IMG/VR virus record: IMGVR_UViG_3300032770_000007
Coordinates: 61,828 to 125,827 of that record
Source of the DNA: a virus
Reading direction: 5' to 3' (one strand)
Length of the DNA: 64,000 bases
Positions within the stretch are counted from its first letter, which is position 1. Each line of letters starts with the position of its first letter. The notes beneath the pieces are model-generated. The model had not been told where the DNA came from, did not search any database, and saw only the letters and a program-made list of their open reading frames with translations. The position numbers were made by a program, and so were the translations under genes. Shown piece by piece: positions 1 to 64,000 of this stretch.

Positions 1-500
1 TTCAACGCTAAACTATGTTTTTGTTTAGATTCTTCACTAAGTGTCCAAGTTTTTCCAAGACAAGAATGATGACCTTTGCCGAACTGATTTCCCATCATTT
101 GAATTCTACGTTTTTCACGTATATCTAATCGTTGATTCATTTTAGCAGTTTGGGGTTTAGGTAATCCTTTATGACCCATACCAATTTTACGTTTATGTTC
201 TTCACTTTTAGGACCAGAAGTACCTTCTCCGCCATTAGTATGATTCAACAAAGGCCCTTGATCTAAATCTCTTCGCCCAAATATTGCTATTAGATCCTGT
301 TCAAACCAAAAAGCATCTGATTCAGAATCTACATAAGCGATTTCTATTAAATGATGTAATCCCATTTCATTTAGTATTCTAATACGACCTTGAACAAATT
401 TATTATGCGAACCAAGATCATATATCCGTTTACCTTGACCTTTACCAACATAAAAAGGAAGACGTGTTCTTGGATCAATGTATAGATACGTATAGAACAT
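1..500 (-). CDS. GIY-YIG homing endonuclease with NUMOD3-like tail (partial, runs off window start)
   Basis: Manual translation from ATG at 500: MFYTYLYIDPRTRLPFYVGKGQGKR...GPLLNHTNGGEGTSGPKSEEHKRKIG; YxY..YVG GIY-YIG variant plus SEEHKRKI motif. Confidence 0.8.
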   Translation of the reverse strand, partial: MFYTYLYIDPRTRLPFYVGKGQGKRIYDLGSHNKFVQGRIRILNEMGLHHLIEIAYVDSESDAFWFEQDLIAIFGRRDLDQGPLLNHTNGGEGTSGPKSEEHKRKIGMGHKGLPKPQTAKMNQRLDIREKRRIQMMGNQFGKGHHSCLGKTWTLSEESKQKHSLAL

Positions 501-524
501 TATATACTGAATATGTGAAAGAGT

Positions 525-944
525 TTAGGCTTTGAGTTTGCTTTCTGCTTCGAGAGCTCTTTGACGCCAGTAATCTCTTCTTCTATAGGCCATTGCTATC
601 ATTTGCTCAACACAGCTGGTGCCATCACCAGGCCAAGCAGGCACACTACCTTGATGTAATAAAGCATCTAGAATAGCAATCATGCAATCAGCACTATTAT
701 ATTCTATATCATAATCAGCTACCCAACAATCACCATTCCATCCTCTCCAAAGTGCCTGATACATTCCATGCTTATAATCATATTTTTCTTTAAACAACGC
801 ATCAAAGTTCTTACTAATTTTTCCCTCAGCCACAGCCTTATCATAGGCTGCTTCAATCTCAGGATTATATGTCTTTTTATAGTTTTCTAGAGTATCACTC
901 ATTTGCCACCCTTGGTAATATTTTTGGCAGTGTTTATTATCCAT
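525..944 (-). CDS. hypothetical protein (start probably at MSDTLE, 902)
   Basis: ORF in operon orientation; no recognisable motif. Confidence 0.6.
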   Translation of the reverse strand: MDNKHCQKYYQGWQMSDTLENYKKTYNPEIEAAYDKAVAEGKISKNFDALFKEKYDYKHGMYQALWRGWNGDCWVADYDIEYNSADCMIAILDALLHQGSVPAWPGDGTSCVEQMIAMAYRRRDYWRQRALEAESKLKA

Positions 945-1174
945 TGCTGGAGATTGGTAAGTTCTGTAGCATTTTCCTTGGCTATTTCATTGTTCTTTGT
1001 AGCTATAGATAATGCTGTCTTAGCATCAGTTCCAGCATCCCCAGGTATGGTTAATAGAGGCTTAGCAGGAACCATTATTTCTGCTGGAGGAGTGGGCATG
1101 TATGGAGTTTGTACTTCTACTCTGGTAGTGGTACAGCCAACCAATAATAGAGACAATAATATAAGTAATCTCAT
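899..1174 (-). CDS. outer-membrane spanin (Rz1-like lipoprotein)
   Basis: Signal peptide with lipobox LLVGC, Pro-rich periplasmic part; overlaps end of i-spanin. Confidence 0.85.
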   Translation of the reverse strand: MRLLILLSLLLVGCTTTRVEVQTPYMPTPPAEIMVPAKPLLTIPGDAGTDAKTALSIATKNNEIAKENATELTNLQQWIINTAKNITKGGK

Positions 1175-1563
1175 TTGGTTGCTCCTGTTACTGATTGATT
1201 ATACAAGTCTACCCATTCTTGACTTAGAGCACAAGAAGTAGTTCCATTTTGATTTGTAAGTATAGTCAATGAATTTGCTGCTATCTCAGCCAACTTCTTT
1301 TGAATAGCAGCATTTGAATCTTGTAAGGTTTTGATTTGACCTTGTAACTGATTCACTGAAGTCGCATCAACGACAGTCTGCGTTTTTTGAATATCAATAG
1401 TCTTGTTCTGATCTTTGATTATTTGAGCAGCCTGTTTAGCTTCTTCATGCTGTTCACCTTTTATCCAACCACCACAAAATGCTCCTCCTACGATCAGGAT
1501 TATTAGTCCTACTCGTATCAAAAGAGCATAAGGTTCTGGTATTAAACTTTCAATGAGATTCAT
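1171..1563 (-). CDS. inner-membrane spanin (Rz-like)
   Basis: N-terminal TM helix, coiled coil, C-terminal Cys; directly upstream of lipoprotein. Confidence 0.8.
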   Translation of the reverse strand: MNLIESLIPEPYALLIRVGLIILIVGGAFCGGWIKGEQHEEAKQAAQIIKDQNKTIDIQKTQTVVDATSVNQLQGQIKTLQDSNAAIQKKLAEIAANSLTILTNQNGTTSCALSQEWVDLYNQSVTGATK

Positions 1564-1578
1564 AATAAAAACTCCATA

Positions 1579-1866
1579 TTAGCCATTCTGGCTTGATGTA
1601 TTTTGTCCTGGCTCTGTATCCTGCTTAAGTTTGATAGTTACTCCAGCTGCACCCATGATCGTACCAAAACCAATAGACCAATTTATATAGTCAAATGGTA
1701 GACCCTTATGAAGGACATTCCAGGCTGTCATTGCTAGGTAAAATATTGAACCAAAGAACCAAGATACTCTGGCTAGATCATATGTCTGTCCATCAATACC
1801 AGTCAAACAATGCTTGATTAAAGTATCAAGCAACTTAGGAAGTTTAGGAAATTTTATTCTTCTCAT
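1579..1866 (-). CDS. putative holin
   Basis: 95 aa, two hydrophobic helices, basic N-terminus, located between endolysin and spanins. Confidence 0.65.
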   Translation of the reverse strand: MRRIKFPKLPKLLDTLIKHCLTGIDGQTYDLARVSWFFGSIFYLAMTAWNVLHKGLPFDYINWSIGFGTIMGAAGVTIKLKQDTEPGQNTSSQNG

Positions 1867-2351
1867 ATAGCCTGCCCATCAGTTACCCAATATTTGTAGT
1901 TGTGAAAAAACTGTCCCTGTGTTGCTGCTCCAAGAGGAGTGTTATAATATTCCTTGTAATAGTTCCAAAGACCATTCAAATCAGTGGCAGAAGGTAATGT
2001 ACCAGGTTTTCTGGCATAATGTACTCTGGCCATTGCGATGGCATATGGATCATTATTTATGAGAACTTCTGCGGTATTGTTTCCGCCTGCCAAATCTTTG
2101 ATTTGTCCTGATAGATCATCATGATATTTGAGATAATTTGTCCAGATATCATCATGGTCCTCTTTTTCCATTTGAAATATGCCTCTAGCAGGACCATTGC
2201 TCTGAACTCTAAATGTTCCAAAGGCACTTTCCTGCGCACAGGTAGCCAATAGAAGTTCTTCAGCATTTGAGCTGTAAAGATTTAGTGGTTTGAGAGTTGA
2301 TTCAATCAGATATCTTAAATTTGATGGAGTATATGGCAAATAGGTAGTCAC
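1863..2351 (-). CDS. putative endolysin (lysozyme/transglycosylase-like fold)
   Basis: LLLATCAQES (catalytic Glu-like), GPARGIFQME and YNT motifs; heads the lysis cassette. Confidence 0.7.
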   Translation of the reverse strand: MTTYLPYTPSNLRYLIESTLKPLNLYSSNAEELLLATCAQESAFGTFRVQSNGPARGIFQMEKEDHDDIWTNYLKYHDDLSGQIKDLAGGNNTAEVLINNDPYAIAMARVHYARKPGTLPSATDLNGLWNYYKEYYNTPLGAATQGQFFHNYKYWVTDGQAI

Positions 2352-2359
2352 TTCTCACC

Positions 2360-2563
2360 TCATAAATTATCACTTACCAATCCATTAACATTATATGGTG
2401 GCTTTGCTCTTTTCAAAAACTTTTTGGTTCTGTCTTTGAAGTTTTTCTTCATTTTCATCACTGGATCAAAACCAGCTACTGGACCAGCAGCAGGAGCAGC
2501 ATTGGTGAAGCCACCAGTACCAGCTGCCATTACAGCACCGCCATCTTCTTTGATTATCTTCAT
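2360..2563 (-). CDS. small protein carrying a copy of the major capsid protein N-arm
   Basis: AGTGGFTNAAPAAGPVAGFDPV vs gp23 AGTGGYATAATAAGPVAGFDPI; basic C-terminus. Confidence 0.75.
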   Translation of the reverse strand: MKIIKEDGGAVMAAGTGGFTNAAPAAGPVAGFDPVMKMKKNFKDRTKKFLKRAKPPYNVNGLVSDNL

Positions 2564-2946
2564 TTAAGTTCTTTCAAAACCTCTATGGCTTTTGGATCCA
2601 GATTATATTCATCCACTACTATATCTTGTCCATTCACTCCATAAACAACTGGAGGAGCAAAACCCAAATAATCTACAAATGGCAACAGTACCTCTAAATC
2701 TTTATGCTCTAACTTGAAGAATAATAATCTTGTCCCTTCTGGTCCAAATACATTATAGAATATTACCAAATGGTTCAAGATTAATCGTTCTTTCAAAATT
2801 CCTGTTGTATAATATTTCGTCAATAACCTCTTGATATATTGTATACGATTTATATCTTCTTCAAATTCATTCCAAACCGCATTTGGTTTGTCATATGCTT
2901 TTGCTGCTATCAATAAAAAGTTGTTCGCGGTAACATTATCTATCAC
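2560..2946 (-). CDS. conserved T4-like phage protein (DUF7207-like)
   Basis: NFLLIAAKAYDKP..EFEED..RIQYIKRL..LKERLILNH..NVFG pattern recalled from cyano/pelagi-myophages. Confidence 0.7.
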   Translation of the reverse strand: MIDNVTANNFLLIAAKAYDKPNAVWNEFEEDINRIQYIKRLLTKYYTTGILKERLILNHLVIFYNVFGPEGTRLLFFKLEHKDLEVLLPFVDYLGFAPPVVYGVNGQDIVVDEYNLDPKAIEVLKELK

Positions 2947-2950
2947 AATC

Positions 2951-3325
2951 TCACTCTATTTCTGCTTTGCGTGTCCTCAGGTGATGTTGCCCTTGCCAAA
3001 TCTGTTCTTCATCCCCACCCAGACTATCTAATATATCTAACTCTTCAGGTGTAGTCAGTGTTGCATATACATTATATTTAGCAGACACTTCTTCGTCCAA
3101 ATCAGTATCAAAAATGACATGTAGATAATAGGGAGGTTCTTCTATCCCATCAAATAAAATCTTGAAACATAATTCATCATCAAAGTTATCTATTACAGGA
3201 GCAGTTACTCCATGAGTTTCTAACTTGAGAGCAACAGCATGCCAGGCATCTGGAATGCTATCAAATGTTTGATCTGATAAAGTATCCAGATCATTGTTTA
3301 GATTATCTACATCAGCTTCTAACAT
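2951..3325 (-). CDS. acidic hypothetical protein
   Basis: ORF in operon. Confidence 0.6.
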   Translation of the reverse strand: MLEADVDNLNNDLDTLSDQTFDSIPDAWHAVALKLETHGVTAPVIDNFDDELCFKILFDGIEEPPYYLHVIFDTDLDEEVSAKYNVYATLTTPEELDILDSLGGDEEQIWQGQHHLRTRKAEIE

Positions 3326-3327
3326 AT

Positions 3328-3855
3328 CTAAAATCCATGTAGTTTGAGTTTTGAAATGGAATCTGCGGCCGAAGTATGGAGGATTCCTATACCTCTATTC
3401 TTCATCCATTCCTGAATATTTTGATTTGTATCATCAATAAGAATATTACTTATCACGTTTCTGTTCTCTATTTTGGTAGCATAGTTCTGTTTATGTTCTC
3501 TAAAGACAGCATGAAAATGATCTTTAGGTATACCAAGATACTTTTCACACCAAATCCATTTACCTTCACGAGCATATCTTTGAGAACTTTCTGATGGTGG
3601 TTCACCATTGATCCCTCTAGGAACTGCTGTCAAAATATGTGGCTCATAAGGAACAACATAGTTCCATAGAGTATGAAAGTCTCTAGTTGGTGGTAGATTT
3701 TCCCAAAAGTTAGGACATTCAAATACTCTATGATTTCTGGCTAACTTTTCTTGCCTCGAAACAGGAGCATTCCAATCTATTCCGGTTAGTAGTTTTACTC
3801 CTCTTACAAAATCAACCAGGACCCCATCCATATCAACATATAGCGTAGCACGCAT
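3328..3855 (-). CDS. HAD-family 5'(3')-deoxyribonucleotidase-like phosphatase
   Basis: YVDMDGVLVDF motif I, ILTA motif II, K, ILIDD motif IV. Confidence 0.85.
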   Translation of the reverse strand: MRATLYVDMDGVLVDFVRGVKLLTGIDWNAPVSRQEKLARNHRVFECPNFWENLPPTRDFHTLWNYVVPYEPHILTAVPRGINGEPPSESSQRYAREGKWIWCEKYLGIPKDHFHAVFREHKQNYATKIENRNVISNILIDDTNQNIQEWMKNRGIGILHTSAADSISKLKLHGF

Positions 3856-5462
3856 TATCTACCTCTATTTCCTAATGCTGATATTGCTTTGCTCTTGTTT
3901 AGTTTCAAAGTTGGTTTAGTATCAATAGGATTTGCTTTTGAACCAGTAGCAGTATAGCCACGGAACTGACCCAAGAACTTCTTGCGCTTACCTTCATCAA
4001 TAATCATATCTTCTTTGAGTGTCTTAGCGCGATCCTTTCTAACTATATGAAACTCTCCAGCATCATCCCTAATATGTAGTTCAGTTTTGAAAGGAACCAA
4101 TTGGCTGAAGGTATGTTCACGATGAACACTATGAACAGTCCCTGTTTTGTAACTATTTGTCTCAGGATGAAAATATTTCACTTTTTTACCAACCCAAGGA
4201 TGATTATTGATTTGACCTGCTTTGGTTATTCTACCTTCATCAATGATCATATCTTCATTCAATTCAAAATGAGAAATAGTTGACAGTTTTTCAGGAGTTG
4301 GATGACCAACTAAAGCATGATGATATAACTTGACATTTTTTACATTGTGTGCTTTTTCAACGTGAGTAATACGTTGAGCCATTGTCCATCCTGGAGAATG
4401 AGTAAAAGTATTATCATATGTCTTTTGAAGTTCCATACGAGTTGGTCCTGTATGTGCTTCTGTTATTCCATGCTGTTTACGCAATCTCATAATACCACCA
4501 TGAGCCACATTGCCTGGTGCTACATACTTATGAGCATCCTTGATGTGCTGAGCATGATAATGAGTACCGCCACCAGGTGTAGAATATTGTCTTTCAGAAG
4601 CATTTAGTTTATCAACAATACCCTTTGCTTCTGTTGGTGTATAGAGTTTTGGTTCATCACTTTTTGGCCAGGCATTCTGACGACCACGACCAGCATTACC
4701 TATCACTACATGAGTTGCTTCTTCTTCATTCATTATTGATTCAGCAATCCAACCACCTACATGCCAATGAGTCTTACCTTTATGAGCATGTAATGGTCCC
4801 CATTTCTTAGTATGATCTAAATGATAATCATGAATTTTATTTAGATCGGTATGTGGCGTCTGATGATGTTCAACTTTAGCACGGGATAGCTGAGTATCTT
4901 CATCATATGCACCACCTTCACCATGCTTAAAGCCGCTTCTATGAACATTATTGATATGATCTTGAACATGCTTTACGGTTGGAAATTTGTCAATAGGAAA
5001 GTTAGCATTATAATTATGTGCACCTTCTGTTAAAGATTCTTCTTTCAACTTTTTGTTAGCCAAAGCCACTCCCTTGGCTCTTTTGTCTGCCATCTTCTTA
5101 TGCTTTTCTGCACTAATGTTATCAATACCATATTGATTGGCATAATCTACAGCATGCTTGATTCCAGAGACCTGTGCTTTCCAACGATAGTTGTCAAGAG
5201 TTTTCTTTGAGATTTCTGTTATAGTTTCTTCATCCATGTCAGTATATCTTTTTCTTTCTTCATCATGATGTGCGGTCACTTCTGATTTGGCAACAGGATA
5301 GTTACTCAAACCATTGTTGATCAAAACGTGGGAACCAAAGTCTTGTTTCACGACTCCAAAACCACCCACATGCTTCACGCACGTGCCCACCCAATCAGAA
5401 GGATGGCCATCTTTCCAACCTTCTGTTAGTGTTTCTAATCTGATCTGTAGGAATGATTTCAT
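3855..5462 (-). CDS. His-rich modular internal head polyprotein (putative)
   Basis: CTS-like N-terminus MKSFLQIRLE; repeated (L/I)xE linkers; EDMIIDEG occurs twice. Confidence 0.6.
   Translation of the reverse strand: MKSFLQIRLETLTEGWKDGHPSDWVGTCVKHVGGFGVVKQDFGSHVLINNGLSNYPVAKSEVTAHHDEERKRYTDMDEETITEISKKTLDNYRWKAQVSGIKHAVDYANQYGIDNISAEKHKKMADKRAKGVALANKKLKEESLTEGAHNYNANFPIDKFPTVKHVQDHINNVHRSGFKHGEGGAYDEDTQLSRAKVEHHQTPHTDLNKIHDYHLDHTKKWGPLHAHKGKTHWHVGGWIAESIMNEEEATHVVIGNAGRGRQNAWPKSDEPKLYTPTEAKGIVDKLNASERQYSTPGGGTHYHAQHIKDAHKYVAPGNVAHGGIMRLRKQHGITEAHTGPTRMELQKTYDNTFTHSPGWTMAQRITHVEKAHNVKNVKLYHHALVGHPTPEKLSTISHFELNEDMIIDEGRITKAGQINNHPWVGKKVKYFHPETNSYKTGTVHSVHREHTFSQLVPFKTELHIRDDAGEFHIVRKDRAKTLKEDMIIDEGKRKKFLGQFRGYTATGSKANPIDTKPTLKLNKSKAISALGNRGR
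3989..4256. repeat. 25-bp direct repeat (1 mismatch) encoding linker EDMIIDEG, copies 243 bp apart
   Basis: taccttcatcaataatcatatcttc at 3989-4013 and taccttcatcaatgatcatatcttc at 4232-4256. Confidence 0.9.
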
Positions 5463-5920
5463 TACTTTGATCCTTGATCCTTTGCTTTGGTCCTCAATGC
5501 TGAATATTTCTGAGCAACACGACTCTGGGCTGGACCTATGTGAATAGGTTCTTTGTTCTTTTTATTATCAAGGAGATGAGTTCCCTTGAAATCTTCTCTA
5601 ACAGGATTCACTGGCTCAGCCGCTGCTGCTACCTGAGCAGTTCTCACTGTTCTGATTAGTTGATCATGAAGTTTGTGTTGAAATTCAGCAGCCTTCAAGT
5701 GAGCCTCAGCAGCACCCTTATAATCTCCTAGCATACCCAAACGAGTTGCCTCATTTGCATATTGTCTTGCTAGTTCACCACAATTTTCACCATCATAGGC
5801 ACCAGAACCAGAAATACTGATCTCCTCTGCCATGGCTGGATCAATCTTTGACTTTCTTGCCTCAGCATAAGCTTCTTTGAAACTCTGACTTACTTTATTA
5901 TCTTCTGAAAAAATACTCAT
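5462..5920 (-). CDS. hypothetical protein, possible head cargo
   Basis: Ala-rich helical ORF; SFKEAYAE CTS-like segment near the N-terminus. Confidence 0.6.
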   Translation of the reverse strand: MSIFSEDNKVSQSFKEAYAEARKSKIDPAMAEEISISGSGAYDGENCGELARQYANEATRLGMLGDYKGAAEAHLKAAEFQHKLHDQLIRTVRTAQVAAAAEPVNPVREDFKGTHLLDNKKNKEPIHIGPAQSRVAQKYSALRTKAKDQGSK

Positions 5921-5922
5921 GT

Positions 5923-8301
5923 TTACTTAGTCTCCCAGAACTTGATGTCTGTGGGCTTCAAACCCTCTTGTAATGTAATAGCACCTTTGCGTTCAAACTT
6001 CAAACAGGTTACATTGTCTCCATCTTTCACATAGACGTTATACTGCTTATTTGAACGAAATGGTTTATTAGTCTTTATGACTCTACCTTCATATATAGTC
6101 TCTTCACCTTCTACTCCCCAATCTTCATAGACTTCAGGAGTTGTATATGAAAGATCAGGTGATTTCAAAGAATAATCTTGACGAAAATCTTTGAATGATT
6201 TCTCTTCACTATTCATGCTCATGGTTGTAGAAATGCCCTGGTTACTACCATCAGCCTTTACAGAACTAGTTCTAAATGTCTTTACAGCTTTCTTTGGTTT
6301 ACCTGGTTTGACTGCTTCATCCATCCACCAAACCTTTGGTTTGATATGATGCCAAATATTTTTGTGTTTTTCATGGTGAGAATGAACAGCAGCAATCGCT
6401 TCTTCATATTCTGCCTGTCTTCCATGACCTTCAGCTTTACTTACTTCATGTGCAAGACGATTATGTTCCTTCTGGACATCGGCAATATGTGTTTTGAATT
6501 CCTTATGCTTTGTGCGCTTTGCTAGTTTTTCAAGTCTATCTTGTTCTCTTGATTTTTGTTTATTGGCCTTATTTTCAGCAGCCCATTGAGCAAATACTCC
6601 ATGACCTTCACCAATCGTGCCAACACCAGCCATGTCATCCCCTTGACGAGCATCAGTATGAGTTGCTGGAGCCTTGGCTGCTTTTCTAGGCTTATATTTT
6701 ACATTGGCCGTGCCTGGAGTTGCGGCCAATGGATTTGTTCCATTGGCACCTTGAGCAGCAAAAGCACCACCAACACTATCTGATGGACGGATTGTGCCAA
6801 GAGTTGAAGGAGCCTTCACAGGAGTTACACCTGATGGCTTATTTTGGTTACTAGTTTTCCAAAGAGTAGCCTCTGATGTAGAAGTTATTCCAGCACCAAT
6901 ATCAGCATGAAAAGTTGAGTTGCCAGGAATGGCTGTCCCTGGCAACTTTGTTACCTTGGTTTTACGAAACTTCTTGAAACCTGTTTCTTCTTTCAAACGA
7001 CTTGCACCAGTGCTAGAAGGATCATGGGGACCAGTAGCTATGACCTTTGGAGCATAGGGAACCTGGATAGTTGAAGCATTAGTTCTTAGTCTACCAGTCT
7101 TAGTATCTCTTACAAATCTGCTTGATTTATTATTTTTCTGATTAGGATTTTTAGGAGTTGGTTGTGAAGTGGTATTCGTTGATACTGATGTTCCTGGAGT
7201 TTCATTCAAAAACTCTGCTACTGTTTCATTGATAGATTTTTGACCAGTATAGAAACCAGTGATCAAATCATTTAGTTCATCAAACCATAGTTGTGTTTGT
7301 TCTGTTCTCAAAGGACTGCTATTATCAAAGATAGTAAACAGATTGAATTCATCATTCAGAACTTTAGCATTATATAAAGAACGAGTATATTTCTCTAATC
7401 TAACTTCTTCAGTGATAGTCTTGGCACCTAGTTTGATTCTTTGCTCATTTCTTGCCTGACTAACTTCATCAGTTGTGTAAACATATACACCAGCAGTTCT
7501 ATAGCCTACTGTCTCAAGCACTTTCTTGGTTAAAGTTATCTTCTTGAAATCATCAGCATTACCATTGACAATCAATGGCTCACCTTGATTGACTTCTGCA
7601 ACATTCTTTTGTTCATTGATAGCCTTGTAGAGTTTTTCTAGATTTATCTCAACCAGACTTTCATCATTGAGAACAGTTTCCCTTAGGAGAGCATCCTTGC
7701 CTGATCCTGGACCACCAATAAGGAACAAAGCAGTATACTGTTCAGCCTTTAGACCTTTTCTTGTTGCCATGTATAACTCTTTCGCATGTTGCTTGCTTGG
7801 AACTCCTTTACGGAAACTTTCAAAATCACCTTTTTGAGCATGCTCTCGCATCTTTGAAGCACTCATACCTTCAACACCTTCTGAATCAGGATCTCTATGA
7901 CCAGCTGAAACAACATGAATATTATCAAAGGTATATTCATGTCCATTATATTTATGAAGTAGGTTATGAAAGGACTTGACTCTGTCTTCACCCACAACCA
8001 TTGTAACTCTTTTATGTCCCATCTTTTGTAAATGCTTCATTGCATCCAATGGTGTCTTGATCTCAGCACCAGGATGAACATTTGTCCCTGGCAACATTGA
8101 TTGAATGAAATGAACTTTGTCTCTGTGGGTTAGAGGATTTTTCTTGTTGTCATGGGTACCAGAAACAAATACATAATGATTTGCCCCATGATGTCTAGCT
8201 AACTGTTTGACGTGGTTTATTAGTTTGGCATGTCCTGATGTTGGTGGGTTCATCCTACCGAACGTAAACACCGCCGCTTCTTTGACTTCTGGTTTTTCCA
8301 T
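5923..8301 (-). CDS. HxGH-type nucleotidyltransferase (cytidyltransferase-like) fused to P-loop kinase and a modular tail
   Basis: FGRMNPPTSGH, VGEDR, MSASKMR motifs; GGPGSGKD Walker A; low-complexity C-terminal modules. Confidence 0.85.
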   Translation of the reverse strand: MEKPEVKEAAVFTFGRMNPPTSGHAKLINHVKQLARHHGANHYVFVSGTHDNKKNPLTHRDKVHFIQSMLPGTNVHPGAEIKTPLDAMKHLQKMGHKRVTMVVGEDRVKSFHNLLHKYNGHEYTFDNIHVVSAGHRDPDSEGVEGMSASKMREHAQKGDFESFRKGVPSKQHAKELYMATRKGLKAEQYTALFLIGGPGSGKDALLRETVLNDESLVEINLEKLYKAINEQKNVAEVNQGEPLIVNGNADDFKKITLTKKVLETVGYRTAGVYVYTTDEVSQARNEQRIKLGAKTITEEVRLEKYTRSLYNAKVLNDEFNLFTIFDNSSPLRTEQTQLWFDELNDLITGFYTGQKSINETVAEFLNETPGTSVSTNTTSQPTPKNPNQKNNKSSRFVRDTKTGRLRTNASTIQVPYAPKVIATGPHDPSSTGASRLKEETGFKKFRKTKVTKLPGTAIPGNSTFHADIGAGITSTSEATLWKTSNQNKPSGVTPVKAPSTLGTIRPSDSVGGAFAAQGANGTNPLAATPGTANVKYKPRKAAKAPATHTDARQGDDMAGVGTIGEGHGVFAQWAAENKANKQKSREQDRLEKLAKRTKHKEFKTHIADVQKEHNRLAHEVSKAEGHGRQAEYEEAIAAVHSHHEKHKNIWHHIKPKVWWMDEAVKPGKPKKAVKTFRTSSVKADGSNQGISTTMSMNSEEKSFKDFRQDYSLKSPDLSYTTPEVYEDWGVEGEETIYEGRVIKTNKPFRSNKQYNVYVKDGDNVTCLKFERKGAITLQEGLKPTDIKFWETK

Positions 8302-8330
8302 CGCAAACTCTGTGTTGCCTGTATAATCAA

Positions 8331-9494
8331 CTATTTATGCTTTGAGAGATTTATTCTACTAAAGCCTTCTCTATTGACTAGTTTTGAAGGAAAACCATGA
8401 TGAATGGCCACAAATCCTTCTCCTGGACCTTCTCTACCATCAACACTGGTCACATAATGATTGGTCTTATCTAGAGCATCAATAAGAACATTCTTGGCTT
8501 GTTGTAAGTGATGATGTAGATCAAAGAGGCTTTGATATTTTTCATGGTGTTCATCCATGTGATTGAGATGAGACAGAAGTTGTTCTTTCTTCTTCAATCT
8601 ACCTGCCACAGTTTTCAACTTATCAGCCTCTTGTTTGTAATAGTTTGTAATAGAAGCCTTTAGACCAATGGCTGTAGGTTTCTCACCATTTCTTACAGTA
8701 TCATTGATATATTTCTTGATGAAGTTAGCATGACCTACTGTTTCTTTGAATGTCTCTGGATGAGCCTTTAGATAGGTCTTTTCAGCATCAGTTATATGTT
8801 TGGTGAAATTATTATCAAAATCTTCTCCACCCAAAGATTTATCCAAATGGAAATTAGGATCAATCAAATGAACTGATCTGCTACCACGAAAGTTGTGCAA
8901 ATCTGGTTCAAATCCAGCCGTCATTGATCCTAAATCTTTCCCATGATATTTGGTATGGACTACTATACCTATTTGAGCATGCTTAATCTTTTCTGCTTCT
9001 GGATCTTTCTTTTTGATACTATACATCAAGGTATTTGGAGTGAAATGATATGCCTTATCATCCTCATGTATAGTATCTTTATTGTACATGAAATCACCCT
9101 GATAAACTCCTGTATGAGGAACTACTCTTACCAAATGTTCTCTAGCTGATTTTAGTTTGGCTGCTAACTCTGGTCTATCAGAATAATGCTTTTCAATATC
9201 AGCTTCTGTGAAGTTTAAAGTTGGTTTGTCAGAAAGAACAGCCTTGGTGCCAACAAAGAACTTACCAGTCTTAGGATCATGCCCAAAGACGATAGAAGGA
9301 CTACCATCAAACTTTGTAGTGATTTTTGTAGTGGATGGTTTGCCTAAAATACGATCATGAACAGAATGAAGGAGGTCTTTGACATGTTGGTACCCACGAG
9401 CATCATCCTGCAAAATATGATCTTCTACATGCTCTAAGTGTTTCAGTTTTCCAAAAGAATCTAAACTCTCTGCAATATATTGTTTGAAACTCAC
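8331..9494 (-). CDS. DUF6267-like protein with ligase/covalent nucleotidyltransferase motifs
   Basis: KHLEHVED, TTKFDGSP (KxDG), YQGDFM, GEGFV, SKLVNR; N-terminus MSFKQYIAE resembles the T4 capsid targeting sequence. Confidence 0.75.
   Translation of the reverse strand: MSFKQYIAESLDSFGKLKHLEHVEDHILQDDARGYQHVKDLLHSVHDRILGKPSTTKITTKFDGSPSIVFGHDPKTGKFFVGTKAVLSDKPTLNFTEADIEKHYSDRPELAAKLKSAREHLVRVVPHTGVYQGDFMYNKDTIHEDDKAYHFTPNTLMYSIKKKDPEAEKIKHAQIGIVVHTKYHGKDLGSMTAGFEPDLHNFRGSRSVHLIDPNFHLDKSLGGEDFDNNFTKHITDAEKTYLKAHPETFKETVGHANFIKKYINDTVRNGEKPTAIGLKASITNYYKQEADKLKTVAGRLKKKEQLLSHLNHMDEHHEKYQSLFDLHHHLQQAKNVLIDALDKTNHYVTSVDGREGPGEGFVAIHHGFPSKLVNREGFSRINLSKHK
8332..8338 (-). promoter_or_regulatory. 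T4-type late promoter (ATAAATA)
   Basis: (C/A)TAAATA recurs upstream of late genes (also 26936, 49405, 52266, 53144, 56543, 60612, 60938); gp55 sigma is encoded. Confidence 0.6.
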
Positions 9495-9676
9495 TCTATC
9501 TCCGTTATCTTATCTTTCTTGATTAATGTTAAAATCGTTTCAGTCAAAGCAATCTCATGTCTAACATAATTCATTTCTATCAATAACTTATCCAAACATT
9601 CTTGATAATAGGCCAACTCTTTTTCCTTTCGTTTCTTTAGATCCAAGACGTCTTTGAGTAAAATAATTTGACCCAT
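9491..9676 (-). CDS. small coiled-coil hypothetical protein
   Basis: Start refined to MGQIILL; ORF in operon. Confidence 0.6.
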   Translation of the reverse strand: MGQIILLKDVLDLKKRKEKELAYYQECLDKLLIEMNYVRHEIALTETILTLIKKDKITEIE

Positions 9677-9680
9677 AAGC

Positions 9681-10559
9681 TTATGCGAGCAAAGTATTGT
9701 ATAGGTTCTCTCCCAAATATTTAGCATTATAGCCAAGTGATGTAAGTTTGTCTATGTTCATGTAGAAAGATTTGATTTGCACCAGATCATGGAACTCTTT
9801 TGGTTTGATGAATTTGATCATACTTTTTGAACCAAGTACTCTTCTAGCATAGTAAAGAATATCTGCAAAATACCAAGATTGGCCATTACCAATGTTATAA
9901 ATCTCATCATATTTGCCTTGATCTATGACAAGATTTATTGCATTTACGCAATCTTCAATATGGATATAATCTCTATAAAACCTACCATCATTATATACCT
10001 CAATGTCCCTCTCTGCCTTGATCTCATTGATGAGATATTGTAATGCATTCTTCTTTTGGGATACTTTCTTGTCTCCTGGACCCACAACATTAGCAAGTCT
10101 AAGAATACGATAGTTTAATCCAAAGGTTTCACAATAAGAAATCAATAACTGTTCAGCACATCGCTTGGTTATGCTATAAAATCCTTTTGGATCACAAATA
10201 GCATCCTCTTTTACATCCTCTGGTACTTGTTGATTGCCATATACGAACCAGGAAGAGATTAGATTATATACACAATCAGCAGATTTGACATTACGCGCGA
10301 ACTTACGCCAGTTATCCAAAGTGGTCATCAATACATTCAGATTTGTATCTATGTCTAAATGAGAGTTATCAAAAATATTGTAGTTGTGAACTGTTGAAAT
10401 AAAGTTGATAACATTGGGTGTATAGATTTCATAGTCATCACGATGATTTCTACTTGACCAGTTAGGATCATGGGTACTCGCATCCAGACTATTCCAATAA
10501 TGACTCCCTACAAAACCAAAACCACCCAGAACAGTTATTGCTTTCATACTGGATCCCAA
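9681..10559 (-). CDS. NAD-dependent epimerase/reductase (extended SDR)
   Basis: GGFGFVG, SSWFVYG, YSITK (YxxxK), RLANVVGP, RDYIHIED. Confidence 0.9.
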   Translation of the reverse strand: MGSSMKAITVLGGFGFVGSHYWNSLDASTHDPNWSSRNHRDDYEIYTPNVINFISTVHNYNIFDNSHLDIDTNLNVLMTTLDNWRKFARNVKSADCVYNLISSWFVYGNQQVPEDVKEDAICDPKGFYSITKRCAEQLLISYCETFGLNYRILRLANVVGPGDKKVSQKKNALQYLINEIKAERDIEVYNDGRFYRDYIHIEDCVNAINLVIDQGKYDEIYNIGNGQSWYFADILYYARRVLGSKSMIKFIKPKEFHDLVQIKSFYMNIDKLTSLGYNAKYLGENLYNTLLA

Positions 10560-11884
10560 GAAGCAAATACCTCTCCAATATATTTGATAATTTGATCATT
10601 ATAGAAAGGAGGGCACCCAATAAAGAATACATGGGATAATGCCATGTTAGCATTTGGAAACTTAGTAGCATCACCTAAATGCTTATATCCAGGATGGACC
10701 AAAATGTTCCCAGCAAAATAGTTTCTAGTTTGAACCTTATTTGCTTCTAAATGATTGACTAAAGATTGTTTGGTTTCTGGATCATTGCAAATAATAGGCA
10801 CCCCAAACCAAGAAGGTTCAGATATTATTTTAGTATTATATATTGATTCAAAAGGTATTGCTGTTCTAATGCCATCATAATAGTTAACAATCTCTTCTAA
10901 CTTCAAGAAGTTTTCTTTTCTTTTACGTTCAATTTCTGGCCATTTTTCCAGTTGGGCCAAACCAATGGCTCCCTGAAGATCAAGAGGCTTAAGATTATAG
11001 CCCATGTTCTCAAATATGTATTTGTGATCCATGACCACATCCACACCTTCATCCTCAAGCCATTTTGAAAATCTGGTGCCACAGGTTCCACAGGCCAAAA
11101 GATTGGCCTGACCTACACAATGACAGGCTCTACCCCACCAAGATACACTACGAGCAGTCTTCATCAGTTCTTCATCATCAGAACACACCATACCACCTTC
11201 ACCTGTAGTGATATGATGAGCAGGATAGAATGAAGTAGTCCAAGCAGTATAAAAGTCTGTAATAAGTTTACCATTCCATTTTGAACCCAGACTGTCGCAG
11301 TTATCACCAATCAACATTACTCCATATCTCTTTGAAATATCGAGTAGCTTGTCCATGTTTGGAGGATTGCCAAGCACAGGACTTACAAAAATAGCCTTGG
11401 TTTTCTCTGTCAATGCTGAGCGTATATCTCCAACATTAAAGTTCAAAGTAGCCATTTCAATATCAACAAAGACTGGCTTCAGACCATTTTGAACAATAGG
11501 AGCAATGGTTGTAGGAAATCCAACAGGAGATACTATGATCTCATCTCCATCTACCCAACCAAATCTTTTCTTCAGAGCAGTAATTAAAACGAGATTAGCA
11601 GAACTACCACTATTGACCATGTGGGAATGTTTGACATTGAACACTTTAGAGAATATATTCTGGAATCTAAAAACATATGTTCCAGTAGTCAACCAAGAAC
11701 CAGTTAGAAAAGCTTCCATGGCCATTTCAAGTTCCCTATGATCCCAATAAGGACCAGAATAAGGAATCAATGTCTTGCCTGGAACAAAATCTTTCATTCC
11801 ATGAAGATACTTTGGCTTGGCTAATCTAGCCAATTTTTCTATGTGGTGATAGATAGTATGAGTATCTACTCTTTCTATATTCAC
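10544..11884 (-). CDS. rfbH: RfbH/DdhC-like NDP-4-keto-6-deoxyglucose 3-dehydratase (PMP, Fe-S)
   Basis: NSGSSANL; SFYPAHHITTGEGG with His replacing the Schiff-base Lys; WGRACHC..CGTC Cys cluster; TRNYFAGN. Confidence 0.85.
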   Translation of the reverse strand: MNIERVDTHTIYHHIEKLARLAKPKYLHGMKDFVPGKTLIPYSGPYWDHRELEMAMEAFLTGSWLTTGTYVFRFQNIFSKVFNVKHSHMVNSGSSANLVLITALKKRFGWVDGDEIIVSPVGFPTTIAPIVQNGLKPVFVDIEMATLNFNVGDIRSALTEKTKAIFVSPVLGNPPNMDKLLDISKRYGVMLIGDNCDSLGSKWNGKLITDFYTAWTTSFYPAHHITTGEGGMVCSDDEELMKTARSVSWWGRACHCVGQANLLACGTCGTRFSKWLEDEGVDVVMDHKYIFENMGYNLKPLDLQGAIGLAQLEKWPEIERKRKENFLKLEEIVNYYDGIRTAIPFESIYNTKIISEPSWFGVPIICNDPETKQSLVNHLEANKVQTRNYFAGNILVHPGYKHLGDATKFPNANMALSHVFFIGCPPFYNDQIIKYIGEVFASWDPV

Positions 11885-12891
11885 TTCTTTGCTCCTAGTT
11901 TATATCGCTCTATCTGCTGCTGACTTTTATACCAGTTGATTGTCTTCCTCAATCCTTCTACTAATGGTGTTTGCGCAGGTAGTTCTCCCAATGAACGTAA
12001 TTTTTCTGTTTCTACTCTATATTTCAAATCATGACCCAATCTATCATTTACCATTTCAATATCAACTGTAGAATCCATCATATTCAAAATCAAATCAACC
12101 AAATCTAGATTATTGATGTCTGGTCCAGGACCACCAATATTATATTTTTCTCCAACCATCCCTTCTTTGATTATAAGATCAAGTGCCTTACAAACATCAG
12201 TTACATATACCCAATCCCTTTCATTCAGTCCACTTCCATATATAGGAATATTTTTGCCATTTAAGGCATTTGTAATAGTTTTAGCAATAAATTTTTCTAC
12301 ATGCTGTCTTGGTCCATAGGTATTGGAGCCATTTGTAATGGTATATGGCACCTGATAAGTAGATCCCCAGGCTATGACAAAACATTCAGCTGCAGCCTTA
12401 GAAGCAGCATATGGAGAGTTTGGATGAAATGGATCATGCTCCATGAATGGAGCTGGACCATCAGGATCTCTACCAAGAGGCAAACTACCATATACCTCAT
12501 CAGTTGAAATATGAATTAGTTTTGATTTATGTTTAGCTATTCTAAGAGCCTCTAAAAGATGGATAGTACCATTGATATTTGTTTTGATGAATGGAGCTTT
12601 ATCATTGATAGAGTTATCTACATGGGTCTCAGCAGCAAAATGAACAGTATGTTGTGGTTTATATTCATCAATAATATTTGCTATACTCTCAATATTCCAA
12701 TCCCAAACAAGATCACAATAAGCATAATGTTTATATCTAGTAGTATCTATACCAAACAAATTGTGGTTATGGGCCGCATAAGTCATTTTGTCTATGTTGA
12801 GGATGAACAAATCTTGATATTTGCTCATCATATAATGAATAAAATTAGAACCAATAAAGCCACAACCACCCGTAACTAACATATATTTCAT
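11881..12891 (-). CDS. rfbB: dTDP-glucose 4,6-dehydratase
   Basis: GGCGFIGSNF, DKMTYA, HFAAETHVD, STDEVYG, PYAASKA, DRLGHD. Confidence 0.93.
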   Translation of the reverse strand: MKYMLVTGGCGFIGSNFIHYMMSKYQDLFILNIDKMTYAAHNHNLFGIDTTRYKHYAYCDLVWDWNIESIANIIDEYKPQHTVHFAAETHVDNSINDKAPFIKTNINGTIHLLEALRIAKHKSKLIHISTDEVYGSLPLGRDPDGPAPFMEHDPFHPNSPYAASKAAAECFVIAWGSTYQVPYTITNGSNTYGPRQHVEKFIAKTITNALNGKNIPIYGSGLNERDWVYVTDVCKALDLIIKEGMVGEKYNIGGPGPDINNLDLVDLILNMMDSTVDIEMVNDRLGHDLKYRVETEKLRSLGELPAQTPLVEGLRKTINWYKSQQQIERYKLGAKK

Positions 12892-12908
12892 AATATAAAT
12901 CCTTTATT

Positions 12909-14186
12909 TTACTTGTTCATTCTAAATGATATTTTCTTTAGTCCTGGCATACCAGCATTAGCATTGTATTCAAATCGAAAATCTGAACTATCGAAATCTT
13001 TGACCAAATATTCTACAGTCTTGAGAGTCTTGTTGATCTTCATAAAAATCTGGGTCACTTTGATTTTCTTGGCTGCATCATTTAGCACACTTAAATAGGT
13101 GTTATTTTTATTTAGTTCATCAATCAAATGATAACCTAGAGGAGATATTATTAATCCCCATCTCTTGGCCTTGTTCTTGACTATTCTATCTGCTATTTCA
13201 TCTGATGCTCTTCTGTTTGCTGACTGATAGAATCCTTCTAGATCACTCAATATGGCTCTGAATGTTCTATATCCACTCAACGCATTTTCGCAATCTTGAG
13301 CAGTAAAATCTTTTTTGAAAAAATGTTTCTTTAGCCAAAGATAACCAGGAGTACCAATATCTCTTGAAGCAGAAATAATACCATCAACCACACTATTATC
13401 TTTGATGGCTATCACTGCCTTTCGAGCATTTTCTTTTTGACCACTAAACTTCATCTTTTCTAATTCATTAGCAATAGTATCTATACTAGGTGGGGCACCT
13501 TCATTGGCTTTGGCTGATATAGATATCTTTTCATTCTTATCAACATTAGCAATGTAGTCTACCAATCTTTGATTTGATGCTATAGGATAAGTTATGGATT
13601 GTACTTTTGGTTTATATACTACCATGAACCATAATGCTCCAGACACTTCACCAAAATCTTTTGCTATTACATTCAAATCTGAATCACTAATAGTTTCTAT
13701 GGCCTTGGATTGAATTTTACCAGATCCCAAAGAGGCTTGTAAAAGATCACCAAGAAATTTCTTCACATTATCATCTACAGACCTGATATTATGAATACAG
13801 TTTATCGCCTTGTTTAGAAATTGGTTTCTATCTAGTGTCTGTCCACCCAATCCTAGTTTATCAGGAGTGAGATCCTTTGGTCTAATAGATCCAGTTGATC
13901 TTGTAGCCAGAACAAAGTAAATCTTGTCACCTTTTTTAGCACCTTGTATATCTTGAAGTATGGTTAGTTCTTTAGTAGGATATGAACCAGAAATCTTTTG
14001 ACTGCTATCTTGTAAGTTAGAAGGTAAGATTGAATTTAGGAGTTTCGCTACATCACCTTTATAGCTAATACGGAGGTGTGGACCACCTCTGGATGATTTA
14101 ATCGGTTCAATGCCTTTCTTTTCTAGATGATATTTGAAATAGTTTATGATAGATATTTGATTTTCTTTTTTCGTAACTACCGTCAT
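12909..14186 (-). CDS. basic protein, possible PD-(D/E)xK nuclease
   Basis: DFGEVSG...LVDY...ISISAK pattern; Lys-rich; own late promoter; start refined using SD AAAGGA. Confidence 0.5.
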   Translation of the reverse strand: MTVVTKKENQISIINYFKYHLEKKGIEPIKSSRGGPHLRISYKGDVAKLLNSILPSNLQDSSQKISGSYPTKELTILQDIQGAKKGDKIYFVLATRSTGSIRPKDLTPDKLGLGGQTLDRNQFLNKAINCIHNIRSVDDNVKKFLGDLLQASLGSGKIQSKAIETISDSDLNVIAKDFGEVSGALWFMVVYKPKVQSITYPIASNQRLVDYIANVDKNEKISISAKANEGAPPSIDTIANELEKMKFSGQKENARKAVIAIKDNSVVDGIISASRDIGTPGYLWLKKHFFKKDFTAQDCENALSGYRTFRAILSDLEGFYQSANRRASDEIADRIVKNKAKRWGLIISPLGYHLIDELNKNNTYLSVLNDAAKKIKVTQIFMKINKTLKTVEYLVKDFDSSDFRFEYNANAGMPGLKKISFRMNK

Positions 14187-14236
14187 GACAAGTCCTTTTT
14201 TTGAAAGAAATATCATATATGTCAATGATTTAGTGT

Positions 14237-14244
14237 TATTTATA
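14237..14244 (-). promoter_or_regulatory. T4 late promoter TATAAATA
   Basis: Exact T4 late consensus in an intergenic gap. Confidence 0.65.
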
Positions 14245-14269
14245 AAGATTCTCGTATCAAATATAAAAT

Positions 14270-15682
14270 TTATACTATTCCATCAAACTTTTTCTTAGAA
14301 AGATCAGTTATCGTCTTCATAACTTCTACAATATCAGTATTTTTTATAAAATCATCTGGGTCTGGTGTTTGATGAGCATCCTGAATGTTTTGTTGTTTAT
14401 CATCAACATCATAAAGTCTTTGTTTATCTCTATCTACTCCAACTACAAATCGTTTGTTTCTAGTCACATCAGCATATCTTGATTTGATTTGTTTCACGAC
14501 CAATTGATTGAGTTTTTCTAGTTCTTCTGAATTGATCATCACTACCATCCAGTCTGCAGTGGCTGGTAAACCAAAGCTTTCAGCCACATCAGTCATATCT
14601 GGATCAGAACTAGAGAACCCATCCCTGGTAAGCTGAGTGGCTGTCAATATTGGTAGATCAGTTTCTACAGCCAATCCTCTGAATTCTTCAGCAATGGCCT
14701 TGATATAGGTGTAACTATTGATATTAGAACCAGGCTTGATTCTGCTTGAACAACAGATATTGATATAGTCAATGATGACAATATCCGGATAAAACTTCTT
14801 CTTCAACTTACATTCATTCAGGAGTGCTTTGAAATGATGGGCCCCAGCTGAGGCTGTAGGATATTCTTTGACGATTAGCTTGCCTTTGATATTCTGTTTA
14901 AGCTTACCAATCTTGCGATCATAATCTTCTTTGGTAATGCTTTCTATATCATCCAAACCAATATTCAAAAGATTAGCATCAATCCTTTGTGCTATCCTCT
15001 CTTGTGCCATTTCTAGGGTGATATAGAGAACATTAAGATTTTGAGCCAAGTAAGAAGAGGCCATGTGACAAAGAGCAAGTGTTTTGCCAACATTCACTCC
15101 ACCAAGCAAAACATTTAGTGTCTTCTTAGGCAACCCACCCTTGGTTATCTTATTGAACATTGTTAGATCAAATGGAACTCTTTGCTCTATATGATGATAG
15201 TATTCATAACGACTATTAGCATCCTCAAGATAATCATGTCCCACATTTGGATCGAAGGAAATAGCCAAGGCATCAGAAAGAATCTTTGGAATCATCCCTT
15301 TGCCTTTGTTCTTATCTTGACCATCCATGATGTGAATACTGTCAAGGATAGCATTATGAAGAGCTCGTTCCTGGCAGAACTTCTCTGTTTCATCTATTAG
15401 CCACTTTAGGTCTTTTGTTTCTGCTGGCTTTGATACTTCTTTTATTAGATTAGAAACAGATTTGAAATCCGTCTCACTAATCTTATCCTTTCCATTGAAG
15501 ATAACAGAAAGTGCCTCACTGGTTGGAGGCATGTTATATTTGGTTATGTAAGAATGAATTTCCTCAAATAAAAGTTTTTCTGCATTGTCTCCAAAAAATT
15601 CACTCTTCAGATACGGAATTACTTTTCTTATGTAAGGCTCTGTTTGTATCAGGTTCTTCAAAATAAGTGTTTCGATCTTCAC
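14270..15682 (-). CDS. gp41: replicative DNA helicase (DnaB-like)
   Basis: GGVNVGKT Walker A, ITLEMA, IIDYINI, TATQ, ESFGLPATAD; GTG start after GAGGA. Confidence 0.97.
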   Translation of the reverse strand: MKIETLILKNLIQTEPYIRKVIPYLKSEFFGDNAEKLLFEEIHSYITKYNMPPTSEALSVIFNGKDKISETDFKSVSNLIKEVSKPAETKDLKWLIDETEKFCQERALHNAILDSIHIMDGQDKNKGKGMIPKILSDALAISFDPNVGHDYLEDANSRYEYYHHIEQRVPFDLTMFNKITKGGLPKKTLNVLLGGVNVGKTLALCHMASSYLAQNLNVLYITLEMAQERIAQRIDANLLNIGLDDIESITKEDYDRKIGKLKQNIKGKLIVKEYPTASAGAHHFKALLNECKLKKKFYPDIVIIDYINICCSSRIKPGSNINSYTYIKAIAEEFRGLAVETDLPILTATQLTRDGFSSSDPDMTDVAESFGLPATADWMVVMINSEELEKLNQLVVKQIKSRYADVTRNKRFVVGVDRDKQRLYDVDDKQQNIQDAHQTPDPDDFIKNTDIVEVMKTITDLSKKKFDGIV

Positions 15683-16109
15683 AATATTCCTCACCAGGCT
15701 TTATACCCATTTGAATAGTTTCTTCATCACTATATAATCGCTCTAATATATCTAAGAGTATATGATGAGCAATCTTGCGAAATTTTTTATGGTTGATTTG
15801 TCTAATAGTCAAATATGAATATATAGCTGTTTCAAATCTAATGCTGTGTTTTCTTATAGAAACTTTGGTAAAATAGAAAGTAATGCCTTTGAATTTACCC
15901 CTCAATATTCTCCAAACCTGGACTGGTGCTCTATCTCTCAATCCTGAGTTTTCTGGCGGATAATGAATACATTCAGGACGATAATATCTTCCCTGGGCAT
16001 AATACCAATGATCAAACTTCTGTTTCATCAACAGGAACATTTTCACCTTCTCCATATTTGAATAGCTTACCAGCAGCCACATCAATAGCATCAAGAACAG
16101 ACTTATCAA
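15600..16109 (-). CDS. hypothetical protein in the gp40 position (start uncertain)
   Basis: Lies between uvsX and gp41 as T4 gp40 does; positional evidence only. Confidence 0.5.
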   Translation of the reverse strand: MISLFLMLLMWLLVSYSNMEKVKMFLLMKQKFDHWYYAQGRYYRPECIHYPPENSGLRDRAPVQVWRILRGKFKGITFYFTKVSIRKHSIRFETAIYSYLTIRQINHKKFRKIAHHILLDILERLYSDEETIQMGIKPGEEYCEDRNTYFEEPDTNRALHKKSNSVSEE

Positions 16110-17073
16110 ACCACTTCTCAGGTTCTCTATAGATTACACTTTCAAATCCAGACTTACCATTTGGAAACTTATACTTGGTGCTGATCTTTTCTACCACACC
16201 ACCCTGTTCAGCAATATCAAGTAAACCATAATATCTGTCTAAACCTCTTGTATGATCAAATAGAGTAATGATCTTCTTTTCTTCACGAGTAAATCTGGAC
16301 TTATCTATCTTTACAGATATTAGAGCACCTGTAACCTGGTTGTCTGTATCCTTCTTCTTTGATTTGCTAAGATAGGTAATAATAGAAGCAGCATACTTCA
16401 GGCCACCACCACCAGACATTTCCTTTGTTGGTACATAGGACCCAACAACCTCATATGTATGATTGGTTACGATCATTGGTACTTTAGCTCTATTCAACTT
16501 CAACGTGATTGCTCTGAAAGCACCACGAATAAGTTGAGTTCTGGTCATGTCTCTGGTATCTTTACCTTCAGCCATGTCATTGACTTCTTTATTAGTAGAA
16601 ACATTACCAAGGCTATCTAAAATGATTAGTAATGGTTTTCTATCTGATTCAGGAGTACTCAAATAATCATTCAAGACTTTGATGGCCTGAGTTCTAAACT
16701 CTTGAATGGTGATGACAGGTAAAATAAAGAATCTTTCTGTATCTATTGATCTAGCCTTGAGCAAATCTGTTGTTTGTTTGCTATTATCCAAAGCACCTTC
16801 ACTTTCAAAACAAATCACTGCTCCATCTTCATACATTTCTTGAAAGTGTCGAGCAATGGATAAGGCATAGAAACTTTTGCCTGTGCTTTCTTCACCAGCC
16901 AGAGCAGTTACCTTATTGTTCGGCATACCGCCATAGATAGTACCAGATAAAAGAGCATTCAAAGCATAAGAACCAGTATCAACAAACTGAGCTACATTTT
17001 CTAAACCTTCAGAAACTTTATGAGCAAACTCATTACCTGCTTTTTGTACTAACTGTTCAAAGAACTTTGGCAT
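16012..17073 (-). CDS. uvsX: RecA-like recombinase
   Basis: DTGSYALN, AGEESTGKS, LDSLG, RDMTR, NHTY, GGGGLKYAAS. Confidence 0.97.
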   Translation of the reverse strand: MPKFFEQLVQKAGNEFAHKVSEGLENVAQFVDTGSYALNALLSGTIYGGMPNNKVTALAGEESTGKSFYALSIARHFQEMYEDGAVICFESEGALDNSKQTTDLLKARSIDTERFFILPVITIQEFRTQAIKVLNDYLSTPESDRKPLLIILDSLGNVSTNKEVNDMAEGKDTRDMTRTQLIRGAFRAITLKLNRAKVPMIVTNHTYEVVGSYVPTKEMSGGGGLKYAASIITYLSKSKKKDTDNQVTGALISVKIDKSRFTREEKKIITLFDHTRGLDRYYGLLDIAEQGGVVEKISTKYKFPNGKSGFESVIYREPEKWFDKSVLDAIDVAAGKLFKYGEGENVPVDETEV

Positions 17074-17440
17074 TTGATTTCTTACCTTCTATCACATAAA
17101 CAATCTTTGGTGGATCTCTTAGACCTTTTAGAACTCTTATAGCTTCACTCTTACCAGTTACTTGGACTACTTCTCTCCAGTCATTATCCCACCATTCTTT
17201 ACCTCTACCATAAACTTTTTTCCTTAAAACTGGTGGCCAATATTTTTGCACTGACCAGGTATCTGCTGGTAATGGTACTGTTGTACCATCACGCCATATT
17301 GTTGGTACTGTTCCGCAAGTTATATTTGTCTTATGATAAAATGCAGTAACAATAGATACTAAACGATAACCTTGTTCCCAATCATCTGGTCGTTTAGGTT
17401 CTGGAGGATCTATTGAAGCTTTTCTATTAAACCAAATCAT
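17057..17440 (-). CDS. hypothetical protein
   Basis: ORF in operon. Confidence 0.6.
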   Translation of the reverse strand: MIWFNRKASIDPPEPKRPDDWEQGYRLVSIVTAFYHKTNITCGTVPTIWRDGTTVPLPADTWSVQKYWPPVLRKKVYGRGKEWWDNDWREVVQVTGKSEAIRVLKGLRDPPKIVYVIEGKKSNAKVL

Positions 17441-17600
17441 GATTTACCTTTTTACCTTTATCAAGACCAACATAATATCCAGATATGTAACTACCCAATA
17501 GACAACCCATTATTATCCAATACTGAAGTGTATTTGTTACGTCTACGATAGTGAAACAAGCAATCGAAAGAAAAACAAAATAAAGTATATACGCAATCAT
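17427..17600 (-). CDS. small membrane protein (57 aa, not in ORF track)
   Basis: MIAYILYFVFLSIACFTIV...WIIMGCLLGSYISGYYVG; ATGA overlap with the gp43 stop. Confidence 0.55.
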   Translation of the reverse strand: MIAYILYFVFLSIACFTIVDVTNTLQYWIIMGCLLGSYISGYYVGLDKGKKVNHDLV

Positions 17601-20149
17601 GAGAAAAAATCCTCTAAACTATCTGTTTCTTCTAACTGCCAACCAATAGCATCCAAAATAATCATCAAAGGTTGAATGAATGTCTTATTGAATTGGGCTT
17701 CATAATCAATATATTTCTCTAATCCAAATTCATCTGGAATTTGGTCTAAGAAAGCAATCACCTTGGATTGAAATGGATTGGGCTCTTTCAATAAGATATA
17801 TTTGATCTTATCTCTTGCCTTGATCAACTCATATTTCTTATCCAAACCAAAATATTGAATATAGTGATTGAAAACCAATGCACCTTTCACATGGATAGGA
17901 GTGCCTGTTCTATATATAGTCTTTTTGTCTGTATAGTCATCCAACAAGTCACTCATTCCAGTAGGTGAGGCTATCTTAATCATGGGCTGTATTTTGAATT
18001 CTTTTCTAAAACTTTCAACAAAGGTTATGAGTTTGACTTTGTCTTTGTGAGATAGAATAAAACTCACAGCCTCTTTCAACTTATCTCTACAAAATTTTGG
18101 TCTATCAGTTCTAACTGCAGCCCAACCAGTAATCTTGATATCTGGTTTATCATATTCAACACCTTCATTATTATAGACACTAAGAATATAGTTCTTCTTG
18201 GCGGCCCAAATGGCTTGGTCTGCTATGGCCTCTCTCTTCATGATCATTTTTTGATCATAGGCATTCACATAGGTAGCCAGGTCTATATAAGATTGATCTA
18301 TGAATGGTCTAATCTTTTGTTCACAAATTCTATCAATCGTTGCTACTATCTCTTTTGGATCTTTGTCTTCTATACCCAACTTCTTAATCAAAGGAGCCAA
18401 AGACAAATATACAGAATCAGTATCAGAAGCTAGAACATAATCTGTATTAGAAGTACCAAGAACTTTGTTAAGATATTGATTGATAGATTTCTGGATCCAA
18501 CGAATAGACAGCTGCCCAGAAAGTGTAACAGCCTCTGCTATTCTTACATCAAAGAAGCGAAAGTATTTGTTAGCAATAGAACCATAGGCACTATTCAGAG
18601 TAACCTTGAGTGCCATTTGAAGTGACTTATATCTCCCTGCAAGAGCCTTTAGCCTGACTTTCTCATTAGGGTCTGTAGTATGCTCTATTTCCTTCTTTGT
18701 TTCTATTTCTAAGTTTTTATATCTGGCTCTTTCTTTGAACATTTCCTCCATGATTTCCCCAAGAAAACCTCTCTTATCAGTTCTAAACAACTGACCATTT
18801 GGAGTCAAAGTAAGCTTCTTAGAAGTCAACCAAGAAAGATCAGGTTGTCTATTCAAAAGAGTATCTACATTGATTGGGTTTACTCTCATCCATTCTTTTA
18901 TATCTTCATCATAATCATCAGGCTGAACTAAAGTTTCTGGTGATAGATTGTACATCATTATCAAATGTGGATACAGAGAAGTCAAGTCAAAACTCACTAA
19001 CCAGTTATACCAACCAGGTCTGGGTTCTTTTACATAGGCACCTTCAATGGCCTGCCATTTAGCACCATCAGTAGAAGGAGGAACTATTATAGAACGTTCT
19101 TTAAGCTTGTTATAAATCCTAGCATCCCAAATACGACCCTGGGATAACACATCATCAATATTGACTTTGTTCATATAGGCCAGTGTCATGGCCAGATTAA
19201 CCAAACGCAATTTGTCTTCTATTCCAACAACCAACTCAACATCATTGATGTTATATTCTATGAATAGTTGATGGTTTTGAGTTCTGAGCTGATGGAGATC
19301 CTTGTAACCCAAAGAACGATAATCAACCTTATGCTTCCCTAGCTCTACTGTTGCTATGTTCTCCAACATATAAGATTCTTGATTGGGTTGAGGAGCATAT
19401 TTCTTATACAAAGCAATATAATCTAAAGAGTTTATGCCTTGGAGAGTATATGTTTGAAACTCTCTATTACCCAATCTTTGAGACCAAGTATTAATGTTAT
19501 TCCAGGGAGATAGTTTTGCTGCTGTAGCTGCTCCTAATAGTTTTGTAATCCTATTAACCAAATATGGAATATCAAAGATTTCAGTATTCCAACCAGTCAG
19601 AACATCAGGACAACAGCCATTCCAAAGAGCCAGAAATTTCTGAATAAGGTCTATTTCATCCTTACATTGAAAGTATTTGATATCATTCCTCTTTGAAACA
19701 AAAGGTTCATAACCAAATACAAAGTAAGTATCCATCAAATGAACTGTAATGGCTGTGATCTGTTGATCTGCCTTTTCAGGCATAGGGAAACCATTAGAAC
19801 TATCTACTTCAATATCAATGATGCCTGTTGTTATTTTGCTAGCATCAAAGTCAATAATGCCTGGAAAATTGTCTGCTATGAAAGCATATTGCCAGCGCTG
19901 ATTACCATAGATTTTGAAGTTAGAAACACCTTCATATTGTTTTACAAATGCTCTAGCATCCCAAATGGTCTGGAACTGTTTCTCTTCAAGATTGAAACCT
20001 TCTAAAGAAGTCCATTTGGTAAGCCTGTTTGTATTTACATACAACTTAGGCTTGTAAGTTATCTTCTTCTTGACTTTTTGGCCATCCTGAATTCCCCGAT
20101 ACAGAATATCCTTGCCATCCAAGACAACTGAAGTGTAAAAATCAGACAT
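17597..20149 (-). CDS. gp43: family B DNA polymerase
   Basis: DIEV exo I, SFDLTSLYPH, KVTLNSAYG, SDTDS, KKNY; C-terminal clamp-binding LEDFF. Confidence 0.98.
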   Translation of the reverse strand: MSDFYTSVVLDGKDILYRGIQDGQKVKKKITYKPKLYVNTNRLTKWTSLEGFNLEEKQFQTIWDARAFVKQYEGVSNFKIYGNQRWQYAFIADNFPGIIDFDASKITTGIIDIEVDSSNGFPMPEKADQQITAITVHLMDTYFVFGYEPFVSKRNDIKYFQCKDEIDLIQKFLALWNGCCPDVLTGWNTEIFDIPYLVNRITKLLGAATAAKLSPWNNINTWSQRLGNREFQTYTLQGINSLDYIALYKKYAPQPNQESYMLENIATVELGKHKVDYRSLGYKDLHQLRTQNHQLFIEYNINDVELVVGIEDKLRLVNLAMTLAYMNKVNIDDVLSQGRIWDARIYNKLKERSIIVPPSTDGAKWQAIEGAYVKEPRPGWYNWLVSFDLTSLYPHLIMMYNLSPETLVQPDDYDEDIKEWMRVNPINVDTLLNRQPDLSWLTSKKLTLTPNGQLFRTDKRGFLGEIMEEMFKERARYKNLEIETKKEIEHTTDPNEKVRLKALAGRYKSLQMALKVTLNSAYGSIANKYFRFFDVRIAEAVTLSGQLSIRWIQKSINQYLNKVLGTSNTDYVLASDTDSVYLSLAPLIKKLGIEDKDPKEIVATIDRICEQKIRPFIDQSYIDLATYVNAYDQKMIMKREAIADQAIWAAKKNYILSVYNNEGVEYDKPDIKITGWAAVRTDRPKFCRDKLKEAVSFILSHKDKVKLITFVESFRKEFKIQPMIKIASPTGMSDLLDDYTDKKTIYRTGTPIHVKGALVFNHYIQYFGLDKKYELIKARDKIKYILLKEPNPFQSKVIAFLDQIPDEFGLEKYIDYEAQFNKTFIQPLMIILDAIGWQLEETDSLEDFFS

Positions 20150-20152
20150 TCT

Positions 20153-20467
20153 TTAACCAGTAATAAGTTGCTTGCTTGGTGTTACTAGATTGCTTGTTTG
20201 TTGTTTGTAAACAGAGGTGAGTTGTTCTGTTGGTCTGGCATAATAAACGATATGAGTTCTTTGAAACTCTTTCATTTTTCCAGACAAGGGATTATAGGGT
20301 AACAAACCATATCCAATCCTCTTGGTATCTTGATCTAACTGATAAACAATAGTAAGGATATTATCTAAATGAATTTCTTTATCATTTATTAATTTTACAA
20401 GTCCAATAAGTTCTTCACCTGTAATCAATTTGATTACGGCAACATCATCAATTTTAAATTCTATCAT
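20153..20467 (-). CDS. conserved small protein (Sm-like fold, KLITGEELIG)
   Basis: Motif and position upstream of gp43 as in cyanophage-like T4s. Confidence 0.6.
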   Translation of the reverse strand: MIEFKIDDVAVIKLITGEELIGLVKLINDKEIHLDNILTIVYQLDQDTKRIGYGLLPYNPLSGKMKEFQRTHIVYYARPTEQLTSVYKQQTSNLVTPSKQLITG

Positions 20468-20697
20468 ATAACCTCATTATTTGCTGTGAGTGCTTCCTGC
20501 GTCGCATCATCCACTACTTCACCAGATCCAAATTTGGCTCTCATCTTTTTATTTCTAACTTCAATCTCATTGCAATGAGCAGAAATAAATATCCGTCTAA
20601 TCTCGCCATCTCTATGAGGATCACCAGTACTAGATAGTGATAACATTCTCTTAAATCTACGAGGCAACTTTGCCTGGTAGTCTGATCTATTCGCCAT
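20464..20697 (-). CDS. hypothetical protein
   Basis: Basic 77-aa ORF in operon. Confidence 0.6.
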   Translation of the reverse strand: MANRSDYQAKLPRRFKRMLSLSSTGDPHRDGEIRRIFISAHCNEIEVRNKKMRAKFGSGEVVDDATQEALTANNEVI

Positions 20698-21430
20698 TTA
20701 CTTTCACCAAATCCTTACCCATAGTCAATACTTCTTCACATTTTGTTTTGAACCGATCAAACTGACCTTCATGGAAACTCTGGAACATATGCCACACCAT
20801 ATCTTCTCCACCAACAGGAAACCCATAGGTCGTGCCAATTCCATAATGATATTCTGGTTGTTCATCCTTCAATGGCCAATAAGGCCTGGTATCAGTTTCC
20901 CAGGCCATCCGAAATGGAGGAGCATCAAAACGTTTTGGCATTATTAATGCTACTGGCACACCAGCTTCTTCTGCTTTAAATGTCCATTCTTCTGCTACAT
21001 CCCCCCTGGCTGTGGGTCTGGCTGATGGCTTGCCAATCTTGAGAAAAGTATCTATTGACAATGCTACAGCAGGAGATCCAGCATATATGTGCTGATTGTT
21101 CTGTATATGATTGGATCTCTGAGCATTACCAACTATATTACCTTGTTTTGCTGTAAGAATATACTCATCCATTGCAGCAGGATGTAGAGGGATACAGTCT
21201 ATATCCATGAACATTACCACATCAGGAGAACCAAGCTTTTGTGTAATATCATTCTTAGGATCAATACAAGCATTCATCACAAAATCCATGGAGCTTCCAT
21301 GATCTGATTGTGTCTGAATATAAAAGAACTTGTAATTTTTCTGATTGAATTTTTGATTTACTTTAGCATGAAGTTCCAACATTTCTCTGGGTATGTTGGA
21401 CATATAAAATGCGATAATTGCTGCGTTCAT
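20687..21430 (-). CDS. glycosyltransferase-like protein (GT-A)
   Basis: VMFMDIDCIP DxD motif, GDVAEE, late His (VWHMFQ). Confidence 0.65.
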   Translation of the reverse strand: MNAAIIAFYMSNIPREMLELHAKVNQKFNQKNYKFFYIQTQSDHGSSMDFVMNACIDPKNDITQKLGSPDVVMFMDIDCIPLHPAAMDEYILTAKQGNIVGNAQRSNHIQNNQHIYAGSPAVALSIDTFLKIGKPSARPTARGDVAEEWTFKAEEAGVPVALIMPKRFDAPPFRMAWETDTRPYWPLKDEQPEYHYGIGTTYGFPVGGEDMVWHMFQSFHEGQFDRFKTKCEEVLTMGKDLVKVNGE

Positions 21431-21978
21431 ATATTTTTCCGTTTTGGTTTCTTCATAGATTGTTTTACGATACTAGATCGACCACGTTCATAACCACCAC
21501 AAGGGATTTCACCTTTCTTTATTCTGATTTCTTCTACACCATTCGTTATCCACATAGTATCATAATGCGGATGTTCACCTGGTTTATAAGTCTTACCAAA
21601 CATAGGATTATTTTTACCAGAAAAATCTGCATGATATTTCTTCAAATTTTCTCTATGATCCAAAGACTTGGGTTTACGCATCTTCTGTTTAGTTGCGGCA
21701 GATTTCTTTATACCAGTTGTTGATTTTGAAATCTTTCTTTTTATTTCATCTGACATAGGATGACTATTAGCTATTTTAGCGGCCAAGATTATAGCTTCAG
21801 CACGTCCTATTTGACCACTCAATGTTTTCCAAGCAATCCAATCTTTGGCATCCTTCATTATAATAGCGCGATTTCTATGAGCTAATGCGTGTTGAATGAT
21901 AGTTAGTGGATAAAGATTTTCTTTATCATTTGTGCCACCCGCATGCTTGGGTATAATATGATGATTATGTAATATCAT
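21427..21978 (-). CDS. HNH homing endonuclease
   Basis: HNHHIIPKHAGGTNDKENL..HALAH; NUMOD3-like MSDEIKRKIS; KNNPMFGK; WITNG tail. Confidence 0.85.
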   Translation of the reverse strand: MILHNHHIIPKHAGGTNDKENLYPLTIIQHALAHRNRAIIMKDAKDWIAWKTLSGQIGRAEAIILAAKIANSHPMSDEIKRKISKSTTGIKKSAATKQKMRKPKSLDHRENLKKYHADFSGKNNPMFGKTYKPGEHPHYDTMWITNGVEEIRIKKGEIPCGGYERGRSSIVKQSMKKPKRKNI

Positions 21979-22605
21979 TTACAGCGGTTTTATCCATACA
22001 AATTTTTCACCTTTTTTCATATAACCAGGAACCATTTCTGCTGCAGCAGTAGCAACAGGACCATAGTTGATATCATCACCTATTAGAACACCACCTGGTC
22101 TCAAAATGGGTAACCAGTTCTTTAGATCCAATTTAACTGATTCATAATCATGAGCAGCATCAATATAAATGATGTCTGCTAGAATCTGTGCTCTTTTTAT
22201 AACTACAGCAGCATTTATTGAATCAATAGGGAAAGGAGTAATAATGTTCTGTAAACCAGTCTGAATAATATTAGAAAGAAACTGCCTATAAACATTTGGT
22301 CTTCCATTTTCAAAAATAACCATGGGAGCTGCCCCACCACGCCAATGCTCTTCTGAACCCAAGAAGGTATCAACACAAACTACTTCTACATTAGGATTTT
22401 GCATTATAGCCAGGTTAGCCATGTGACGAGCACTTGCGCCCATCCAGGTGCCAACTTCTATAATAAGTTCTGGTTTTATAATGTTGATATATTCAGCAAA
22501 AACTACAGAATGTGATGCCCAACCATGAGCATTCAATGGCAAAATAGGTTCAGGATTTAGATATGGATCATGCGTCCCAAATAGATACTGTCTTACTTTA
22601 CCCAA
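21979..22605 (-). CDS. class I SAM-dependent methyltransferase (Methyltransf_24-like)
   Basis: IIEVGTWMGAS, CVDTF, IYIDAAHDY, LRPGGVLIGDD. Confidence 0.9.
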   Translation of the reverse strand: MGKVRQYLFGTHDPYLNPEPILPLNAHGWASHSVVFAEYINIIKPELIIEVGTWMGASARHMANLAIMQNPNVEVVCVDTFLGSEEHWRGGAAPMVIFENGRPNVYRQFLSNIIQTGLQNIITPFPIDSINAAVVIKRAQILADIIYIDAAHDYESVKLDLKNWLPILRPGGVLIGDDINYGPVATAAAEMVPGYMKKGEKFVWIKPL

Positions 22606-23327
22606 GGGAGTTTTCCATTATATTTTTGTAGCATAGCTTCATTACCTCTAGAGAAGAAATCTGCTTTGACAGATAGAGCAGAGTTTCCCACAGTATAATT
22701 CACTGTGTATTTATGGCTGCTATGACATTGGGATCCAACTTTATCTAAACCATATTTCATTGCTCTATCTACTTCCATTTGGCCAGGTTCTCTAAACTTG
22801 CGATGCATTAGAGGAGTGATAGCCAAAGCAAGAACCTTTGGTAAGAAATAACAATTCATATCTACAAAATAGTCATTAGGGTTTAGAATAGAAGGCCATT
22901 CACCCAGACTCTCACAGTTATCCTGACATAGAAAAGTTCCAGATTGATCTATTATATTTCTAAATGAATAAACCCAATGCATTCCCCATGGAAACTCTTT
23001 CAATCTATCAAAACAAGATTGAATGTGATCTGGTGTGAAAGTGTTATCATCATCCAAAAAACAAACAATATCACCTTTGGCCAAATATACACCAGCCGCC
23101 AGATTGCGATGACCATTATATCTATCTTTACCAGTAGAATAGGGTAAAGCCACTATGCTGATTTCCTTTGGTTGATCTGGTAAAGCAGCAAGAACCATGT
23201 TATGATATGGTGACCCATCAACAACCAACAAATGCTGAATATCTGAATAAGTTTGATTTTGTACAGATTGAAGACAGTTTTTCAACAGAGGACTACCCAC
23301 TGTTGATGTAATCACAGTTACTTTCAT
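22593..23327 (-). CDS. GT2-family glycosyltransferase
   Basis: VTVITST, SVQNQTY, VVDG, FLDDDN. Confidence 0.9.
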   Translation of the reverse strand: MKVTVITSTVGSPLLKNCLQSVQNQTYSDIQHLLVVDGSPYHNMVLAALPDQPKEISIVALPYSTGKDRYNGHRNLAAGVYLAKGDIVCFLDDDNTFTPDHIQSCFDRLKEFPWGMHWVYSFRNIIDQSGTFLCQDNCESLGEWPSILNPNDYFVDMNCYFLPKVLALAITPLMHRKFREPGQMEVDRAMKYGLDKVGSQCHSSHKYTVNYTVGNSALSVKADFFSRGNEAMLQKYNGKLPWVK

Positions 23328-23328
23328 A

Positions 23329-23424
23329 TTACTTCTTCTTATTCTTCCAACGTTTCAATCTCTTCTTACTACCTATTTTAGCACGACCCTTACCACGTCT
23401 ATTCAACCCCACACCACTACCCAT
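23329..23424 (-). CDS. 31-aa highly basic peptide (not in ORF track)
   Basis: MGSGVGLNRRGKGRAKIGSKKRLKRWKNKKK; strong SD GAGGAG; fills the intergenic gap exactly. Confidence 0.7.
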   Translation of the reverse strand: MGSGVGLNRRGKGRAKIGSKKRLKRWKNKKK

Positions 23425-23434
23425 TTATTTCTCC

Positions 23435-23737
23435 TCACCCAATACGATAATATTTTGTATTTCCTGAAAATATAGTATTGCCTGAATATGATATTGTAAC
23501 AGAAGCAACCTTTTCATAGTTTTGATCCCAATAATAAGCAGTTAGTGGTTCCTTTATCAATAACTCACCACCAGATACCATGCCCAATTGTGGTATACCT
23601 GCATCATATCCTATTTTGATAGAATATGGTTCACAGGTATACTTTAGTCCTTTTTCAGTAAGTTCTGTAATGGTAAGTATTCTATTAGAATGCTTTTCTA
23701 GAAACTTATCACCAACTTTTACATTATCAAAAATCAT
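23435..23737 (-). CDS. hypothetical protein
   Basis: ORF in operon. Confidence 0.6.
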   Translation of the reverse strand: MIFDNVKVGDKFLEKHSNRILTITELTEKGLKYTCEPYSIKIGYDAGIPQLGMVSGGELLIKEPLTAYYWDQNYEKVASVTISYSGNTIFSGNTKYYRIG

Positions 23738-24510
23738 AAAGTTGTTTTACTTTCTGTATTTGATGTTCCTTTGATTGATGTATTTGACATTCCAGCAATC
23801 ATTTCACGGTCTTCTGCTGTAAAGTTCAATGCACCAGCAGTAGCAATTGCGCCCCTAGCAGAACGATACATTTTCACCTTTTCACCCAAAGTGGTATAGG
23901 TGCCACCAACAGAAGCAGCATCACAAGTATATTGGGCTGATGAGTTAAAATTAAATCCCATAGCAACACCTTCAGCAATAGCATCCATGTTAGCACCCAG
24001 GAACAAAAATCCCCAAGAATAAACACTCTGTTGATGCTTTATCATTTCTTGGATTTTGGCCTTAGTAAATCTTGTAGAAGCATTCTCTTGACCATCAGTA
24101 ATAACCACAAAAAGAACCTTAGCTGGTCTGACAGCTTCTGGCATTTCAGCCAACTTGGCTCCAGTCTTTAAAATAGCATCACCAATACTATCAAGTAATG
24201 GGGTGCTGCCACCAGGGACAAATGTTTTATCTGATAGAGGCTCAACGACCTGAATATTACTAAAATCATTTAAAATAGTAATGGGATTGTGAATATAAGG
24301 GACCACAGGCATTGCAATCCCACTCCAGGCACCAGCTCCTGGAGTAAATTTACCTGAACTAAAATGGATCTGAGTTAGAGTTGCCTTGCCAGGTGCCTCT
24401 TGCTGCTGCTTCAAAAATGTATTGAAACCACCAATAGTATCTTCTCTAATATTAGCCATAGAGCCTGAACTGTCTAGAACGACAGTGATATGTGTATAAT
24501 CTTGGTTCAT
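23734..24510 (-). CDS. vWA-domain protein
   Basis: MIDAS DSSGS...T(PLLD)...ITDGQENAS. Confidence 0.9.
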   Translation of the reverse strand: MNQDYTHITVVLDSSGSMANIREDTIGGFNTFLKQQQEAPGKATLTQIHFSSGKFTPGAGAWSGIAMPVVPYIHNPITILNDFSNIQVVEPLSDKTFVPGGSTPLLDSIGDAILKTGAKLAEMPEAVRPAKVLFVVITDGQENASTRFTKAKIQEMIKHQQSVYSWGFLFLGANMDAIAEGVAMGFNFNSSAQYTCDAASVGGTYTTLGEKVKMYRSARGAIATAGALNFTAEDREMIAGMSNTSIKGTSNTESKTTL

Positions 24511-25313
24511 TATTCTACCTCTATTTCAAAATATTTGTTACAATCAAAGTTTGGATTTTCATTACCATAACCATGAGGATTACATAGAACTCTACATTCG
24601 CCAATCATGTAATCCATACTATCATGAGTGTGTCCATGCACCCAATACTTTATAACAGGGTTATTTATGATGAAATCTTCTAGTTGGGTATTGTGAAATG
24701 CATAGTTAATCTGATTATCTTCGCCACCCCATTTTGGATGAGAAGATTTCATTGATGGAGTATGATGCGTCATTATAATAAACTTTTCATTTGGTTCTGT
24801 AGAGTCAATACACTCCTTCAGAAAAGTTGTATGTTCTCTATTGAGCACCCAGGCATCATCTGGAGTGAAAGCTTTATCACCATTTCTAATAGCCTGATGA
24901 TCATTCATTCCCCAATGAGCTGCAGCCATAGCTTCTGAGTCACTATTATTATAATCTGTCCATAATGAACTCATTAATAACGTCCAATCTTTAGCCAATG
25001 ATATACTAAAATCATTATGAAGATTGAAGAATGGATATTCCTCAACTCTATCTAATAGATTATCAAAACTAGTTTGAATATTCCCACCATAATATTCATG
25101 ATTGCCTGGGATCATGAAAACTTGTTTGTATTTGCTAAATTCATGTTCCATGAGTTCAAAGAACTTATGAGCCTCACCACGTCTTACAAGACTATTGATG
25201 ACAACTATATCTCCAGCAAGCAATAGAACATCACCACCAGGAAGAGTAAAGTTCTTCCTTAGTCCATGTTCGCAATGGAGATCAGAAACATAACTTATTT
25301 TCATACTACGCAT
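24510..25313 (-). CDS. calcineurin-like metallophosphoesterase
   Basis: SDLH, AGD, GNHEYY, THH, HGHTH. Confidence 0.92.
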   Translation of the reverse strand: MRSMKISYVSDLHCEHGLRKNFTLPGGDVLLLAGDIVVINSLVRRGEAHKFFELMEHEFSKYKQVFMIPGNHEYYGGNIQTSFDNLLDRVEEYPFFNLHNDFSISLAKDWTLLMSSLWTDYNNSDSEAMAAAHWGMNDHQAIRNGDKAFTPDDAWVLNREHTTFLKECIDSTEPNEKFIIMTHHTPSMKSSHPKWGGEDNQINYAFHNTQLEDFIINNPVIKYWVHGHTHDSMDYMIGECRVLCNPHGYGNENPNFDCNKYFEIEVE

Positions 25314-25843
25314 GGTATATAATTTGTATTAATAGCAGCAACTGGTCTATCACCAGGGATTATCCATGGCCATGGAATAGTTGTTCTCAAAACACCAGCC
25401 TCTTTGAACATGACTCCAGCATAATTCAAATCATAATGAACGCCTTTACCTATGCCAGCAAAAGTAACATCAGGCCCAATGACTTCAATAATACCTGATT
25501 GGATGAATGCTCTGGAACAGGCTTCACAAGGAGAAGGATCCCAGTTCAAATAGGCTCTAGCTCCTCTGAGTTGAATACCTTTTCTAGCAGCATTATAGCA
25601 AGCATTTCTCTCAGCATGCTCTACCCAAGAGTATTTCTGAGGACGTTCCCAACGATCAAACTTATAGAGAGTATCACACCAATGGCCTTCAATCTCAATC
25701 ACTCCTCGAGGGAAACCATTGAAACCAATACTAAGCACAACGTTGTCTTCATCAACTATAACACAACCAACTTTGGTTGATGGGTCTTTAGATTTCTGTG
25801 CTACCATGATTGCCATCGTAATAAAATATTCATCCCAATTCAT
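25301..25843 (-). CDS. cd: dCMP deaminase
   Basis: SKDPSTKVG, GFNG, HAERNA, PCEAC. Confidence 0.92.
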   Translation of the reverse strand: MNWDEYFITMAIMVAQKSKDPSTKVGCVIVDEDNVVLSIGFNGFPRGVIEIEGHWCDTLYKFDRWERPQKYSWVEHAERNACYNAARKGIQLRGARAYLNWDPSPCEACSRAFIQSGIIEVIGPDVTFAGIGKGVHYDLNYAGVMFKEAGVLRTTIPWPWIIPGDRPVAAINTNYIPCVV

Positions 25844-26408
25844 TATTTTTCCTCATCATATCTAGATATACATCATGCTGATACCAAATCCCAGTCTTTG
25901 GATCAGGTACAAATCCCCAATCCATGTTGTGGGTTTTTCCTCTGGTAAAGAGAGTCCAGGTCTCTCCAGGATTTGGAACTTCTACCCAATGGAGATCCTG
26001 TGGCACAGTAATCTTATCAGGCATGCCATTAAGATAAGAGACCCATTTACCACCTCTAACAAATCTTGAATGCCCAGGACCACGCCAATGAGTACCCCAG
26101 GGAGTATGCTCCCAGTAACCACCTTTCAAAATGATGGAGTGATACCAAAACCATGGATGATTATGAAAGACTGGATCATCAGAACGCAAAAACCTATGCA
26201 AAAAGGTATTGAATGGAATATCTTTGCGTTCACGCTTGACACTATCGGGCCAAACTAGATAATATCTTTCTAAGTATTCTTCTACATCATCTCGATCTTT
26301 GATGATGAGTTTTCTACCTTTCTTATCTAGTTGATTTAGAGCATATTTTACAAGAGATTTCATCATACCATTATATAAAGAATATCTGTAAGAGTCAATG
26401 AATTCCAA
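25830..26408 (-). CDS. cupin-fold conserved phage protein
   Basis: YLERYY, LHRFLRSD, HNHPW, GGYWEH, HWVE, WTLF, WGF metal-binding cupin pattern. Confidence 0.7.
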   Translation of the reverse strand: MEFIDSYRYSLYNGMMKSLVKYALNQLDKKGRKLIIKDRDDVEEYLERYYLVWPDSVKRERKDIPFNTFLHRFLRSDDPVFHNHPWFWYHSIILKGGYWEHTPWGTHWRGPGHSRFVRGGKWVSYLNGMPDKITVPQDLHWVEVPNPGETWTLFTRGKTHNMDWGFVPDPKTGIWYQHDVYLDMMRKNNELG

Positions 26409-26515
26409 CTATTCTGAGTATCAACCAATACAAAAACCATAATGTAAGTGTTATCCCTGCTCCGATCCCAGCAATGAATATACACATTGCCAAGAGAAGG
26501 GACATAAATCACCCA

Positions 26516-26914
26516 TTAATTTTTGTTATTTCCGATAGAATATTTAGCCACTAGTGTCCAGTTACCCTTGTCTTTGAAAGGGATTATTTTAATCTGAGAC
26601 ATATTAATCTGTTCTTTGATGCTTTCTGGATTGACCACAGTTATCAAACCCCACTGCTGCAATAGATCACAAATCTTGTTTCTGCGAGCAATGTCATTAT
26701 CATCCAAAGAACTAGGTTTGCCATCAAGCAAAAACATTTCTTTGAAATGTACGAGATAGTAATTGCCTCTTTTATGGAGTATATGACAAGATTGATATAG
26801 AGTATTGGCTTGTTTATTTGCCACACCTATTCTTGTCAATGTTTCTCGAACTTTGAGGAAGTCATCATCATTAGCCAACTTTATTTCTACACCCACATCC
26901 ATGACAGTCTCCAA
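26516..26914 (-). CDS. regA: translational repressor RegA
   Basis: DDFLKVRETLTRIG, LYQSCHILHKRG.YY.VHFKE. Confidence 0.97.
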   Translation of the reverse strand: METVMDVGVEIKLANDDDFLKVRETLTRIGVANKQANTLYQSCHILHKRGNYYLVHFKEMFLLDGKPSSLDDNDIARRNKICDLLQQWGLITVVNPESIKEQINMSQIKIIPFKDKGNWTLVAKYSIGNNKN

Positions 26915-26946
26915 TCTTATTGTTAGTCACTGTCATATTTATGGTA

Positions 26947-27327
26947 TTACAAATCCTGATATAACTTCCTGATGGAACTAAGTTGTTCTTCAGTAAGGAT
27001 ATTCAATGCCTGGAGAGCCTTGGTTTGAGAATAACCAAAATGCCTCATGACTAGTTTGATATCTTCATTATTCTGTTTCTTTGGCCAAGGTACAAAGTTT
27101 CTCTTGCGCGCTCGAATAGACTTCAAAAGATACTCATACTGAGCCTTCTTAGGCAAATGATAGAGCCCATTCATTTCATTAGCAAAGAATAAACAATCCT
27201 GATGAAGTGATAGGGCTCTATTGACCATGAAAGCATTATAGTCTTTCTCATCCAATTCATCTCGAATGAGATATTTCTTGGTTTCCATTATAGAAGGAAG
27301 CCATTCCTTGAAGAGATCAATTGCCAT
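26947..27327 (-). CDS. gp62: clamp loader small subunit
   Basis: YNAFMVNRALS..DC..ANEMN..QYEY; position between gp44 and regA. Confidence 0.93.
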   Translation of the reverse strand: MAIDLFKEWLPSIMETKKYLIRDELDEKDYNAFMVNRALSLHQDCLFFANEMNGLYHLPKKAQYEYLLKSIRARKRNFVPWPKKQNNEDIKLVMRHFGYSQTKALQALNILTEEQLSSIRKLYQDL

Positions 27328-27425
27328 TTTATTTGAAAATATAGATTATGGATGTGCAACTAGCCATCCCCAAAAACATCAATGTGAGACAAATCCAGGC
27401 TACTATTTGAACTCGTTCACTCATA

Positions 27426-27617
27426 TTATCTCTTTGGTAATGGAGTTACTGTGAGTTTATCATAGGTCTCCATAATCTTCTCAAGTTCTTCATGAGTTAG
27501 ATTACTAACAGAAGCGATTTCTGTAATAGACCAGGCTCTGATTTCTATGTTCCAGTTGATAAACACAGACCAGGTTCCATCATCATTCATTTCTAGTTTG
27601 ACTTTTCTCATAATCAA
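27426..27617 (-). CDS. hypothetical protein
   Basis: Small ORF in operon. Confidence 0.5.
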   Translation of the reverse strand: MIMRKVKLEMNDDGTWSVFINWNIEIRAWSITEIASVSNLTHEELEKIMETYDKLTVTPLPKR

Positions 27618-27789
27618 TCCTTATTGCGATTACCTTCTTTCACCATCATAAAAATGAAAAAAGAAAATACACCAATCATACACAATATTTGTACTACAAC
27701 TGGAGGTAAAAACATTATGGCTAATGCGGATAATCCCAGTGCAACCCACAATATGAGAATCCCTATCAAACCTGCTTTAGTCGATGTTT

Positions 27790-28008
27790 TCATGGTGTAT
27801 TACAGTTTGCTGTTGTTTCAGTCACGGTAACAGTATCATTCAATGTTCTGTCTACCTGATCCTGAAGCTCATTCATTTCATCTTCAGTCAGATTAACTGT
27901 TTCTAAAATAGAAGTCAGCCATTTGGCTGTATATTGTTTATCTCCAACAATCAATATTGTTGGCGTGTTATTTATTACGTCTGGAGGAGTGTATATAATC
28001 TTTCTCAT
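27790..28008 (-). CDS. hypothetical protein
   Basis: Small ORF; shares an NLTxEE-like segment with 27426..27617. Confidence 0.5.
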   Translation of the reverse strand: MRKIIYTPPDVINNTPTILIVGDKQYTAKWLTSILETVNLTEDEMNELQDQVDRTLNDTVTVTETTANCNTP

Positions 28009-28334
28009 TTACCTTTACCTTCAACCTGATCTGTATGAGTACCTTCAACTGCAAAAACTGAATAGATAGCTATTGATGCCATTGTTACAAAAAATGAAAG
28101 AAATATCCACATCGTTACATTAGGAAAATAGACTATCCCTGATATAAATGCTAAGAGAAATAACCAAAGTCCAATAACCGCAATAATACCTCTCATATAA
28201 AGTGCTACAGAAATCCATAAAAAGACACATATGCCCAAAGCACTCCAAAAACTCAAAAATATAAACAATGTTATATGGGTGCCTATTATGGCCCAAAATA
28301 GAAGAATGTATAATATTGCTTTTAGGCGACTCAT
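28005..28334 (-). CDS. membrane protein (about 4 TM)
   Basis: Almost entirely hydrophobic. Confidence 0.65.
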   Translation of the reverse strand: MSRLKAILYILLFWAIIGTHITLFIFLSFWSALGICVFLWISVALYMRGIIAVIGLWLFLLAFISGIVYFPNVTMWIFLSFFVTMASIAIYSVFAVEGTHTDQVEGKGK

Positions 28335-29275
28335 TCTTTCATCTCACACTGTAGCATTATTTCACTAAACAAAGCCATTAGATTGATTTCTTTATCAGAG
28401 CAGAATGCTCCTCGGTACATGTACTGACCAAGCAATACAACAGCAGCAGGGACAAACTCTGGTTTGATAGCATCACCCAAATGGTCATAAACCTCACGCA
28501 TTATCTTATCAGTATCATTATCAGAGTGCTGTCCGACCCATTTTCTCAACTGACGAAAATCTTTTCTCTTCAACAAACTCATAACTTCTGTAATATTGCT
28601 GTTTGTTAGATTAGTAAGAATACCAACATCAATCTTTCCAGAAACAGAATATCTTTGTAACTCATTCAATACCCGACGAAAGTCAGGAAAGAACTTCATT
28701 ATCAACTGAGCAACTGTATTGGTATCATATTCAACATTTTCTTGAGCCAATATCTGCTTTACTCGTTTGAAAAACAAAGCAGCCAGACTTTGTTTCTGTT
28801 CTGATGTGATACTAAAGTCTATCACAGCACAACGAGAATGGAGAGGTGGAATCAAACGGTTTTTATAGTTACAAGTAAAGACAAAAGAACAGTTTCCAGC
28901 AAATTCTTCTATTACTCCACGAAAGGCTGGTTGCGTGCTATTAGGATTAAGGTAATCTGCCTCATCAATAATAACAACCTTACGACCACCAGTCAAAGAT
29001 ACCGCACTAGCATAGCCAACTATCTTGCCTCTAAGGGTATCTATATTACTTTCATTACTACCATTGATCATTATATGATCTAGACCAAGTTCATCGCAAA
29101 GAGCCTTGGCTACAGTAGTTTTGCCCATGCCTGATCCTCCAGCCAGGATCATATTAGGGATTTCATTCTTGGTTACATAGGTCTGGAAAGTTTGTTTCAA
29201 GTCATCAGGAAGGATACAATCCGCAATCAAATGTGGTCTGTACTTTTCAACCCAAAGCAAATGTTCATCAATCAT
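28331..29275 (-). CDS. gp44: clamp loader large subunit
   Basis: LWVEKYRP, GGSGMGKTT, IIDEAD, SRC motif. Confidence 0.97.
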   Translation of the reverse strand: MIDEHLLWVEKYRPHLIADCILPDDLKQTFQTYVTKNEIPNMILAGGSGMGKTTVAKALCDELGLDHIMINGSNESNIDTLRGKIVGYASAVSLTGGRKVVIIDEADYLNPNSTQPAFRGVIEEFAGNCSFVFTCNYKNRLIPPLHSRCAVIDFSITSEQKQSLAALFFKRVKQILAQENVEYDTNTVAQLIMKFFPDFRRVLNELQRYSVSGKIDVGILTNLTNSNITEVMSLLKRKDFRQLRKWVGQHSDNDTDKIMREVYDHLGDAIKPEFVPAAVVLLGQYMYRGAFCSDKEINLMALFSEIMLQCEMKE

Positions 29276-29382
29276 ATATTACCTTGTACTTAGCGGACCA
29301 TACTGTAAACCATACCACCAGCCACCACCCAAATAGAAGTAGGGAACAAAATAACTAGAATCACTTGGTACAGTTGTGCCCA

Positions 29383-30072
29383 TTAGGCTGCTTCCGCATT
29401 AGATTGACCAAACTCACTAAGATTCTTTTCAACAGCAACCCAATAGGTAACATTCTTTGAAGAGAACTTAGAAATACCCTTGGAAGCGATTTCAACTGTA
29501 TAGTCACCAGGCAGCAATCTAAGATTTTCTACCTTCAATACAAACTTGAAATCCTGTCCTGAAGTATTCTCTCCAATGAACAAAGTGCTATCATCAACAC
29601 CTTCTCCCTTGGCATCAGCAGCAGAGATCACAACATTCTTACCATCATTCTGAATGATGACATGGGGACACTTCAATACTGAACCTGTTTCCTCAATCCA
29701 TTTCAAATCCCTTTCTGATAGATTGATCTTGACATCAAAAGTAGCAATATTGATCTGCTTATCTGGGGGTACAATGATCACCTTCACATCAGAATAACGA
29801 ACACGTGATCTTCTTGAACCAGCACTTGATAGTACAAGATACTCTTCAGCAAAATCTACTTCAGGATTTTCATGAAGTGATAGAACTCCAAGAACCTTAT
29901 TCAGATCATAGATACCAAACTCTTTGGGAAAATCTTCTGTAACTTCTGCTTGAGCAAGAACAGCCTTATTTGTAGAAATTGTTCTAAGAATATTGCCTGG
30001 CTTTACTACAAGTCCAGGATTAATACTCGAAAAGTTCTTTAAGATTTCTATCGTAGATTCACTAAGTTTCAT
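29383..30072 (-). CDS. gp45: sliding clamp
   Basis: MKLSESTIEILKNFSSIN, FGIYDL, ENLRLLPGDY, YWVAVE. Confidence 0.96.
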   Translation of the reverse strand: MKLSESTIEILKNFSSINPGLVVKPGNILRTISTNKAVLAQAEVTEDFPKEFGIYDLNKVLGVLSLHENPEVDFAEEYLVLSSAGSRRSRVRYSDVKVIIVPPDKQINIATFDVKINLSERDLKWIEETGSVLKCPHVIIQNDGKNVVISAADAKGEGVDDSTLFIGENTSGQDFKFVLKVENLRLLPGDYTVEIASKGISKFSSKNVTYWVAVEKNLSEFGQSNAEAA

Positions 30073-30100
30073 AATAACATTACCTCACATTTGATACTAT

Positions 30101-30129
30101 ATTATCCTCTGAATATCTCTAATAGTCAA
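30101..30129 (-). promoter_or_regulatory. sigma70-type promoter TTGACT-N17-GATAAT upstream of gp45
   Basis: 17-bp spacer; the same CTTGACTATTA start occurs upstream of uvsY. Confidence 0.7.
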
Positions 30130-30392
30130 GGCAACATAGTTCTATTCCAGTCAACTACTCTAAAACATGTTTTCCTATTATCATTATAATGATATTCTCT
30201 ACCCATGTCTATTGATGCATCATATTCATAAGTACTCAATAATCTGCCATCTTCATCATATAAAAATATAATACCCATATCCAGTAATGCAACAGTAATA
30301 TAGGTTTGATCTGTACCTATTCGATCAACATTAGCTAGAATGCCATACAATGTGAAAAGCTCTCTCAAAACAGAAAGCGTATTATCATTCAT
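30126..30392 (-). CDS. small hypothetical protein (paralogue family)
   Basis: Pattern shared with ORFs at 61057, 61302 and 63365. Confidence 0.6.
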   Translation of the reverse strand: MNDNTLSVLRELFTLYGILANVDRIGTDQTYITVALLDMGIIFLYDEDGRLLSTYEYDASIDMGREYHYNDNRKTCFRVVDWNRTMLP

Positions 30393-31018
30393 TTAAAAAA
30401 TTCAACTACTTTGGCAACTATAGATTTCAGACTATCCAGTGAATAATCATTTTTGATAACCATTTCTACATGACTATTACACCAATCCCATTCTGAAATA
30501 TGAGGAAGTTGTTTGAAAATATGTTCTCGTATTTCTGGTAGATATCTATTTTGTTTATACATAATAGCCATCTGCATCCATTCTGGATCTGGTCCTCTTT
30601 TGACTCTGACAATATGCGCGCCTGCTATCTTATTGAGAGCATAGATTTCATTTTCAAATCTAACATCAGTGATTACATAATTTTTCTTTAGGTCAAGTCT
30701 ATTGATCAGACTTGAAGTCCAAAGATTATTACCAAAGATTTGTCTACCTGCTTCTGTTCCCATCCATTGTAAGGCCAAGCGAGGAGTGAATTCTGGTTTA
30801 TTAAGTTCCTTGGCCCAATAATCATCAACGGTATCTCGCCATCTTCTTGACTCATCCGTATCACCTTCAAGAAGCTTTCTATCCCAACCAAAAATGATCG
30901 AAACTGCATCTTTTAATGGTTTGGCAAAAGCCTCTGGAGTAAAACCATGATCTTTCTTAAGTAACTCTCCAACAGTGCTTTTACCAGAACCAATTAAGCC
31001 TATCAAACCAATAATCAT
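30389..31018 (-). CDS. gp1: deoxynucleoside monophosphate kinase
   Basis: GLIGSGKST, FAKPLKD, PRLALQWMGTE, ITDVRFENE, HISE. Confidence 0.93.
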   Translation of the reverse strand: MIIGLIGLIGSGKSTVGELLKKDHGFTPEAFAKPLKDAVSIIFGWDRKLLEGDTDESRRWRDTVDDYWAKELNKPEFTPRLALQWMGTEAGRQIFGNNLWTSSLINRLDLKKNYVITDVRFENEIYALNKIAGAHIVRVKRGPDPEWMQMAIMYKQNRYLPEIREHIFKQLPHISEWDWCNSHVEMVIKNDYSLDSLKSIVAKVVEFFK

Positions 31019-31021
31019 AGT

Positions 31022-31423
31022 TTATAATCCATAATATGTTTTAGTAATCTCTTCAATAATATATCTTTTTTTATTTTGTAAAAAGTTTTCAAAATCTTCT
31101 ACTATTTGATCTGAAGCGATTTGATCTGAAGCGAGATCATATCCATATTCATATTGTACATTTATAGGATAACGAAAATGTCCTCCGTATCTTGTTATTT
31201 TATTGACTTCTATACAATCATAAGGATGTATGTATGGGACAGAAGGAGTCAAAAATTCTGAATGATTTAACCATTTCCAATGACACCAAAGAGTTACTAG
31301 ATTAACTGATCCCATCATGACAATGTATTGTTCATAAGATATAGAAGGAATATATGGTCTCAATATTCCTTCAATTTCTGATACAGAAGCAAAGACGTGC
31401 TTCTGAAGAAGTTGTTCCATCAT
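31022..31423 (-). CDS. hypothetical protein
   Basis: ORF in operon. Confidence 0.55.
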   Translation of the reverse strand: MMEQLLQKHVFASVSEIEGILRPYIPSISYEQYIVMMGSVNLVTLWCHWKWLNHSEFLTPSVPYIHPYDCIEVNKITRYGGHFRYPINVQYEYGYDLASDQIASDQIVEDFENFLQNKKRYIIEEITKTYYGL

Positions 31424-31435
31424 AGAAAAAGATTT

Positions 31436-32350
31436 TTATAGCTTTCCTAAATGATTGGCTACAGCTGGCATGTCACCAGTAAATGCATAGGTACCAATGT
31501 GGTGCGTACGCATCCAAGGACACAACCAAACTTTACCACCCATGTTGCGCCAGTTCTGACAGAATGTATAATCTTCTGAAAGATAGCGATCAGAACCACC
31601 AACTTCCTTGGCTACTCCATCTACATTAATTGATCTCTTGCGATCAATCAAGCAATCAAAGAAAGCATGAATATAACGACTGCCATCAAAATGAGCCTGT
31701 CCAATATGGTCTGGCTTATAACGATATTCAGGATACTGGACCATGTATCTTTCAAATACTTCTTTCTTGACCATCATGTAACCAGTACCAATTTCCATGA
31801 CTTCAATAGGTTCGCCAATATTGAATTGACCTGTACCAGCCACAGCATTGAATACATAATCACCAACCAGCTTTTCTAGTTCTTCTGGTTTGATAGAGTT
31901 TTCTTCTGCGGATTTAGCCAGGTCAGCTGGTGTTGGGTTGCTGCCCTGAGCCAACTCAGTAACTCCTTTCCAGTTCAAACTACGTACAATGGCTTCTTTG
32001 ATAGCCCACCATTTGATTGACTTCTTTGGATATGGAGCACCAACGATATCCTTATCCATGGCTAAGAGAGTTAGAACGTCTCTTGGATCAAAATGAATAT
32101 CAGCATCGATGAAAAGTAAATGAGAATATCCTGATCTTAGAAATTCATCACAAAGATAGTTTCTGGCTCTAGTGATTAAGCTCTCATTGAAGATAAAAGA
32201 AAATCTGCTTTCAATACCAAACTGTTGGCACATGCCTTGAAGATCAAGACAAGACTTGGCATACATACCATGAGAAAATCCACCATACATGGGAGTAGCA
32301 ATAAACAGTTTTCTACTGGCGAGTTGTTCTCTTGTTATTTCTAAATTCAT
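31436..32350 (-). CDS. GT-A fold glycosyltransferase-like protein
   Basis: FIATPMYGG, ESLITRARN, FIDADI (DxD), GTGYMM, LSEDYTFC, H.G. Confidence 0.8.
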   Translation of the reverse strand: MNLEITREQLASRKLFIATPMYGGFSHGMYAKSCLDLQGMCQQFGIESRFSFIFNESLITRARNYLCDEFLRSGYSHLLFIDADIHFDPRDVLTLLAMDKDIVGAPYPKKSIKWWAIKEAIVRSLNWKGVTELAQGSNPTPADLAKSAEENSIKPEELEKLVGDYVFNAVAGTGQFNIGEPIEVMEIGTGYMMVKKEVFERYMVQYPEYRYKPDHIGQAHFDGSRYIHAFFDCLIDRKRSINVDGVAKEVGGSDRYLSEDYTFCQNWRNMGGKVWLCPWMRTHHIGTYAFTGDMPAVANHLGKL

Positions 32351-32360
32351 ATTATACCCT

Positions 32361-32939
32361 CTATATCAATTCAACCACTTCATCGGTGTCATGTAGTTCA
32401 AGACGCAACCAATTCACAATATCGACTAAATCAGCCTCATTATTATTGGTCATTTCAGTTATATAGTCCATCAAAACAAAGGATGAACTAATGTTGCTGT
32501 ATTTAGTATCCCTGCCCTTGATAAACTTCTCAGATTGAGTATCTTTTCTATCTATATGTCTTCTTTCTAAAATCATTGGATCTGTATGTATTAATAATAT
32601 TTTAAGATCCAATTTTCCTTCATCAACCAGTTCTGCAGCCTTTTCTAAAAATGAAGCAGTGAATAATCTATCACCTTCAAATAAGATATTGCCTGGACAC
32701 TCTTTCAAAAACATTATGGCTTCAGGCTGAACTGCCATGGATAGTTTATCAGTACCAGCAAACTGTTCATTCAAATCTGAGTAGTCTCCCAATATGTAAA
32801 GCTGATACTTGGGATCATACATTGTTTTGACGAGTTTTCTGGGTTCCTTGACTTCTAGTTCTCTATCAGCCAGGAACCTCTTCATAATACTTGTTTTGCC
32901 TGTAGCTGGCAGACCACCAATAGCTATCATTTTTTTCAT
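32361..32939 (-). CDS. P-loop kinase associated with base-modification operons
   Basis: GGLPATGKTS, FAGTDKLSM, EGDRL; adjacent to the aGPT-Pplase2-like gene. Confidence 0.8.
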   Translation of the reverse strand: MKKMIAIGGLPATGKTSIMKRFLADRELEVKEPRKLVKTMYDPKYQLYILGDYSDLNEQFAGTDKLSMAVQPEAIMFLKECPGNILFEGDRLFTASFLEKAAELVDEGKLDLKILLIHTDPMILERRHIDRKDTQSEKFIKGRDTKYSNISSSFVLMDYITEMTNNNEADLVDIVNWLRLELHDTDEVVELI

Positions 32940-34042
32940 TCAAACACCAATTCATTCACATTATGATAATACTTACTATTGAAACTATTTTCAAATACTG
33001 GAAAATCCTGATCCATCATTATCACTTCACCAGTCAATCTAAAATGATTTTGTTTCTCTTTTGATAGACCTGTTTGTTTGTGAGTAGGATCAGATGGATT
33101 ATCTTCTACTCGTAAGTATATAGGCAGAGTATCTTTACGTAGTTCGCGTTGATTATCAAATCTAAATCCCCAACGTTCTTCTGCCTTTTGGATCCTCTTA
33201 TAATGCATATCCAAATATACACCAGGATATCGGCGATCCTTTCTAAACCAGGATTTGTAACAACACATTGTACTTTCTAGTGTAAAGTAGGAATTATCTG
33301 GATGTGGATATTGTTCTGAACATTCTTTCAGAAGTCGTTCTCCTTCTTGTTCTAGCCAAGGAAGAACTTTGCTATAATCTCCATTGAAACCTGGATTCAA
33401 TGTTTCATGCCAATCCAAATCATCCCTGCCCAATATTTTACACAATCCATTTCTATGTGATTTGCTGCCATTTATATCATCCAAAAATAGACTATCACAA
33501 TCAATAGGCAGACCAGCAATCCTTAAATATTCCAAATAAGAAAAGGTGGATAATCTACCAAATAGAAAAAACTTTTCCATCACGTAGTTCCATAATCTAC
33601 GGAACCGGATATAGTTATCTCCATCAGTACCACAAACAGATTCAAAAAACTTGGATTGTGTCTGGCCATCAAGATTTGTAAGATATGATAAAACAATATC
33701 ACCAATCTTTGATTTGGTATATTTCCTATCCATGTCCCATTCTAGTTTGTGCCAATGTCTCATTACAAAACTATGAAGTTGATCTGCCTCATTCTTGGTA
33801 GGCAAATCTGGAAAATACCTAAGCAAAGTTTCTGTAGTTACTATGTTTTGACAAACCCCATTTAGAAAACAGGCCCAGAGTAATCGTTCTTTAGACCAAG
33901 CAAATCTATTAGCCAAATAAGGAAAAGCAGCATAAACAAAGCCTGGATGTGCTTTGTGCTTATTATGAAAATAGTAGAATCGTTTAAAGACTTCTCGACG
34001 ATTGATGGGTAAACGATAATCTTGATTAGCTAATAAAATCAT
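32936..34042 (-). CDS. amino acid:DNA transferase (aGPT-Pplase2-like, HhH glycosylase fold)
   Basis: HPGFVY, DMDRKY, FGRLSTFSYLEYL, GSKSHRNGL, TLESTMCCYK, RRYPGVYLD. Confidence 0.8.
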   Translation of the reverse strand: MILLANQDYRLPINRREVFKRFYYFHNKHKAHPGFVYAAFPYLANRFAWSKERLLWACFLNGVCQNIVTTETLLRYFPDLPTKNEADQLHSFVMRHWHKLEWDMDRKYTKSKIGDIVLSYLTNLDGQTQSKFFESVCGTDGDNYIRFRRLWNYVMEKFFLFGRLSTFSYLEYLRIAGLPIDCDSLFLDDINGSKSHRNGLCKILGRDDLDWHETLNPGFNGDYSKVLPWLEQEGERLLKECSEQYPHPDNSYFTLESTMCCYKSWFRKDRRYPGVYLDMHYKRIQKAEERWGFRFDNQRELRKDTLPIYLRVEDNPSDPTHKQTGLSKEKQNHFRLTGEVIMMDQDFPVFENSFNSKYYHNVNELVFE

Positions 34043-35031
34043 CCAACCTTGCCTCCTATAATCCAAAACATAGATTTACTCTTGTTTATATGAGCAAATA
34101 AATGAGAATGATCTAGCATAAAGTTCCATGCCTTGGACTCATAACGAGGATGAAAATCTATATTTTCATATTGTGCTTCTACTAGTTCATTATAAGTGCT
34201 ATAGCCATCTTTACAATATGAACAACTCTTTTCACCACAACCATTTTGAGCATCAAAGTGTTCTATTTGAATATCTTTTTTATACAAACTATTGATGAAA
34301 CTAAAATCAAAGATAAAGTCTGGATCATAACTATGCACTTTACCAATAGTGACTAATCTATCTCTAACATAAATTGGATTATTAGAACCAAGATTACCTA
34401 CACCAATCATTACAACTCTTTTTATATTTCTTGGATTGAGTGCCAGGCCATGAAGAACACTTACAATGCTGTTACAAGAACCAGCGGAGATAATCAATGT
34501 ATCAACTTCATCAGGTATGTTTGATACCTGAAAGGCACTCACACTATGAAACTTGGCTATGTACTCTGCTTCACCTGTTACTGTAATATTTGTTTCTAAA
34601 TGAAAGAGTTCTGGTGTTACGAGACCTTCAGCCTTGGCTTCTAATGTTTTGGCATAACCCACATTAGACACAACGAACTCAGCACCAAACTTTTGAGCCA
34701 TTTCAAGCATGGGATAGTTTATAATAGTTTGAGTTCCTGTTACATCAATATCTTTGAGACCATAATGATTACAAATAGCAGCAACCATTGGGTGTTGAGG
34801 AGAACCAGAAACAGCTCCATGAACAACTCCTGTCTTACCTTCTTTCACAGCCTTTTCATGGATTAGCCAAATACATTGTCGGCATTTGGTGCCATTGATG
34901 GAATTTGGACCAAGAGGAGCAAAGAAATCTTCCCTCTTGAACCACATATGACCAACTTTTTCTACTGGAGTTAGATCATACAAATGCTGATGCCAAGCAT
35001 CAGTCCATGGGGTCAATACAGATCGTGTCAC
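34039..35031 (-). CDS. fold-type II PLP-dependent enzyme
   Basis: LTPVE..WFKRED..NGTKCRQ (PLP Lys), SPQ, AGSCNS, HPRYESK, FWIIG. Confidence 0.85.
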   Translation of the reverse strand: MTRSVLTPWTDAWHQHLYDLTPVEKVGHMWFKREDFFAPLGPNSINGTKCRQCIWLIHEKAVKEGKTGVVHGAVSGSPQHPMVAAICNHYGLKDIDVTGTQTIINYPMLEMAQKFGAEFVVSNVGYAKTLEAKAEGLVTPELFHLETNITVTGEAEYIAKFHSVSAFQVSNIPDEVDTLIISAGSCNSIVSVLHGLALNPRNIKRVVMIGVGNLGSNNPIYVRDRLVTIGKVHSYDPDFIFDFSFINSLYKKDIQIEHFDAQNGCGEKSCSYCKDGYSTYNELVEAQYENIDFHPRYESKAWNFMLDHSHLFAHINKSKSMFWIIGGKVG

Positions 35032-35051
35032 AGAGCAGCTCTCCTTCCCTT

Positions 35052-35228
35052 CTATACCAAGTCAAATGGATATAGGTGGTCTCGTCGAAAGATTCTATCT
35101 AATATTCTTTGTGAGTAAACTCTTTCACAAAATGGGCATTTCCATTCCATGGTTTCAGGAAATTGTAAGAGTAAATAGGGAGGAGGGGATTGATAAGAGC
35201 AAGGAGCTTCAATACAGGTATATCTCAT
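35052..35228 (-). CDS. 58-aa putative Zn-ribbon protein (not in ORF track)
   Basis: MRYTCIEAPC...WKCPFCERVY; ATGA overlap with the dioxygenase stop. Confidence 0.55.
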   Translation of the reverse strand: MRYTCIEAPCSYQSPPPYLLLQFPETMEWKCPFCERVYSQRILDRIFRRDHLYPFDLV

Positions 35229-36496
35229 TCAAAAAGTTCCTCTAAGGTTGTGTAAGATTTAGTTTTTGTAATCAAATGTTCTTGATGTCTAGATCTTAAG
35301 AAGTCATACCATTCTTTAGTCTCAAACATAGACTGACTAACACCATTCCAACCATCTCTAGCCAGTACATGATTTGGATCTTTGCGTCTGTGTTCTACGA
35401 AATCATATCTGGCATCTTCGTATTCTTTTGTGCCCAATTCTAGCATATCCTCACGAAAGTAACACACAAGACTTATTCTCTCATGATCATCACCAGTTAT
35501 AGGAGTATTACCATGGATATACTCATGATTGTTGACCAGGAGCAGATCACCTGGTCTCAAATTCACAGCAGCTCTGATTTCTGGAAGTATTAGATATCCT
35601 CCCTGATAGTTTTTGTTCTTAGCCACAACAGAAAGATTACTAAATCCAGAGTTCAAATCTCCAGCATCTCTGTGAGCAGCTGTTCTGAAGTTTTTATTAA
35701 CAGTTATTGTAGTGAACACAGTACCTGGAATAACAAACTCTGGATCTAGTTTTTTAGCACACTCTAGTTGATTGGCAAATCTATTAGGTAACATTTCATA
35801 GAAACTTAGACTTAGTTTTTGTAAGAATGGAAAAGACAATTGGAACTTATCATAGTTGTGAGCAGTGTAACTAGTTGCTCTACCATAAGGAATACGAGGA
35901 TAGCGTCCAAAGTATCCAGCCACCCCACTTTCTACTGGATTGGCATAAGAGGTATCACTTATGAAAGTGTCTAATACCCATTTGGCTGCTTTTCTAATAT
36001 CTTCTGGTTCTGTGAAAGTAACTACTGCTCGTAGCCATCTGTTCCAATCAAAGTCATGCTTCTTGGTTTCAGAAGTCAACCAAACTTCTCCACGACATTC
36101 TGGATCCTTCTTTGCTCTGGCTCGTAAAGTTTCAATATCCTGTGGAATAGGTAATGTTTCAACTTTGCTTAAGAATTTGAGAATTTCTCTTTGTTCTGGA
36201 GTAAGCCATTCCCTCCCTTGAAGTTTCTTTCCCTTCGGACCAGCAGCCACTCCTCTATTTTGAGATTGTTTGGCTGCTTCTTTCAAACCATCATAGGCTC
36301 CAATCTGGTCTGCATCACTGAACCAATTCTTACGGAACTTCAGAATAATATTCTCTTCATCAGCTCTTTTATTATCAAATGGATCTTTGCGGTAAACATC
36401 ACAATCTTCTTCTAATAAAACATCGTAATGTTTTTCATCTAGGAATGTTTGAAGGAGATGCTCGCAATCAATCTTAGACAAGAATAGTGTTTTCAT
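35225..36496 (-). CDS. TET/JBP-family 2OG-Fe(II) dioxygenase
   Basis: FTTITVNKNFRTAAHRDAGD (HxD), HGNT, RISLVCYFRE; C-terminal LEELF clamp-binding-like peptide. Confidence 0.85.
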   Translation of the reverse strand: MKTLFLSKIDCEHLLQTFLDEKHYDVLLEEDCDVYRKDPFDNKRADEENIILKFRKNWFSDADQIGAYDGLKEAAKQSQNRGVAAGPKGKKLQGREWLTPEQREILKFLSKVETLPIPQDIETLRARAKKDPECRGEVWLTSETKKHDFDWNRWLRAVVTFTEPEDIRKAAKWVLDTFISDTSYANPVESGVAGYFGRYPRIPYGRATSYTAHNYDKFQLSFPFLQKLSLSFYEMLPNRFANQLECAKKLDPEFVIPGTVFTTITVNKNFRTAAHRDAGDLNSGFSNLSVVAKNKNYQGGYLILPEIRAAVNLRPGDLLLVNNHEYIHGNTPITGDDHERISLVCYFREDMLELGTKEYEDARYDFVEHRRKDPNHVLARDGWNGVSQSMFETKEWYDFLRSRHQEHLITKTKSYTTLEELFE

Positions 36497-36534
36497 ATTT
36501 TCTCTTAGATAACCCACCCACACTATATAGACAA

Positions 36535-36563
36535 AATAAAAATGGGGTCACAAAAGTGACCCC
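36535..36563 (-). terminator. Rho-independent terminator
   Basis: GGGGTCAC-TTTT-GTGACCCC followed by ATTTTTATTTT on the minus strand. Confidence 0.85.
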
Positions 36564-36647
36564 GAAGTGAGGCTTGCGCCTCTTGCGCGTCCAGGAGACG
36601 TTTGGACTGCGCTTATCCGTTGCGACTGCTACGGGTTCCTTGATGTT
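36535..36647 (-). ncRNA. candidate structured small RNA of about 110 nt
   Basis: GC-rich with three hairpins (one with a GCAA tetraloop), own promoter and terminator, no credible ORF on this strand. Confidence 0.65.
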
Positions 36648-36653
36648 AGATAT

Positions 36654-36682
36654 ATTCTACCTTCAATATCCGTAAGAGTCAA
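36654..36682 (-). promoter_or_regulatory. sigma70-type promoter TTGACT-N17-TAGAAT
   Basis: Near-consensus with a 17-bp spacer, directly upstream of the hairpin cluster. Confidence 0.8.
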
Positions 36683-36691
36683 ATGTCAGCA

Positions 36692-36829
36692 TCATTTCTT
36701 CTCATCCCAGGACTTACAAGCTAAGACAAGCATGAGGAAACTAACTCCAAATCCTAACAAGGATAGTCTAGTTTCAACATGGCTTGTTATGAACAATGAG
36801 CCCAAGCACCACAGTACATTTTTGTTCAT
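36692..36829 (-). CDS. 45-aa membrane peptide (not in ORF track)
   Basis: MNKNVLWCLGSLFITS...LLGFGVSFLMLVLAC; TAATG overlap with the CobS-like stop. Confidence 0.45.
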   Translation of the reverse strand: MNKNVLWCLGSLFITSHVETRLSLLGFGVSFLMLVLACKSWDEKK

Positions 36830-38229
36830 TAGATTGTCGTCCCACCAACCATGTTGTTTTCCACCAGCCGACGCACCATGTCCTCAAACTGATTTACCTG
36901 CGTTGGACTGGGCATTTGGGTCAAAGGCCTAAATGACTTGTTGCCATGTGAGTAGACTGAGAGGTGTTCTGTGCCATTGATGAGTTCATTCTTGATAATG
37001 ACTGCCTTCTTGTAGGCATGGGTCAATTTACCACTCAGAGGTACATACTCAATGTCTGTGGTGGCAGCCGTCTGCTGAACAGTTTCTGGCTTTGCTTCTT
37101 GTGGGCTAGGATCCACATCCAGCTTATCATACAGGTCCAGAAAACCCTTAGCAACCTCTGCATCAAATCGATTCAGGCACAGCTTGATGGCCTTCTTCTT
37201 GTTCTTGAAGATGGCATATGCCTTGGCAATGTGAACCAGGCGGCGAGTACTGATGACTTCATCAACAGCATCATCCTGATAAGAACGGCGGATCTGGTCA
37301 GCCCACTCCACCAGAACTTTGATGAACCGGTCAATACCTTCCTCACCATCCAAACCAAGCTGCTTGAAGTTCTTTTGAAGAATCTTGGTCTCTGTGTCAG
37401 CGTTAGGATATTCCTGTTCTACCGTGATGGCAAATCGCTCCAGGAATGCCTCATTCAGAACATTGGCACCGATGAACCGACCATCACTTGAACCCTTACC
37501 CTTGGTGTTGGCTGTGGCAATGACCTGGAAGCCTGGTTGTGGATAGACAACCGTGTTAGTCTTCTTATCCAGGAATGGCTTGCCCTCCAGCACTGGCTGG
37601 AGGCACAGGAGATGCTCTGAACCATAGTCCGTCTCATCCAGAAGGAGGATGGCGCCACGACGCATGGCAGTCAGCACCGGACCTTCGCGGCGAACAGTAT
37701 TACCATTCACGAGCTCATAGGCACCGAAGAGATCAAGCTCATCAGTATTCTTGGTAATGTTCACGCGCACCACTTCACGACCCAGGCAAGCAGCCACCTG
37801 AAGTGCCATGAGTGTTTTTCCATTACCACTCAGGCCTGTGATGTAGATGGGATAGAAAATCTTGGAGTTGATGATATTCTTCAGATCAGTGTAGAAACCG
37901 AAGGGCACATAAGTGGGATCCTTCGGTGGCACAAAAGAATCAGAAATGATCATTTCTGTCTCTGGTGTTACAGCCAAATGAACTGCTGCTGGCACAGGGA
38001 CGGATACTGATGCTGGAGTAATGACTGGATTGGTTCCCTTGCAGCGATACTTGCCCCAGCCTGCGCTCCTTGACTTGTTGTAGGTCAGGAAGTAGGGATA
38101 GGGTAGACCATTGGCCTTGCAGAATTCATTGATCTGCTTGTTGGTGACCACATCAGTCTTGAAGTGTTCTGAAATCCGATTACAGAACTCTTCCTGGCTG
38201 GCGCTATCAGGATAGTTAGGCTTTCGCAT
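36829..38229 (-). CDS. cobS: CobS-like MoxR-type AAA+ ATPase
   Basis: GLSGNGKT, LLLDETD, TANTKGKGSSDGRF, LNEAFLERF, ISTRRLVHI. Confidence 0.9.
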   Translation of the reverse strand: MRKPNYPDSASQEEFCNRISEHFKTDVVTNKQINEFCKANGLPYPYFLTYNKSRSAGWGKYRCKGTNPVITPASVSVPVPAAVHLAVTPETEMIISDSFVPPKDPTYVPFGFYTDLKNIINSKIFYPIYITGLSGNGKTLMALQVAACLGREVVRVNITKNTDELDLFGAYELVNGNTVRREGPVLTAMRRGAILLLDETDYGSEHLLCLQPVLEGKPFLDKKTNTVVYPQPGFQVIATANTKGKGSSDGRFIGANVLNEAFLERFAITVEQEYPNADTETKILQKNFKQLGLDGEEGIDRFIKVLVEWADQIRRSYQDDAVDEVISTRRLVHIAKAYAIFKNKKKAIKLCLNRFDAEVAKGFLDLYDKLDVDPSPQEAKPETVQQTAATTDIEYVPLSGKLTHAYKKAVIIKNELINGTEHLSVYSHGNKSFRPLTQMPSPTQVNQFEDMVRRLVENNMVGGTTI

Positions 38230-38270
38230 CGATTTGTCTCCGACTCACAAAATGTTATTCAACAGAGGGT

Positions 38271-38330
38271 ATTTTACCACAAGTCAACCACAAAGTAAAG
38301 CACTATAATTTATCAGTTATCAATCACTTA
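38271..38330 (-). promoter_or_regulatory. early promoter TTATAGTGC-TTTACT-N17-TAAAAT with upstream IHF-consensus box
   Basis: One of three copies with identical spacing; TATCAATCACTTA at 38318-38330. Confidence 0.8.
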
Positions 38331-40605
38331 GACGGTCCTCAAGACCATCAATAGTGGATATATCCTGGGCAAACTGGCTCAGGATGATCCTGGATGCCTT
38401 CTTCATCTGTTGATGATTTGTGAATGCCTTTTGAAGGACATCCTGACCCTTTTTGGTCTGTGTGTTCTCAAACTTACGAGAAGTGAAGTCATCCTCATAA
38501 CCCATGAACTTGGTGCTCACGTAATAATAGTTATCAAACCCAAGAACAGGCATGGCTACAAAACCATATTCCTTCAGATTCTTCATTTTCTCTCTATTGC
38601 TCTGCTCATCCTTAGTAGAAGTTCGATTGCGGATCTGAGCCTCAATCTCATTGGAACTGCAAATGTAGTATCCAATATGACGACACCCAGTGATCTGCTT
38701 GACCAACTCAGTCAAAGAAGCTTGAAGTGTCACGTAGTCATAAGCATCTGACGATACAAACTGGCCAGTGATAGGATCAGTGATGATTACTTTCGTCAGA
38801 TTCTTTTGACAAGTTTCTGACCTTACTGCTGAAGGCAGGTTAATGCCATTACCAGCACCATCAGTCAGGTAGATCACATTTACAATGTCTACCTTGGTAT
38901 TCATTTTGAACTCTTCAATCATCGTCCTTGATGTCATAACTGCCTCACTCAGAGGAGTGCCAGACATTGAAAGACCAGTCGTCGTTGAGTGACTGAATCC
39001 CTCCAATCCTTTTTGTACCACTTGATATTCTTCTGATTGGGGATCCATTCCAGCAGATAAAGAATGCACCGCCGCAAAGAAGGACAGCATTTTGTATGCT
39101 CGTCTTTGAAGACTGGCTGGAATGTTAGAAGACATCAGATGCCTCAAATGAAAGCCTGGACTATGAACAGGCAGATCACGCGGCATTGAGCTGAACTTGG
39201 CACCACCTTTGCGTGTAGGCATTGAACCATAGTCATTCCGGTCAGCAAAACCATAAACGTCGAAGGGGATTTTGACTTTCTGACAAAAAGCAGTCAGGAT
39301 GATGATCTGCTCTATTGAATGGAACATGTAGTCTCCATTCATTGAACCAGACATATCCAGAAACATAATCATGCCATGGCTTTTGCCCTTTGGCACTTCT
39401 GTGATGCGGCGGAACACATCAGACGTGAACTTGTACTGAGACAACCGGCGCATGTCCAGTTCACCAGAGCGATGAGTCTGTGCGCGGTAATATTGCCGCG
39501 CATCCTTCTTCATTTCAAACTCTTTGACCAACACGTTGATGTGATCTCTGTGCTTTTTCATGAAATAACTCAACAGCATTTCACTGCGATTGTGATATTC
39601 AGGCAACTTGCTTTGAATGGCTGCTTCAAAAAAACTCACAACATTATTGACATCATAGATCATTTTGTTGTGGTTGACACGAGGTAGAGTGACATTAGCA
39701 ACTGAGTGGCTGCTAGTGTCCATCAACTCTTTTTCCTTTTGACGGAAAATCTTGTCTGTAACAGCAGTTGGCTTAACTTTGGACTTGCCATGATCTGGAC
39801 TACCCTGTTCCGCATCAACTACATTTGATGACTTTTGGTCTTCTCCATCATTCTGTTCATTAGGATCCTGGCCTTCAGCATCAGAGCTTTGGCCATCTTG
39901 AGCCTCGCCTTCTTCACCATCCTGGCCATCACCACGCTCACGCTTGCCCTTTTTGGTGCCATCCTTAGCAGCAGCCAGGTCATCAAGATTCTGAATGGCT
40001 CCCCTTTCCTGCTGGCAGGCCACATAGATTTCACGAGCCAGTTTGAGCACTTGCTCAAATGTGTCTGCCTCATCCAACCGACGAACGAAATCTTTTTCCT
40101 TCTTATTGAACTGAACACCAACCAGTGCACCAATCTTGAAATAGAGATTGATGCGGTCAATCAGATTAAGTTCATTCAGGTCAATGTCCTTGACACCAAA
40201 AAAATCACGATCAAAAAGTTCTTTGTAACCCTGTACAAAGGATTTACGAAGGCCAGGAAACTTATTCTTGATTTTCTTTTCAATCCTGGCATCCTCACAG
40301 ACGTTCAGGAAAAACTTGAAGTTTTCATCAAAGCATGAAGCATCATGCGCATGATTTTCTTTGCATTGCATTATTGCATCATGCCAACCTTCTGCTGGAG
40401 TGTTGAGAGCATGACCCACTTCATGACCCATGAGGAGATCATAAAGTTCGGGTGATGTGTCTTTCCAGTCAGGGACATGAAGGACGCGCTCTTTCATATC
40501 AAAGAATGCGGTCCTGATGCCTTCATGAAACACCTGGATATTCTCTGCGGCCATTAGCTTGGCAAGCAGAGATTTGGTGGTTACTAAACTGGTCTTTCTA
40601 GCCAA
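38320..40605 (-). CDS. CobT-like protein: HExxH metallopeptidase-like domain, acidic linker and vWA domain
   Basis: GHEVGHAL, NVCEDARIE, LDMSGSM, GTPL, LTDG; partner of the CobS-like ATPase; TTG start after AGGAG. Confidence 0.88.
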   Translation of the reverse strand: MARKTSLVTTKSLLAKLMAAENIQVFHEGIRTAFFDMKERVLHVPDWKDTSPELYDLLMGHEVGHALNTPAEGWHDAIMQCKENHAHDASCFDENFKFFLNVCEDARIEKKIKNKFPGLRKSFVQGYKELFDRDFFGVKDIDLNELNLIDRINLYFKIGALVGVQFNKKEKDFVRRLDEADTFEQVLKLAREIYVACQQERGAIQNLDDLAAAKDGTKKGKRERGDGQDGEEGEAQDGQSSDAEGQDPNEQNDGEDQKSSNVVDAEQGSPDHGKSKVKPTAVTDKIFRQKEKELMDTSSHSVANVTLPRVNHNKMIYDVNNVVSFFEAAIQSKLPEYHNRSEMLLSYFMKKHRDHINVLVKEFEMKKDARQYYRAQTHRSGELDMRRLSQYKFTSDVFRRITEVPKGKSHGMIMFLDMSGSMNGDYMFHSIEQIIILTAFCQKVKIPFDVYGFADRNDYGSMPTRKGGAKFSSMPRDLPVHSPGFHLRHLMSSNIPASLQRRAYKMLSFFAAVHSLSAGMDPQSEEYQVVQKGLEGFSHSTTTGLSMSGTPLSEAVMTSRTMIEEFKMNTKVDIVNVIYLTDGAGNGINLPSAVRSETCQKNLTKVIITDPITGQFVSSDAYDYVTLQASLTELVKQITGCRHIGYYICSSNEIEAQIRNRTSTKDEQSNREKMKNLKEYGFVAMPVLGFDNYYYVSTKFMGYEDDFTSRKFENTQTKKGQDVLQKAFTNHQQMKKASRIILSQFAQDISTIDGLEDRLSD

Positions 40606-40627
40606 GGCAGTCTCCTATTTACAGGCT

Positions 40628-40687
40628 ATCATACTCTCTATTAAGAAAGAAGTAAAGCACTATAAATGATTTAGAATCAACCATTTA
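40628..40687 (-). promoter_or_regulatory. early promoter TTTACT-N17-TATGAT with IHF-consensus box
   Basis: Second copy; AATCAACCATTTA at 40675-40687; overlapped by a 13-bp inverted repeat (40656-40694). Confidence 0.8.
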
Positions 40688-40750
40688 TAGTGCTAGGCGG
40701 GATTATTTCTTCTTGGAACCTTGAAAGCTTGTTTTCCATTTCAGCCCGCT

Positions 40751-40810
40751 ATTGTAGTGTATTTACCTTCAGAAGTAAAGCACTATAACTTATATGATAT
40801 CAACCACTTA
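40751..40810 (-). promoter_or_regulatory. early promoter TTTACT-N17-TACAAT with IHF-consensus box
   Basis: Third copy; TATCAACCACTTA at 40798-40810. Confidence 0.8.
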
Positions 40811-41642
40811 GATTGCCTTCAGGAATGGAAATAACTAGCTTTTCTGCCTTTGGTTGTTCCACAGGTTTATTCATAACCATAGTTTTAGCCTTTTCCTTTT
40901 GCTGTTGCTGCATTACTTTTTTTATTCGACGCAGATTGGCCTTCACTTTGCCTTTAGCATGAGTGATTTCAGATTTGCTCAAATAGCTCGTATATCTTAT
41001 GCCCATCAAATGATCATACTCATGAAGGAAAACTCGAGCAGTCAAACCATCAAATGATTTGTTTTGAAATTGACCATTGATATTATAATAGCAAACATCC
41101 ACATGCTGTGGTCTCTTGACCTTCAAAAATAAACCAGGATAACTCAAACAACCTTCATTTTCTTTTGTTTCTGCTCCTGATACATTAAGGATTCTAGGAT
41201 TGATGATTGGTTCTACATATTGACCCGAACCCATGACAAAAATCTTATAACGCAAACCAACCTGATTGGCTGCTAATCCTAATCCCAACTTTCTCATCAT
41301 TGTTTCTATCATACTCATAACAATATAAGAAATATCACCTGGAGGATTTCTAAAGTCCCAAGGAATGGCTGGCAAGTCAAGAATACTATTATATTCATCA
41401 ACTACATTGAATATTTCATATTCATAGGTGATGTTGTTTATTATCTTGACTATTCTTTTTTCACTAGGAACAAATTTTGGTGCAGGTTCTGATGAAGATT
41501 TTTCTGGAGTCAAGCCTATATCATCCAAAAATATTGGAGGCTCTGACATCCACTCTAATGGAGTAATGGGAGCATTCATGAGATCCCGCATAGTATCAAT
41601 CATTACACCTTCAGGATTACTATTAAAGCTTGGTTCTGTCAT
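40800..41642 (-). CDS. def: peptide deformylase with N- and C-terminal extensions
   Basis: GLGLAANQVG, EGCLS, HEYDHLMG. Confidence 0.93.
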   Translation of the reverse strand: MTEPSFNSNPEGVMIDTMRDLMNAPITPLEWMSEPPIFLDDIGLTPEKSSSEPAPKFVPSEKRIVKIINNITYEYEIFNVVDEYNSILDLPAIPWDFRNPPGDISYIVMSMIETMMRKLGLGLAANQVGLRYKIFVMGSGQYVEPIINPRILNVSGAETKENEGCLSYPGLFLKVKRPQHVDVCYYNINGQFQNKSFDGLTARVFLHEYDHLMGIRYTSYLSKSEITHAKGKVKANLRRIKKVMQQQQKEKAKTMVMNKPVEQPKAEKLVISIPEGNLSG

Positions 41643-43348
41643 ACTAAAATCTCCGAAAAATTGCCCACCAATTCAAAACGAATAATATTGTTAAACTTAT
41701 CAGCCAAAATCTCTCCTCGATGACTAATCAAGAAAGTATTGGTCTCATTACCAAACGTGTTTAACAATCGCATAAATTCATCCATTCCATCAGCATCCAA
41801 AGAACCATCCAATATTTCATCTAAAATCAATAGATTGGTGTTGACTGAGTTTTTTACCTTGGCTACTGCTCTCCAGGTAAATAACAAACTCAAATCAATA
41901 CGTCTCTTCTGTCCTTCTGAAAAGTTCTCATAAGAAAACTTATCTCTATGTCTTGATCTAATCGTTTCATTGAACTCTTCATCAATATTGAAGTTGACAA
42001 AGAAATCCATGGCCGAAAGATACTTATTGATCATTTTATTTATCACAGGCAGATATTGTTTGATGATCTTGGCTTTGATGCCATTATCTTTTAACAACAA
42101 TGCTGCTGTATCTAAGTATGTCTTATTATCAATAGCCTCTTTGCGTTGATTGTTCTGTTGTTCTAAATCTGAATATAACTGTTTAGACACTTCCAACAAA
42201 TCATCACTAATAGGCTTCTTATTTGAAAGATCATTTATTTCCACTAATAATAATCCTACATATCTTTGAATTTCTGAGATTTGTGATTGTAGTTTAGTTA
42301 GTTCAGATTGATGCGCAGTAATCTTCAGCTGTATTTGCTTGATCTTTTCTAATCTGGTTTCTAGCTTCTGTTGATGTAGTTCTAGATCAGACAGACCAGC
42401 TGAAAATTCCTGGATCTTGATATTACACTCTCCTATGACCTGCTCTTTGTTGTCTATGTCTTGATGACAACGAGGACAAGTTTCATTTTCATTGAAGAAA
42501 GTGATTTCTCTATTCAACTTTTCTAAATTGTTGGTTATTTGAATATTGTATTTCTCTAGTTTAGTAATACGTTCTAATACGCTAGGATTATCAGCTATTT
42601 GAGCCTGAAGACTATCTACATGCTTTTGTACTAACTTAGCATCATTGGTTAGAGTATTAATCCTGGTTTGCCATTCTTCTAAATCAGCCTGCTTCTTAGT
42701 TATTTGTTCTATTGTGATCTTTTTACTATCATTGATATGACGTTTTTGTAGTTCTATCTTCTCCAATATGGTAGATATTTGGGCTTTGATCTTATATAGC
42801 AATTCATCCAAAGATTTGATTTTGGTTTTGATAACCTTATTCATTGTGCTAAAGATTTCTATGTCTAGCAAATCTTCAATAATAGCTCGGCGATCTTGGG
42901 GAACCAATCTCATAAATGGAGTGAATGAAGTGCTACCTACCACAACAATCTGAGTGAAGGACTTCATGTTGAAGCCTAAAATTTGTTTTTCTAAATGCTT
43001 TTGATAGTCTCTATTTGCTGCTTCTTGATTTAGTAAAACATCATTTTGATAGATTTGGAATATAGAAGGTTTCATACCTCTAATAACTTTGTAATGGGTG
43101 CTGCCTACTCTGAACTCTACTTCAACACAAGTTCCAGCATCATTGATTGAGTTTATTAGACCAGGTAGATTGATATCTCGATAGGGTCTACCAAACAAAC
43201 CATAACAAAGAGCATCAATAATAGTACTCTTGCCCGCACCATTCTTACCAATGATCAAAGTCATTGGGTTTTGGTCAAGCTTTATTTCAATCCAGGCATT
43301 ACCTGTAGAAAGAAAATTCATCCATTTTACAGAGTTGAAAATGATCAA
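41639..43348 (-). CDS. gp46: recombination ATPase (Rad50/SbcC-like)
   Basis: NFLSTGN, GKNGAGKST, CPRC zinc hook, FSEGQ, LILDE, ISH. Confidence 0.97.
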   Translation of the reverse strand: MIIFNSVKWMNFLSTGNAWIEIKLDQNPMTLIIGKNGAGKSTIIDALCYGLFGRPYRDINLPGLINSINDAGTCVEVEFRVGSTHYKVIRGMKPSIFQIYQNDVLLNQEAANRDYQKHLEKQILGFNMKSFTQIVVVGSTSFTPFMRLVPQDRRAIIEDLLDIEIFSTMNKVIKTKIKSLDELLYKIKAQISTILEKIELQKRHINDSKKITIEQITKKQADLEEWQTRINTLTNDAKLVQKHVDSLQAQIADNPSVLERITKLEKYNIQITNNLEKLNREITFFNENETCPRCHQDIDNKEQVIGECNIKIQEFSAGLSDLELHQQKLETRLEKIKQIQLKITAHQSELTKLQSQISEIQRYVGLLLVEINDLSNKKPISDDLLEVSKQLYSDLEQQNNQRKEAIDNKTYLDTAALLLKDNGIKAKIIKQYLPVINKMINKYLSAMDFFVNFNIDEEFNETIRSRHRDKFSYENFSEGQKRRIDLSLLFTWRAVAKVKNSVNTNLLILDEILDGSLDADGMDEFMRLLNTFGNETNTFLISHRGEILADKFNNIIRFELVGNFSEILV

Positions 43349-44437
43349 GTAATGTCTCTTATATTATCAAAATTCAAAGCATCAAGATAGATATCTCTCA
43401 TTATTCCCTTGAGTTTGTCTTTATCCAGACTAGTATCTACACCATCAATAACTTTAGAAATAATAGTGATAGTATCATCAGCTTGGTCTATCACATCATC
43501 ATCAGAGATATTAGTATCACTGAAATCTTCAACTATAGATATATCAACTGGCTGTGCTATAGATAAACTATCCATGAAAGCATCAAATAACACAGGATTG
43601 TTCTTTTGTTGAATGATTACCTTTACAATATTATTAGCATACAGACTATAGTCTGCTGAAGTGATATTCTCTAGGGTTTCATTTGTGTCATCATAGATAA
43701 TCTTGTGATGGATACGGAAAGGATTCTCTATAAACTCTAACTCTCTGGTAGAAGTATCAAATATATGAAAGCCTCTTGTATCATCATAATCAGCCCAGGT
43801 CATTTCACCAGGAGAGCCTACATAGAAGATATGTCCATCAGTTGAACGATGATGAAAATGACCAGATATCACCATTTCATATTTGTTGAGTTCTCCTCTA
43901 GTCATACCCTCTACACAGGTATGACCTCTCTCCATTTCAAATCCTTGTATTTGAAAATGTCCAAAGCAAATCTCTGATTTACTATTCTGAATGAACTGTT
44001 TGATTTGTTGTTCATTATCAGGACAGATCCAGGGAATAAAATCTATGGGGATTTCATCGAATGTAATGGTGGTAGGAGTATTATAAAAGTTGATGAAACC
44101 ATGAGAAATATATTCTTTCAAAAGAAGATTGATTGAGTTTACTTCAAGAGTATTCCTGTAATAGATATCATGATTACCAGGATAAGTATGAAGTTTAAGT
44201 GGTTTGAATGGTTTTGAAAATTCATTAAAGAAATATTCTTTGCTTAGGTGAAGTGTATTGAAGTTGACAAACTTTCTACGATCAAATAGATCACCAGTTT
44301 GTATGACTTCTGTAATATCATTGTCCCATAGATATGGAAAGAAAACTTGCTCATAAAACTTTCGATAATAGTCATGAAAAGCAAGTTTATCACTACGCAT
44401 TCCGAAAGTGGGTGTCGCCCAAGATAGCAATCTTCAT
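43345..44437 (-). CDS. gp47: recombination nuclease (Mre11/SbcD-like); needs a +1 frameshift near 44405
   Basis: MKIAILGDTH from ATG 44437 is out of frame with FGMRSD..GDLFDRRK..GNHD..SGHFH. Confidence 0.92.
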
Positions 44438-45078
44438 GGTTGACCCTCCTTGCCTTTTGGCCGTTGAAAAGTTCTACCCCAAACCCAACCATTGGGTAAA
44501 GGTGTATTAGAAAAAATCATTTTAGACTTGGTACCGTCAGTAATCCAACGCATCCCTTTATTAGATCCATAAACATTTCCTGGTTTGAATTCTGTTGATG
44601 GAGAAGAATGTTGGCCTTTATGAGATAAACTTAGTTTTTCAATATGTTCTTCTGATAGAGTTTTATTAGTATTCCAAGGTTTAATCCCTTTACGTTTTTT
44701 GCTCCATTCCTGTTTCGTTTTTTCAGAATGTTTATAGCCTTTATGTGAACCTATGGGAGGACTTCCACCACCAGGACACAAATTATAGTTGCTATTTGAT
44801 TTTACATATTCTTCAGTAACTATATCTGCTTCTGCTTTCTTTGCTTCTTCTATTGTTTCAAAAATCTGTAAATCTACTCTATAAAAATGTTCTTTACCGT
44901 GCAATTTGATTGCTTCTTTTAGAGATTGTTTATCTGGATTGATAGATTTTGCCTTGATTTTATTTATTTCAGATTTCCAATCTCCACTACCAAGATATCC
45001 TGGAGTATTGTTATTTGTAATACCATGGTATGTTTTACCATTAATACTACAAGTTGTTACATAAAGTACATAACTCAT
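44434..45078 (-). CDS. GIY-YIG (Seg-like) homing endonuclease
   Basis: YVLYVTT..GKTYHG, YLGSG, YNLCPGG, HSEKTK and LSEEHIEKLS NUMOD3-like repeats. Confidence 0.8.
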   Translation of the reverse strand: MSYVLYVTTCSINGKTYHGITNNNTPGYLGSGDWKSEINKIKAKSINPDKQSLKEAIKLHGKEHFYRVDLQIFETIEEAKKAEADIVTEEYVKSNSNYNLCPGGGSPPIGSHKGYKHSEKTKQEWSKKRKGIKPWNTNKTLSEEHIEKLSLSHKGQHSSPSTEFKPGNVYGSNKGMRWITDGTKSKMIFSNTPLPNGWVWGRTFQRPKGKEGQP

Positions 45079-45632
45079 TCGTCTACGAACCTTTCTACAC
45101 CTTTCTTGGCTTTGGCTGTCTTGGCTTTTGCTTTATCTAAGTTCTTTTCAAACTTACCAATGAACTCACTAATGTTATCATATAGCTGTCCTTGCTGGAT
45201 ATTATCTTCGCCATTTTCTTCTAGTTCTGCTACTTCAGCATCATCCAGAACACCTGATTGTTGGGCCATTTTGTATTTGGTGTATAGTTCTTTCTTTTCA
45301 AGCCAAATACGTCTACTGAATGCATAGATACAATATTGGGTGAAATATCCAAAAGGATTTTTTGATGGATGATTGGGGTCAAAGTTATCAAAGTAACGAA
45401 TACAGTTTTCTATAGCATCACTTACCATTATATCACGAAAGGTATAGTTGCTATAGCAAGGTTTTCTAGCCACATTTTCTGCTATTAACATCAAACAATT
45501 TGCTATGTAATCTGAAATCTTAGGCTTTGGCTTCTTGGCCTTGGCTGCTTTCTTACACTTGGCTTTGTATGCTATTATTGCTTCTAAAAATGCTTTTTTA
45601 TCTATGTAGTTTACAGTAGTTTTGTTTACCAT
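45075..45632 (-). CDS. gp55: late transcription sigma factor
   Basis: NYIDKKAFL, YSNYTFRDIMVSDAIENC, NPFGYFTQ..AFSRRI..EK. Confidence 0.95.
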   Translation of the reverse strand: MVNKTTVNYIDKKAFLEAIIAYKAKCKKAAKAKKPKPKISDYIANCLMLIAENVARKPCYSNYTFRDIMVSDAIENCIRYFDNFDPNHPSKNPFGYFTQYCIYAFSRRIWLEKKELYTKYKMAQQSGVLDDAEVAELEENGEDNIQQGQLYDNISEFIGKFEKNLDKAKAKTAKAKKGVERFVDE

Positions 45633-46036
45633 TAATTGATTTTTTTCTTTGGTCCGAAAACACTCTCCAAACGCTTTAGTGCTTTTTCCATCGATGTTTC
45701 TGAACTATCTACTCCTTCTGTAGGAGTTTCTTTATTATTGAAAGTATATAGACGCTTGGCGTACTGTTCCAGACTATTGGCAACCTTTTCTATGATGGGA
45801 ACAGTATATAGTATTTGTTTACTTTCAACAACCACGTCTTGAGCATCAGTGCATAATACAGGCAACCAGGGATACAGGATTAGCTCTGGTCCTTTGTCTG
45901 TTTTATCCACGATGACCTGTAGAGGCAAACGTAACTCTGTAAATCCAGGATTTCCCTCATGAACATCAGCCACGATGTTATCCCCATTAATAAATCTAAT
46001 ATAACGAAAATTTCTTTTACTCATTTCAACCTCCAA
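45632..46036 (-). CDS. conserved hypothetical protein (Sm-like) between uvsW and gp55
   Basis: IRFINGDNIV..PL..LYPWLP; conserved position. Confidence 0.6.
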   Translation of the reverse strand: MEVEMSKRNFRYIRFINGDNIVADVHEGNPGFTELRLPLQVIVDKTDKGPELILYPWLPVLCTDAQDVVVESKQILYTVPIIEKVANSLEQYAKRLYTFNNKETPTEGVDSSETSMEKALKRLESVFGPKKKIN

Positions 46037-47504
46037 GGTTGATATTGTATACTTTAACTTTGAACTGTTCTCTTTGATATAGTTTCATTCTTTCAACATA
46101 ATGTAGGAGAGTATAGTTAGTATCTCCTCCTGTCCTCAAATCATCAGCAATATCAAATAAAATAGCTTCTGACTTTGTTTCAGAAACTCTTAAGCCTCTA
46201 CCAATAGACTGTAAGACTCTAATCTTAGACTTACTTGGTGATGCAAATATTATACTATGAATATTCCTAATAGATACGCCTTCTTGATAAACTCCATAAC
46301 TTGCTATAATGATAGCATTTGTTTCTTTTTCTATAATCTTTCTGTAACTCTCTCTAATCTCTACATCAGTGTAACCATAGATAAAATAGATTGGTCTGCC
46401 AGAATCTTTGAGTAGATTATAAAGCAATTTGCCATGCTTCTCGACTAACTGGAATAATATAAGAGTATTACCTTTAAGACTTAGAGCAAGATTTTTAATG
46501 AAGTTATTTCTCTTTTGATGCTGAACCAAAAACTCTAACTCTTCATAATAGTCTGTTGGAATGACAAGTCGGCATTCTTTTTCAGGATATTTCAATACCA
46601 GACATTTGATTGTCAAATCACTACTGATACCTTTCTCAATCATTTCCTTATTTGTGGCGATTTTGACAATAGGACCAAAATATCCTTCAAGAGTTAGACG
46701 AGGTATGTTCCCATCTTGCACAGATCCAGTAGTACCAATCCTGTATTTGGCATTTACCAATTGACCCATGATTTTGATTAGAGATTTAGATTGAAAGTGG
46801 TGAGCCTCATCTCCTATTACATAATCAAATTGCTTAAACCACATTTCATCATCCAAATCATAGACACTTTGCCAGGTAGAGATAACAATAGGCTTTCCTG
46901 TATATTTCTCTTGTCCTGAATAGATTTTATTTACCAGTCCATCAGCATCCCACTTATTGACAGTGCTATATTCTTTGAAATCATTATAGAGTTGTTCTAC
47001 CAGACCCACATTAGGAACAATAATAAGTCCTCTGAGGTTTTTCTGTTGAAGGTATCTACAGATAGCATATATTATATAAGACTTACCAGAGTTTGTTGCT
47101 GACTCAAGTATGCAGCGTTTATATCTAAGAGATTTTGTAATGCCGAGGAGTTGGTGTTCATGTGGTTCTAATAGTTTACCATTAGACCAAATCTTCAAAT
47201 CAGAACACAGATTTTGAGCATCCACTAAAGCGAAGTTATCGGCTAGATATTGATAACCTTCTATTACATGGTTTCTTTCTTTAGCAAAAATATGCACATG
47301 CCTAAGAAGACCAGCTGGTAGTCTCTTACTTCGTTTGTTATATAATCTTATGAAACCATCCCATTTGCGATCTCGATAGAGAGGAGAATGCCAGGCATCT
47401 GGGACTTTGAAAGAGAAAAATTCCCAAAGTTCATGCTGAATATCAGGATCAGAATGAACTTTTATATAAGCATCATTTAGTTTCTCGATTAGTATTTTAC
47501 TCAT
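46026..47504 (-). CDS. uvsW: SF2 helicase
   Basis: WDGFIRL, SATNSGKS, STWQS, GDEAH, QSIGRGLR. Confidence 0.96.
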   Translation of the reverse strand: MSKILIEKLNDAYIKVHSDPDIQHELWEFFSFKVPDAWHSPLYRDRKWDGFIRLYNKRSKRLPAGLLRHVHIFAKERNHVIEGYQYLADNFALVDAQNLCSDLKIWSNGKLLEPHEHQLLGITKSLRYKRCILESATNSGKSYIIYAICRYLQQKNLRGLIIVPNVGLVEQLYNDFKEYSTVNKWDADGLVNKIYSGQEKYTGKPIVISTWQSVYDLDDEMWFKQFDYVIGDEAHHFQSKSLIKIMGQLVNAKYRIGTTGSVQDGNIPRLTLEGYFGPIVKIATNKEMIEKGISSDLTIKCLVLKYPEKECRLVIPTDYYEELEFLVQHQKRNNFIKNLALSLKGNTLILFQLVEKHGKLLYNLLKDSGRPIYFIYGYTDVEIRESYRKIIEKETNAIIIASYGVYQEGVSIRNIHSIIFASPSKSKIRVLQSIGRGLRVSETKSEAILFDIADDLRTGGDTNYTLLHYVERMKLYQREQFKVKVYNINLGG

Positions 47505-47565
47505 TTAATATGCTAGAAATATTATAGATAATATTTGAGGGGTTTTCATCACTTGTTAAGGCTTC

Positions 47566-47829
47566 TTAGATCTTTTCTAGTTTTCGATTAGGACCAGTAT
47601 TATAGATACATTTCCAAAAGTTATTAGCTGCTTCTGGTTCTTTACCAAGTTGTAATATCTCAACTGTGCCATCTTTTGTATCTATATCTACTATGGGGCC
47701 ATTGGCTCCATAGATAATAAGATGCGAAGCTCGTGATAAAGAATCATTAAGTGTTATTACATTATTTTGTTCCATATTTATTGTCCTGCTATGAACCGCT
47801 CCCACTCCATGTATGATCTCAGCTGCCAC
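47566..47829 (-). CDS. hypothetical protein (start probably at MEQNNV)
   Basis: ORF between uvsY and uvsW. Confidence 0.5.
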   Translation of the reverse strand: MAAEIIHGVGAVHSRTINMEQNNVITLNDSLSRASHLIIYGANGPIVDIDTKDGTVEILQLGKEPEAANNFWKCIYNTGPNRKLEKI

Positions 47830-48227
47830 GTCCTGGCATTCAACTCTTTCAAAATACTTTCACAGACCCTAACAAGTTCATCATGGACAGCTTTCTTTTT
47901 GACTAGAACCATGATTTCATTATCAGCATCCACATATTCTTTTATCTCACCCTTGAGAACAAACTTGAATGGAGTTAGACCATATTTTTCTAACTCTTTC
48001 TGATCCATTTTACCACCATAATAATCATACTTACGTTTCCTAAGAGCAATCAAATCTTGATCAATCTTTCTAGACAACAATGAATGCTTACTCAAAACAC
48101 GTACATATTTGGCATGTAGTCTTGGAATATTGATGAGTTCTTTACCAGGTTCAGTGCTATCTAAAATAGCATCCTGATCCCAGGTATTCAAAAGTTCTGT
48201 GATTGGGTCAATGACTTCACTCATCAC
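47778..48227 (-). CDS. uvsY: recombination mediator
   Basis: W..D, IPRLHAKY, YYGGK, PFKFVLK, RTWQLRSYMEW.RF.AG. Confidence 0.93.
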   Translation of the reverse strand: MMSEVIDPITELLNTWDQDAILDSTEPGKELINIPRLHAKYVRVLSKHSLLSRKIDQDLIALRKRKYDYYGGKMDQKELEKYGLTPFKFVLKGEIKEYVDADNEIMVLVKKKAVHDELVRVCESILKELNARTWQLRSYMEWERFIAGQ

Positions 48228-48230
48228 AAC

Positions 48231-48259
48231 ATTATAATATCAATATTTGTAATAGTCAA
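48231..48259 (-). promoter_or_regulatory. sigma70-type promoter TTGACT-N17-TATAAT
   Basis: Near-consensus directly upstream of uvsY; probably yields a leaderless or short-leader mRNA. Confidence 0.8.
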
Positions 48260-48807
48260 GCAGTCAGATTATTGTCAATATTCGTAAATGTATAATAAGA
48301 ATAAACAAATGAAGCTGATACTGTTAGAATAGCATCAGCTGATACTTCTGTATCCATCTCAACAGGACCAAGATTAACAGGAAAACAATCCAGAAAAGCA
48401 AATTTGATTTCTTGATTATTCTTGGCGGTATAGATAGATAACTGAGCATCAGAGTATGGTGGTCTGATACCTGTAGAAGGAGGACCACCAGAACCCAAAG
48501 GAGGAGCATTATTTGCCAGCTCACGATATTGAGCAGCTGATACTGGTCTACCAATACCCATCATCCAGTTGAAAATATTATACCAGGCATTCATTTCAGC
48601 ATCAACTAAGAAAGTAACAGTCAATGGTTCATATTGAACTTTGGTTCCTGGAACCTTAAGATTAACAAATGGGGTTGGTTGGGTTGCTGTGCCTAGCATA
48701 ATGCCTGGTACTGCTACCTTTGTACAATAAAAAACTGTGTTGGCTATTCTATCAAATGAAAGACTAAATTTAGTCTTTTGTAAGAGATTTTGAGATAGAT
48801 TTGTCAT
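48256..48807 (-). CDS. gp3: tail tube terminator / tail completion protein
   Basis: NLLQ..KF, VPGI.LG, PG..VQYEPL..FLVD..IFNWM, YSDA.L, F.DCFP; position after gp23. Confidence 0.88.
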   Translation of the reverse strand: MTNLSQNLLQKTKFSLSFDRIANTVFYCTKVAVPGIMLGTATQPTPFVNLKVPGTKVQYEPLTVTFLVDAEMNAWYNIFNWMMGIGRPVSAAQYRELANNAPPLGSGGPPSTGIRPPYSDAQLSIYTAKNNQEIKFAFLDCFPVNLGPVEMDTEVSADAILTVSASFVYSYYTFTNIDNNLTA

Positions 48808-49361
48808 GCTATTATCCAAGAACCACCAACCCAACGTTTCCCTTTATTATGAGCTGGTTTATTGCGTTTATATGGAGCAAATGGTGACAGAAATACTCTA
48901 CCTCTCCAATAACCTTCTGGTGGTATTTTATCCTTATGCACTTTAATATTTATGGTGCCATTTGTATACCAATATTGATTTCTGCTATACTGATTTCCTT
49001 TAGAATGTAATAATGGTTTACCTTTCTTTGATTTACTAATATTTGCAGCTTTTTCTGGAGTACAAGGTCCTCCATCTCCTCCAGGAGTCATATTATAACC
49101 TTTACCATATGTTTGATATTCTTTGATAAAATATGGTTCCATTATATTTTTGGTATGGTTTTCATCTTTAGACATATAAATTTCTTGAACTTCAAATGCT
49201 TCCCAACCATGTTTGCGAATAGCTTGATGAAGATTATACATAGAACCCCTTTTGGCATTTGATCTATGTTCAGCTATCCGTTTATCAATAGAACAAGAAG
49301 TAAAACCTATGTATTGTTTACCATTCTTCTTATTCTTTATCAAATATATTGTACAAAACAT
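48804..49361 (-). CDS. GIY-YIG (Seg-like) homing endonuclease
   Basis: TIYLIKNKKNGKQYIGFT..R..EH, AIRKHG, GYNMTPGGDG. Confidence 0.9.
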   Translation of the reverse strand: MFCTIYLIKNKKNGKQYIGFTSCSIDKRIAEHRSNAKRGSMYNLHQAIRKHGWEAFEVQEIYMSKDENHTKNIMEPYFIKEYQTYGKGYNMTPGGDGGPCTPEKAANISKSKKGKPLLHSKGNQYSRNQYWYTNGTINIKVHKDKIPPEGYWRGRVFLSPFAPYKRNKPAHNKGKRWVGGSWIIA

Positions 49362-49374
49362 TTTAAATATTATA

Positions 49375-49403
49375 TAAAAGAAAGACCATCATATGATGGT
49401 CTT
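49375..49403 (-). terminator. palindromic hairpin/terminator next to a late promoter
   Basis: AAGACCATCA-TA-TGATGGTCTT then TCTTTT; CTAAATA at 49405-49411. Confidence 0.6.
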
Positions 49404-49415
49404 ATATTTAGGTTT

Positions 49416-49495
49416 GGCCATATAGTTCAATGAGCTAGAACGTTCTATAATTAGTCCGAAAGATGTCTAGTGCAAATCTAGACTATGGCCTTCCA
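49416..49495 (+). tRNA. degenerate tRNA-like element (pseudo-tRNA), antisense to the genes
   Basis: GGCCATA/TATGGCC acceptor, GTTC/GAAC D-stem, GTCTAG-TGCAAAT-CTAGAC T-arm, 3' TTCCA; anticodon arm does not pair. Confidence 0.5.
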
Positions 49496-49513
49496 TTTAG
49501 TTACACAGAATAC

Positions 49514-49537
49514 AAAAGAGGGATGTTTCCATCCCTC
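49514..49537 (-). terminator. terminator after gp23
   Basis: GAGGGATG-GAAA-CATCCCTC-TTTT on the minus strand. Confidence 0.85.
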
Positions 49538-49580
49538 CTTCATTTGGCCTTTTAGGCTCTTGTTGGTATAAGAACAAATC

Positions 49581-50993
49581 TCATTTTAGATTGCTTACAA
49601 TAGCCTTACGGTAGTATAGGTTACTGTTGGCAGTTAGAGCTCCTAGTCCCTGTGTGTAACCCTGTGCGAATGGGTTAGCAACCAAGCCATAACGGGTCTT
49701 GAAACCAATCTTAGGCTGATAGGTGTTAGGATCAATTGCACGTACCATCTGCAATGGAACATAAGGACAGTAGAACAAACCTGCATCGTAGGCATTTGAT
49801 CCACGGTATCCAGCAACATAGTAGTCTGCGCCTGATACTGAGTAAGGATCAACGAATACCTTCACCTTACCATTTAGGATGCCAAGGAATGTGCCTCTCT
49901 CATAGTCATCAGGCATTGCAACACCACCAGTAAGTTTATCGAACTTGCTTAGGTAGTCAAGCATTCCTGACATAGCCAGAGCCGATCCCACGTCTGAAGA
50001 GACGATAAGGATATTGCCCTTTCCTCTACGAGTATCCTTCTCGATTCTGTTACATTCTCTTTCAATCTGGAATACCAGACCCTTATAAGCTTCAACTGCC
50101 CATCTACCATATGAGTCACCAGTGAATGATGAACCAGTAAATGGTGTCAAGTTGAATGTACCTACAGAGGTTGATGTCTGAGCACCAACTGATGAGGTAA
50201 TGTAAATATTACGGATAACTTCACGATTGATTTCAGCCAACAGTTCTGTTGAAAGAATGTTAGCCAATTCTGTCTCAGCATCAAGACCATGAATGGCCTT
50301 CAAATCCTGTGCCAGTTCAAGGGTGTATCCAGCCTGCAAGCCACGGCCATTTGCTGTAACCGTAACTTTTTCGATTGAGAAACCCATGTTCTGCAAAGTT
50401 GTACCGCCACCCAAATCTTCTAGGTTAGCAGTTGGCCAGCCACCACCAGCACCATAGGCTGTGTTGCTACCACCAGGATTAGCATTCTGAGCTGAAGCAT
50501 TTGAAAGAGGACCAACAAATGCTAGTGATAGATTACCACCATAATTGTTAGCTTCCTGATACAGAGCTTCATTGTTTACACCATTGATCTGTGCGTTTGA
50601 TGTAGCATATACAGAACGCATTGCGAAGATCAAACCAGTAGGACCGGTCATAGGCTGAACACCGCAGACATCATAGCCCATCAAAACAGGCATGTTTCTA
50701 CGGATCAAACTAATCAGGATTGGGTCAAAACCAGCAACTGGACCAGCTGCTGTTGCGGCAGTAGCATAACCACCTGTACCAGCAAAATTGACTGGAAGTG
50801 TTTCTGTGATCATTCCACCACCAACGAAACCACCTTCAACCAACTGACGACGCTCTTCAGCTAATGAACGCTCTGTGTTTTCCAACAGCACGGCGCAATG
50901 TAGTCTACGAGTAGCATCCTTGATCTTTGGAAGGTCTTCGTGATCCAATACTGGACCCCACTTCTTCAATAGTTCATCGTTATTATATCTCAT
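49581..50993 (-). CDS. gp23: major capsid protein
   Basis: KWGPVLDH, GPVAGFDPILISLIRR, CGVQPMTGPTGLIFAMR, ELAQDLKAIHGLDAE, YCPYVPLQ, IGFKTRYG. Confidence 0.99.
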   Translation of the reverse strand: MRYNNDELLKKWGPVLDHEDLPKIKDATRRLHCAVLLENTERSLAEERRQLVEGGFVGGGMITETLPVNFAGTGGYATAATAAGPVAGFDPILISLIRRNMPVLMGYDVCGVQPMTGPTGLIFAMRSVYATSNAQINGVNNEALYQEANNYGGNLSLAFVGPLSNASAQNANPGGSNTAYGAGGGWPTANLEDLGGGTTLQNMGFSIEKVTVTANGRGLQAGYTLELAQDLKAIHGLDAETELANILSTELLAEINREVIRNIYITSSVGAQTSTSVGTFNLTPFTGSSFTGDSYGRWAVEAYKGLVFQIERECNRIEKDTRRGKGNILIVSSDVGSALAMSGMLDYLSKFDKLTGGVAMPDDYERGTFLGILNGKVKVFVDPYSVSGADYYVAGYRGSNAYDAGLFYCPYVPLQMVRAIDPNTYQPKIGFKTRYGLVANPFAQGYTQGLGALTANSNLYYRKAIVSNLK

Positions 50994-51022
50994 CGTTGTC
51001 TCCTGGACTCAAACAGATTGTG

Positions 51023-52240
51023 TTATGATCTTGCGACCTGTCTACTAATACCTTCAACATATCTTGCCATTGCACCACTTACTTCTTTCGTTTCAACTGG
51101 GGTTTCCAGTGATTCTGCCAAAGCAATTTGTGATTGTGGCTTCTTATTCACCTGGTTGTTAGAGAAATACTGACCACGTATAATGTTCAACTTTTCTCTA
51201 TATTCACCTTCTGTGGTGAACTCAACACTCTCTGTGAGCGTCCTGAATTTTTCTACTTGTGTGGCGGTGAGCCCTTCACAAACAGCAGAGATTAATTCGG
51301 TTTTCTTAGCTTCATTAATCTTTTTATTCAGTTCTACATTTGTATTTAGCGTTTCATTAATTTGAGCCTGTAGTTCCTCTACTTTAGCAGTCAAGGCTTC
51401 TACAACATCAACCTTCTCTTCTGGAATGTTCATGTTGTGCTCAACAAACAAATTACGCAAATCTTCAATAAACTCTTCAGTGATTTCGCTCTTTAGACCT
51501 GATGTAACAGCAACTTCATTCTTTGACATCCATTGCTCAACCATGTGGTCCAAATAACTATCAACCTGACTTTCTAGTTCTTCTTTGATTTCTTCTACTG
51601 CTTGTTCTGAAGCTTCAAGGATTTCCTTTTCAAGCTTTTCAACTACCATTACAGCACGTGTAATGACAGCAGCTTCAAATATAGTCTTTGCTTTTGTCTT
51701 GAAATCTTCTGATAGTTCAAAACCAGCAAACATTGCGGCCATGTCTTCTTCAACGGATAGAGACTTCATAGTCTCGCGAATACCTTCTAGACGAGCAACT
51801 CTTGCTGCTTCAATCTCTTCTGCTGTTGGAACAGTTTCTTCTTTATAAAGAGTATCAGCTGCTTCACCAGTTCCTGGAGCAGTATCAGCATTACCACTTT
51901 GTGTAGCTAGTGGTGGTTCTGCATCTGGTTCGCCTCTATTTGCGGCACCATCAGTATCATCCTTTTCTGGACCCTTGTGCATTGGTTCACCAGCAACAGC
52001 TGGTCCTTTTGGAGCAGCAGCCTGTGAACGATGTGCAGCAGTTACCTGACCAATATTTGTACCTTCAGGCTTTGTGGTTGTAGCACCACCCAAGTCTACA
52101 ACAGCACCTGCGGCTGCAACAGCACCAGGATCACTGCCACGCTCTGGCCCTCTATGCATTGGTTCTTGACCAGCCTTAGCAGAAGCCTGTAGGACGTCTA
52201 CGGCTGCTTCTGATAATGTTTTTCTTTTGGTGGTTGTCAT
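51023..52240 (-). CDS. gp22: prohead core scaffold protein
   Basis: LSEDFKTKAKTIFEAA, VDSYLD..VEQW, MARY; position. Confidence 0.93.
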   Translation of the reverse strand: MTTTKRKTLSEAAVDVLQASAKAGQEPMHRGPERGSDPGAVAAAGAVVDLGGATTTKPEGTNIGQVTAAHRSQAAAPKGPAVAGEPMHKGPEKDDTDGAANRGEPDAEPPLATQSGNADTAPGTGEAADTLYKEETVPTAEEIEAARVARLEGIRETMKSLSVEEDMAAMFAGFELSEDFKTKAKTIFEAAVITRAVMVVEKLEKEILEASEQAVEEIKEELESQVDSYLDHMVEQWMSKNEVAVTSGLKSEITEEFIEDLRNLFVEHNMNIPEEKVDVVEALTAKVEELQAQINETLNTNVELNKKINEAKKTELISAVCEGLTATQVEKFRTLTESVEFTTEGEYREKLNIIRGQYFSNNQVNKKPQSQIALAESLETPVETKEVSGAMARYVEGISRQVARS

Positions 52241-52284
52241 ATCAAATCCTCTATGAGATCTCAGTTATTTATGTATTCTCTTTT

Positions 52285-52929
52285 TTACAACTTGTTGATA
52301 AAATGGCTAAATGCTTTGAGTGTTGTTTCTTCCAAATTCTTACTCTTAGCATTCTTTACTTCTTGGTAGATAGCATGAATATCTGCTTCTTGAATTAGAC
52401 CATTATTCCAGACCCATTCCCTTTGTTCCATTAGTCCACGAACAAATGCATCAGGTGCTGAAGGATCGGCAACTATATCTGCACCAGTAGAAAGGTGATA
52501 GTCATCCTGGACCATGTTTATACCTTCTACCATTTTCAAAGAACCAACACCTCTTGAAGAAACACCAATTTGACCACCATCCTCAATGAGTGCTCTAACT
52601 GTATTTCCCATAGGTGTTTCTAATATTCTTGCTTTACCTATCCAGTTATTACCTTCTGATTTCAAATTAACAATACGATGAGAAGCACGATCAAGATTGA
52701 TAGTTGGACTTTCTGGATGACCTAGTTCGCCCCAGGCACAGTTACGATCAACTTTTTCCTTTAGATAACGTGCTACTTCACGTTCAAGAATAGCTCTTGG
52801 ATAGATACGGCTATTGCGATTTTTTTGTTCAGCCTGTAAGAAAACTCCCTCAATATAAAGGGATTTCTTACCTTCCTTTTCCTCAGTTAGGTAGCGAACG
52901 TCTTCTATTTGTTCAATCAATAAACGCAT
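52285..52929 (-). CDS. gp21: prohead protease
   Basis: IEGVFLQ..KNRNSRIYP, GELGHP, GVSSRGVGS, DIVADPSAPDAFV. Confidence 0.97.
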   Translation of the reverse strand: MRLLIEQIEDVRYLTEEKEGKKSLYIEGVFLQAEQKNRNSRIYPRAILEREVARYLKEKVDRNCAWGELGHPESPTINLDRASHRIVNLKSEGNNWIGKARILETPMGNTVRALIEDGGQIGVSSRGVGSLKMVEGINMVQDDYHLSTGADIVADPSAPDAFVRGLMEQREWVWNNGLIQEADIHAIYQEVKNAKSKNLEETTLKAFSHFINKL

Positions 52930-53108
52930 TATAGTTTGTTAACTGTATTTGATACTGAATTGACTACGCCTTGAACTGTATTTGCTACGCCTGTTGCCTT
53001 TGCTTCAACTGAGGTAACTTGTTTCTTTACCCAATTATATACAGCAGGAACAACTACGCAAACAACACAACCTGCAACAAAACCTACAACTAGTGATACT
53101 AGATCCAT
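52929..53108 (-). CDS. small membrane protein
   Basis: MDLVSLVVGFVAGCVVCVVVPAVY single TM; late promoter at 53144. Confidence 0.6.
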   Translation of the reverse strand: MDLVSLVVGFVAGCVVCVVVPAVYNWVKKQVTSVEAKATGVANTVQGVVNSVSNTVNKL

Positions 53109-53192
53109 GTGATGTACTCCGAAAGCAATGATTCCAATAAGAGTATTTAGTACATTCCAAATAGTTAGAATAAGTGTTAACATATGATCCTC

Positions 53193-53468
53193 TTACAGTC
53201 CTAGACTGTGTCTCCTACGCATACTTCTGGCTCTTTTCATCAATATTCTCGCTCTTTTTGACTTGAGTTTGAATTTTGCTCTTCTGGCTCCTCTCTTACG
53301 ATGAAGCTTTTCAGAAGCACTCATTCTTACAAGTTTTCCATGAGATAATCTAAATCCCTTTACATTAGAGATTTTGACATTTCTCTGAACTTTACCACCA
53401 CGTATTCTTATTCTTACCCTCTTTATTCTTGGACCTACTTCTGTTAGAAAGGTCGCAAAACTACCCAT
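53193..53468 (-). CDS. gp68: basic prohead core protein (gp68-like)
   Basis: MGSFATFLTE then very Arg/Lys-rich (VRMSASEK..RKRGAR..RSMRRR..LGL); position. Confidence 0.7.
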   Translation of the reverse strand: MGSFATFLTEVGPRIKRVRIRIRGGKVQRNVKISNVKGFRLSHGKLVRMSASEKLHRKRGARRAKFKLKSKRARILMKRARSMRRRHSLGL

Positions 53469-53469
53469 T

Positions 53470-53943
53470 TTAGACGTAACCAAATGGTGGCTGATTTTCT
53501 ACATTTGCCCAAGCACCACAAAGGGTATTGGCTTTAAAGTTGACTATCAATGTATAAGTATCATTAGCATCCACATTGCTAACAAATAGATTGATATCTC
53601 CAGTAGCATTAGCACCAAGAGTATTTGGTATATAAACTTCAAAATCACCTGATTGATATTTACCCATGGTAACTATAGTCTGATTAGCATTAGCTCCAGA
53701 TGACTGAGCACTTGCATATTCTAATGATAAAAAACCATTAGCTATACCACAAGCAAAGGCTATTCTAGTTAATTCAATGATACAGTTACCAACTGAAGCA
53801 TTCGCGCCAGGTAATGTATTTGCAACAATAATCTTATTATTAGAAACTGCAGTTGTAGTGTTATATTGGCCAGTAACCTTGAATGTTGAAGTATAATCTT
53901 TGGTCCAAAGCTTTGTTGTAACTGGTGCATTGAATGTTGCCAT
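53470..53943 (-). CDS. putative virion structural protein, Ala-Asn rich
   Basis: Beta-rich composition, GANATGDI motif, located in the head module. Confidence 0.6.
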   Translation of the reverse strand: MATFNAPVTTKLWTKDYTSTFKVTGQYNTTTAVSNNKIIVANTLPGANASVGNCIIELTRIAFACGIANGFLSLEYASAQSSGANANQTIVTMGKYQSGDFEVYIPNTLGANATGDINLFVSNVDANDTYTLIVNFKANTLCGAWANVENQPPFGYV

Positions 53944-53944
53944 A

Positions 53945-54601
53945 TTATTTTTTCGCCTCTTTATTGACTAAATCACTGGCGAACTTCGCCACTTTCACTA
54001 ATCCCTCTGGACTACTATTTATCAATTCACTAAGTTTCATTTTATTTGAACTATTAACCTTGTGCCAGAGATCATGAACAGCCTTAGCAGTGACTGGATG
54101 AACTCTTGATGTTGCTCCATTATGGAATAGAACTTCATCCTCTTCACCTTTCCTAAGAATAGTATTTATTCGATGCATTGGTGTTTCTTGTAATACTTCT
54201 TCTTTCACATTTCCCTGTCCATAGTCATGAGACCAGGTACCTACCACTTGATCTCCATTATAAGCAATAGTGTGGCCTTTTGATTTACCAGCATAACCCA
54301 ATGGAGCACGATGACGTTGAATAGTTGTTGCTCCTTTTGATTTTACTTCATCTTCCCATTCACCGTACAAACGATGAGGAGCATTTTCTTTGATTGGTAA
54401 CATATTTGATGGTTTTAGTTTGCCCGTTGTATAATCATAAGGAATAGCGATAGAGATTGATAACTGAGGATTTGTATAAAGAGCTACTCTTTCTCCATTA
54501 GGATAGTTTCTAATAGCCATCCTTCTCATTTGTAATAACATTGGAGGATCAGCGGTTTCTAAAACCATATTTTCATGAATAAAGTTTCTAAAAGTTTTCA
54601 T
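53945..54601 (-). CDS. putative internal head protein
   Basis: CTS-like MKTFRNFIHE; DPPMLLQMRR..IR.YP.G.RVALY module; IKE, VKEE and LQE linkers. Confidence 0.65.
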   Translation of the reverse strand: MKTFRNFIHENMVLETADPPMLLQMRRMAIRNYPNGERVALYTNPQLSISIAIPYDYTTGKLKPSNMLPIKENAPHRLYGEWEDEVKSKGATTIQRHRAPLGYAGKSKGHTIAYNGDQVVGTWSHDYGQGNVKEEVLQETPMHRINTILRKGEEDEVLFHNGATSRVHPVTAKAVHDLWHKVNSSNKMKLSELINSSPEGLVKVAKFASDLVNKEAKK

Positions 54602-55214
54602 TTGATATACTCTTACATTTATCAAAATGCCAACGTTTCATAACATTATATTGACCAATTTTGCCACAATGAATACATTCTATCTTTTTTCTAGCTAAAG
54701 AAACCTTTCTAAGTTTTTCTCTAACTTTTGGACGTTTGATCGGACTATTATCACCTCTAAACTTATTTGCTATTTCTTTATTGAACATAGGATTATCAGA
54801 AATCATCATTTCAGTATGACGTTTCATATATTCAATATTTGTATGTAAATGATGATTTGCCCCAGATTTTTTCAAAATAACTTCTGGTCGATACATAGGA
54901 TTATCTGTTTTCAAATATTGAACAAACTTTCTTTTCAACCAACCAAATTCTTTGTTATTTACTCGTTGTCCATATTTATCCCAACTCATTACTTTTACAG
55001 CCCATAATAATGATTTATTTCCTGGATATATCTTTACTAATAGTTGATGCGCGACATAGTGTTCTTCTGGTGTAAGAAATGCAATATTGTCCTTGGTGTA
55101 TTTGCCTCCTAAGCAACCAGGAACTATTCGATGTCGTTCAAAGTAACCAGTTTTTGGTTTTGTCTTTGGAGCACGATTTATAAGTTTGTCATAATGATAT
55201 TGATAGTTCATCAT
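54588..55214 (-). CDS. HNH (Mob-like) homing endonuclease
   Basis: NYQYHYDKLI, ERHRIVPGCLGG..DNIAFLTPEEHYVAHQLL; DNPM repeats; C-terminal CIHC..RWHFDKC. Confidence 0.88.
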   Translation of the reverse strand: MMNYQYHYDKLINRAPKTKPKTGYFERHRIVPGCLGGKYTKDNIAFLTPEEHYVAHQLLVKIYPGNKSLLWAVKVMSWDKYGQRVNNKEFGWLKRKFVQYLKTDNPMYRPEVILKKSGANHHLHTNIEYMKRHTEMMISDNPMFNKEIANKFRGDNSPIKRPKVREKLRKVSLARKKIECIHCGKIGQYNVMKRWHFDKCKSISNENF

Positions 55215-55963
55215 TACTTCTTGTGCTTTGAGAAATAAGCACCTAGCGCACGGCGAATGCGTTGTTTCTTGCTATCACCTTTAAACATTTTATTCTTTGA
55301 ATGAACAAAGTCATCAATATAGGTAGAAGCAGAAGCATTAGGAGAAAGAACTTCATTGATCTTGTTCAATCTAATAGTATCTTCTTTCAAACGTCTAGGA
55401 TTGCTTGGATCATGTGGCCATAAATGCTTCACAAAATATCCGTGCATTTTCATCATATGGTCTCGATTAGTTCCCTTCTTAGCCAAAGCATGTTCTTCTG
55501 GAGTTCCAAAATGCTTTGCCATAAGTATAGCATTCTTATCATGGAAGTTTTCATCTTCATTCTTGCGATACTGACGGATTAAAGCTTTGTGATTTATAGT
55601 CTCATTCACAACTTCTTCAGCAGCAATATTATCAATATTTTTGGTTCTTAGACCATCAATATTTTGCTTAGCATTTTCAACCGCAGACTTCTTGATTTTT
55701 GGAGTTGCTTCTTCTTTAGCAAGTTTTTTAGCAGCTAATCTAACACCAGCCAAACGTTTATTAGCAGTACGCTTTGCTGAAGAATCGTTTGGTGTTTGAG
55801 CAAGTTGATTCGGTGTTAATGTTGAAGCCTGATGTACTCTCATAGCATGATGTACTGCGGCATGCATCATAGCAGAGCTAGCAGCCTTATCAATATATCC
55901 GGCTAATGTCTTCTTATTGAGTTCAGTTATAACTGTTCTTATTGTTGATAGGGTCTTAGACAT
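55214..55963 (-). CDS. putative modular internal head protein
   Basis: ITE, AKEE, VNE, LKE and INE linkers; first module similar to one in 3855..5462. Confidence 0.6.
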   Translation of the reverse strand: MSKTLSTIRTVITELNKKTLAGYIDKAASSAMMHAAVHHAMRVHQASTLTPNQLAQTPNDSSAKRTANKRLAGVRLAAKKLAKEEATPKIKKSAVENAKQNIDGLRTKNIDNIAAEEVVNETINHKALIRQYRKNEDENFHDKNAILMAKHFGTPEEHALAKKGTNRDHMMKMHGYFVKHLWPHDPSNPRRLKEDTIRLNKINEVLSPNASASTYIDDFVHSKNKMFKGDSKKQRIRRALGAYFSKHKK

Positions 55964-56503
55964 TTATTTCACGTGTCCAAAGTTGCGAGCAAAGTTTGCC
56001 ATTTTAGCAGCATGACCACCAGCAGCCAAACCTTTTTCAATATCAGCATGAGTAATAGGTTGATCCTCAGACTTACCCAACCAACGATGGAAGGCACCTT
56101 TTGCTATGTGGCCTACCTTTTCATCGATGGCTTCCCCACCAGCAGCTGGAAAAACTTCCTCTACACAAATGTGGCCTTCATTTCTCTCATTATACCAACG
56201 ACCCAGTTCCTCACCAGCACTTAATGCTACAAGGCAGTTTGGTTCCTGTGAATGAGCAGTTACTGCATCAGCACCATGCTCAGAAGCAGCCTGCTGCCAA
56301 GAATCAAAGTTATCAAACTTCATTTCGCCACCACCAGCAGATTCTGCTTCAGCATCAGCAACTTCATCTTCAAACAGTTTGCTGGCTATTTCTGCCTTCT
56401 TGGCTTCTAATGCCAAACCGATCTTTTCTCCAAGCACAGTTTCTAAATGTGTTTGAAAGTTGTGTGCCTGTTTTTGGTCTGCCATGTCTACAAATCTATT
56501 CAT
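55964..56503 (-). CDS. gp67: prohead core protein gp67-like with appended modules
   Basis: KIGLALEAKKAEIASKLFE followed by an acidic tract; directly after the portal. Confidence 0.65.
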   Translation of the reverse strand: MNRFVDMADQKQAHNFQTHLETVLGEKIGLALEAKKAEIASKLFEDEVADAEAESAGGGEMKFDNFDSWQQAASEHGADAVTAHSQEPNCLVALSAGEELGRWYNERNEGHICVEEVFPAAGGEAIDEKVGHIAKGAFHRWLGKSEDQPITHADIEKGLAAGGHAAKMANFARNFGHVK

Positions 56504-56545
56504 TTGAGTTTCCTCTTATTCTAACTGCTTGGAGTTCTAAACTAT

Positions 56546-58201
56546 TTAGGATTTTGGTTGTTTCAAGAACTTCTGGGTAATATCATTCAAATCTGGAGTT
56601 TTTTGAGTAGGTTCAACCTCTTCTCCAGGCTTTTGTTCTGATCCTTCAACAGGTATTGGGGCACCAGGAGGCATTACAGGTGGCCAACCAGCCAATGGTG
56701 GATGTCCTGCCGCTTCTGCGTCTTTGAACTCTTGATCCATTTGCACCTGCATTTCTTCTATTTCATCATCAGATAGTCTAAGAATATTCTTCCAAACCCA
56801 AGTCTTTGAAAAGAATGTTCCCATGTAAGGCTGGATCACATTTAGTGTGTTTAGTCTTACAGTTAGGATTTCTACATCCTTCAGTTCAGCAAAGTTATTG
56901 TCTTCATGGTATTGATAGAAAATGTCCTGTTTGAACTGGTTCCATTCTTCTACTGTGCAAACACCTTTGAGTGCTAACTGTCTTTCCATGAGACTATCAA
57001 ACAATTCAGAGAACTTTGAACGCATTCTGTGAATGTACTTGTCAAACTTCACTTCATCTCTAGTGATCTCACCTGGTCTACCAATACCAAAAATTCCTTG
57101 TGGTTGCTCAATACGAGATTGTGGCAAACCAAGAGCTCTATACAACTGCTTCTGGAAATACAAAACATCATCCATTTGAGATAGATTTTGTCCTGCTGGA
57201 AGTGTTGTTATTTCTGTTGTTTGCTTACCATCACGTCTTGGCATCCAGAAATCTTCTAACATAGCAAAATGCTTTCTATCATCCCTTATTTCACCAGTAG
57301 AACTATCATAGGTAAGTTTGTTACGATAGTTGGTCATCATATTCTTTAAATACTGTTCAGCCTTCTGCTTATTCATTCCACCAACATCAATATAGAACAC
57401 TCTTCTTTCTGGTGCTCTGGTTACGCGATAGATAACAGTGGCATCTTCTACGAATCTCAGCTGATTGAGTGGTCTAATAGCCTTGTGAAGATAACTCAAA
57501 ATAGTATTCTTGATTGGATCAAAGATACCTGATGTGATCTGAACAACACTATCTTTTGATAGACGAACACCAGCAGCTACTGAAGTTTGAAATAGAGGAT
57601 TACCACTATTTGGATTAGTCATTAAAAGTTTATCATTATAGATATAGAACTCTTCTACTCCAGTGATAACTTCTGCTCCTTGAGCATTCTTTTCTTTTGT
57701 GACCTGACGAACTTTCTTGATCTTTCTACTATCAATATAGACTAATGTCTGAATGCCTTTTCTTGGATCATTGTCATCAATCACGACATTGTAATAAAGT
57801 CTGCCATCAATATACCATTTACGGAATATATCATCACCATGGTTATTGAAATCTAAGAGCTTGATGACATTATCAAACTCTTCTCTGATTAGTTGCTTGA
57901 TCTTGTCTGGTTCTTTTAGTTTATCAGTGTTGATCTTGACAATCTGTCCAGAATCTGTATCATGGACAATAGCCTCATCAATAATATCATTGATAGCATT
58001 CTCCATTTCTGGTTGAAGTGCCATCTGACGGTATTTGTGAATGAGATCAAGTTCAGAACGATAAGAAGCATCCAAATCAACATAGATACCACTAACTGGT
58101 GCTTCAACTATAATGGCGCCATCATCACCTTGTGGCGTGATTACAGTTTGAGGAATCTCATCCTCGTCTTCTCTTTTAATCTCAAAGCCAAAAAGTTTAA
58201 T
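56546..58201 (-). CDS. gp20: portal protein, probable AUU start at 58201
   Basis: KLFGFEIK N-terminus in frame upstream of the track ORF; WYIDGR, SYLHKAI, IYRVTRAPERRVFYIDVG, LEDFWMPRR. Confidence 0.97.
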   Translation of the reverse strand: MKLFGFEIKREDEDEIPQTVITPQGDDGAIIVEAPVSGIYVDLDASYRSELDLIHKYRQMALQPEMENAINDIIDEAIVHDTDSGQIVKINTDKLKEPDKIKQLIREEFDNVIKLLDFNNHGDDIFRKWYIDGRLYYNVVIDDNDPRKGIQTLVYIDSRKIKKVRQVTKEKNAQGAEVITGVEEFYIYNDKLLMTNPNSGNPLFQTSVAAGVRLSKDSVVQITSGIFDPIKNTILSYLHKAIRPLNQLRFVEDATVIYRVTRAPERRVFYIDVGGMNKQKAEQYLKNMMTNYRNKLTYDSSTGEIRDDRKHFAMLEDFWMPRRDGKQTTEITTLPAGQNLSQMDDVLYFQKQLYRALGLPQSRIEQPQGIFGIGRPGEITRDEVKFDKYIHRMRSKFSELFDSLMERQLALKGVCTVEEWNQFKQDIFYQYHEDNNFAELKDVEILTVRLNTLNVIQPYMGTFFSKTWVWKNILRLSDDEIEEMQVQMDQEFKDAEAAGHPPLAGWPPVMPPGAPIPVEGSEQKPGEEVEPTQKTPDLNDITQKFLKQPKS

Positions 58202-58225
58202 GTTCGCTACTCCTTAACCATCACA

Positions 58226-58258
58226 AATAAAAAGGGCACTATTATACTTAGTGCCCTT
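58226..58258 (-). terminator. terminator between gp19 and gp20
   Basis: AAGGGCACTA-N7-TAGTGCCCTT followed by a U-rich tract on the minus strand. Confidence 0.8.
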
Positions 58259-58282
58259 CTAAACCCAACCAAAAACAATGAT

Positions 58283-58840
58283 TTAGGCTGTAAGATCAGA
58301 TAGTGTTGGATCACCATAATCATTGACAGCGAAGGTCATTGCAAACTCTTCAATCGTATCATTTGCGCCCCAATCCAAATCAATAGGAGCAATATCCATT
58401 GGCCAAATGCCTCTGAATAGATAAGTCTTGATTACATTGCCAGCCTTACCATATTGATTAACAACTGCATCAACACCATAACCACCATCCAAAACTAGGG
58501 CATTAGGATTACGGATATTATTAGCAGGATCATTGATACCATTGAACCATAGTTCCATAGCATTTCTGATCAAGAAATCTTCATCATTGATAACCTGTAT
58601 TGACCAGTCCTGATATGTTCTATTACCAGCCAGTTTAACTTCACGACCAAAATAGAACAAAGGAGCCAAACCAACTGTTGAACCAGGTAGCTGAGCAGCC
58701 TTGCAAAGGAATGTCACTTTAGGTAGTGCAATACCCCCAAGTGTTACCCAGGTTGGAAATGCTAGAGTAACATCAAATAGATTTGGTCTTGCGCCATCTG
58801 ACTGAAGTTGTGATCTAAAATCATTTACATTAAATGCCAT
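58283..58840 (-). CDS. gp19: tail tube protein
   Basis: GARPNLF, FLCKAAQLPGS, GREVKLAGNRT..DW..NDEDF, IEEF. Confidence 0.97.
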   Translation of the reverse strand: MAFNVNDFRSQLQSDGARPNLFDVTLAFPTWVTLGGIALPKVTFLCKAAQLPGSTVGLAPLFYFGREVKLAGNRTYQDWSIQVINDEDFLIRNAMELWFNGINDPANNIRNPNALVLDGGYGVDAVVNQYGKAGNVIKTYLFRGIWPMDIAPIDLDWGANDTIEEFAMTFAVNDYGDPTLSDLTA

Positions 58841-58842
58841 TC

Positions 58843-60567
58843 TTATGCTCCGACTGAACCTACTATGTAGTTGAAGTTTACACCATTGTCCACAGCAATA
58901 AAGTTCAAAAGTATATAGTTGATTGACTGGTTAGGTATGATGTAAATATCACCAACAAACTGATTAGCATTTATTACTGCTGGAGTATTGTTCGTGTCAT
59001 CGCAAACAACTCTAAAGCTGCTGATACCACGACGTCCCTGAACCTGACGTAGGAATGGTGTAACCAGGTTTACAAAAGTTGCTTGTGTAAAGGCATCATT
59101 GAACTCAAATAGTTCAGCCTGTGCTGCCTGTGACAGAGTCTTTTCAAGGACAATAAACAAACGACGAACATTAATGCGACTGAACACAGAAGCATAGTTA
59201 ATGAATGTCTTGTCTCCATATAGCACAGTACCCTGACCAGGGAATGTGACAACAGGATTTATAGCCTGTTGGTATAGACTGTTACGATCAACCAATCCTG
59301 GATTATAAGCCAGATTGATTACATTCAATAGCTGACCTCTACGGAAACCAGCTGGTGACCACCATGGGTCATTGGTATTGTCTGTACGAGCACACAAACC
59401 AGCGACGTCACCATTCAATGGATTCCAACGATACACATTGTTGTATGGATCATATTGATACTTCCAACCTGAGTCAATAAAGGCATAGGTTGAACGTGTA
59501 AGACCCGTTGTGTAGTTTATAATAGAAGCTGGTATGCCTGATGGAGCAGTCACATTAGCAAAAGGAGGAGAAGCAAATACTACAATGTCCTTACGATTGA
59601 TTGCAAGAGCAATTGCACCATTTGTTTCTATCTGACCACCACCACCAACCATGAATAGACTAATGTCTGTGGTAACAGGATCACTGAAGATGTTCTGTGC
59701 TGCTGTTGTATTACCTGATACGATTGTTCCATCAAATCCACCAGACAATGATGAGATATTAGCATTAGCATCAGAAGCTGCTGCAAGATTAACACCATTA
59801 GCTGTCTGGATTGTGACATCCCAACCATTTGCATTAGCATTAGGAATACCAAGATTGTAAATCCACTGAGAGTTCTGGTACAGATATTCCTTGTAATAGT
59901 TACTGATACCAGTTGGACCAATACAGTTGCTCAAACGACTCAGTGAAGGCCATCTCTCAAGAATAGAGTTTGCTGTACCAGTTATCTGACCCAATTTGTC
60001 AACAACAAGCACATGAAGCTCATCACCAGTTACTGTTCCATTAGTTACCTTTGTAACATAAGGAGAAGTATTTGGTGCAAAGCTGAATTGGTTAGCAAAG
60101 TTGTAAAGAGGATCAGAAGTATTTCCTGCATTTGCTGTCCAGGCTGTGCCATTAGCAAATACGATAACTTCAAGAGTATTACCTAGAGCTCCAGCATATC
60201 TTGCAGCAAATCTGTTTGATAGTGTACTTGGATAAACATTGTTGAAGTAATCTGTGGTATTCATGATCAACATTCCAGTGCCATTTGATGTAGCATTGAA
60301 TGTATTTGAACCCAAAGCACGAACTACTTCAAGGTCTTGTGAATACTGTAAGAAGTTCCAGGCTGTGAAGAAACTATTTGCTGTATTAGCATCAGGAGTT
60401 CCAAATATAGAACTCAACTGAGTTGTTGATGTGATCTCTGTAATCTGTAGAATAGGACCCCAGTTAAAGGTTCCTACCAAGGCACCCGTAGAAACACTAA
60501 CAGCAGGAACACCTGTTGTTGTATCTATTTCTGTGGTATATACGCCTGGTGATGTTGGGAATACCAT
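58843..60567 (-). CDS. gp18: tail sheath protein
   Basis: SPGVYTTEID, FNWGP, DSGWKYQYD, PWWSPAG..RG, RINVRRLF, LFEFND. Confidence 0.97.
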   Translation of the reverse strand: MVFPTSPGVYTTEIDTTTGVPAVSVSTGALVGTFNWGPILQITEITSTTQLSSIFGTPDANTANSFFTAWNFLQYSQDLEVVRALGSNTFNATSNGTGMLIMNTTDYFNNVYPSTLSNRFAARYAGALGNTLEVIVFANGTAWTANAGNTSDPLYNFANQFSFAPNTSPYVTKVTNGTVTGDELHVLVVDKLGQITGTANSILERWPSLSRLSNCIGPTGISNYYKEYLYQNSQWIYNLGIPNANANGWDVTIQTANGVNLAAASDANANISSLSGGFDGTIVSGNTTAAQNIFSDPVTTDISLFMVGGGGQIETNGAIALAINRKDIVVFASPPFANVTAPSGIPASIINYTTGLTRSTYAFIDSGWKYQYDPYNNVYRWNPLNGDVAGLCARTDNTNDPWWSPAGFRRGQLLNVINLAYNPGLVDRNSLYQQAINPVVTFPGQGTVLYGDKTFINYASVFSRINVRRLFIVLEKTLSQAAQAELFEFNDAFTQATFVNLVTPFLRQVQGRRGISSFRVVCDDTNNTPAVINANQFVGDIYIIPNQSINYILLNFIAVDNGVNFNYIVGSVGA

Positions 60568-60611
60568 GCTAACTGTCTCCGGATATTATGTGTTTAGTTA
60601 TCAATCATGAT

Positions 60612-60618
60612 TATTTAG
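60612..60618 (-). promoter_or_regulatory. late promoter (CTAAATA) for gp18
   Basis: Recurrent late motif in an intergenic gap. Confidence 0.6.
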
Positions 60619-60647
60619 GGTTATTGATATTTGTCAAATATTTGTTA

Positions 60648-60914
60648 TTAGTGACCATTTCCGCCTATCCACCAGGTCTGAATGATGTGCCAAACACTTG
60701 CTATTACACCAGCAGCTCCCATGGCCAACCATTTTACTTTCTTCTGTGAGTCTTCTAACTTTGCGATGCGTTGTTCTGTTTCTTTATTGTCATCAGACAA
60801 ACTTTCAAGTTTATCACTGACTGAATTGATTGTGGAGTCTATGGAACCAAGCCTCTCTTTGATCTCTAAGAGAGAGTTTAGAACGAGGTCTTGTTTTTCC
60901 ATGGGTCTATTCAT
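60648..60914 (-). CDS. coiled-coil protein with C-terminal TM helix (XhlA/holin-like architecture)
   Basis: Heptad pattern then WLAMGAAGVIASVW; late promoter at 60938. Confidence 0.6.
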   Translation of the reverse strand: MNRPMEKQDLVLNSLLEIKERLGSIDSTINSVSDKLESLSDDNKETEQRIAKLEDSQKKVKWLAMGAAGVIASVWHIIQTWWIGGNGH

Positions 60915-60957
60915 CTCTTATTCTTTCCAAGGCCATCTATTTAGCATTTCTCACAGA

Positions 60958-60989
60958 TAAAAGAAAACACCTGGCTCTCACCAGGTGTT
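60958..60989 (-). terminator. terminator closing the early ORF block
   Basis: AACACCTGG-N6-CCAGGTGTT then TTCTTTT on the minus strand. Confidence 0.8.
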
Positions 60990-61056
60990 CTCTTAAGGGC
61001 AGCAGGTTGCTGCCTCCACCAGCCAGTTTAGGATCTGGCAACCATTCTATTTATTT

Positions 61057-61305
61057 TCAATCTTCAAGTCGTCCTTTTTTAGTATATCGATATTTGAGAT
61101 AAGAGGAAGTCTTCATATTTTTCGTTTCTGTTATATATTGTTCGTAAGAAGCGATTAAGGCTCCTGATCCTTTATCATACACCAAAGAATGTTCTGGGAA
61201 ACGAAATACCCATACATCATCATATTCCTTATGTTGATCTACCATAATCCATTCACAATCAGATTGGTTCAATCTGAATTTTATTTCTTCTAGATTATAA
61301 TTCAT
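61057..61305 (-). CDS. small hypothetical protein (paralogue family)
   Basis: LEEIK..YDKGSGALIAS pattern. Confidence 0.6.
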   Translation of the reverse strand: MNYNLEEIKFRLNQSDCEWIMVDQHKEYDDVWVFRFPEHSLVYDKGSGALIASYEQYITETKNMKTSSYLKYRYTKKGRLED

Positions 61306-61595
61306 TTTACCCCAAACATGTTGTTTTTAAGAGCAACAGGATCAATCAATCCAATAGATTTAAGTCCATGAAAAATACGTAGACCATTTTCATAATAATA
61401 TTCAGAACAGAACTTTTCATTTGACCCAGATTTCTCATCCTTCTCTAAAGAATACTGCAATACTCCATTTTTGAAAGCCAAAGCAAAACCAGCAAAAATG
61501 ATTATCAAATAATCATTAGAAGTAGTGAAAATATGAAAATCTGGTACTTCACCACCATAAAGTTCTAAAATATCTCTCAACTCTTCTAACTTCAT
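61302..61595 (-). CDS. small hypothetical protein (paralogue family)
   Basis: LEELRDILELYG..FKNGVLQYS pattern. Confidence 0.6.
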   Translation of the reverse strand: MKLEELRDILELYGGEVPDFHIFTTSNDYLIIIFAGFALAFKNGVLQYSLEKDEKSGSNEKFCSEYYYENGLRIFHGLKSIGLIDPVALKNNMFGVK

Positions 61596-61598
61596 ACT

Positions 61599-62558
61599 CT
61601 ATACTCTCCTCTTGTTCTTGCCCCAACGAGGCAAAAGATTTCTATTGATGAAAACTTTATATGGAGCAAAGTCAATCCTGATGTCCTGACAAAGTTTCTT
61701 AAATCCATCAATAGCCTGTTGTGGCCGAATCATTTGCAACTCATGATCTGTAATCAATGCTACATTAGTTACATCTCCACGATGCATTCTGTTTTTAACC
61801 CATTTCACATAGGCCATGAGAAACTGTATTTGTAGTTTTTGTTCTTCCCAGGTAGGAGTCATCTCAAAGAAACGAAATTCAAAAGTATTGAGATGAAAAC
61901 AAGACCTGAACATATAATCTTTAGACCAGTCCATGAGTCCAATTATATCACAAGTAGGTGATATCTTAACTTTGACTGGATCAGTATTATAAATCAGTGA
62001 TAGTAAAACTCGAAATAACCCAGGTGAATAGAAGACTACGTCTCTATCAAGATTATCCTCTTCCAATAAGAGGTCTCTCATATATGTTTTCTTATTGATC
62101 AAAACATTCATGGAGTCAACTTCATCCTTCTCACCAAATACCCAGGGCAAGAATGGACGCATTATCAAATCCTTGGCCAATGCTACCTTCAAATATTTGT
62201 CTTTGATCCCCAAGTGAATGTGTGCTCCACCATCCACAGTTTCTGGATGTTTGGGATAACAATCATAAAAATTAAAAATATCACGTACAGCAATACACCA
62301 AGATTCTGCTTCTTGCATTGTGTATAGTTTTGGTGATGATACTTCTATACAATGTACATCATGATGACACGTATAATATTTGATATTTTTATTCTTGAGT
62401 TCTGTTTCAATCAAATCTGTTTTCTCTAATAATAGTACATCCATTTCCTGAGAATGTTGTTCATATAATTCATTGTATGGAGAAGGATTGAAATATTTTT
62501 CCTTGAACTCTGCCGGGACTCCTGTCAACTCAATACCCATGGGATAAGGCAAACGCAT
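61599..62558 (-). CDS. putative amidoligase (COOH-NH2 ligase, Amidoligase_2-like)
   Basis: GIEL, IEVSSP, GGAHIH, TFEFRFF motifs of the GS/GCS-like fold. Confidence 0.7.
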   Translation of the reverse strand: MRLPYPMGIELTGVPAEFKEKYFNPSPYNELYEQHSQEMDVLLLEKTDLIETELKNKNIKYYTCHHDVHCIEVSSPKLYTMQEAESWCIAVRDIFNFYDCYPKHPETVDGGAHIHLGIKDKYLKVALAKDLIMRPFLPWVFGEKDEVDSMNVLINKKTYMRDLLLEEDNLDRDVVFYSPGLFRVLLSLIYNTDPVKVKISPTCDIIGLMDWSKDYMFRSCFHLNTFEFRFFEMTPTWEEQKLQIQFLMAYVKWVKNRMHRGDVTNVALITDHELQMIRPQQAIDGFKKLCQDIRIDFAPYKVFINRNLLPRWGKNKRRV

Positions 62559-62565
62559 AAATCAC

Positions 62566-62826
62566 TCAATGATCAGCACCAGTCTGATGAAGAAAAACGT
62601 TTTTGACTCTTTCAAAGTCAAAATCTAATGAAATAGTTAAAAACCCCTCTTTCCGTAGATTTGCCAAAGCACATGTTATGGAAGCATTGGCTGATGGTTT
62701 GCTATTGGCCCCACTATAATAACGTAAAGCTTCATTTAGAATAGAAAGTTCAACTCTATTGAGTCTTCTGGGATTTTGTGCCATTCTTTGACTCCTGTAC
62801 TCTTTTCCAATTTCTATAGTTGACAA
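62566..62826 (-). CDS. hypothetical protein (start probably at MAQNP)
   Basis: ORF in early block. Confidence 0.5.
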   Translation of the reverse strand: MSTIEIGKEYRSQRMAQNPRRLNRVELSILNEALRYYSGANSKPSANASITCALANLRKEGFLTISLDFDFERVKNVFLHQTGADH

Positions 62827-62980
62827 CTATTTCATCCAGCCACCAATTATTGACTAATGGCTTATCATTCTCTATAACAATACCATAACGTTCCCGGTTC
62901 TTGATTGCCCAGGCCACGAAATCAGAAGGATCAAAATCAGATAGCTCTGCTACCTTATGGAGTTTGTGCCAAAATGCCAT
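62756..62980 (-). CDS. hypothetical protein
   Basis: ORF in early block. Confidence 0.55.
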   Translation of the reverse strand: MAFWHKLHKVAELSDFDPSDFVAWAIKNRERYGIVIENDKPLVNNWWLDEIVVNYRNWKRVQESKNGTKSQKTQ

Positions 62981-63280
62981 TCAACCTTCTCTATAGTCCC
63001 AATTATCACAGTCAATATTATACGTTTTCATGAGTTGCTTGATATGTTCAACAGCATCTCTTAGGCTACAGTTTGTTGCTTCTCTATATGCTTTGATAGC
63101 CTTAATTTTGGTGCCTTTAGTAATAGTTGCATTTGGTCCACCAAGCATGTCTATCAATATCGTATCAGTTGACTCACGACCATTCGCAATACCTTCCTGA
63201 TAGCCACGCATGAAGTCAGCATCATTCTCCAGTTCCTGGATAAGTCTACCAACCAAAACACCTATCCGTCTAGTATTCAT
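62981..63280 (-). CDS. protein with ribosomal bL12 (L7/L12) C-terminal-like domain
   Basis: KIKAIKAYREATNCSLRDAVEHI resembles bL12 [23 protein letters not shown]. Confidence 0.65.
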   Translation of the reverse strand: MNTRRIGVLVGRLIQELENDADFMRGYQEGIANGRESTDTILIDMLGGPNATITKGTKIKAIKAYREATNCSLRDAVEHIKQLMKTYNIDCDNWDYREG

Positions 63281-63364
63281 TATCTCATCATTCCTGTAAT
63301 GGTTTCTATTGTATATTACTGTTTCCAGTATTCTGCCAAAAGTGGTCTATTCATATAAAGTCCA

Positions 63365-63547
63365 TTATTTTTTGATTCCAACAATTTCTTCTATATGAGG
63401 AGATATCAACTTTCCTTCTGAATTATATCTCAACAAAAAATGATAATCTGAAAAATGTATGGAAAGACCATAATGGTCTCCATATATTATAACTTTTATC
63501 CCTTCATCATGAAAGTAGCGTCTCAAAGATTCTATTGATTTGATCAT
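63365..63547 (-). CDS. small hypothetical protein (paralogue family)
   Basis: IESLRRYF..G..YNSEGKLIS pattern. Confidence 0.55.
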   Translation of the reverse strand: MIKSIESLRRYFHDEGIKVIIYGDHYGLSIHFSDYHFLLRYNSEGKLISPHIEEIVGIKK

Positions 63548-63753
63548 AGATAATCAGCAACATTCCTAATGATGTCTTCTGGAGGAACGCAAAAAACTCC
63601 AAATCCCTTAGTGATAATACTGACTCCCTCTTCTGTGGTTTCCATGACTTTTCCAATCATGATCCCATCCCACATTTTGAACTCAACTAAAGGTCCAACC
63701 ACGACATCAAATTGTTCAAGTGTCATTTTGACGTCCTGTGAAAAGTAAACCAC
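63544..63753 (-). CDS. small SH3-like hypothetical protein
   Basis: VEFK..GKVME..GVSI..GVFCVPPEDI beta-barrel pattern. Confidence 0.5.
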   Translation of the reverse strand: MVYFSQDVKMTLEQFDVVVGPLVEFKMWDGIMIGKVMETTEEGVSIITKGFGVFCVPPEDIIRNVADYL

Positions 63754-64000
63754 TGAACATAACCATATGGCTTACCCTGTTTGGTCACCTTGATCTGAAC
63801 CCCAAGTGCCCAGCATGGTAACCAAAGAGGCATGAGAAGCAGCATGAATAACAGTTTCATAGTTTCACCTTAACATAACAACCAACATGGCTATAGACTA
63901 TTTCAATATCTTGTGGTGTTAGTTTATACTTTTCCTGAAACTGTTTTATGAGTTCCTCAAGTCTATCACCCAAAACAACTTTATCATTCCATAATTCATT

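Follow-up and report, generated by a model that had tools for sequence, protein, structure and literature searches.

What occupies the short minus-strand interval that lies directly behind the cobS-like AAA ATPase gene and ahead of the Tet/JBP DNA-modification operon of this virus? A sequence-only reading of the window (the whole stretch of 64,000 nucleotides analyzed here) had described a stand-alone structured small RNA with its own promoter and terminator, and had offered two kinds of function for it, a trans-acting RNA or an attenuator of the operon. Our analysis of the element, its relatives and its possible targets indicates that it is a real and conserved unit, i.e., a non-coding structured RNA that has its own terminator and plausibly its own promoter, and that it is best read as a trans-acting regulatory RNA.

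The RNA gene and its neighborhood

The predicted gene product is a non-coding RNA of approximately 90-135 nt encoded directly behind the cobT-like and cobS-like genes. In the window, the predicted RNA gene extends from 36647 to 36533 on the minus strand (approximately 115 nt) and comprises three hairpins and an intrinsic terminator, its 3′ end being located inside the U tract. Promoter, hairpins and terminator were all found where the sequence-only reading had placed them, and the four hairpins which it had named, terminator included, are exactly those of the MFE fold. The position immediately upstream of a DNA-modification operon was confirmed as well. The genes 3′ of the element encode, in this order, Tet/JBP, a PLP enzyme, an amino-acid:DNA transferase, a kinase and a glycosyltransferase.

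The element had been said to contain no open reading frame and not to be a tRNA. In agreement with this, no minus-strand ORF of at least 40 amino acids overlaps positions 36533-36650, and ARAGORN detected neither tRNA nor tmRNA genes in the 64-kb window. On the plus strand, an ORF of 121 amino acids without a Pfam family resides at 36567-36932. The comparison with Rfam that had been suggested as a check yielded no match in the window at the gathering score (Rfam 15); at E ≤ 10 the sole match was sroH, whose 9.4 bits (E 6.2) compare with a gathering score of 80. The GC content of the RNA core is 0.53, that of the whole record 0.377. The element is thus GC-rich as had been claimed, but the adjoining cobS-like gene also reaches 0.45-0.57, so this property is real and not unique to the element.

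Homologues in related phages

The RNA is kept at the same position, between the cobS-like AAA ATPase gene and the Tet/JBP operon, in the related loci L086 and L088, and a divergent form occupies this position in L089. By nhmmer, L086 (E 0.0016) and L088 (E 0.0064) were detected among 162 loci. A single-sequence covariance model (R1) scored L088 with 46.7 bits (E 1.3e-10) and L086 with 19.5 bits (E 0.0087), while model R2 gave 22.1 bits for L086 and 20.0 bits for L089. The clear family members number three and are mutually related, and the presence and absence counts reported here are not independent events. The carriers are a small clade of uncultured T4-like phages.

Other searches gave negative results. 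When the region was compared with 50,697 phage records by blastn, no match was obtained, nhmmer did not detect a homologue in the first 80 loci, and the cultured relatives DLP_6 and C48C1 possess no such RNA upstream of Tet. With an IUPAC pattern composed of the loop and hairpin 3, only the records of L086 and L088 were retrieved from viral_contigs; the same pattern retrieved 43 stretches from genome_contigs, which belong to unrelated, mostly GC-rich bacteria and of which none was homologous (best R2 score 14.1 bits, E 0.44). L053 contains a hairpin with an identical loop (9.6 bits, E 5.8), which was dropped as it resides inside a coding region. Model searches of G003-G007 disclosed no RNA, a weak result since the same genome-level search missed the known copy of G001, and a scan for the hairpin motif in G003, G004 and G006 (60 kb of the latter) did not reveal such a hairpin either. 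Protein-guided scans yielded one locus with the cobS-like protein and two loci with its C-terminal extension. The Tet relatives P0002-P0016, at 59-65% identity, are closer than the group at 51-57% to which the matches listed in the alignment of Tet to viral_contigs belonged.

Fold and covariation

The MFE of the window RNA is -47.1 kcal/mol (z = -5.4), and none of 200 shuffled sequences folded as well. The own folds of the three RNAs share one architecture, with z values of -5.4, -5.2 and -6.2. Hairpin 1 (CCGUAGC-AGUC-GCAACGG; 36617..36634, minus strand) is present in the window and in L086 and absent in L088; judged by eye, compensatory changes distinguish these two sequences at two of its seven pairs, and L086 uses two G-U pairs. 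In hairpin 2 (36585..36612, minus strand), a bulged A (36608) separates stems of 4 bp and 5 bp, the latter ending in a 9-nt loop. Hairpin 3 (GAGGC-GCAA-GCCUC; 36569..36582, minus strand) has five pairs. Using a script on the own-fold coordinates of each sequence, a placement that favors pairing, we found seven of the nine pairs of hairpin 2 changed on both sides in the comparison of the window, L088 and L086, and three of the five pairs of hairpin 3 compensatory when L089 was included, with no pair broken in either hairpin. Homologues and compensatory exchanges, which had been named as tests of the RNA, were thus both obtained. L086 is not in structural register in any tool alignment; RNAalifold on a plain MAFFT alignment recovered the same two hairpins with 15 pairs, four of them compensatory and five with a broken or gapped cell (four non-standard in L086, one gap column). 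The strand of the RNA is fixed by the U tract and by the G-U pairs of L086.

Two parts of hairpin 2 are invariant, the bulged A and GUCUCC in the core of the loop (36594..36599, minus strand), the loops being AACGUCUCC, AUUGUCUCC and UAUUAGUCUC(C). This loop is open, the joint probability of being unpaired amounting to 0.955 (window) and 0.959 (L088), and no second GUCUCC exists on the transcribed strand of the window.

The fold also bears on the trans-acting roles that had been suggested. RNAs sequestering CsrA/RsmA (CsrB, RsmY/Z type) expose several GGA motifs in loops, and these motifs are conserved among homologues. The two ANGGA motifs mentioned in the sequence-only reading do exist, but AAGGA at the 5′ end is not kept in L086 and belongs to a part missing in L088, while CUGGA is paired in hairpin 2. 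A function as CsrA/RsmA decoy was therefore abandoned, its GGA motifs being either not conserved or base-paired. Type III antitoxin RNAs (ToxI type) consist of tandem direct repeats, of which none was detected in 36000-37200; the antitoxin proposal is not supported on this point. The idea of an anti-CRISPR repeat mimic does not agree with stems that covary freely between phages, no single sequence being kept.

Promoter and terminator

A promoter-like sequence, TTGACT-N17-TAGAAT, is situated at 36682-36654 on the minus strand and matches the consensus at 10 of 12 positions. From there the RNA would start at 36647, 7 nt past the -10 region. In a scan of positions 34000-40000 this sequence was joint best among 19 promoter-like sites, a number within chance for the class as a whole (shuffles 12.6 ± 4.1). 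The -35 region together with the beginning of the spacer, TTGACTCTTACrGATATT, was found again at 26381-26393 of the window and in the related locus L087. For TCTTACRGATATT there are two matches within the window, a count that 5 of 100 shuffles also reached. L087 carries an identical TTGACTCTTAC, and the window promoter is one of a recurrent TTGACTCTTAC class. The block GGTAGAAT / GGTATGAT is retained in four diverged sequences, namely the window, L086, L088 and L089. A clear -35 region is missing from the latter three, which retain only the -10 block; an own promoter is a firm candidate for the window only.

The terminator GGGGUCAC-UUUU-GUGACCCC, followed by AUUUUUAUUUU, comprises an 8-bp stem (36563-36544, minus strand) with six G-C pairs and a U tract, the whole structure covering 36533..36563. 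All three members of the family (window, L086, L088) end with a Rho-independent terminator and a U tract. In the scan of 34000-40000, no terminator-like site was detected on the minus strand between the cobS stop (36829) and the terminator of the RNA, which is the first one downstream of the cobT-like and cobS-like genes. Because no terminator separates cobS and the RNA, the cobTS message may also include the latter as its 3′ end.

One could go further and assume that the hairpins merely terminate this message and guard it against exonucleases, exert no regulation, and have a promoter-like site in front of them by chance. The missing terminator behind cobS, the lack of a clear -35 region in the three relatives and the frequency of promoter-like sites, no higher than in shuffles, would all suit this explanation. 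However, a mere stabilizer needs neither an invariant 6-nt loop nor a bulged A on a changing stem, the GGTAGAAT / GGTATGAT block persisted across four diverged sequences, and the window promoter belongs to a recurrent class. We consider a purely terminating and protecting role improbable.

Another conserved block, GUCUAUAUAG, lies at 36513..36528 (minus strand) between the terminator and the Tet start. Its variants in front of Tet are CTATATAG in the window, CTATATAC in L088, CTATATAA in L086 and CTAAATAG in the related locus L084, and it probably represents the Tet operon's own -10 region or a late-type promoter. This is of importance for the attenuator proposed in the sequence-only reading. 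According to that proposal, the element would be a leader, possibly a riboswitch, of the Tet/JBP operon, in which the terminator halts transcription except when an alternative fold is adopted. The order of promoter, structured leader, terminator and operon fits. Moreover, when the 3′ arm of the terminator was removed, a 5′ segment paired with the terminator base (CCCG/CGGG in the window, CCGAA/UUCGG in L088, more weakly in L086), and in L087 the TTGACTCTTAC promoter would drive Tet through a single hairpin. On the other hand, the alternative helix of 4-5 bp takes only 2-3 nt, and hence as many pairs, out of a terminator stem of 8-11 bp and lies mostly on the invariant CCG/CGG, while L088 lacks the GCCUC/GGGGU alternative of the window. 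Between terminator and Tet, all forms possess the -10-like block (CTATATAG and its variants), and 135 of 161 related loci possess a terminator and Tet's own promoter upstream of Tet. No riboswitch was matched in Rfam, and attenuation leaves the fixed loop and the tag described below unexplained. Thus, while a pairing partner of the terminator base does exist, control of the modification operon by attenuation appears unlikely.

A tag on ribosome-binding sites complementary to the loop

The loop core GUCUCC is the exact complement of GGAGAC, the Shine-Dalgarno hexamer of the gp18-like, gp23-like, cobT-like, cobS-like and regA-like genes, a match that the sequence-only reading had not noticed. 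On the minus strand of the window, GGAGAC is located at 38236..38241 for the cobS-like AAA ATPase gene (36829-38229), at 40610..40615 for the cobT-like gene (38320-40605), where it directly follows an early-type promoter, at 26907..26912 for the regA-like gene (start 26902), at 50998..51003 for the gp23-like gene (start 50993) and at 60575..60580 for the gp18-like gene (start 60567). The regA-like gene is named after the RegA protein of T4, and the gp23-like and gp18-like genes presumably encode the major capsid protein and the tail sheath, respectively. The gp23-like gene gave matches of 56-76% in relatives.

The RNA-bearing records G000, G001 and G002 hold 12 cases of these five genes, and in all 12 the Shine-Dalgarno sequence was GGAGAC. 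In the complete RNA-less relatives G003 and G004, the same genes showed it in none of 10 cases, and the gp23 sites of four RNA-less records read GGAGUA, GGAGAU, GAGGUA and GGAGAA. Among 15 orthologue pairs of G000 and G001 with GGAG in both, five had GGAGAC in both genomes, while only two of the remaining 10 shared the two letters after GGAG. Behind early-type promoters (CTTTACTT-N13/14-AGTATAAT), GGAGAC was present in 3/5 cases in G000 and 5/8 in G001, i.e., in 8 of 13, after one start per genome had been corrected by eye (the script gave 2 and 4).

Statistics over whole sequences were less pronounced. GGAGAC occurs 15 times on the minus strand of the 64-kb window and once on the plus strand, the latter being the RNA loop itself; this bias ranked second of 60 hexamers of the same composition and lacks significance once this number of comparisons is taken into account. 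Its share of GGAG sites, based on start calls that include false internal starts, rose modestly in the RNA-bearing sequences (13/88, 16/145 and 3/8 against 8/97 and 3/113 in others). The duplex GGAGAC:GUCUCC has a predicted energy of -8.3 kcal/mol, compared to -6.4 kcal/mol with the motif that we take to represent the 16S tail. Complementarity between loop and tag comprises 6 nt without extension in G000 and reaches 8 nt (GGAGACUA) at four of the five conserved sites of G001, a UA behind the tag being frequent in such AT-rich genomes in any case. For a second seed, AACAUCAA in the conserved 5′ end of the RNA, no shared targets at start sites were found. Avoidance of a restriction site was considered and rejected, as GTCTCC occurs 32 times in G000 against a hand estimate of approximately 31, and 16 times in the window against 17.7 in shuffles.

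The coupling of the tag to the RNA is not strict. GGAGAC without a visible RNA was found at cobS of L077 and L145 and at Tet of L087 and L147/L148. In G006, the record of L082 (36% complete), it occurs on cobT, cobS and 7 of 83 GGAG sites, and no hairpin was disclosed in the 60 kb examined. In favor of a coupling, the RNA of L089 does not have the GUCUCC loop, and GGAGAC was absent from its own cobS and Tet as well as from 11 ORF starts within 10 kb of its relative L331. The UUCUC loop of L089 may instead pair with GGAGAA sites, as judged from the small part of L089 sequence that is covered. The downstream Tet operon is tagged in L088 only. The location of the RNA beside this operon is unexplained by a tag-reading function.

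Could the loop be a binding site for a protein? Hairpin 2 would then be recognized by a phage or host protein, for instance the C-terminally extended cobS-like ATPase or a ribonuclease, and the match to GGAGAC would be incidental. A bulged A and a fixed loop on a freely covarying stem are the usual look of a protein operator, and two features of the neighborhood could be read in the same way. In viral_contigs, the C-terminal extension of the cobS-like protein (approximately 90 amino acids) was restricted to the two other RNA-bearing records (confirmed for 2 of 42 pattern stretches), and loci with the RNA lack the winged-helix gene (PF14090) that takes the place of the element in 135 of 161 related loci; the complete genome of G001 does not contain this gene either. 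Yet the cobS extension occurs without an RNA body in L087, an RNA-binding domain was not recognized in any of the neighbors, and a protein site leaves unexplained why AC follows GGAG at five orthologous genes in the RNA-bearing phages only. A protein-binding RNA is a rather unlikely explanation.

Discussion

The reading that we prefer, holding it with confidence and doubt in about equal measure, is that of an anti-Shine-Dalgarno RNA which, produced independently and/or as the 3′UTR of cobTS, would pair with the GGAGAC tag. The RNA would be supplied in two ways, from its own promoter and with the cobTS message, whose 3′ end it would form. Its working part would be hairpin 2, the stem of which is free to change as long as it is paired, whereas the bulged A and GUCUCC are fixed. 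The open loop is predicted to pair with GGAGAC, that is, with the Shine-Dalgarno sequence GGAG and a private AC tag. The tagged set would include the majority of genes that follow early-type promoters, the cobT-like and cobS-like genes, regA, gp18 and gp23, the last two presumably being the most abundantly expressed virion genes. By covering the ribosome-binding site, the pairing could set the translation of the whole tagged gene set. As with other anti-Shine-Dalgarno RNAs, the effect would most likely be repression; from the sequences we infer transcription, pairing and the direction of the effect alike. At this level, the seed feature of base-pairing small RNAs was found, a conserved and accessible seed complementary to conserved target sites. 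The tagged set mixes early and late genes, a mixture which a simple early shut-off does not explain.

Loops directed against ribosome-binding regions have precedents. The c4 antisense RNA of phages P1 and P7 pairs through its loops with the ribosome-binding region of a phage message. It is, like the RNA described here, a small phage-encoded RNA whose loop faces a ribosome-binding region, the pairing in our case being predicted. However, c4 has one downstream target and belongs to the immunity circuit of a temperate phage, whereas the six-letter tag is present on many genes of a T4-like lytic phage.

The Cuckoo/CcsR small RNAs of Alphaproteobacteria are described as possessing two to four adjacent hairpins, each with CCUCCUCCC in its loop (PMC4615179). 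As far as this account goes, both types are short RNAs of adjacent hairpins with variable stems and a fixed pyrimidine-rich loop motif resembling an anti-Shine-Dalgarno sequence (PMC4615179). In the phage RNA, though, only one of three hairpins contains the motif, the other loops being AGUC and GCAA, and GUCUCC matches a private tag and not the general Shine-Dalgarno sequence. Furthermore, the Cuckoo/CcsR RNAs are bacterial and the present one is encoded by a lytic phage. Measured against the published description, it is not a member of this family.

In the icaR mRNA of Staphylococcus aureus, a C-rich motif of the 3′UTR is reported to pair with the Shine-Dalgarno sequence of the same message and to block initiation (PMC3868564). 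The phage element would similarly reside in the 3′UTR of cobTS, and the sites of cobT and cobS are complementary to it in sequence. As presented in that report, icaR is a single-gene circuit involving RNase III (PMC3868564), in contrast to a tag that occurs on genes across the genome. The phage element also has a promoter-like site of its own.

In T4, the post-transcriptional shut-off of early messages is ascribed to the proteins RegB and RegA, strong RegB sites being GGAGRAYARAA (PMC3014915). Judged by this review, the two systems would have in common that the phage itself encodes a control which is directed at GGAG Shine-Dalgarno sites in a set of genes. They differ in that the T4 factors are proteins and not RNA, and GGAGAC does not fit GGAGRAYARAA at the sixth letter. 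A search for the RegB family gave no match here, the control genomes being silent too. According to the section of the review concerned, no small trans-acting regulatory RNA of T4 had been functionally characterized at that time (PMC3014915), and the literature searched did not yield a report of a comparable phage RNA.

The conservation of AC after GGAG shows selection beyond what pairing with the ribosome alone explains. If the pairing is true, it would provide a simple and testable rule for the translation of dispersed genes in a lytic phage, a six-letter tag and its mirror loop, and it would also offer a portable, orthogonal handle for translation control in engineered systems. For these T4-like phages we tentatively suggest, somewhat short of an even chance, a private translation regulon governed by RNA. 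GGAGAC would mark early genes, regA, capsid and sheath, and one RNA, residing where relatives carry a winged-helix gene, may read this tag with a single fixed loop and thereby time or balance the translation of the marked genes.

Structure and genomic setting of the element

The IMG/VR record from which the window originates belongs to a T4-like phage; it is 125.8 kb long and estimated to be 69% complete. On the minus strand, a cobT-like gene (38320-40605) is followed by a gene for a cobS-like AAA_5 ATPase (36829-38229), a 45-aa ORF (36692-36829), the element (36533-36647) and the Tet/JBP dioxygenase gene (35225-36496), downstream of which a PLP enzyme, an amino-acid:DNA transferase, a kinase and a glycosyltransferase are encoded. 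The promoter-like site, hairpins and terminator described by the sequence-only reading were all present: TTGACT-17-TAGAAT (36682-36654) precedes three hairpins and the terminator GGGGUCAC-UUUU-GUGACCCC with its U tract. As also stated there, the element is not a tRNA and has no minus-strand ORF; tandem repeats were not detected in it either. Its GC richness was confirmed (0.53 versus 0.377 in the whole record) but is not peculiar to it, as the neighbouring cobS-like gene is likewise GC-rich.

The hydrophobic 45-aa ORF is coupled to the cobS-like gene, whose stop codon it overlaps (TAATG). It matched no PHROG or Pfam family, is absent from the related loci L086 and L088, and may encode a small membrane protein or be spurious. 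In the RNA-bearing phages, the cobS-like ATPase possesses a C-terminal extension of about 90 aa (DIEYVP...VYSH...PSPTQV; window 36832-37101, minus strand; L086:2501-2770; L088:2513-2782), which is 44-47% identical among them. Within IMG/VR the extension was detected only in RNA-bearing records, apart from a weaker form in L087. It may have a connection with the RNA.

The stretch separating the terminator from the Tet start contains a conserved block of the form CTATATAG, CTATATAC, CTATATAA or CTAAATAG (window 36513-36528, minus strand; also upstream of Tet in L084, L086 and L088). This block may serve the DNA-modification operon as a -10 element or as a T4-late-like promoter; T4-late-like promoters are of the TATAAATA type. 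This promoter-like block downstream of the terminator argues against the earlier suggestion that the element is an attenuator of the Tet operon, to which an alternative helix of 4-5 bp at the terminator base lends slight support. We consider attenuation improbable.

Distribution among related loci

We gathered 161 loci with relatives of the Tet gene from two collections, duplicates between which were kept. A small winged-helix gene (PF14090) lies between cobS and Tet in 135 of them (slot surveyed in L001-L162; L082:3740-4021), while the upstream layout of 19 could not be judged. Only in L086, L087, L088 and L089 (= L090) is cobS directly upstream of Tet as in the window. For L082 and L148, cobS was the nearest match at 1-2 kb with other genes between, L148 having the winged-helix gene. 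This gene is absent from the window's record (G000) and from the complete genome of L086's phage (G001). Thus, one slot is taken by either the RNA or the protein gene, and the two appear to be mutually exclusive at the shared locus. In L248 (Phage C48C1, OQ984149.1; Kyanoviridae) the same slot, directly upstream of the Tet/JBP homologue, is occupied by tRNA-Asn and tRNA-Leu (2152-2316). In L148, the Tet leader of which carries GGAGAC, the winged-helix gene and Tet are separated by an additional gene of about 200 aa (1410-2020).

The homologue search envisaged in the sequence-only reading recovered the element in L086 and L088 by nhmmer. With a single-sequence covariance model of the window element, the score was 46.7 bits for L088 (E 1.3e-10) and 19.5 bits for L086 (E 0.0087); with a two-sequence model L086 reached 22.1 bits and L089 20.0 bits, both at the syntenic position. 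The L089 form is divergent, the flanks, hairpin 3 and the terminator being kept and hairpin 2 being replaced by two other hairpins. L087 retains only the TTGACTCTTAC promoter and a single hairpin. Each record contains one copy, and no additional members were found in IMG/VR (pattern and protein searches), cultured phages or bacterial genomes.

The three clear members, each folded independently, gave one plan (z = -5.4 for the window at -47.1 kcal/mol, -5.2 and -6.2), consisting of an optional hairpin 1, hairpins 2 and 3 and the terminator. Hairpin 2 comprises a 4-bp stem, a bulged A, a stem of 5-6 bp and a loop of 9-10 nt. In coordinates from each sequence's own fold, a procedure that favours pairing, seven of its nine pairs and three of the five pairs of hairpin 3 were changed on both sides, none being broken. 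RNAalifold on an unfitted MAFFT alignment, which sets L086 one position out of register, yielded the same two hairpins with four compensatory pairs. Neither the bulged A of hairpin 2 nor GUCUCC in its loop varies. That the minus strand is the relevant one is indicated by the U tract and by G-U pairs in L086. For both the window and L088, an open loop is predicted (P = 0.96); in L086 the final C closes the stem and UAGUCUC is predicted to be open. Judged from fold and conservation, the element is a real, conserved feature and a predicted phage RNA.

A candidate target at ribosome-binding sites

The loop core GUCUCC (36594-36599) is the exact complement of GGAGAC. We scored this tag 3-12 nt upstream of start codons opening at least 40 aa, a heuristic that admits internal false starts (e.g., G000 101154 and 94601). 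Such a placement was found for 13 of the 32 copies in G000, 19 of the 56 in G001 (176.9 kb) and three of the seven in the 17.5-kb L088 record, G002. Orthologues of five genes (gp18-like, gp23-like, cobT-like, cobS-like and regA-like) are tagged in both G000 and G001, the leaders of which are dissimilar outside the hexamer; in G002 cobT, cobS and Tet are tagged. Four of the five conserved sites in G001 read GGAGACUA. Among 15 ortholog pairs with a GGAG site in both genomes, five were AC/AC, while the other ten shared the two following letters in only two cases. G003 and G004, complete relatives with the winged-helix gene, contain no comparable hairpin. For the five genes, GGAGAC was found at 12/12 sites of RNA-bearing phages versus 0/10 in these two, though with three members, all related, this contrast may reflect one evolutionary event. 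The gp23 sites in four RNA-less records read GGAGUA, GGAGAU, GAGGUA and GGAGAA.

The coding (minus) strand of the window has 15 copies of GGAGAC and the other strand has one, at the RNA loop; in this strand bias the hexamer ranks second among 60 of the same composition. Hence, GUCUCC occurs in transcripts of these 64 kb only within the RNA. The six-pair duplex of loop and tag was computed at -8.3 kcal/mol. The divergent RNA of L089 (2826-2940) has a hairpin loop with UUCUC, and GGAGAA serves several genes of this phage, namely Tet, an ORF downstream and two genes in L331; loop and tag may here have changed in concert.

The coupling is not strict. Tagged genes without a visible RNA were found in G006, the 36%-complete record of L082 (cobT and cobS; 60 kb examined), in L077 and L145 (cobS) and in L087 and L147/L148 (Tet). 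GGAGAC made up 15%, 11% and 38% of GGAG sites in RNA-bearing records versus 8% and 3%, only a modest rise, and the tagged set mixes early and late genes. Three of 78 distinct Tet leaders are tagged, among them L088, the only RNA-bearing locus with a tagged Tet operon. Thus, of the proposed link to DNA modification, the position beside the Tet operon holds, and the link is positional only.

Promoters

Very short leaders characterise an early-type promoter family, CTTTACTT-N13/14-AGTATAAT, which precedes five genes in G000, e.g., the cobT-like gene (window 40620-40660), and eight in G001. GGAGAC follows 8 of these 13 promoters, two mis-called starts having been re-called by eye. A second class, TTGACTCTTACrGATATT...TAnAAT, exists at the promoter of the RNA (36654-36682) and downstream of the regA-like gene (26381-26393, minus strand), and twice in L087 (880-960). 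Its conserved spacer suggests recognition beyond sigma-70 contacts.

Discussion

Our preferred reading, held at about even odds, is that the element is an anti-Shine-Dalgarno RNA that acts on GGAGAC sites. By pairing with these sites, the hairpin 2 loop would mask the ribosome-binding site; this could take place in trans and, as the message of cobT and cobS ends at the terminator of the element, possibly in cis for those two genes. That the element merely stabilises this 3'-end is as improbable as attenuation; a protein operator is slightly less so, yet unlikely. For the anti-Shine-Dalgarno RNA, the analogy with icaR (PMC3868564) and with loop-motif RNAs of the Cuckoo type (PMC4615179) would make repression the likelier direction. 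The element is no Cuckoo RNA, since it has a single motif-bearing loop and a different motif, and it belongs to no Rfam family, none having been matched in the comparison. Its proposed action resembles that of known anti-Shine-Dalgarno RNAs, whereas its target would differ, being a private tag in a lytic T4-like phage.

According to a T4 review (PMC3014915), no trans-acting regulatory RNA of T4 had been functionally characterised, and our literature search found no description of such a phage element. The case is marked by a new pair of tag and loop (GGAGAC/GUCUCC), a single motif-bearing loop in an element that has its own terminator and promoter-like site, the tag on gp18, gp23 and regA, and the putative mutual exclusion with the winged-helix gene. 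The anti-tag mechanism of the element is plausible and constitutes a testable proposal.

Follow-up and report, generated by a model that had tools for sequence, protein, structure and literature searches.

The window analysed here (64,000 nucleotides of the 125,827-bp, or 125.8-kb, record of an uncultured virus) carries the head region of a T4-like phage (Table 1); the module profiles were run against 655 open reading frames (ORFs) of the record. The portal protein is about 52% identical to those of the closest named phages, and DNA nearly identical to positions 53193-56503 was not found in the phage collection searched. Upstream of the TTG from which the portal gene is listed, a conserved in-frame stretch (IKLFGFEIKRE...) runs on without a canonical start. 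The capsid protein has its MITE/T at the position that corresponds to the SFLTE/A motif (residue 65) of T4 gp23, and the protease has nine L/I-x-E motifs in 214 aa (the genome mean is 1.09 per 100 aa).

Table 1. Features of the window; a slash marks the putative cut after Glu.
Feature	Position	Strand	Evidence and remarks
Portal protein gp20	56546..58075	-	Pfam Portal_T4 E 4.7e-165; listed from TTG
gp67-like prohead-core N-domain, p179 residues 1-45	56369..56503	-	ends KLFE/D; first gene after portal
p179 acidic insert, residues 46-128	56120..56368	-	W-like segment 62-117; flanked by LFE/D (45) and IDE/K (128)
GAFHxWLGKSED module, p179 residues 129-179	55967..56119	-	76% identical to residues 31-84 of the L002 658-aa polyprotein
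KKTL module, p249 residues 15-86 (basic helical hairpin)	55706..55921	-	E 1.4e-16; VITE/L before
FVHSKN module, p249 residues 205-249	55217..55351	-	KINE/V directly before
HNH homing endonuclease	54588..55214	-	phrog_655 E 3e-45; between p249 and p226 genes
p226 leader MKTFRNFIHE	54572..54601	-	pattern scan, T4 likeness; orthologues begin at same Met
p226 (218 aa): leader, domain A, W module, C-domain	53945..54601	-	L/I/V-x-E at 10, 15, 72, 134, 139, 192
p226 W module, residues 76-136 of 218	54194..54376	-	kept in 7 family members
p157 (small conserved protein, no leader)	53470..53943	-	39-45% identical in L002, L003, L004
p96 (91 aa from ATG 53468), gp68-like	53193..53468	-	MGSFATFLTE and very basic body (+30)
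gp21-type prohead protease	52285..52929	-	Pfam Peptidase_S77 E 4.8e-40
gp22-type scaffold	51023..52240	-	Pfam T4_CASP E 2.1e-65; 12 L/I-x-E motifs
Major capsid protein gp23	49581..50993	-	Pfam Gp23 E 7.4e-118; MITE/T at residue 64
p387, DUF6267 protein	8331..9494	-	Pfam DUF6267 E 6.1e-86; leader MSFKQYIAE
p792: cytidylyltransferase-like and P-loop kinase-like domains, long tail	5923..8301	-	Pfam CTP_transf_like, Zeta_toxin
p535 "polyprotein"	3855..5462	-	leader MKSFLQIRLETLTE/G; 10 L/I-x-E sites, predicted pieces of 45-95 aa
KKTL module, p535 residues 84-146	5025..5213	-	E 1.1e-16; TITE/I before, LKE/ESLTE/G after

The p249 and p226 genes, separated here by the HNH endonuclease, abut in two related loci (L003 and L004). 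The small protein p157 matched neither Pfam nor PHROG and, as sole query, retrieved no related loci; an alignment of the basic protein retrieved just three. For the T4 late-promoter word TATAAATA there is no enrichment (1 match vs 6.2 expected), nor for the looser word MTAAATAR, with 15 matches vs 20.8 expected. All 15 of the latter lie on the coding strand, four of them upstream of p792, the scaffold, p179 and the sheath gene, which is a weak hint.

Leaders, modules and their exchange between two loci

Two starts had been read from the letters as capsid-targeting (CTS-like) leaders, MGSFATFLTE (ATG 53468) and MKTFRNFIHE (ATG 54601), and both are real, on the minus strand. A strict pattern (M-x(1-3)-[FYLW]-x2-[FYWIL]-[ILV]-x-E with at least 40 aa downstream), run over the six frames of the whole record, finds only these and a third start, MSFKQYIAE at 9494. 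For comparison, IPII and IPIII of T4 begin MKTYQEFIAE and IPI begins MKTFKEF. The leader is kept in orthologues (MSFKKFLAE, MKNFKEFLTE, MKQFKEFLAE; MGSFLEFLTE, (M)GSFKDFLVE, MGLFTKFLTE). According to extracts of PMC9026906, the targeting residues of T4 leaders stand at positions 4 and 7; the leaders of p226 and p96 have F4 and F7, and in p387 these are shifted by one. All end in L/I-x-E with Glu, not Asp (FIHE, FLTE, YIAE), p535 has its LTE at residue 14, and p792 begins MEKPEVKE, without a classical leader. Among proteins with modules of the kinds described below, 11/43 carry a leader vs 20/423 others (Fisher p 2.5e-5), the leader-bearing others being mostly gp68-like proteins, proteins of DUF6267 size and neighbours at the cytidylyltransferase locus.

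A common module (KKTL) does link p249, the 249-aa protein of the head locus, to the 535-aa p535, as the sequence-only reading had proposed: BLASTP aligns the two copies with E 3e-4, and an HMM made from 641 copies in the database matches residues 12-86 of p249 and residues 78-143 of p535 (E ~1e-16 each), which are its only two significant matches among the 655 ORFs. The p249 copy, with a net charge of +8, is modelled by AlphaFold2 (pLDDT 87) with helices at 10-41, 44-48 and 55-79 of an 81-residue piece, L/I-x-E lying in a low-confidence tail ahead of helix 1 and the first nine residues not forming part of the fold. Searched with its profile, the family proves large, with 4741 representative proteins at E<=1e-3 and 1643 at E<=1e-10; the copies stand in tandem, up to 10 in one protein, and the 150 matches listed show 3-10 matched stretches each. 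No Pfam family matched it, a Foldseek search of the model against viral models gave none at E<=0.001 (the top rows being uncharacterised phage proteins), and ESM Atlas scores all fell below 0.9, with no usable lead. Multi-copy relatives match phrog_5709 (6/6 proteins tested, E 5.6e-16 to 4.6e-32) and, in P0010, Pfam DUF7443 (29.2 bits over ~20 residues, gathering cut-off 27 bits); p249 and p535 match neither at E<=0.01, and 0/59 single KKTL modules match DUF7443. Neither family has an assigned function, and no published description of DUF7443 was found in the collection of papers searched. Across 28 IMG/VR loci, several of them near-duplicates, KKTL proteins are encoded between portal and protease (15), beside a homologue of the cytidylyltransferase or of p128 (11), or are unplaced (2).

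The other modules are likewise rearranged. In a profile comparison, residues 1-45 of p179 align in register from residue 1 with T4 gp67 (hhalign P 7e-4, probability 26%), direct BLASTP against gp67 finds nothing, and a search with the homologous N-domain of P0001 brings up phrog_1064 ("prohead", E 0.0032); relatives have this domain either by itself, followed by an acidic tail, or joined to other modules. The acidic insert of p179 (net charge -17) is missing from the L003 and L004 orthologues, and residues 48-130 gave no homologues. GAFHxW is N-terminal in the L002 658-aa polyprotein, with other modules after it. FVHSKN occurs as distinct instances in 19 proteins, eight of them directly behind an N-terminal leader in cytidylyltransferase-locus proteins; in 15 of the 18 having upstream sequence, [LIV]xE directly precedes the module, whose HMM begins after that Glu. 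The W module, found in just seven proteins when longer proteins were searched, accompanies KKTL in P0162, a protein of different build (E 2.8e-13), and in the L002 homologue of p226 a large insertion starts directly after PIKE. For p96, phrog_3503 ("head scaffolding protein") matches with E 0.0022, and the likeness to T4 gp68 (hhalign E 0.016) covers only the last 21 residues, the C-terminal tail. A scaffold homologue in L039 (E 3e-41 to the window scaffold) bears two N-terminal KKTL modules (E ~1e-25 each).

The KKTL, FVHSKN, W, GAFHxW and gp67-like modules thus occur in varying order and with varying partners, and are shuffled between two conserved loci, one from portal to protease and the other from DUF6267/cytidylyltransferase to p128. 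The claim of a pool of interchangeable mini-domains stands, and the pool is much larger than the sequence alone had indicated. One of the two matches cited for it is not significant. That the modules can be appended to any core or scaffold protein was overstated, three carriers having been seen: CTS-like leader, gp67-like N-domain and fusion to the gp22-type scaffold.

The match that fell short is the one between the W module of p226 and residues 62-117 of p179. Chance or convergence between two small beta-rich segments (62-117 of p179, 76-136 of p226) has a sizeable probability here, somewhat below even: the E-value of the p226-family HMM is 0.044-0.046 at 7.5 bits, BLASTP gives no alignment in the claimed register, the hhalign probability is just 52%, and the p179 insert has no detected homologues. 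Against this, p179 is the top non-self match among the 655 ORFs and aligns end to end in the register named beforehand, hhalign gives P 1.5e-4 over 50 columns for a pair named in advance, and comparable marginal matches occur in the KKTL polyproteins P0093 and P0113. The match is best called borderline.

At the distant locus, three proteins resembling p387 in size and position, in L017, L037 and L033, have leader-like starts as well. In p792, CTP_transf_like scores 21.1 bits (cutoff 21) and Zeta_toxin 21.8 bits, just under its cutoff of 22.3. The place of p535, after the cytidylyltransferase gene, is that of the KKTL protein in 11/28 IMG/VR loci, in Cr30 and in P-TIM68. Packaging of products of this locus is supported by a cultured relative, S-CREM2: Table 3 of PMC10665884 lists in its virion proteome the cytidylyltransferase ORF154 and the neighbours ORF155, 156 and 160. 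To this virion protein, gp154, which begins MKNFSSFLTE, p792 is 35% identical, and S-CREM2 gp159 matches p128. Since S-CREM2 has no KKTL, FVHSKN or W module, its proteome supports packaging from the locus, not of the modules.

Protease-type sites at the module borders

That the modules are bounded by (I/L/V)xE is largely true. In p179 such sites stand at 45 and 128, exactly flanking the insert missing in L003 and L004; among those of p535 are 14, 83, 141 and 146; p249 has them at 14, 194 and 204, which leaves the C-terminal end of its KKTL module without a nearby site. Five of the six sites of p226 fall in segments with pLDDT below 50 (8-22, 68-89, 124-139), site 192 being in a helix; placing these sites in linkers is of low confidence because the model is poor (mean pLDDT 62, the W module appearing as four low-confidence strands).

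Over 642 KKTL copies, position 5 is L in 350, I in 236 and V in 47, and position 7 is Glu in all 636 copies with a residue there (6 are gapped) and never Asp; in T4, according to extracts of PMC9026906, Asp in place of Glu at the cut position blocks processing. This start-site count is partly circular, because L/I-x-E is part of the profile with which the copies were selected, and Glu7 could be structural, as it is invariant along with Tyr16, Arg53, Gly56 and Ala60.

The module interiors and the other module borders give support of a non-circular kind. Within KKTL cores, L/I-x-E occurs 2 times vs 112.5 expected by shuffling. Of the 1310 L/I-x occurrences in the variable region, one has Glu as the next residue, vs 4.41% elsewhere (OR 0.017), whereas Asp is not avoided (OR 0.84); reducing the set to one copy per protein gives 0/908, and in the alignment-defined cores of 59 locus-derived modules 0/326, these being, as in the boundary test below, related sequences and not independent samples. 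A cruder definition of the core leaves 5/334, all five being boundary sites produced by that definition. The OR for L/I-x-E is 1.13 in 184 other genes of the same phage and 2.0 in the non-KKTL parts of the polyproteins. With KKTL masked, 391 of 1042 starts of local similarity have L/I-x-E within -8..+3 (null mean 156, maximum 185 in 200 draws). The motif thus stands at module starts, is enriched between modules and is nearly absent from KKTL cores, in support of its reading as a protease site.

Proposed mechanism and alternatives

The earlier observation is mostly confirmed. Its interpretation as cargo polyproteins, which would be T4 CTS/gp21 biology in a new variant, has good in silico support, though it is unproven. 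Modules that start at the cutting motif of the phage's own head protease probably enter the capsid and are then cleaved from one another. From this we infer packaging, cleavage and the fate and function of the pieces as follows. Two gene sets, one from portal to protease (p179, p249, p226, p96) and one 45 kb away (p387, p792, p535), draw on a module pool common to many environmental T4-like phages (the KKTL hairpin, the 45-residue FVHSKN, the small beta W, GAFHxW). A T4-style leader of 9-16 residues, a gp67-like N-terminal core domain or a gp22 scaffold fusion would carry the chains into the core, where the gp21-type protease would cut after the Glu of L/I-x-E, giving pieces of ~45-95 residues. 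The KKTL pieces (~60 aa, net charge ~+9) may then stay with the DNA as internal proteins, the acidic linkers being lost after cutting.

That p179, p249, p226, p96, p387, p792 and p535 are loaded into the prohead and cut after Glu by the gp21-type protease is, on this evidence, reasonably probable. Counting against it are the missing leaders (a classical one in p792, any in p157), the KKTL end in p249 that has no site close by, and the late-promoter word found less often than expected. The fuller proposal, in which these would be combinatorial capsid-cargo cassettes, with modules and enzymes arranged in polyproteins at two loci on interchangeable carriers, a head protease releasing internal or ejected proteins, the motif purged from module interiors by selection, and KKTL as a major new class of DNA-associated internal protein, falls just short of an even chance.

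The modules may instead be disposable parts of the assembly core, extra scaffold that is cut up and expelled before DNA entry, with KKTL hairpins and carriers attaching to the inner shell, for example, or determining how large the head becomes. The modules do occupy the gp67/gp68 position, their fusion partners include a gp67-like domain and the scaffold itself, the basic hairpin could, from the charge data, bind an acidic shell interior, and fragments of the T4 core proteins (gp22, gp67, gp68) mostly leave the head, according to extracts of PMC9026906. Such a role is nevertheless unlikely: scaffold made to be degraded has many sites (12 in that of the window, nine in the protease), the strict avoidance of internal L/I-x-E suggests that the module must survive the protease, and the second locus holds enzymes (cytidylyltransferase, DUF6267), the former of which persists in mature S-CREM2 virions according to extracts of PMC10665884.

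Domain shuffling without proteolysis, with L/I-x-E as a structural element (a helix N-terminus or a Glu-Arg contact), leader-like starts as a shared feature of translation or folding, and cytoplasmic distant-locus proteins, would agree with the joint invariance of Glu7 and Arg53 and with the resemblance of Leu8, Ser9 and Leu13 to a helix cap in the model, but is quite improbable, given that L/I-x-E also precedes unrelated modules (FVHSKN and other similarities), that Glu, and not Asp, is shut out after L/I-x even from poorly conserved loop positions, that KKTL residues 1-9 lie outside the predicted fold, that the capsid protein keeps the motif at the T4 cleavage position, and that the motif is identical to the gp21 rule documented in extracts of PMC9026906.

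No published account of such polyproteins was found in the collection of papers searched. The capsid-targeting leader and gp21 processing of T4 are textbook knowledge, but the cases known are single small proteins of a few coliphages. If the cargo reading is true, this device is widely used by aquatic T4-like phages for loading chains of swappable modules and enzymes, and a role is gained for an unannotated protein family with thousands of members. Additionally, the rule of a site at every joint and none within could predict virion cargo from genomes, and the leaders, carriers and linkers are a possible natural source for packaging foreign proteins in T4-type heads.

Comparison with known systems

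In phages of the phiKZ/SPN3US type, many head and ejection proteins are trimmed by a gp21-related protease at S/A-x-E (extracts of PMC9026906); there too, packaged proteins are cut after the Glu of a three-residue motif, with multiple sites in the propeptide. Motif and lineage differ, however, the propeptides are lost, and these extracts describe no chain of interchangeable mini-domains.

The genes of T4 gp67 and gp68 hold the same position between portal and protease, the p179 gene being directly downstream of the portal gene like T4 gene 67. Residues 1-45 of p179 align with residues 1-45 of gp67, its LFE opposite the LIE motif, and p96 has a gp68-like basic C-terminal tail, both similarities being weak (P 7e-4 and E 0.016). 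Unlike gp67, p179 bears two extra modules, in the place of which relatives carry KKTL arrays that can reach hundreds of residues.

There is also a likeness to the T4 internal proteins IPI, IPII, IPIII and Alt. The leader is of the same kind (~10 residues, hydrophobic at 4 and 7, I/L at 8, Glu at 10), this phage too encodes a protease of the gp21 family and a gp22 scaffold, some of the genes stand apart from the head cluster, as do ipI-III and alt in T4, and the products are small and basic in both. The system described here is known from sequence alone, and its mature parts have no sequence similarity to the T4 internal proteins. Whereas in T4 each leader serves one mature protein, here it heads chains of unrelated modules, each with its own L/I-x-E, and the modules have two further carriers, a gp67-like domain and the scaffold.

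A module shared by two distant loci

The sequence-only reading had proposed that a module of p249, a protein of the head locus, recurs in p535, a 535-aa protein encoded 45 kb away, and the match is borne out: BLASTP finds it over the segment named (E 3e-4), and a hidden Markov model (HMM) built from 641 database copies of the module (here KKTL) scores p535 at residues 78-143 (E 1.1e-16) and p249 at residues 12-86 (E 1.4e-16), with no further ORF of the record scoring beyond these two. The family is large, since a five-sequence profile compared with 1.84 billion representative proteins retrieved 4741 proteins at E<=1e-3, 1643 at <=1e-10 and 158 at <=1e-30, with 3-10 matched stretches per protein among the 150 matches listed and tandem arrays in all six listed proteins examined. 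It has no Pfam family (0/59 single modules match; the sole overlap, with DUF7443, covers 20 residues in one multi-copy KKTL protein), and phrog_5709, of unknown function, matches multi-copy relatives and neither p249 nor p535.

The AlphaFold2 model of KKTL (from 59 aligned modules) confidently predicts a helical hairpin (pLDDT 87; helices 10-41, 44-48 and 55-79), preceded by a low-confidence tail (residues 1-9) which includes the I-T-E motif. The core is strongly basic, its net charge averaging +8.6 and lying above zero in 99.7% of the 615 copies. The seven residues that lead into it are acidic (-3.7). Fold searches returned nothing informative, and as to the role of the hairpin we would only guess at a DNA-associated internal protein, a shell-binding hook or a disposable scaffold.

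The second resemblance proposed, between W-type modules of the head-locus proteins p179 and p226, is borderline. With HMMs of the p226 family, residues 62-117 of p179 are the best non-self match among 655 ORFs and align end to end, though the E value is only 0.044-0.046; BLASTP gives no match and hhalign gives P 1.5e-4 (probability 52%), and we consider this part of the observation weak. No homologues of the p179 insert could be detected. On sequence comparison the p226 W module is nevertheless mobile, since it also stands (E 2.8e-13) ahead of a KKTL module in P0162, a 329-aa protein that is built differently.

Joints between modules

The modules had also been described as bounded by (I/L/V)xE, and the window sites (see table) do fall where homology with relatives breaks. 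According to the review PMC9026906, gp21 cleavage follows the Glu of L/I-X-E. At the start of KKTL, 633/642 copies have L, I or V at position 5, and 636/636 copies with a residue at position 7 have Glu there (6/642 are gapped), never Asp. The motif being part of the profile, this count is to some extent circular; Glu7 could be structural.

Three tests are non-circular (FVHSKN upstream flanks, local-similarity starts and motif scarcity inside KKTL), all on samples of related sequences, for which p-values overstate independence. FVHSKN, the 45-aa C-terminal module of p249, is directly preceded by [LIV]xE in 15 of the 18 instances with upstream sequence, the flanks being otherwise unrelated and the HMM beginning after the Glu. 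With KKTL masked (196 proteins), L/I-x-E lies within -8..+3 of 391/1042 local-similarity starts, against a mean of 156 for random positions (sd 10.9, maximum 185 in 200 draws). Inside 599 KKTL cores the motif is found twice, against 112.5 by shuffling. Across the weakly conserved central part of KKTL, Glu comes after L/I-x in 1/1310 cases, as opposed to 4.41% where other residues precede it (OR 0.017), a deficit that Asp does not share (OR 0.84). The count is 0/908 when each protein contributes one copy and 0/326 in the 59 locus-derived modules. This avoidance is not seen in 184 other genes of the same phage (OR 1.13), and L/I-x-E is enriched in the polyprotein parts between KKTL modules (OR 2.0). 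In a low-quality model of p226, 5/6 sites lie in segments with pLDDT under 50.

Leader starts

Both capsid-targeting-like starts noted from the sequence, MKTFRNFIHE (54601) and MGSFATFLTE (53468), are present as described. Over all six frames of the complete record, a strict leader pattern fits only 3 start codons, the third being MSFKQYIAE at 9494, the beginning of the DUF6267 protein. The N-termini of T4 IPII and IPIII read MKTYQEFIAE and that of IPI MKTFKEF, and T4 gp23 has the motif SFLTE|A at residue 65 (vertical bars mark the ends of such sites). In the same review (PMC9026906), leader residues 4 and 7 serve targeting and residues 8 and 10 processing, which is blocked by Asp at residue 10; the window leaders agree with every one of these positions, as with the cleavage rule. 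Orthologues in three related contigs keep the leaders. Across 37 loci, a leader-type start occurs in 11/43 module-bearing proteins vs 20/423 other proteins (Fisher p 2.5e-5), most of these 20 being gp68-like proteins and neighbours sized and placed like the DUF6267 and cytidylyltransferase genes, in the same two loci. Leaders are absent from p792, the cytidylyltransferase-like protein of the second locus, and from p157 of the head locus.

Organization of the window

The window makes up the right half of an IMG/VR record of 125,827 bp. Nearly all window genes lie on the - strand, including a T4-type head and tail block at 49.5-60.6 kb. Its portal is only ~52% identical to those of the closest named phages (Methylophilales phage Melnitz and cyanomyoviruses). 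p157 keeps its slot in the window and in the related loci L002, L003 and L004, and has no leader, Pfam match or PHROG match.

Features of the window in reading order of the block, followed by the second locus, with L/I/V-x-E sites as residue numbers
Feature	Position	Strand	Match or placement	Sites
Sheath, tube		-	first genes of the 49.5-60.6 kb block
Portal		-	after sheath/tube; Portal_T4, E 4.7e-165
p179 (179 aa)		-	after portal	45, 128 (around insert)
p249 (249 aa)		-	after p179	14, 194/204
HNH homing endonuclease	54588-55214	-	phrog_655; exactly between p249 and p226 genes
p226 (226-aa ORF)	real start ATG 54601 (218 aa)	-		10, 15, 72, 134/139
p157 (157 aa)	53470-53943	-	between p226 and gp68-like protein
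p96 (96-aa ORF)	start ATG 53468 (91 aa)	-	after p157
84-aa membrane protein		-	between p96 and protease
gp21-type protease		-	after membrane protein; Peptidase_S77, E 4.8e-40
gp22-type scaffold		-	after protease; T4_CASP, E 2.1e-65
Major capsid protein		-	after scaffold
DUF6267 protein	8331-9494	-	Pfam, E 6.1e-86
p792 (792 aa)	5923-8301	-	cytidylyltransferase-like
p535 (535 aa)	3855-5462			14, 83, 141/146, five more further on

The HNH gene overlaps the p249 stop with its ATG and the p226 start with its end; the homologues of p249 and p226 abut, without HNH, in L003 and L004, and in L002 it is the portal and gp67-like genes that are separated by an HNH gene, a different one. GIY-YIG-like motifs (YIDPRT...YVGKG; IYLIKNKKNGKQYIGFT) open two ORFs (3-500 and 48804-49361, - strand), which are probably further homing endonucleases, one adjoining the capsid gene. 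The portal frame is open and conserved for ~40 codons 5' of its first canonical start, TTG 58075 (IKLFGFEIKRE...PQGDDGAIIVEAPVSGIYVD; 58076-58200, - strand), and, because ATG, GTG and TTG are all absent from this stretch, the true start may be non-canonical. Late-promoter evidence is weak, MTAAATAR (15 matches in the window) not being enriched overall; all 15 matches lie on the coding strand (e.g. 8331, 52265, 56542, 60611), four of them 25-45 nt 5' of p792, scaffold, p179 and sheath, and the word could be late-promoter-like.

Two conserved loci and possible presence in the head

Among 28 IMG/VR loci recovered by the KKTL profile (several being near-duplicates), 15 have their KKTL proteins between portal and protease, 11 have them beside homologues of p792 or of p128, a protein of the same locus, and in 2, both short contigs, they are unplaced; each of the two loci in the window carries a single copy. 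In the cultured phages Cr30 and P-TIM68, KKTL proteins lie directly 3' of cytidylyltransferase genes. Gp064 of Caulobacter phage Cr30 (L010 7016-9064; 682 aa, annotated hypothetical) begins MRSKILAE|ISKKTL, interleaves four KKTL copies with other small modules, repeats the joint ESE(E/N)(M/L)(I/N)(N)E and offers a cultured test case.

Besides its cytidylyltransferase-like domain, p792 has a P-loop kinase-like domain, which scores slightly below the cut-off for Zeta_toxin, and a long tail rich in Ser, Thr and Pro, whose sites include SINE|TVAE|FLNE|T; homologues in L020 and L026 begin MK(N/K)YRQLVKE. The K-x-D-G motif of the DUF6267 protein (TTKFDGS) resembles ligase-type nucleotidyltransferases, and leader-like N-termini also occur in three neighbours of like size and position (L017, L037, L033).

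Two lines point indirectly to a head location for proteins of these loci, namely fusion to scaffold and a virion proteome. A prohead contains its scaffold by definition; a scaffold homologue in L039 (E 3e-41 to the window scaffold) carries two N-terminal KKTL modules (E ~1e-25 each), and the L008 scaffold a partial one. The virion proteome of cyanophage S-CREM2 includes, in Table 3 and text passages of PMC10665884, the cytidylyltransferase ORF154 and its neighbours ORF155, 156 and 160. This S-CREM2 locus is, by sequence, the counterpart of window 2560-9494, because gp154 (N-terminus MKNFSSFLTE) resembles p792 (35% identity to its N-terminal domain) and gp159 matches p128. The small modules are all absent from S-CREM2, so its proteome supports packaging for the locus and not for KKTL. 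The literature searched contains no published description of such polyproteins.

Module shuffling and comparison with T4

Gene order in L002 equals that of the window and the module joins differ: a 119-aa protein fuses the p179-type gp67-like N-domain to a KKTL module, and a 658-aa chain opens with GAFHxW, the C-terminal module of p179, and also contains KKTL and FVHSKN. Distinct instances of FVHSKN occur in 19 proteins, whether at the C-terminus, internally or following KKTL; 8 of them come immediately after an N-terminal leader (e.g. MKSYKDMINE|VLTK).

In the distant relative L009, an ADP-ribosyltransferase (4624-5484, + strand; PF03496, E 4.1e-13) between portal and p226-like gene is reminiscent of Alt, an enzyme that T4 packages. 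The gp67-like domain occurs in relatives ahead of GAFHxW, KKTL arrays or FVHSKN, or alone with an acidic tail, the latter being the arrangement of T4 gp67, to which it shows a weak, in-register similarity (hhalign P 7e-4), with the LFE site of p179 aligned opposite the LIE motif of the T4 protein.
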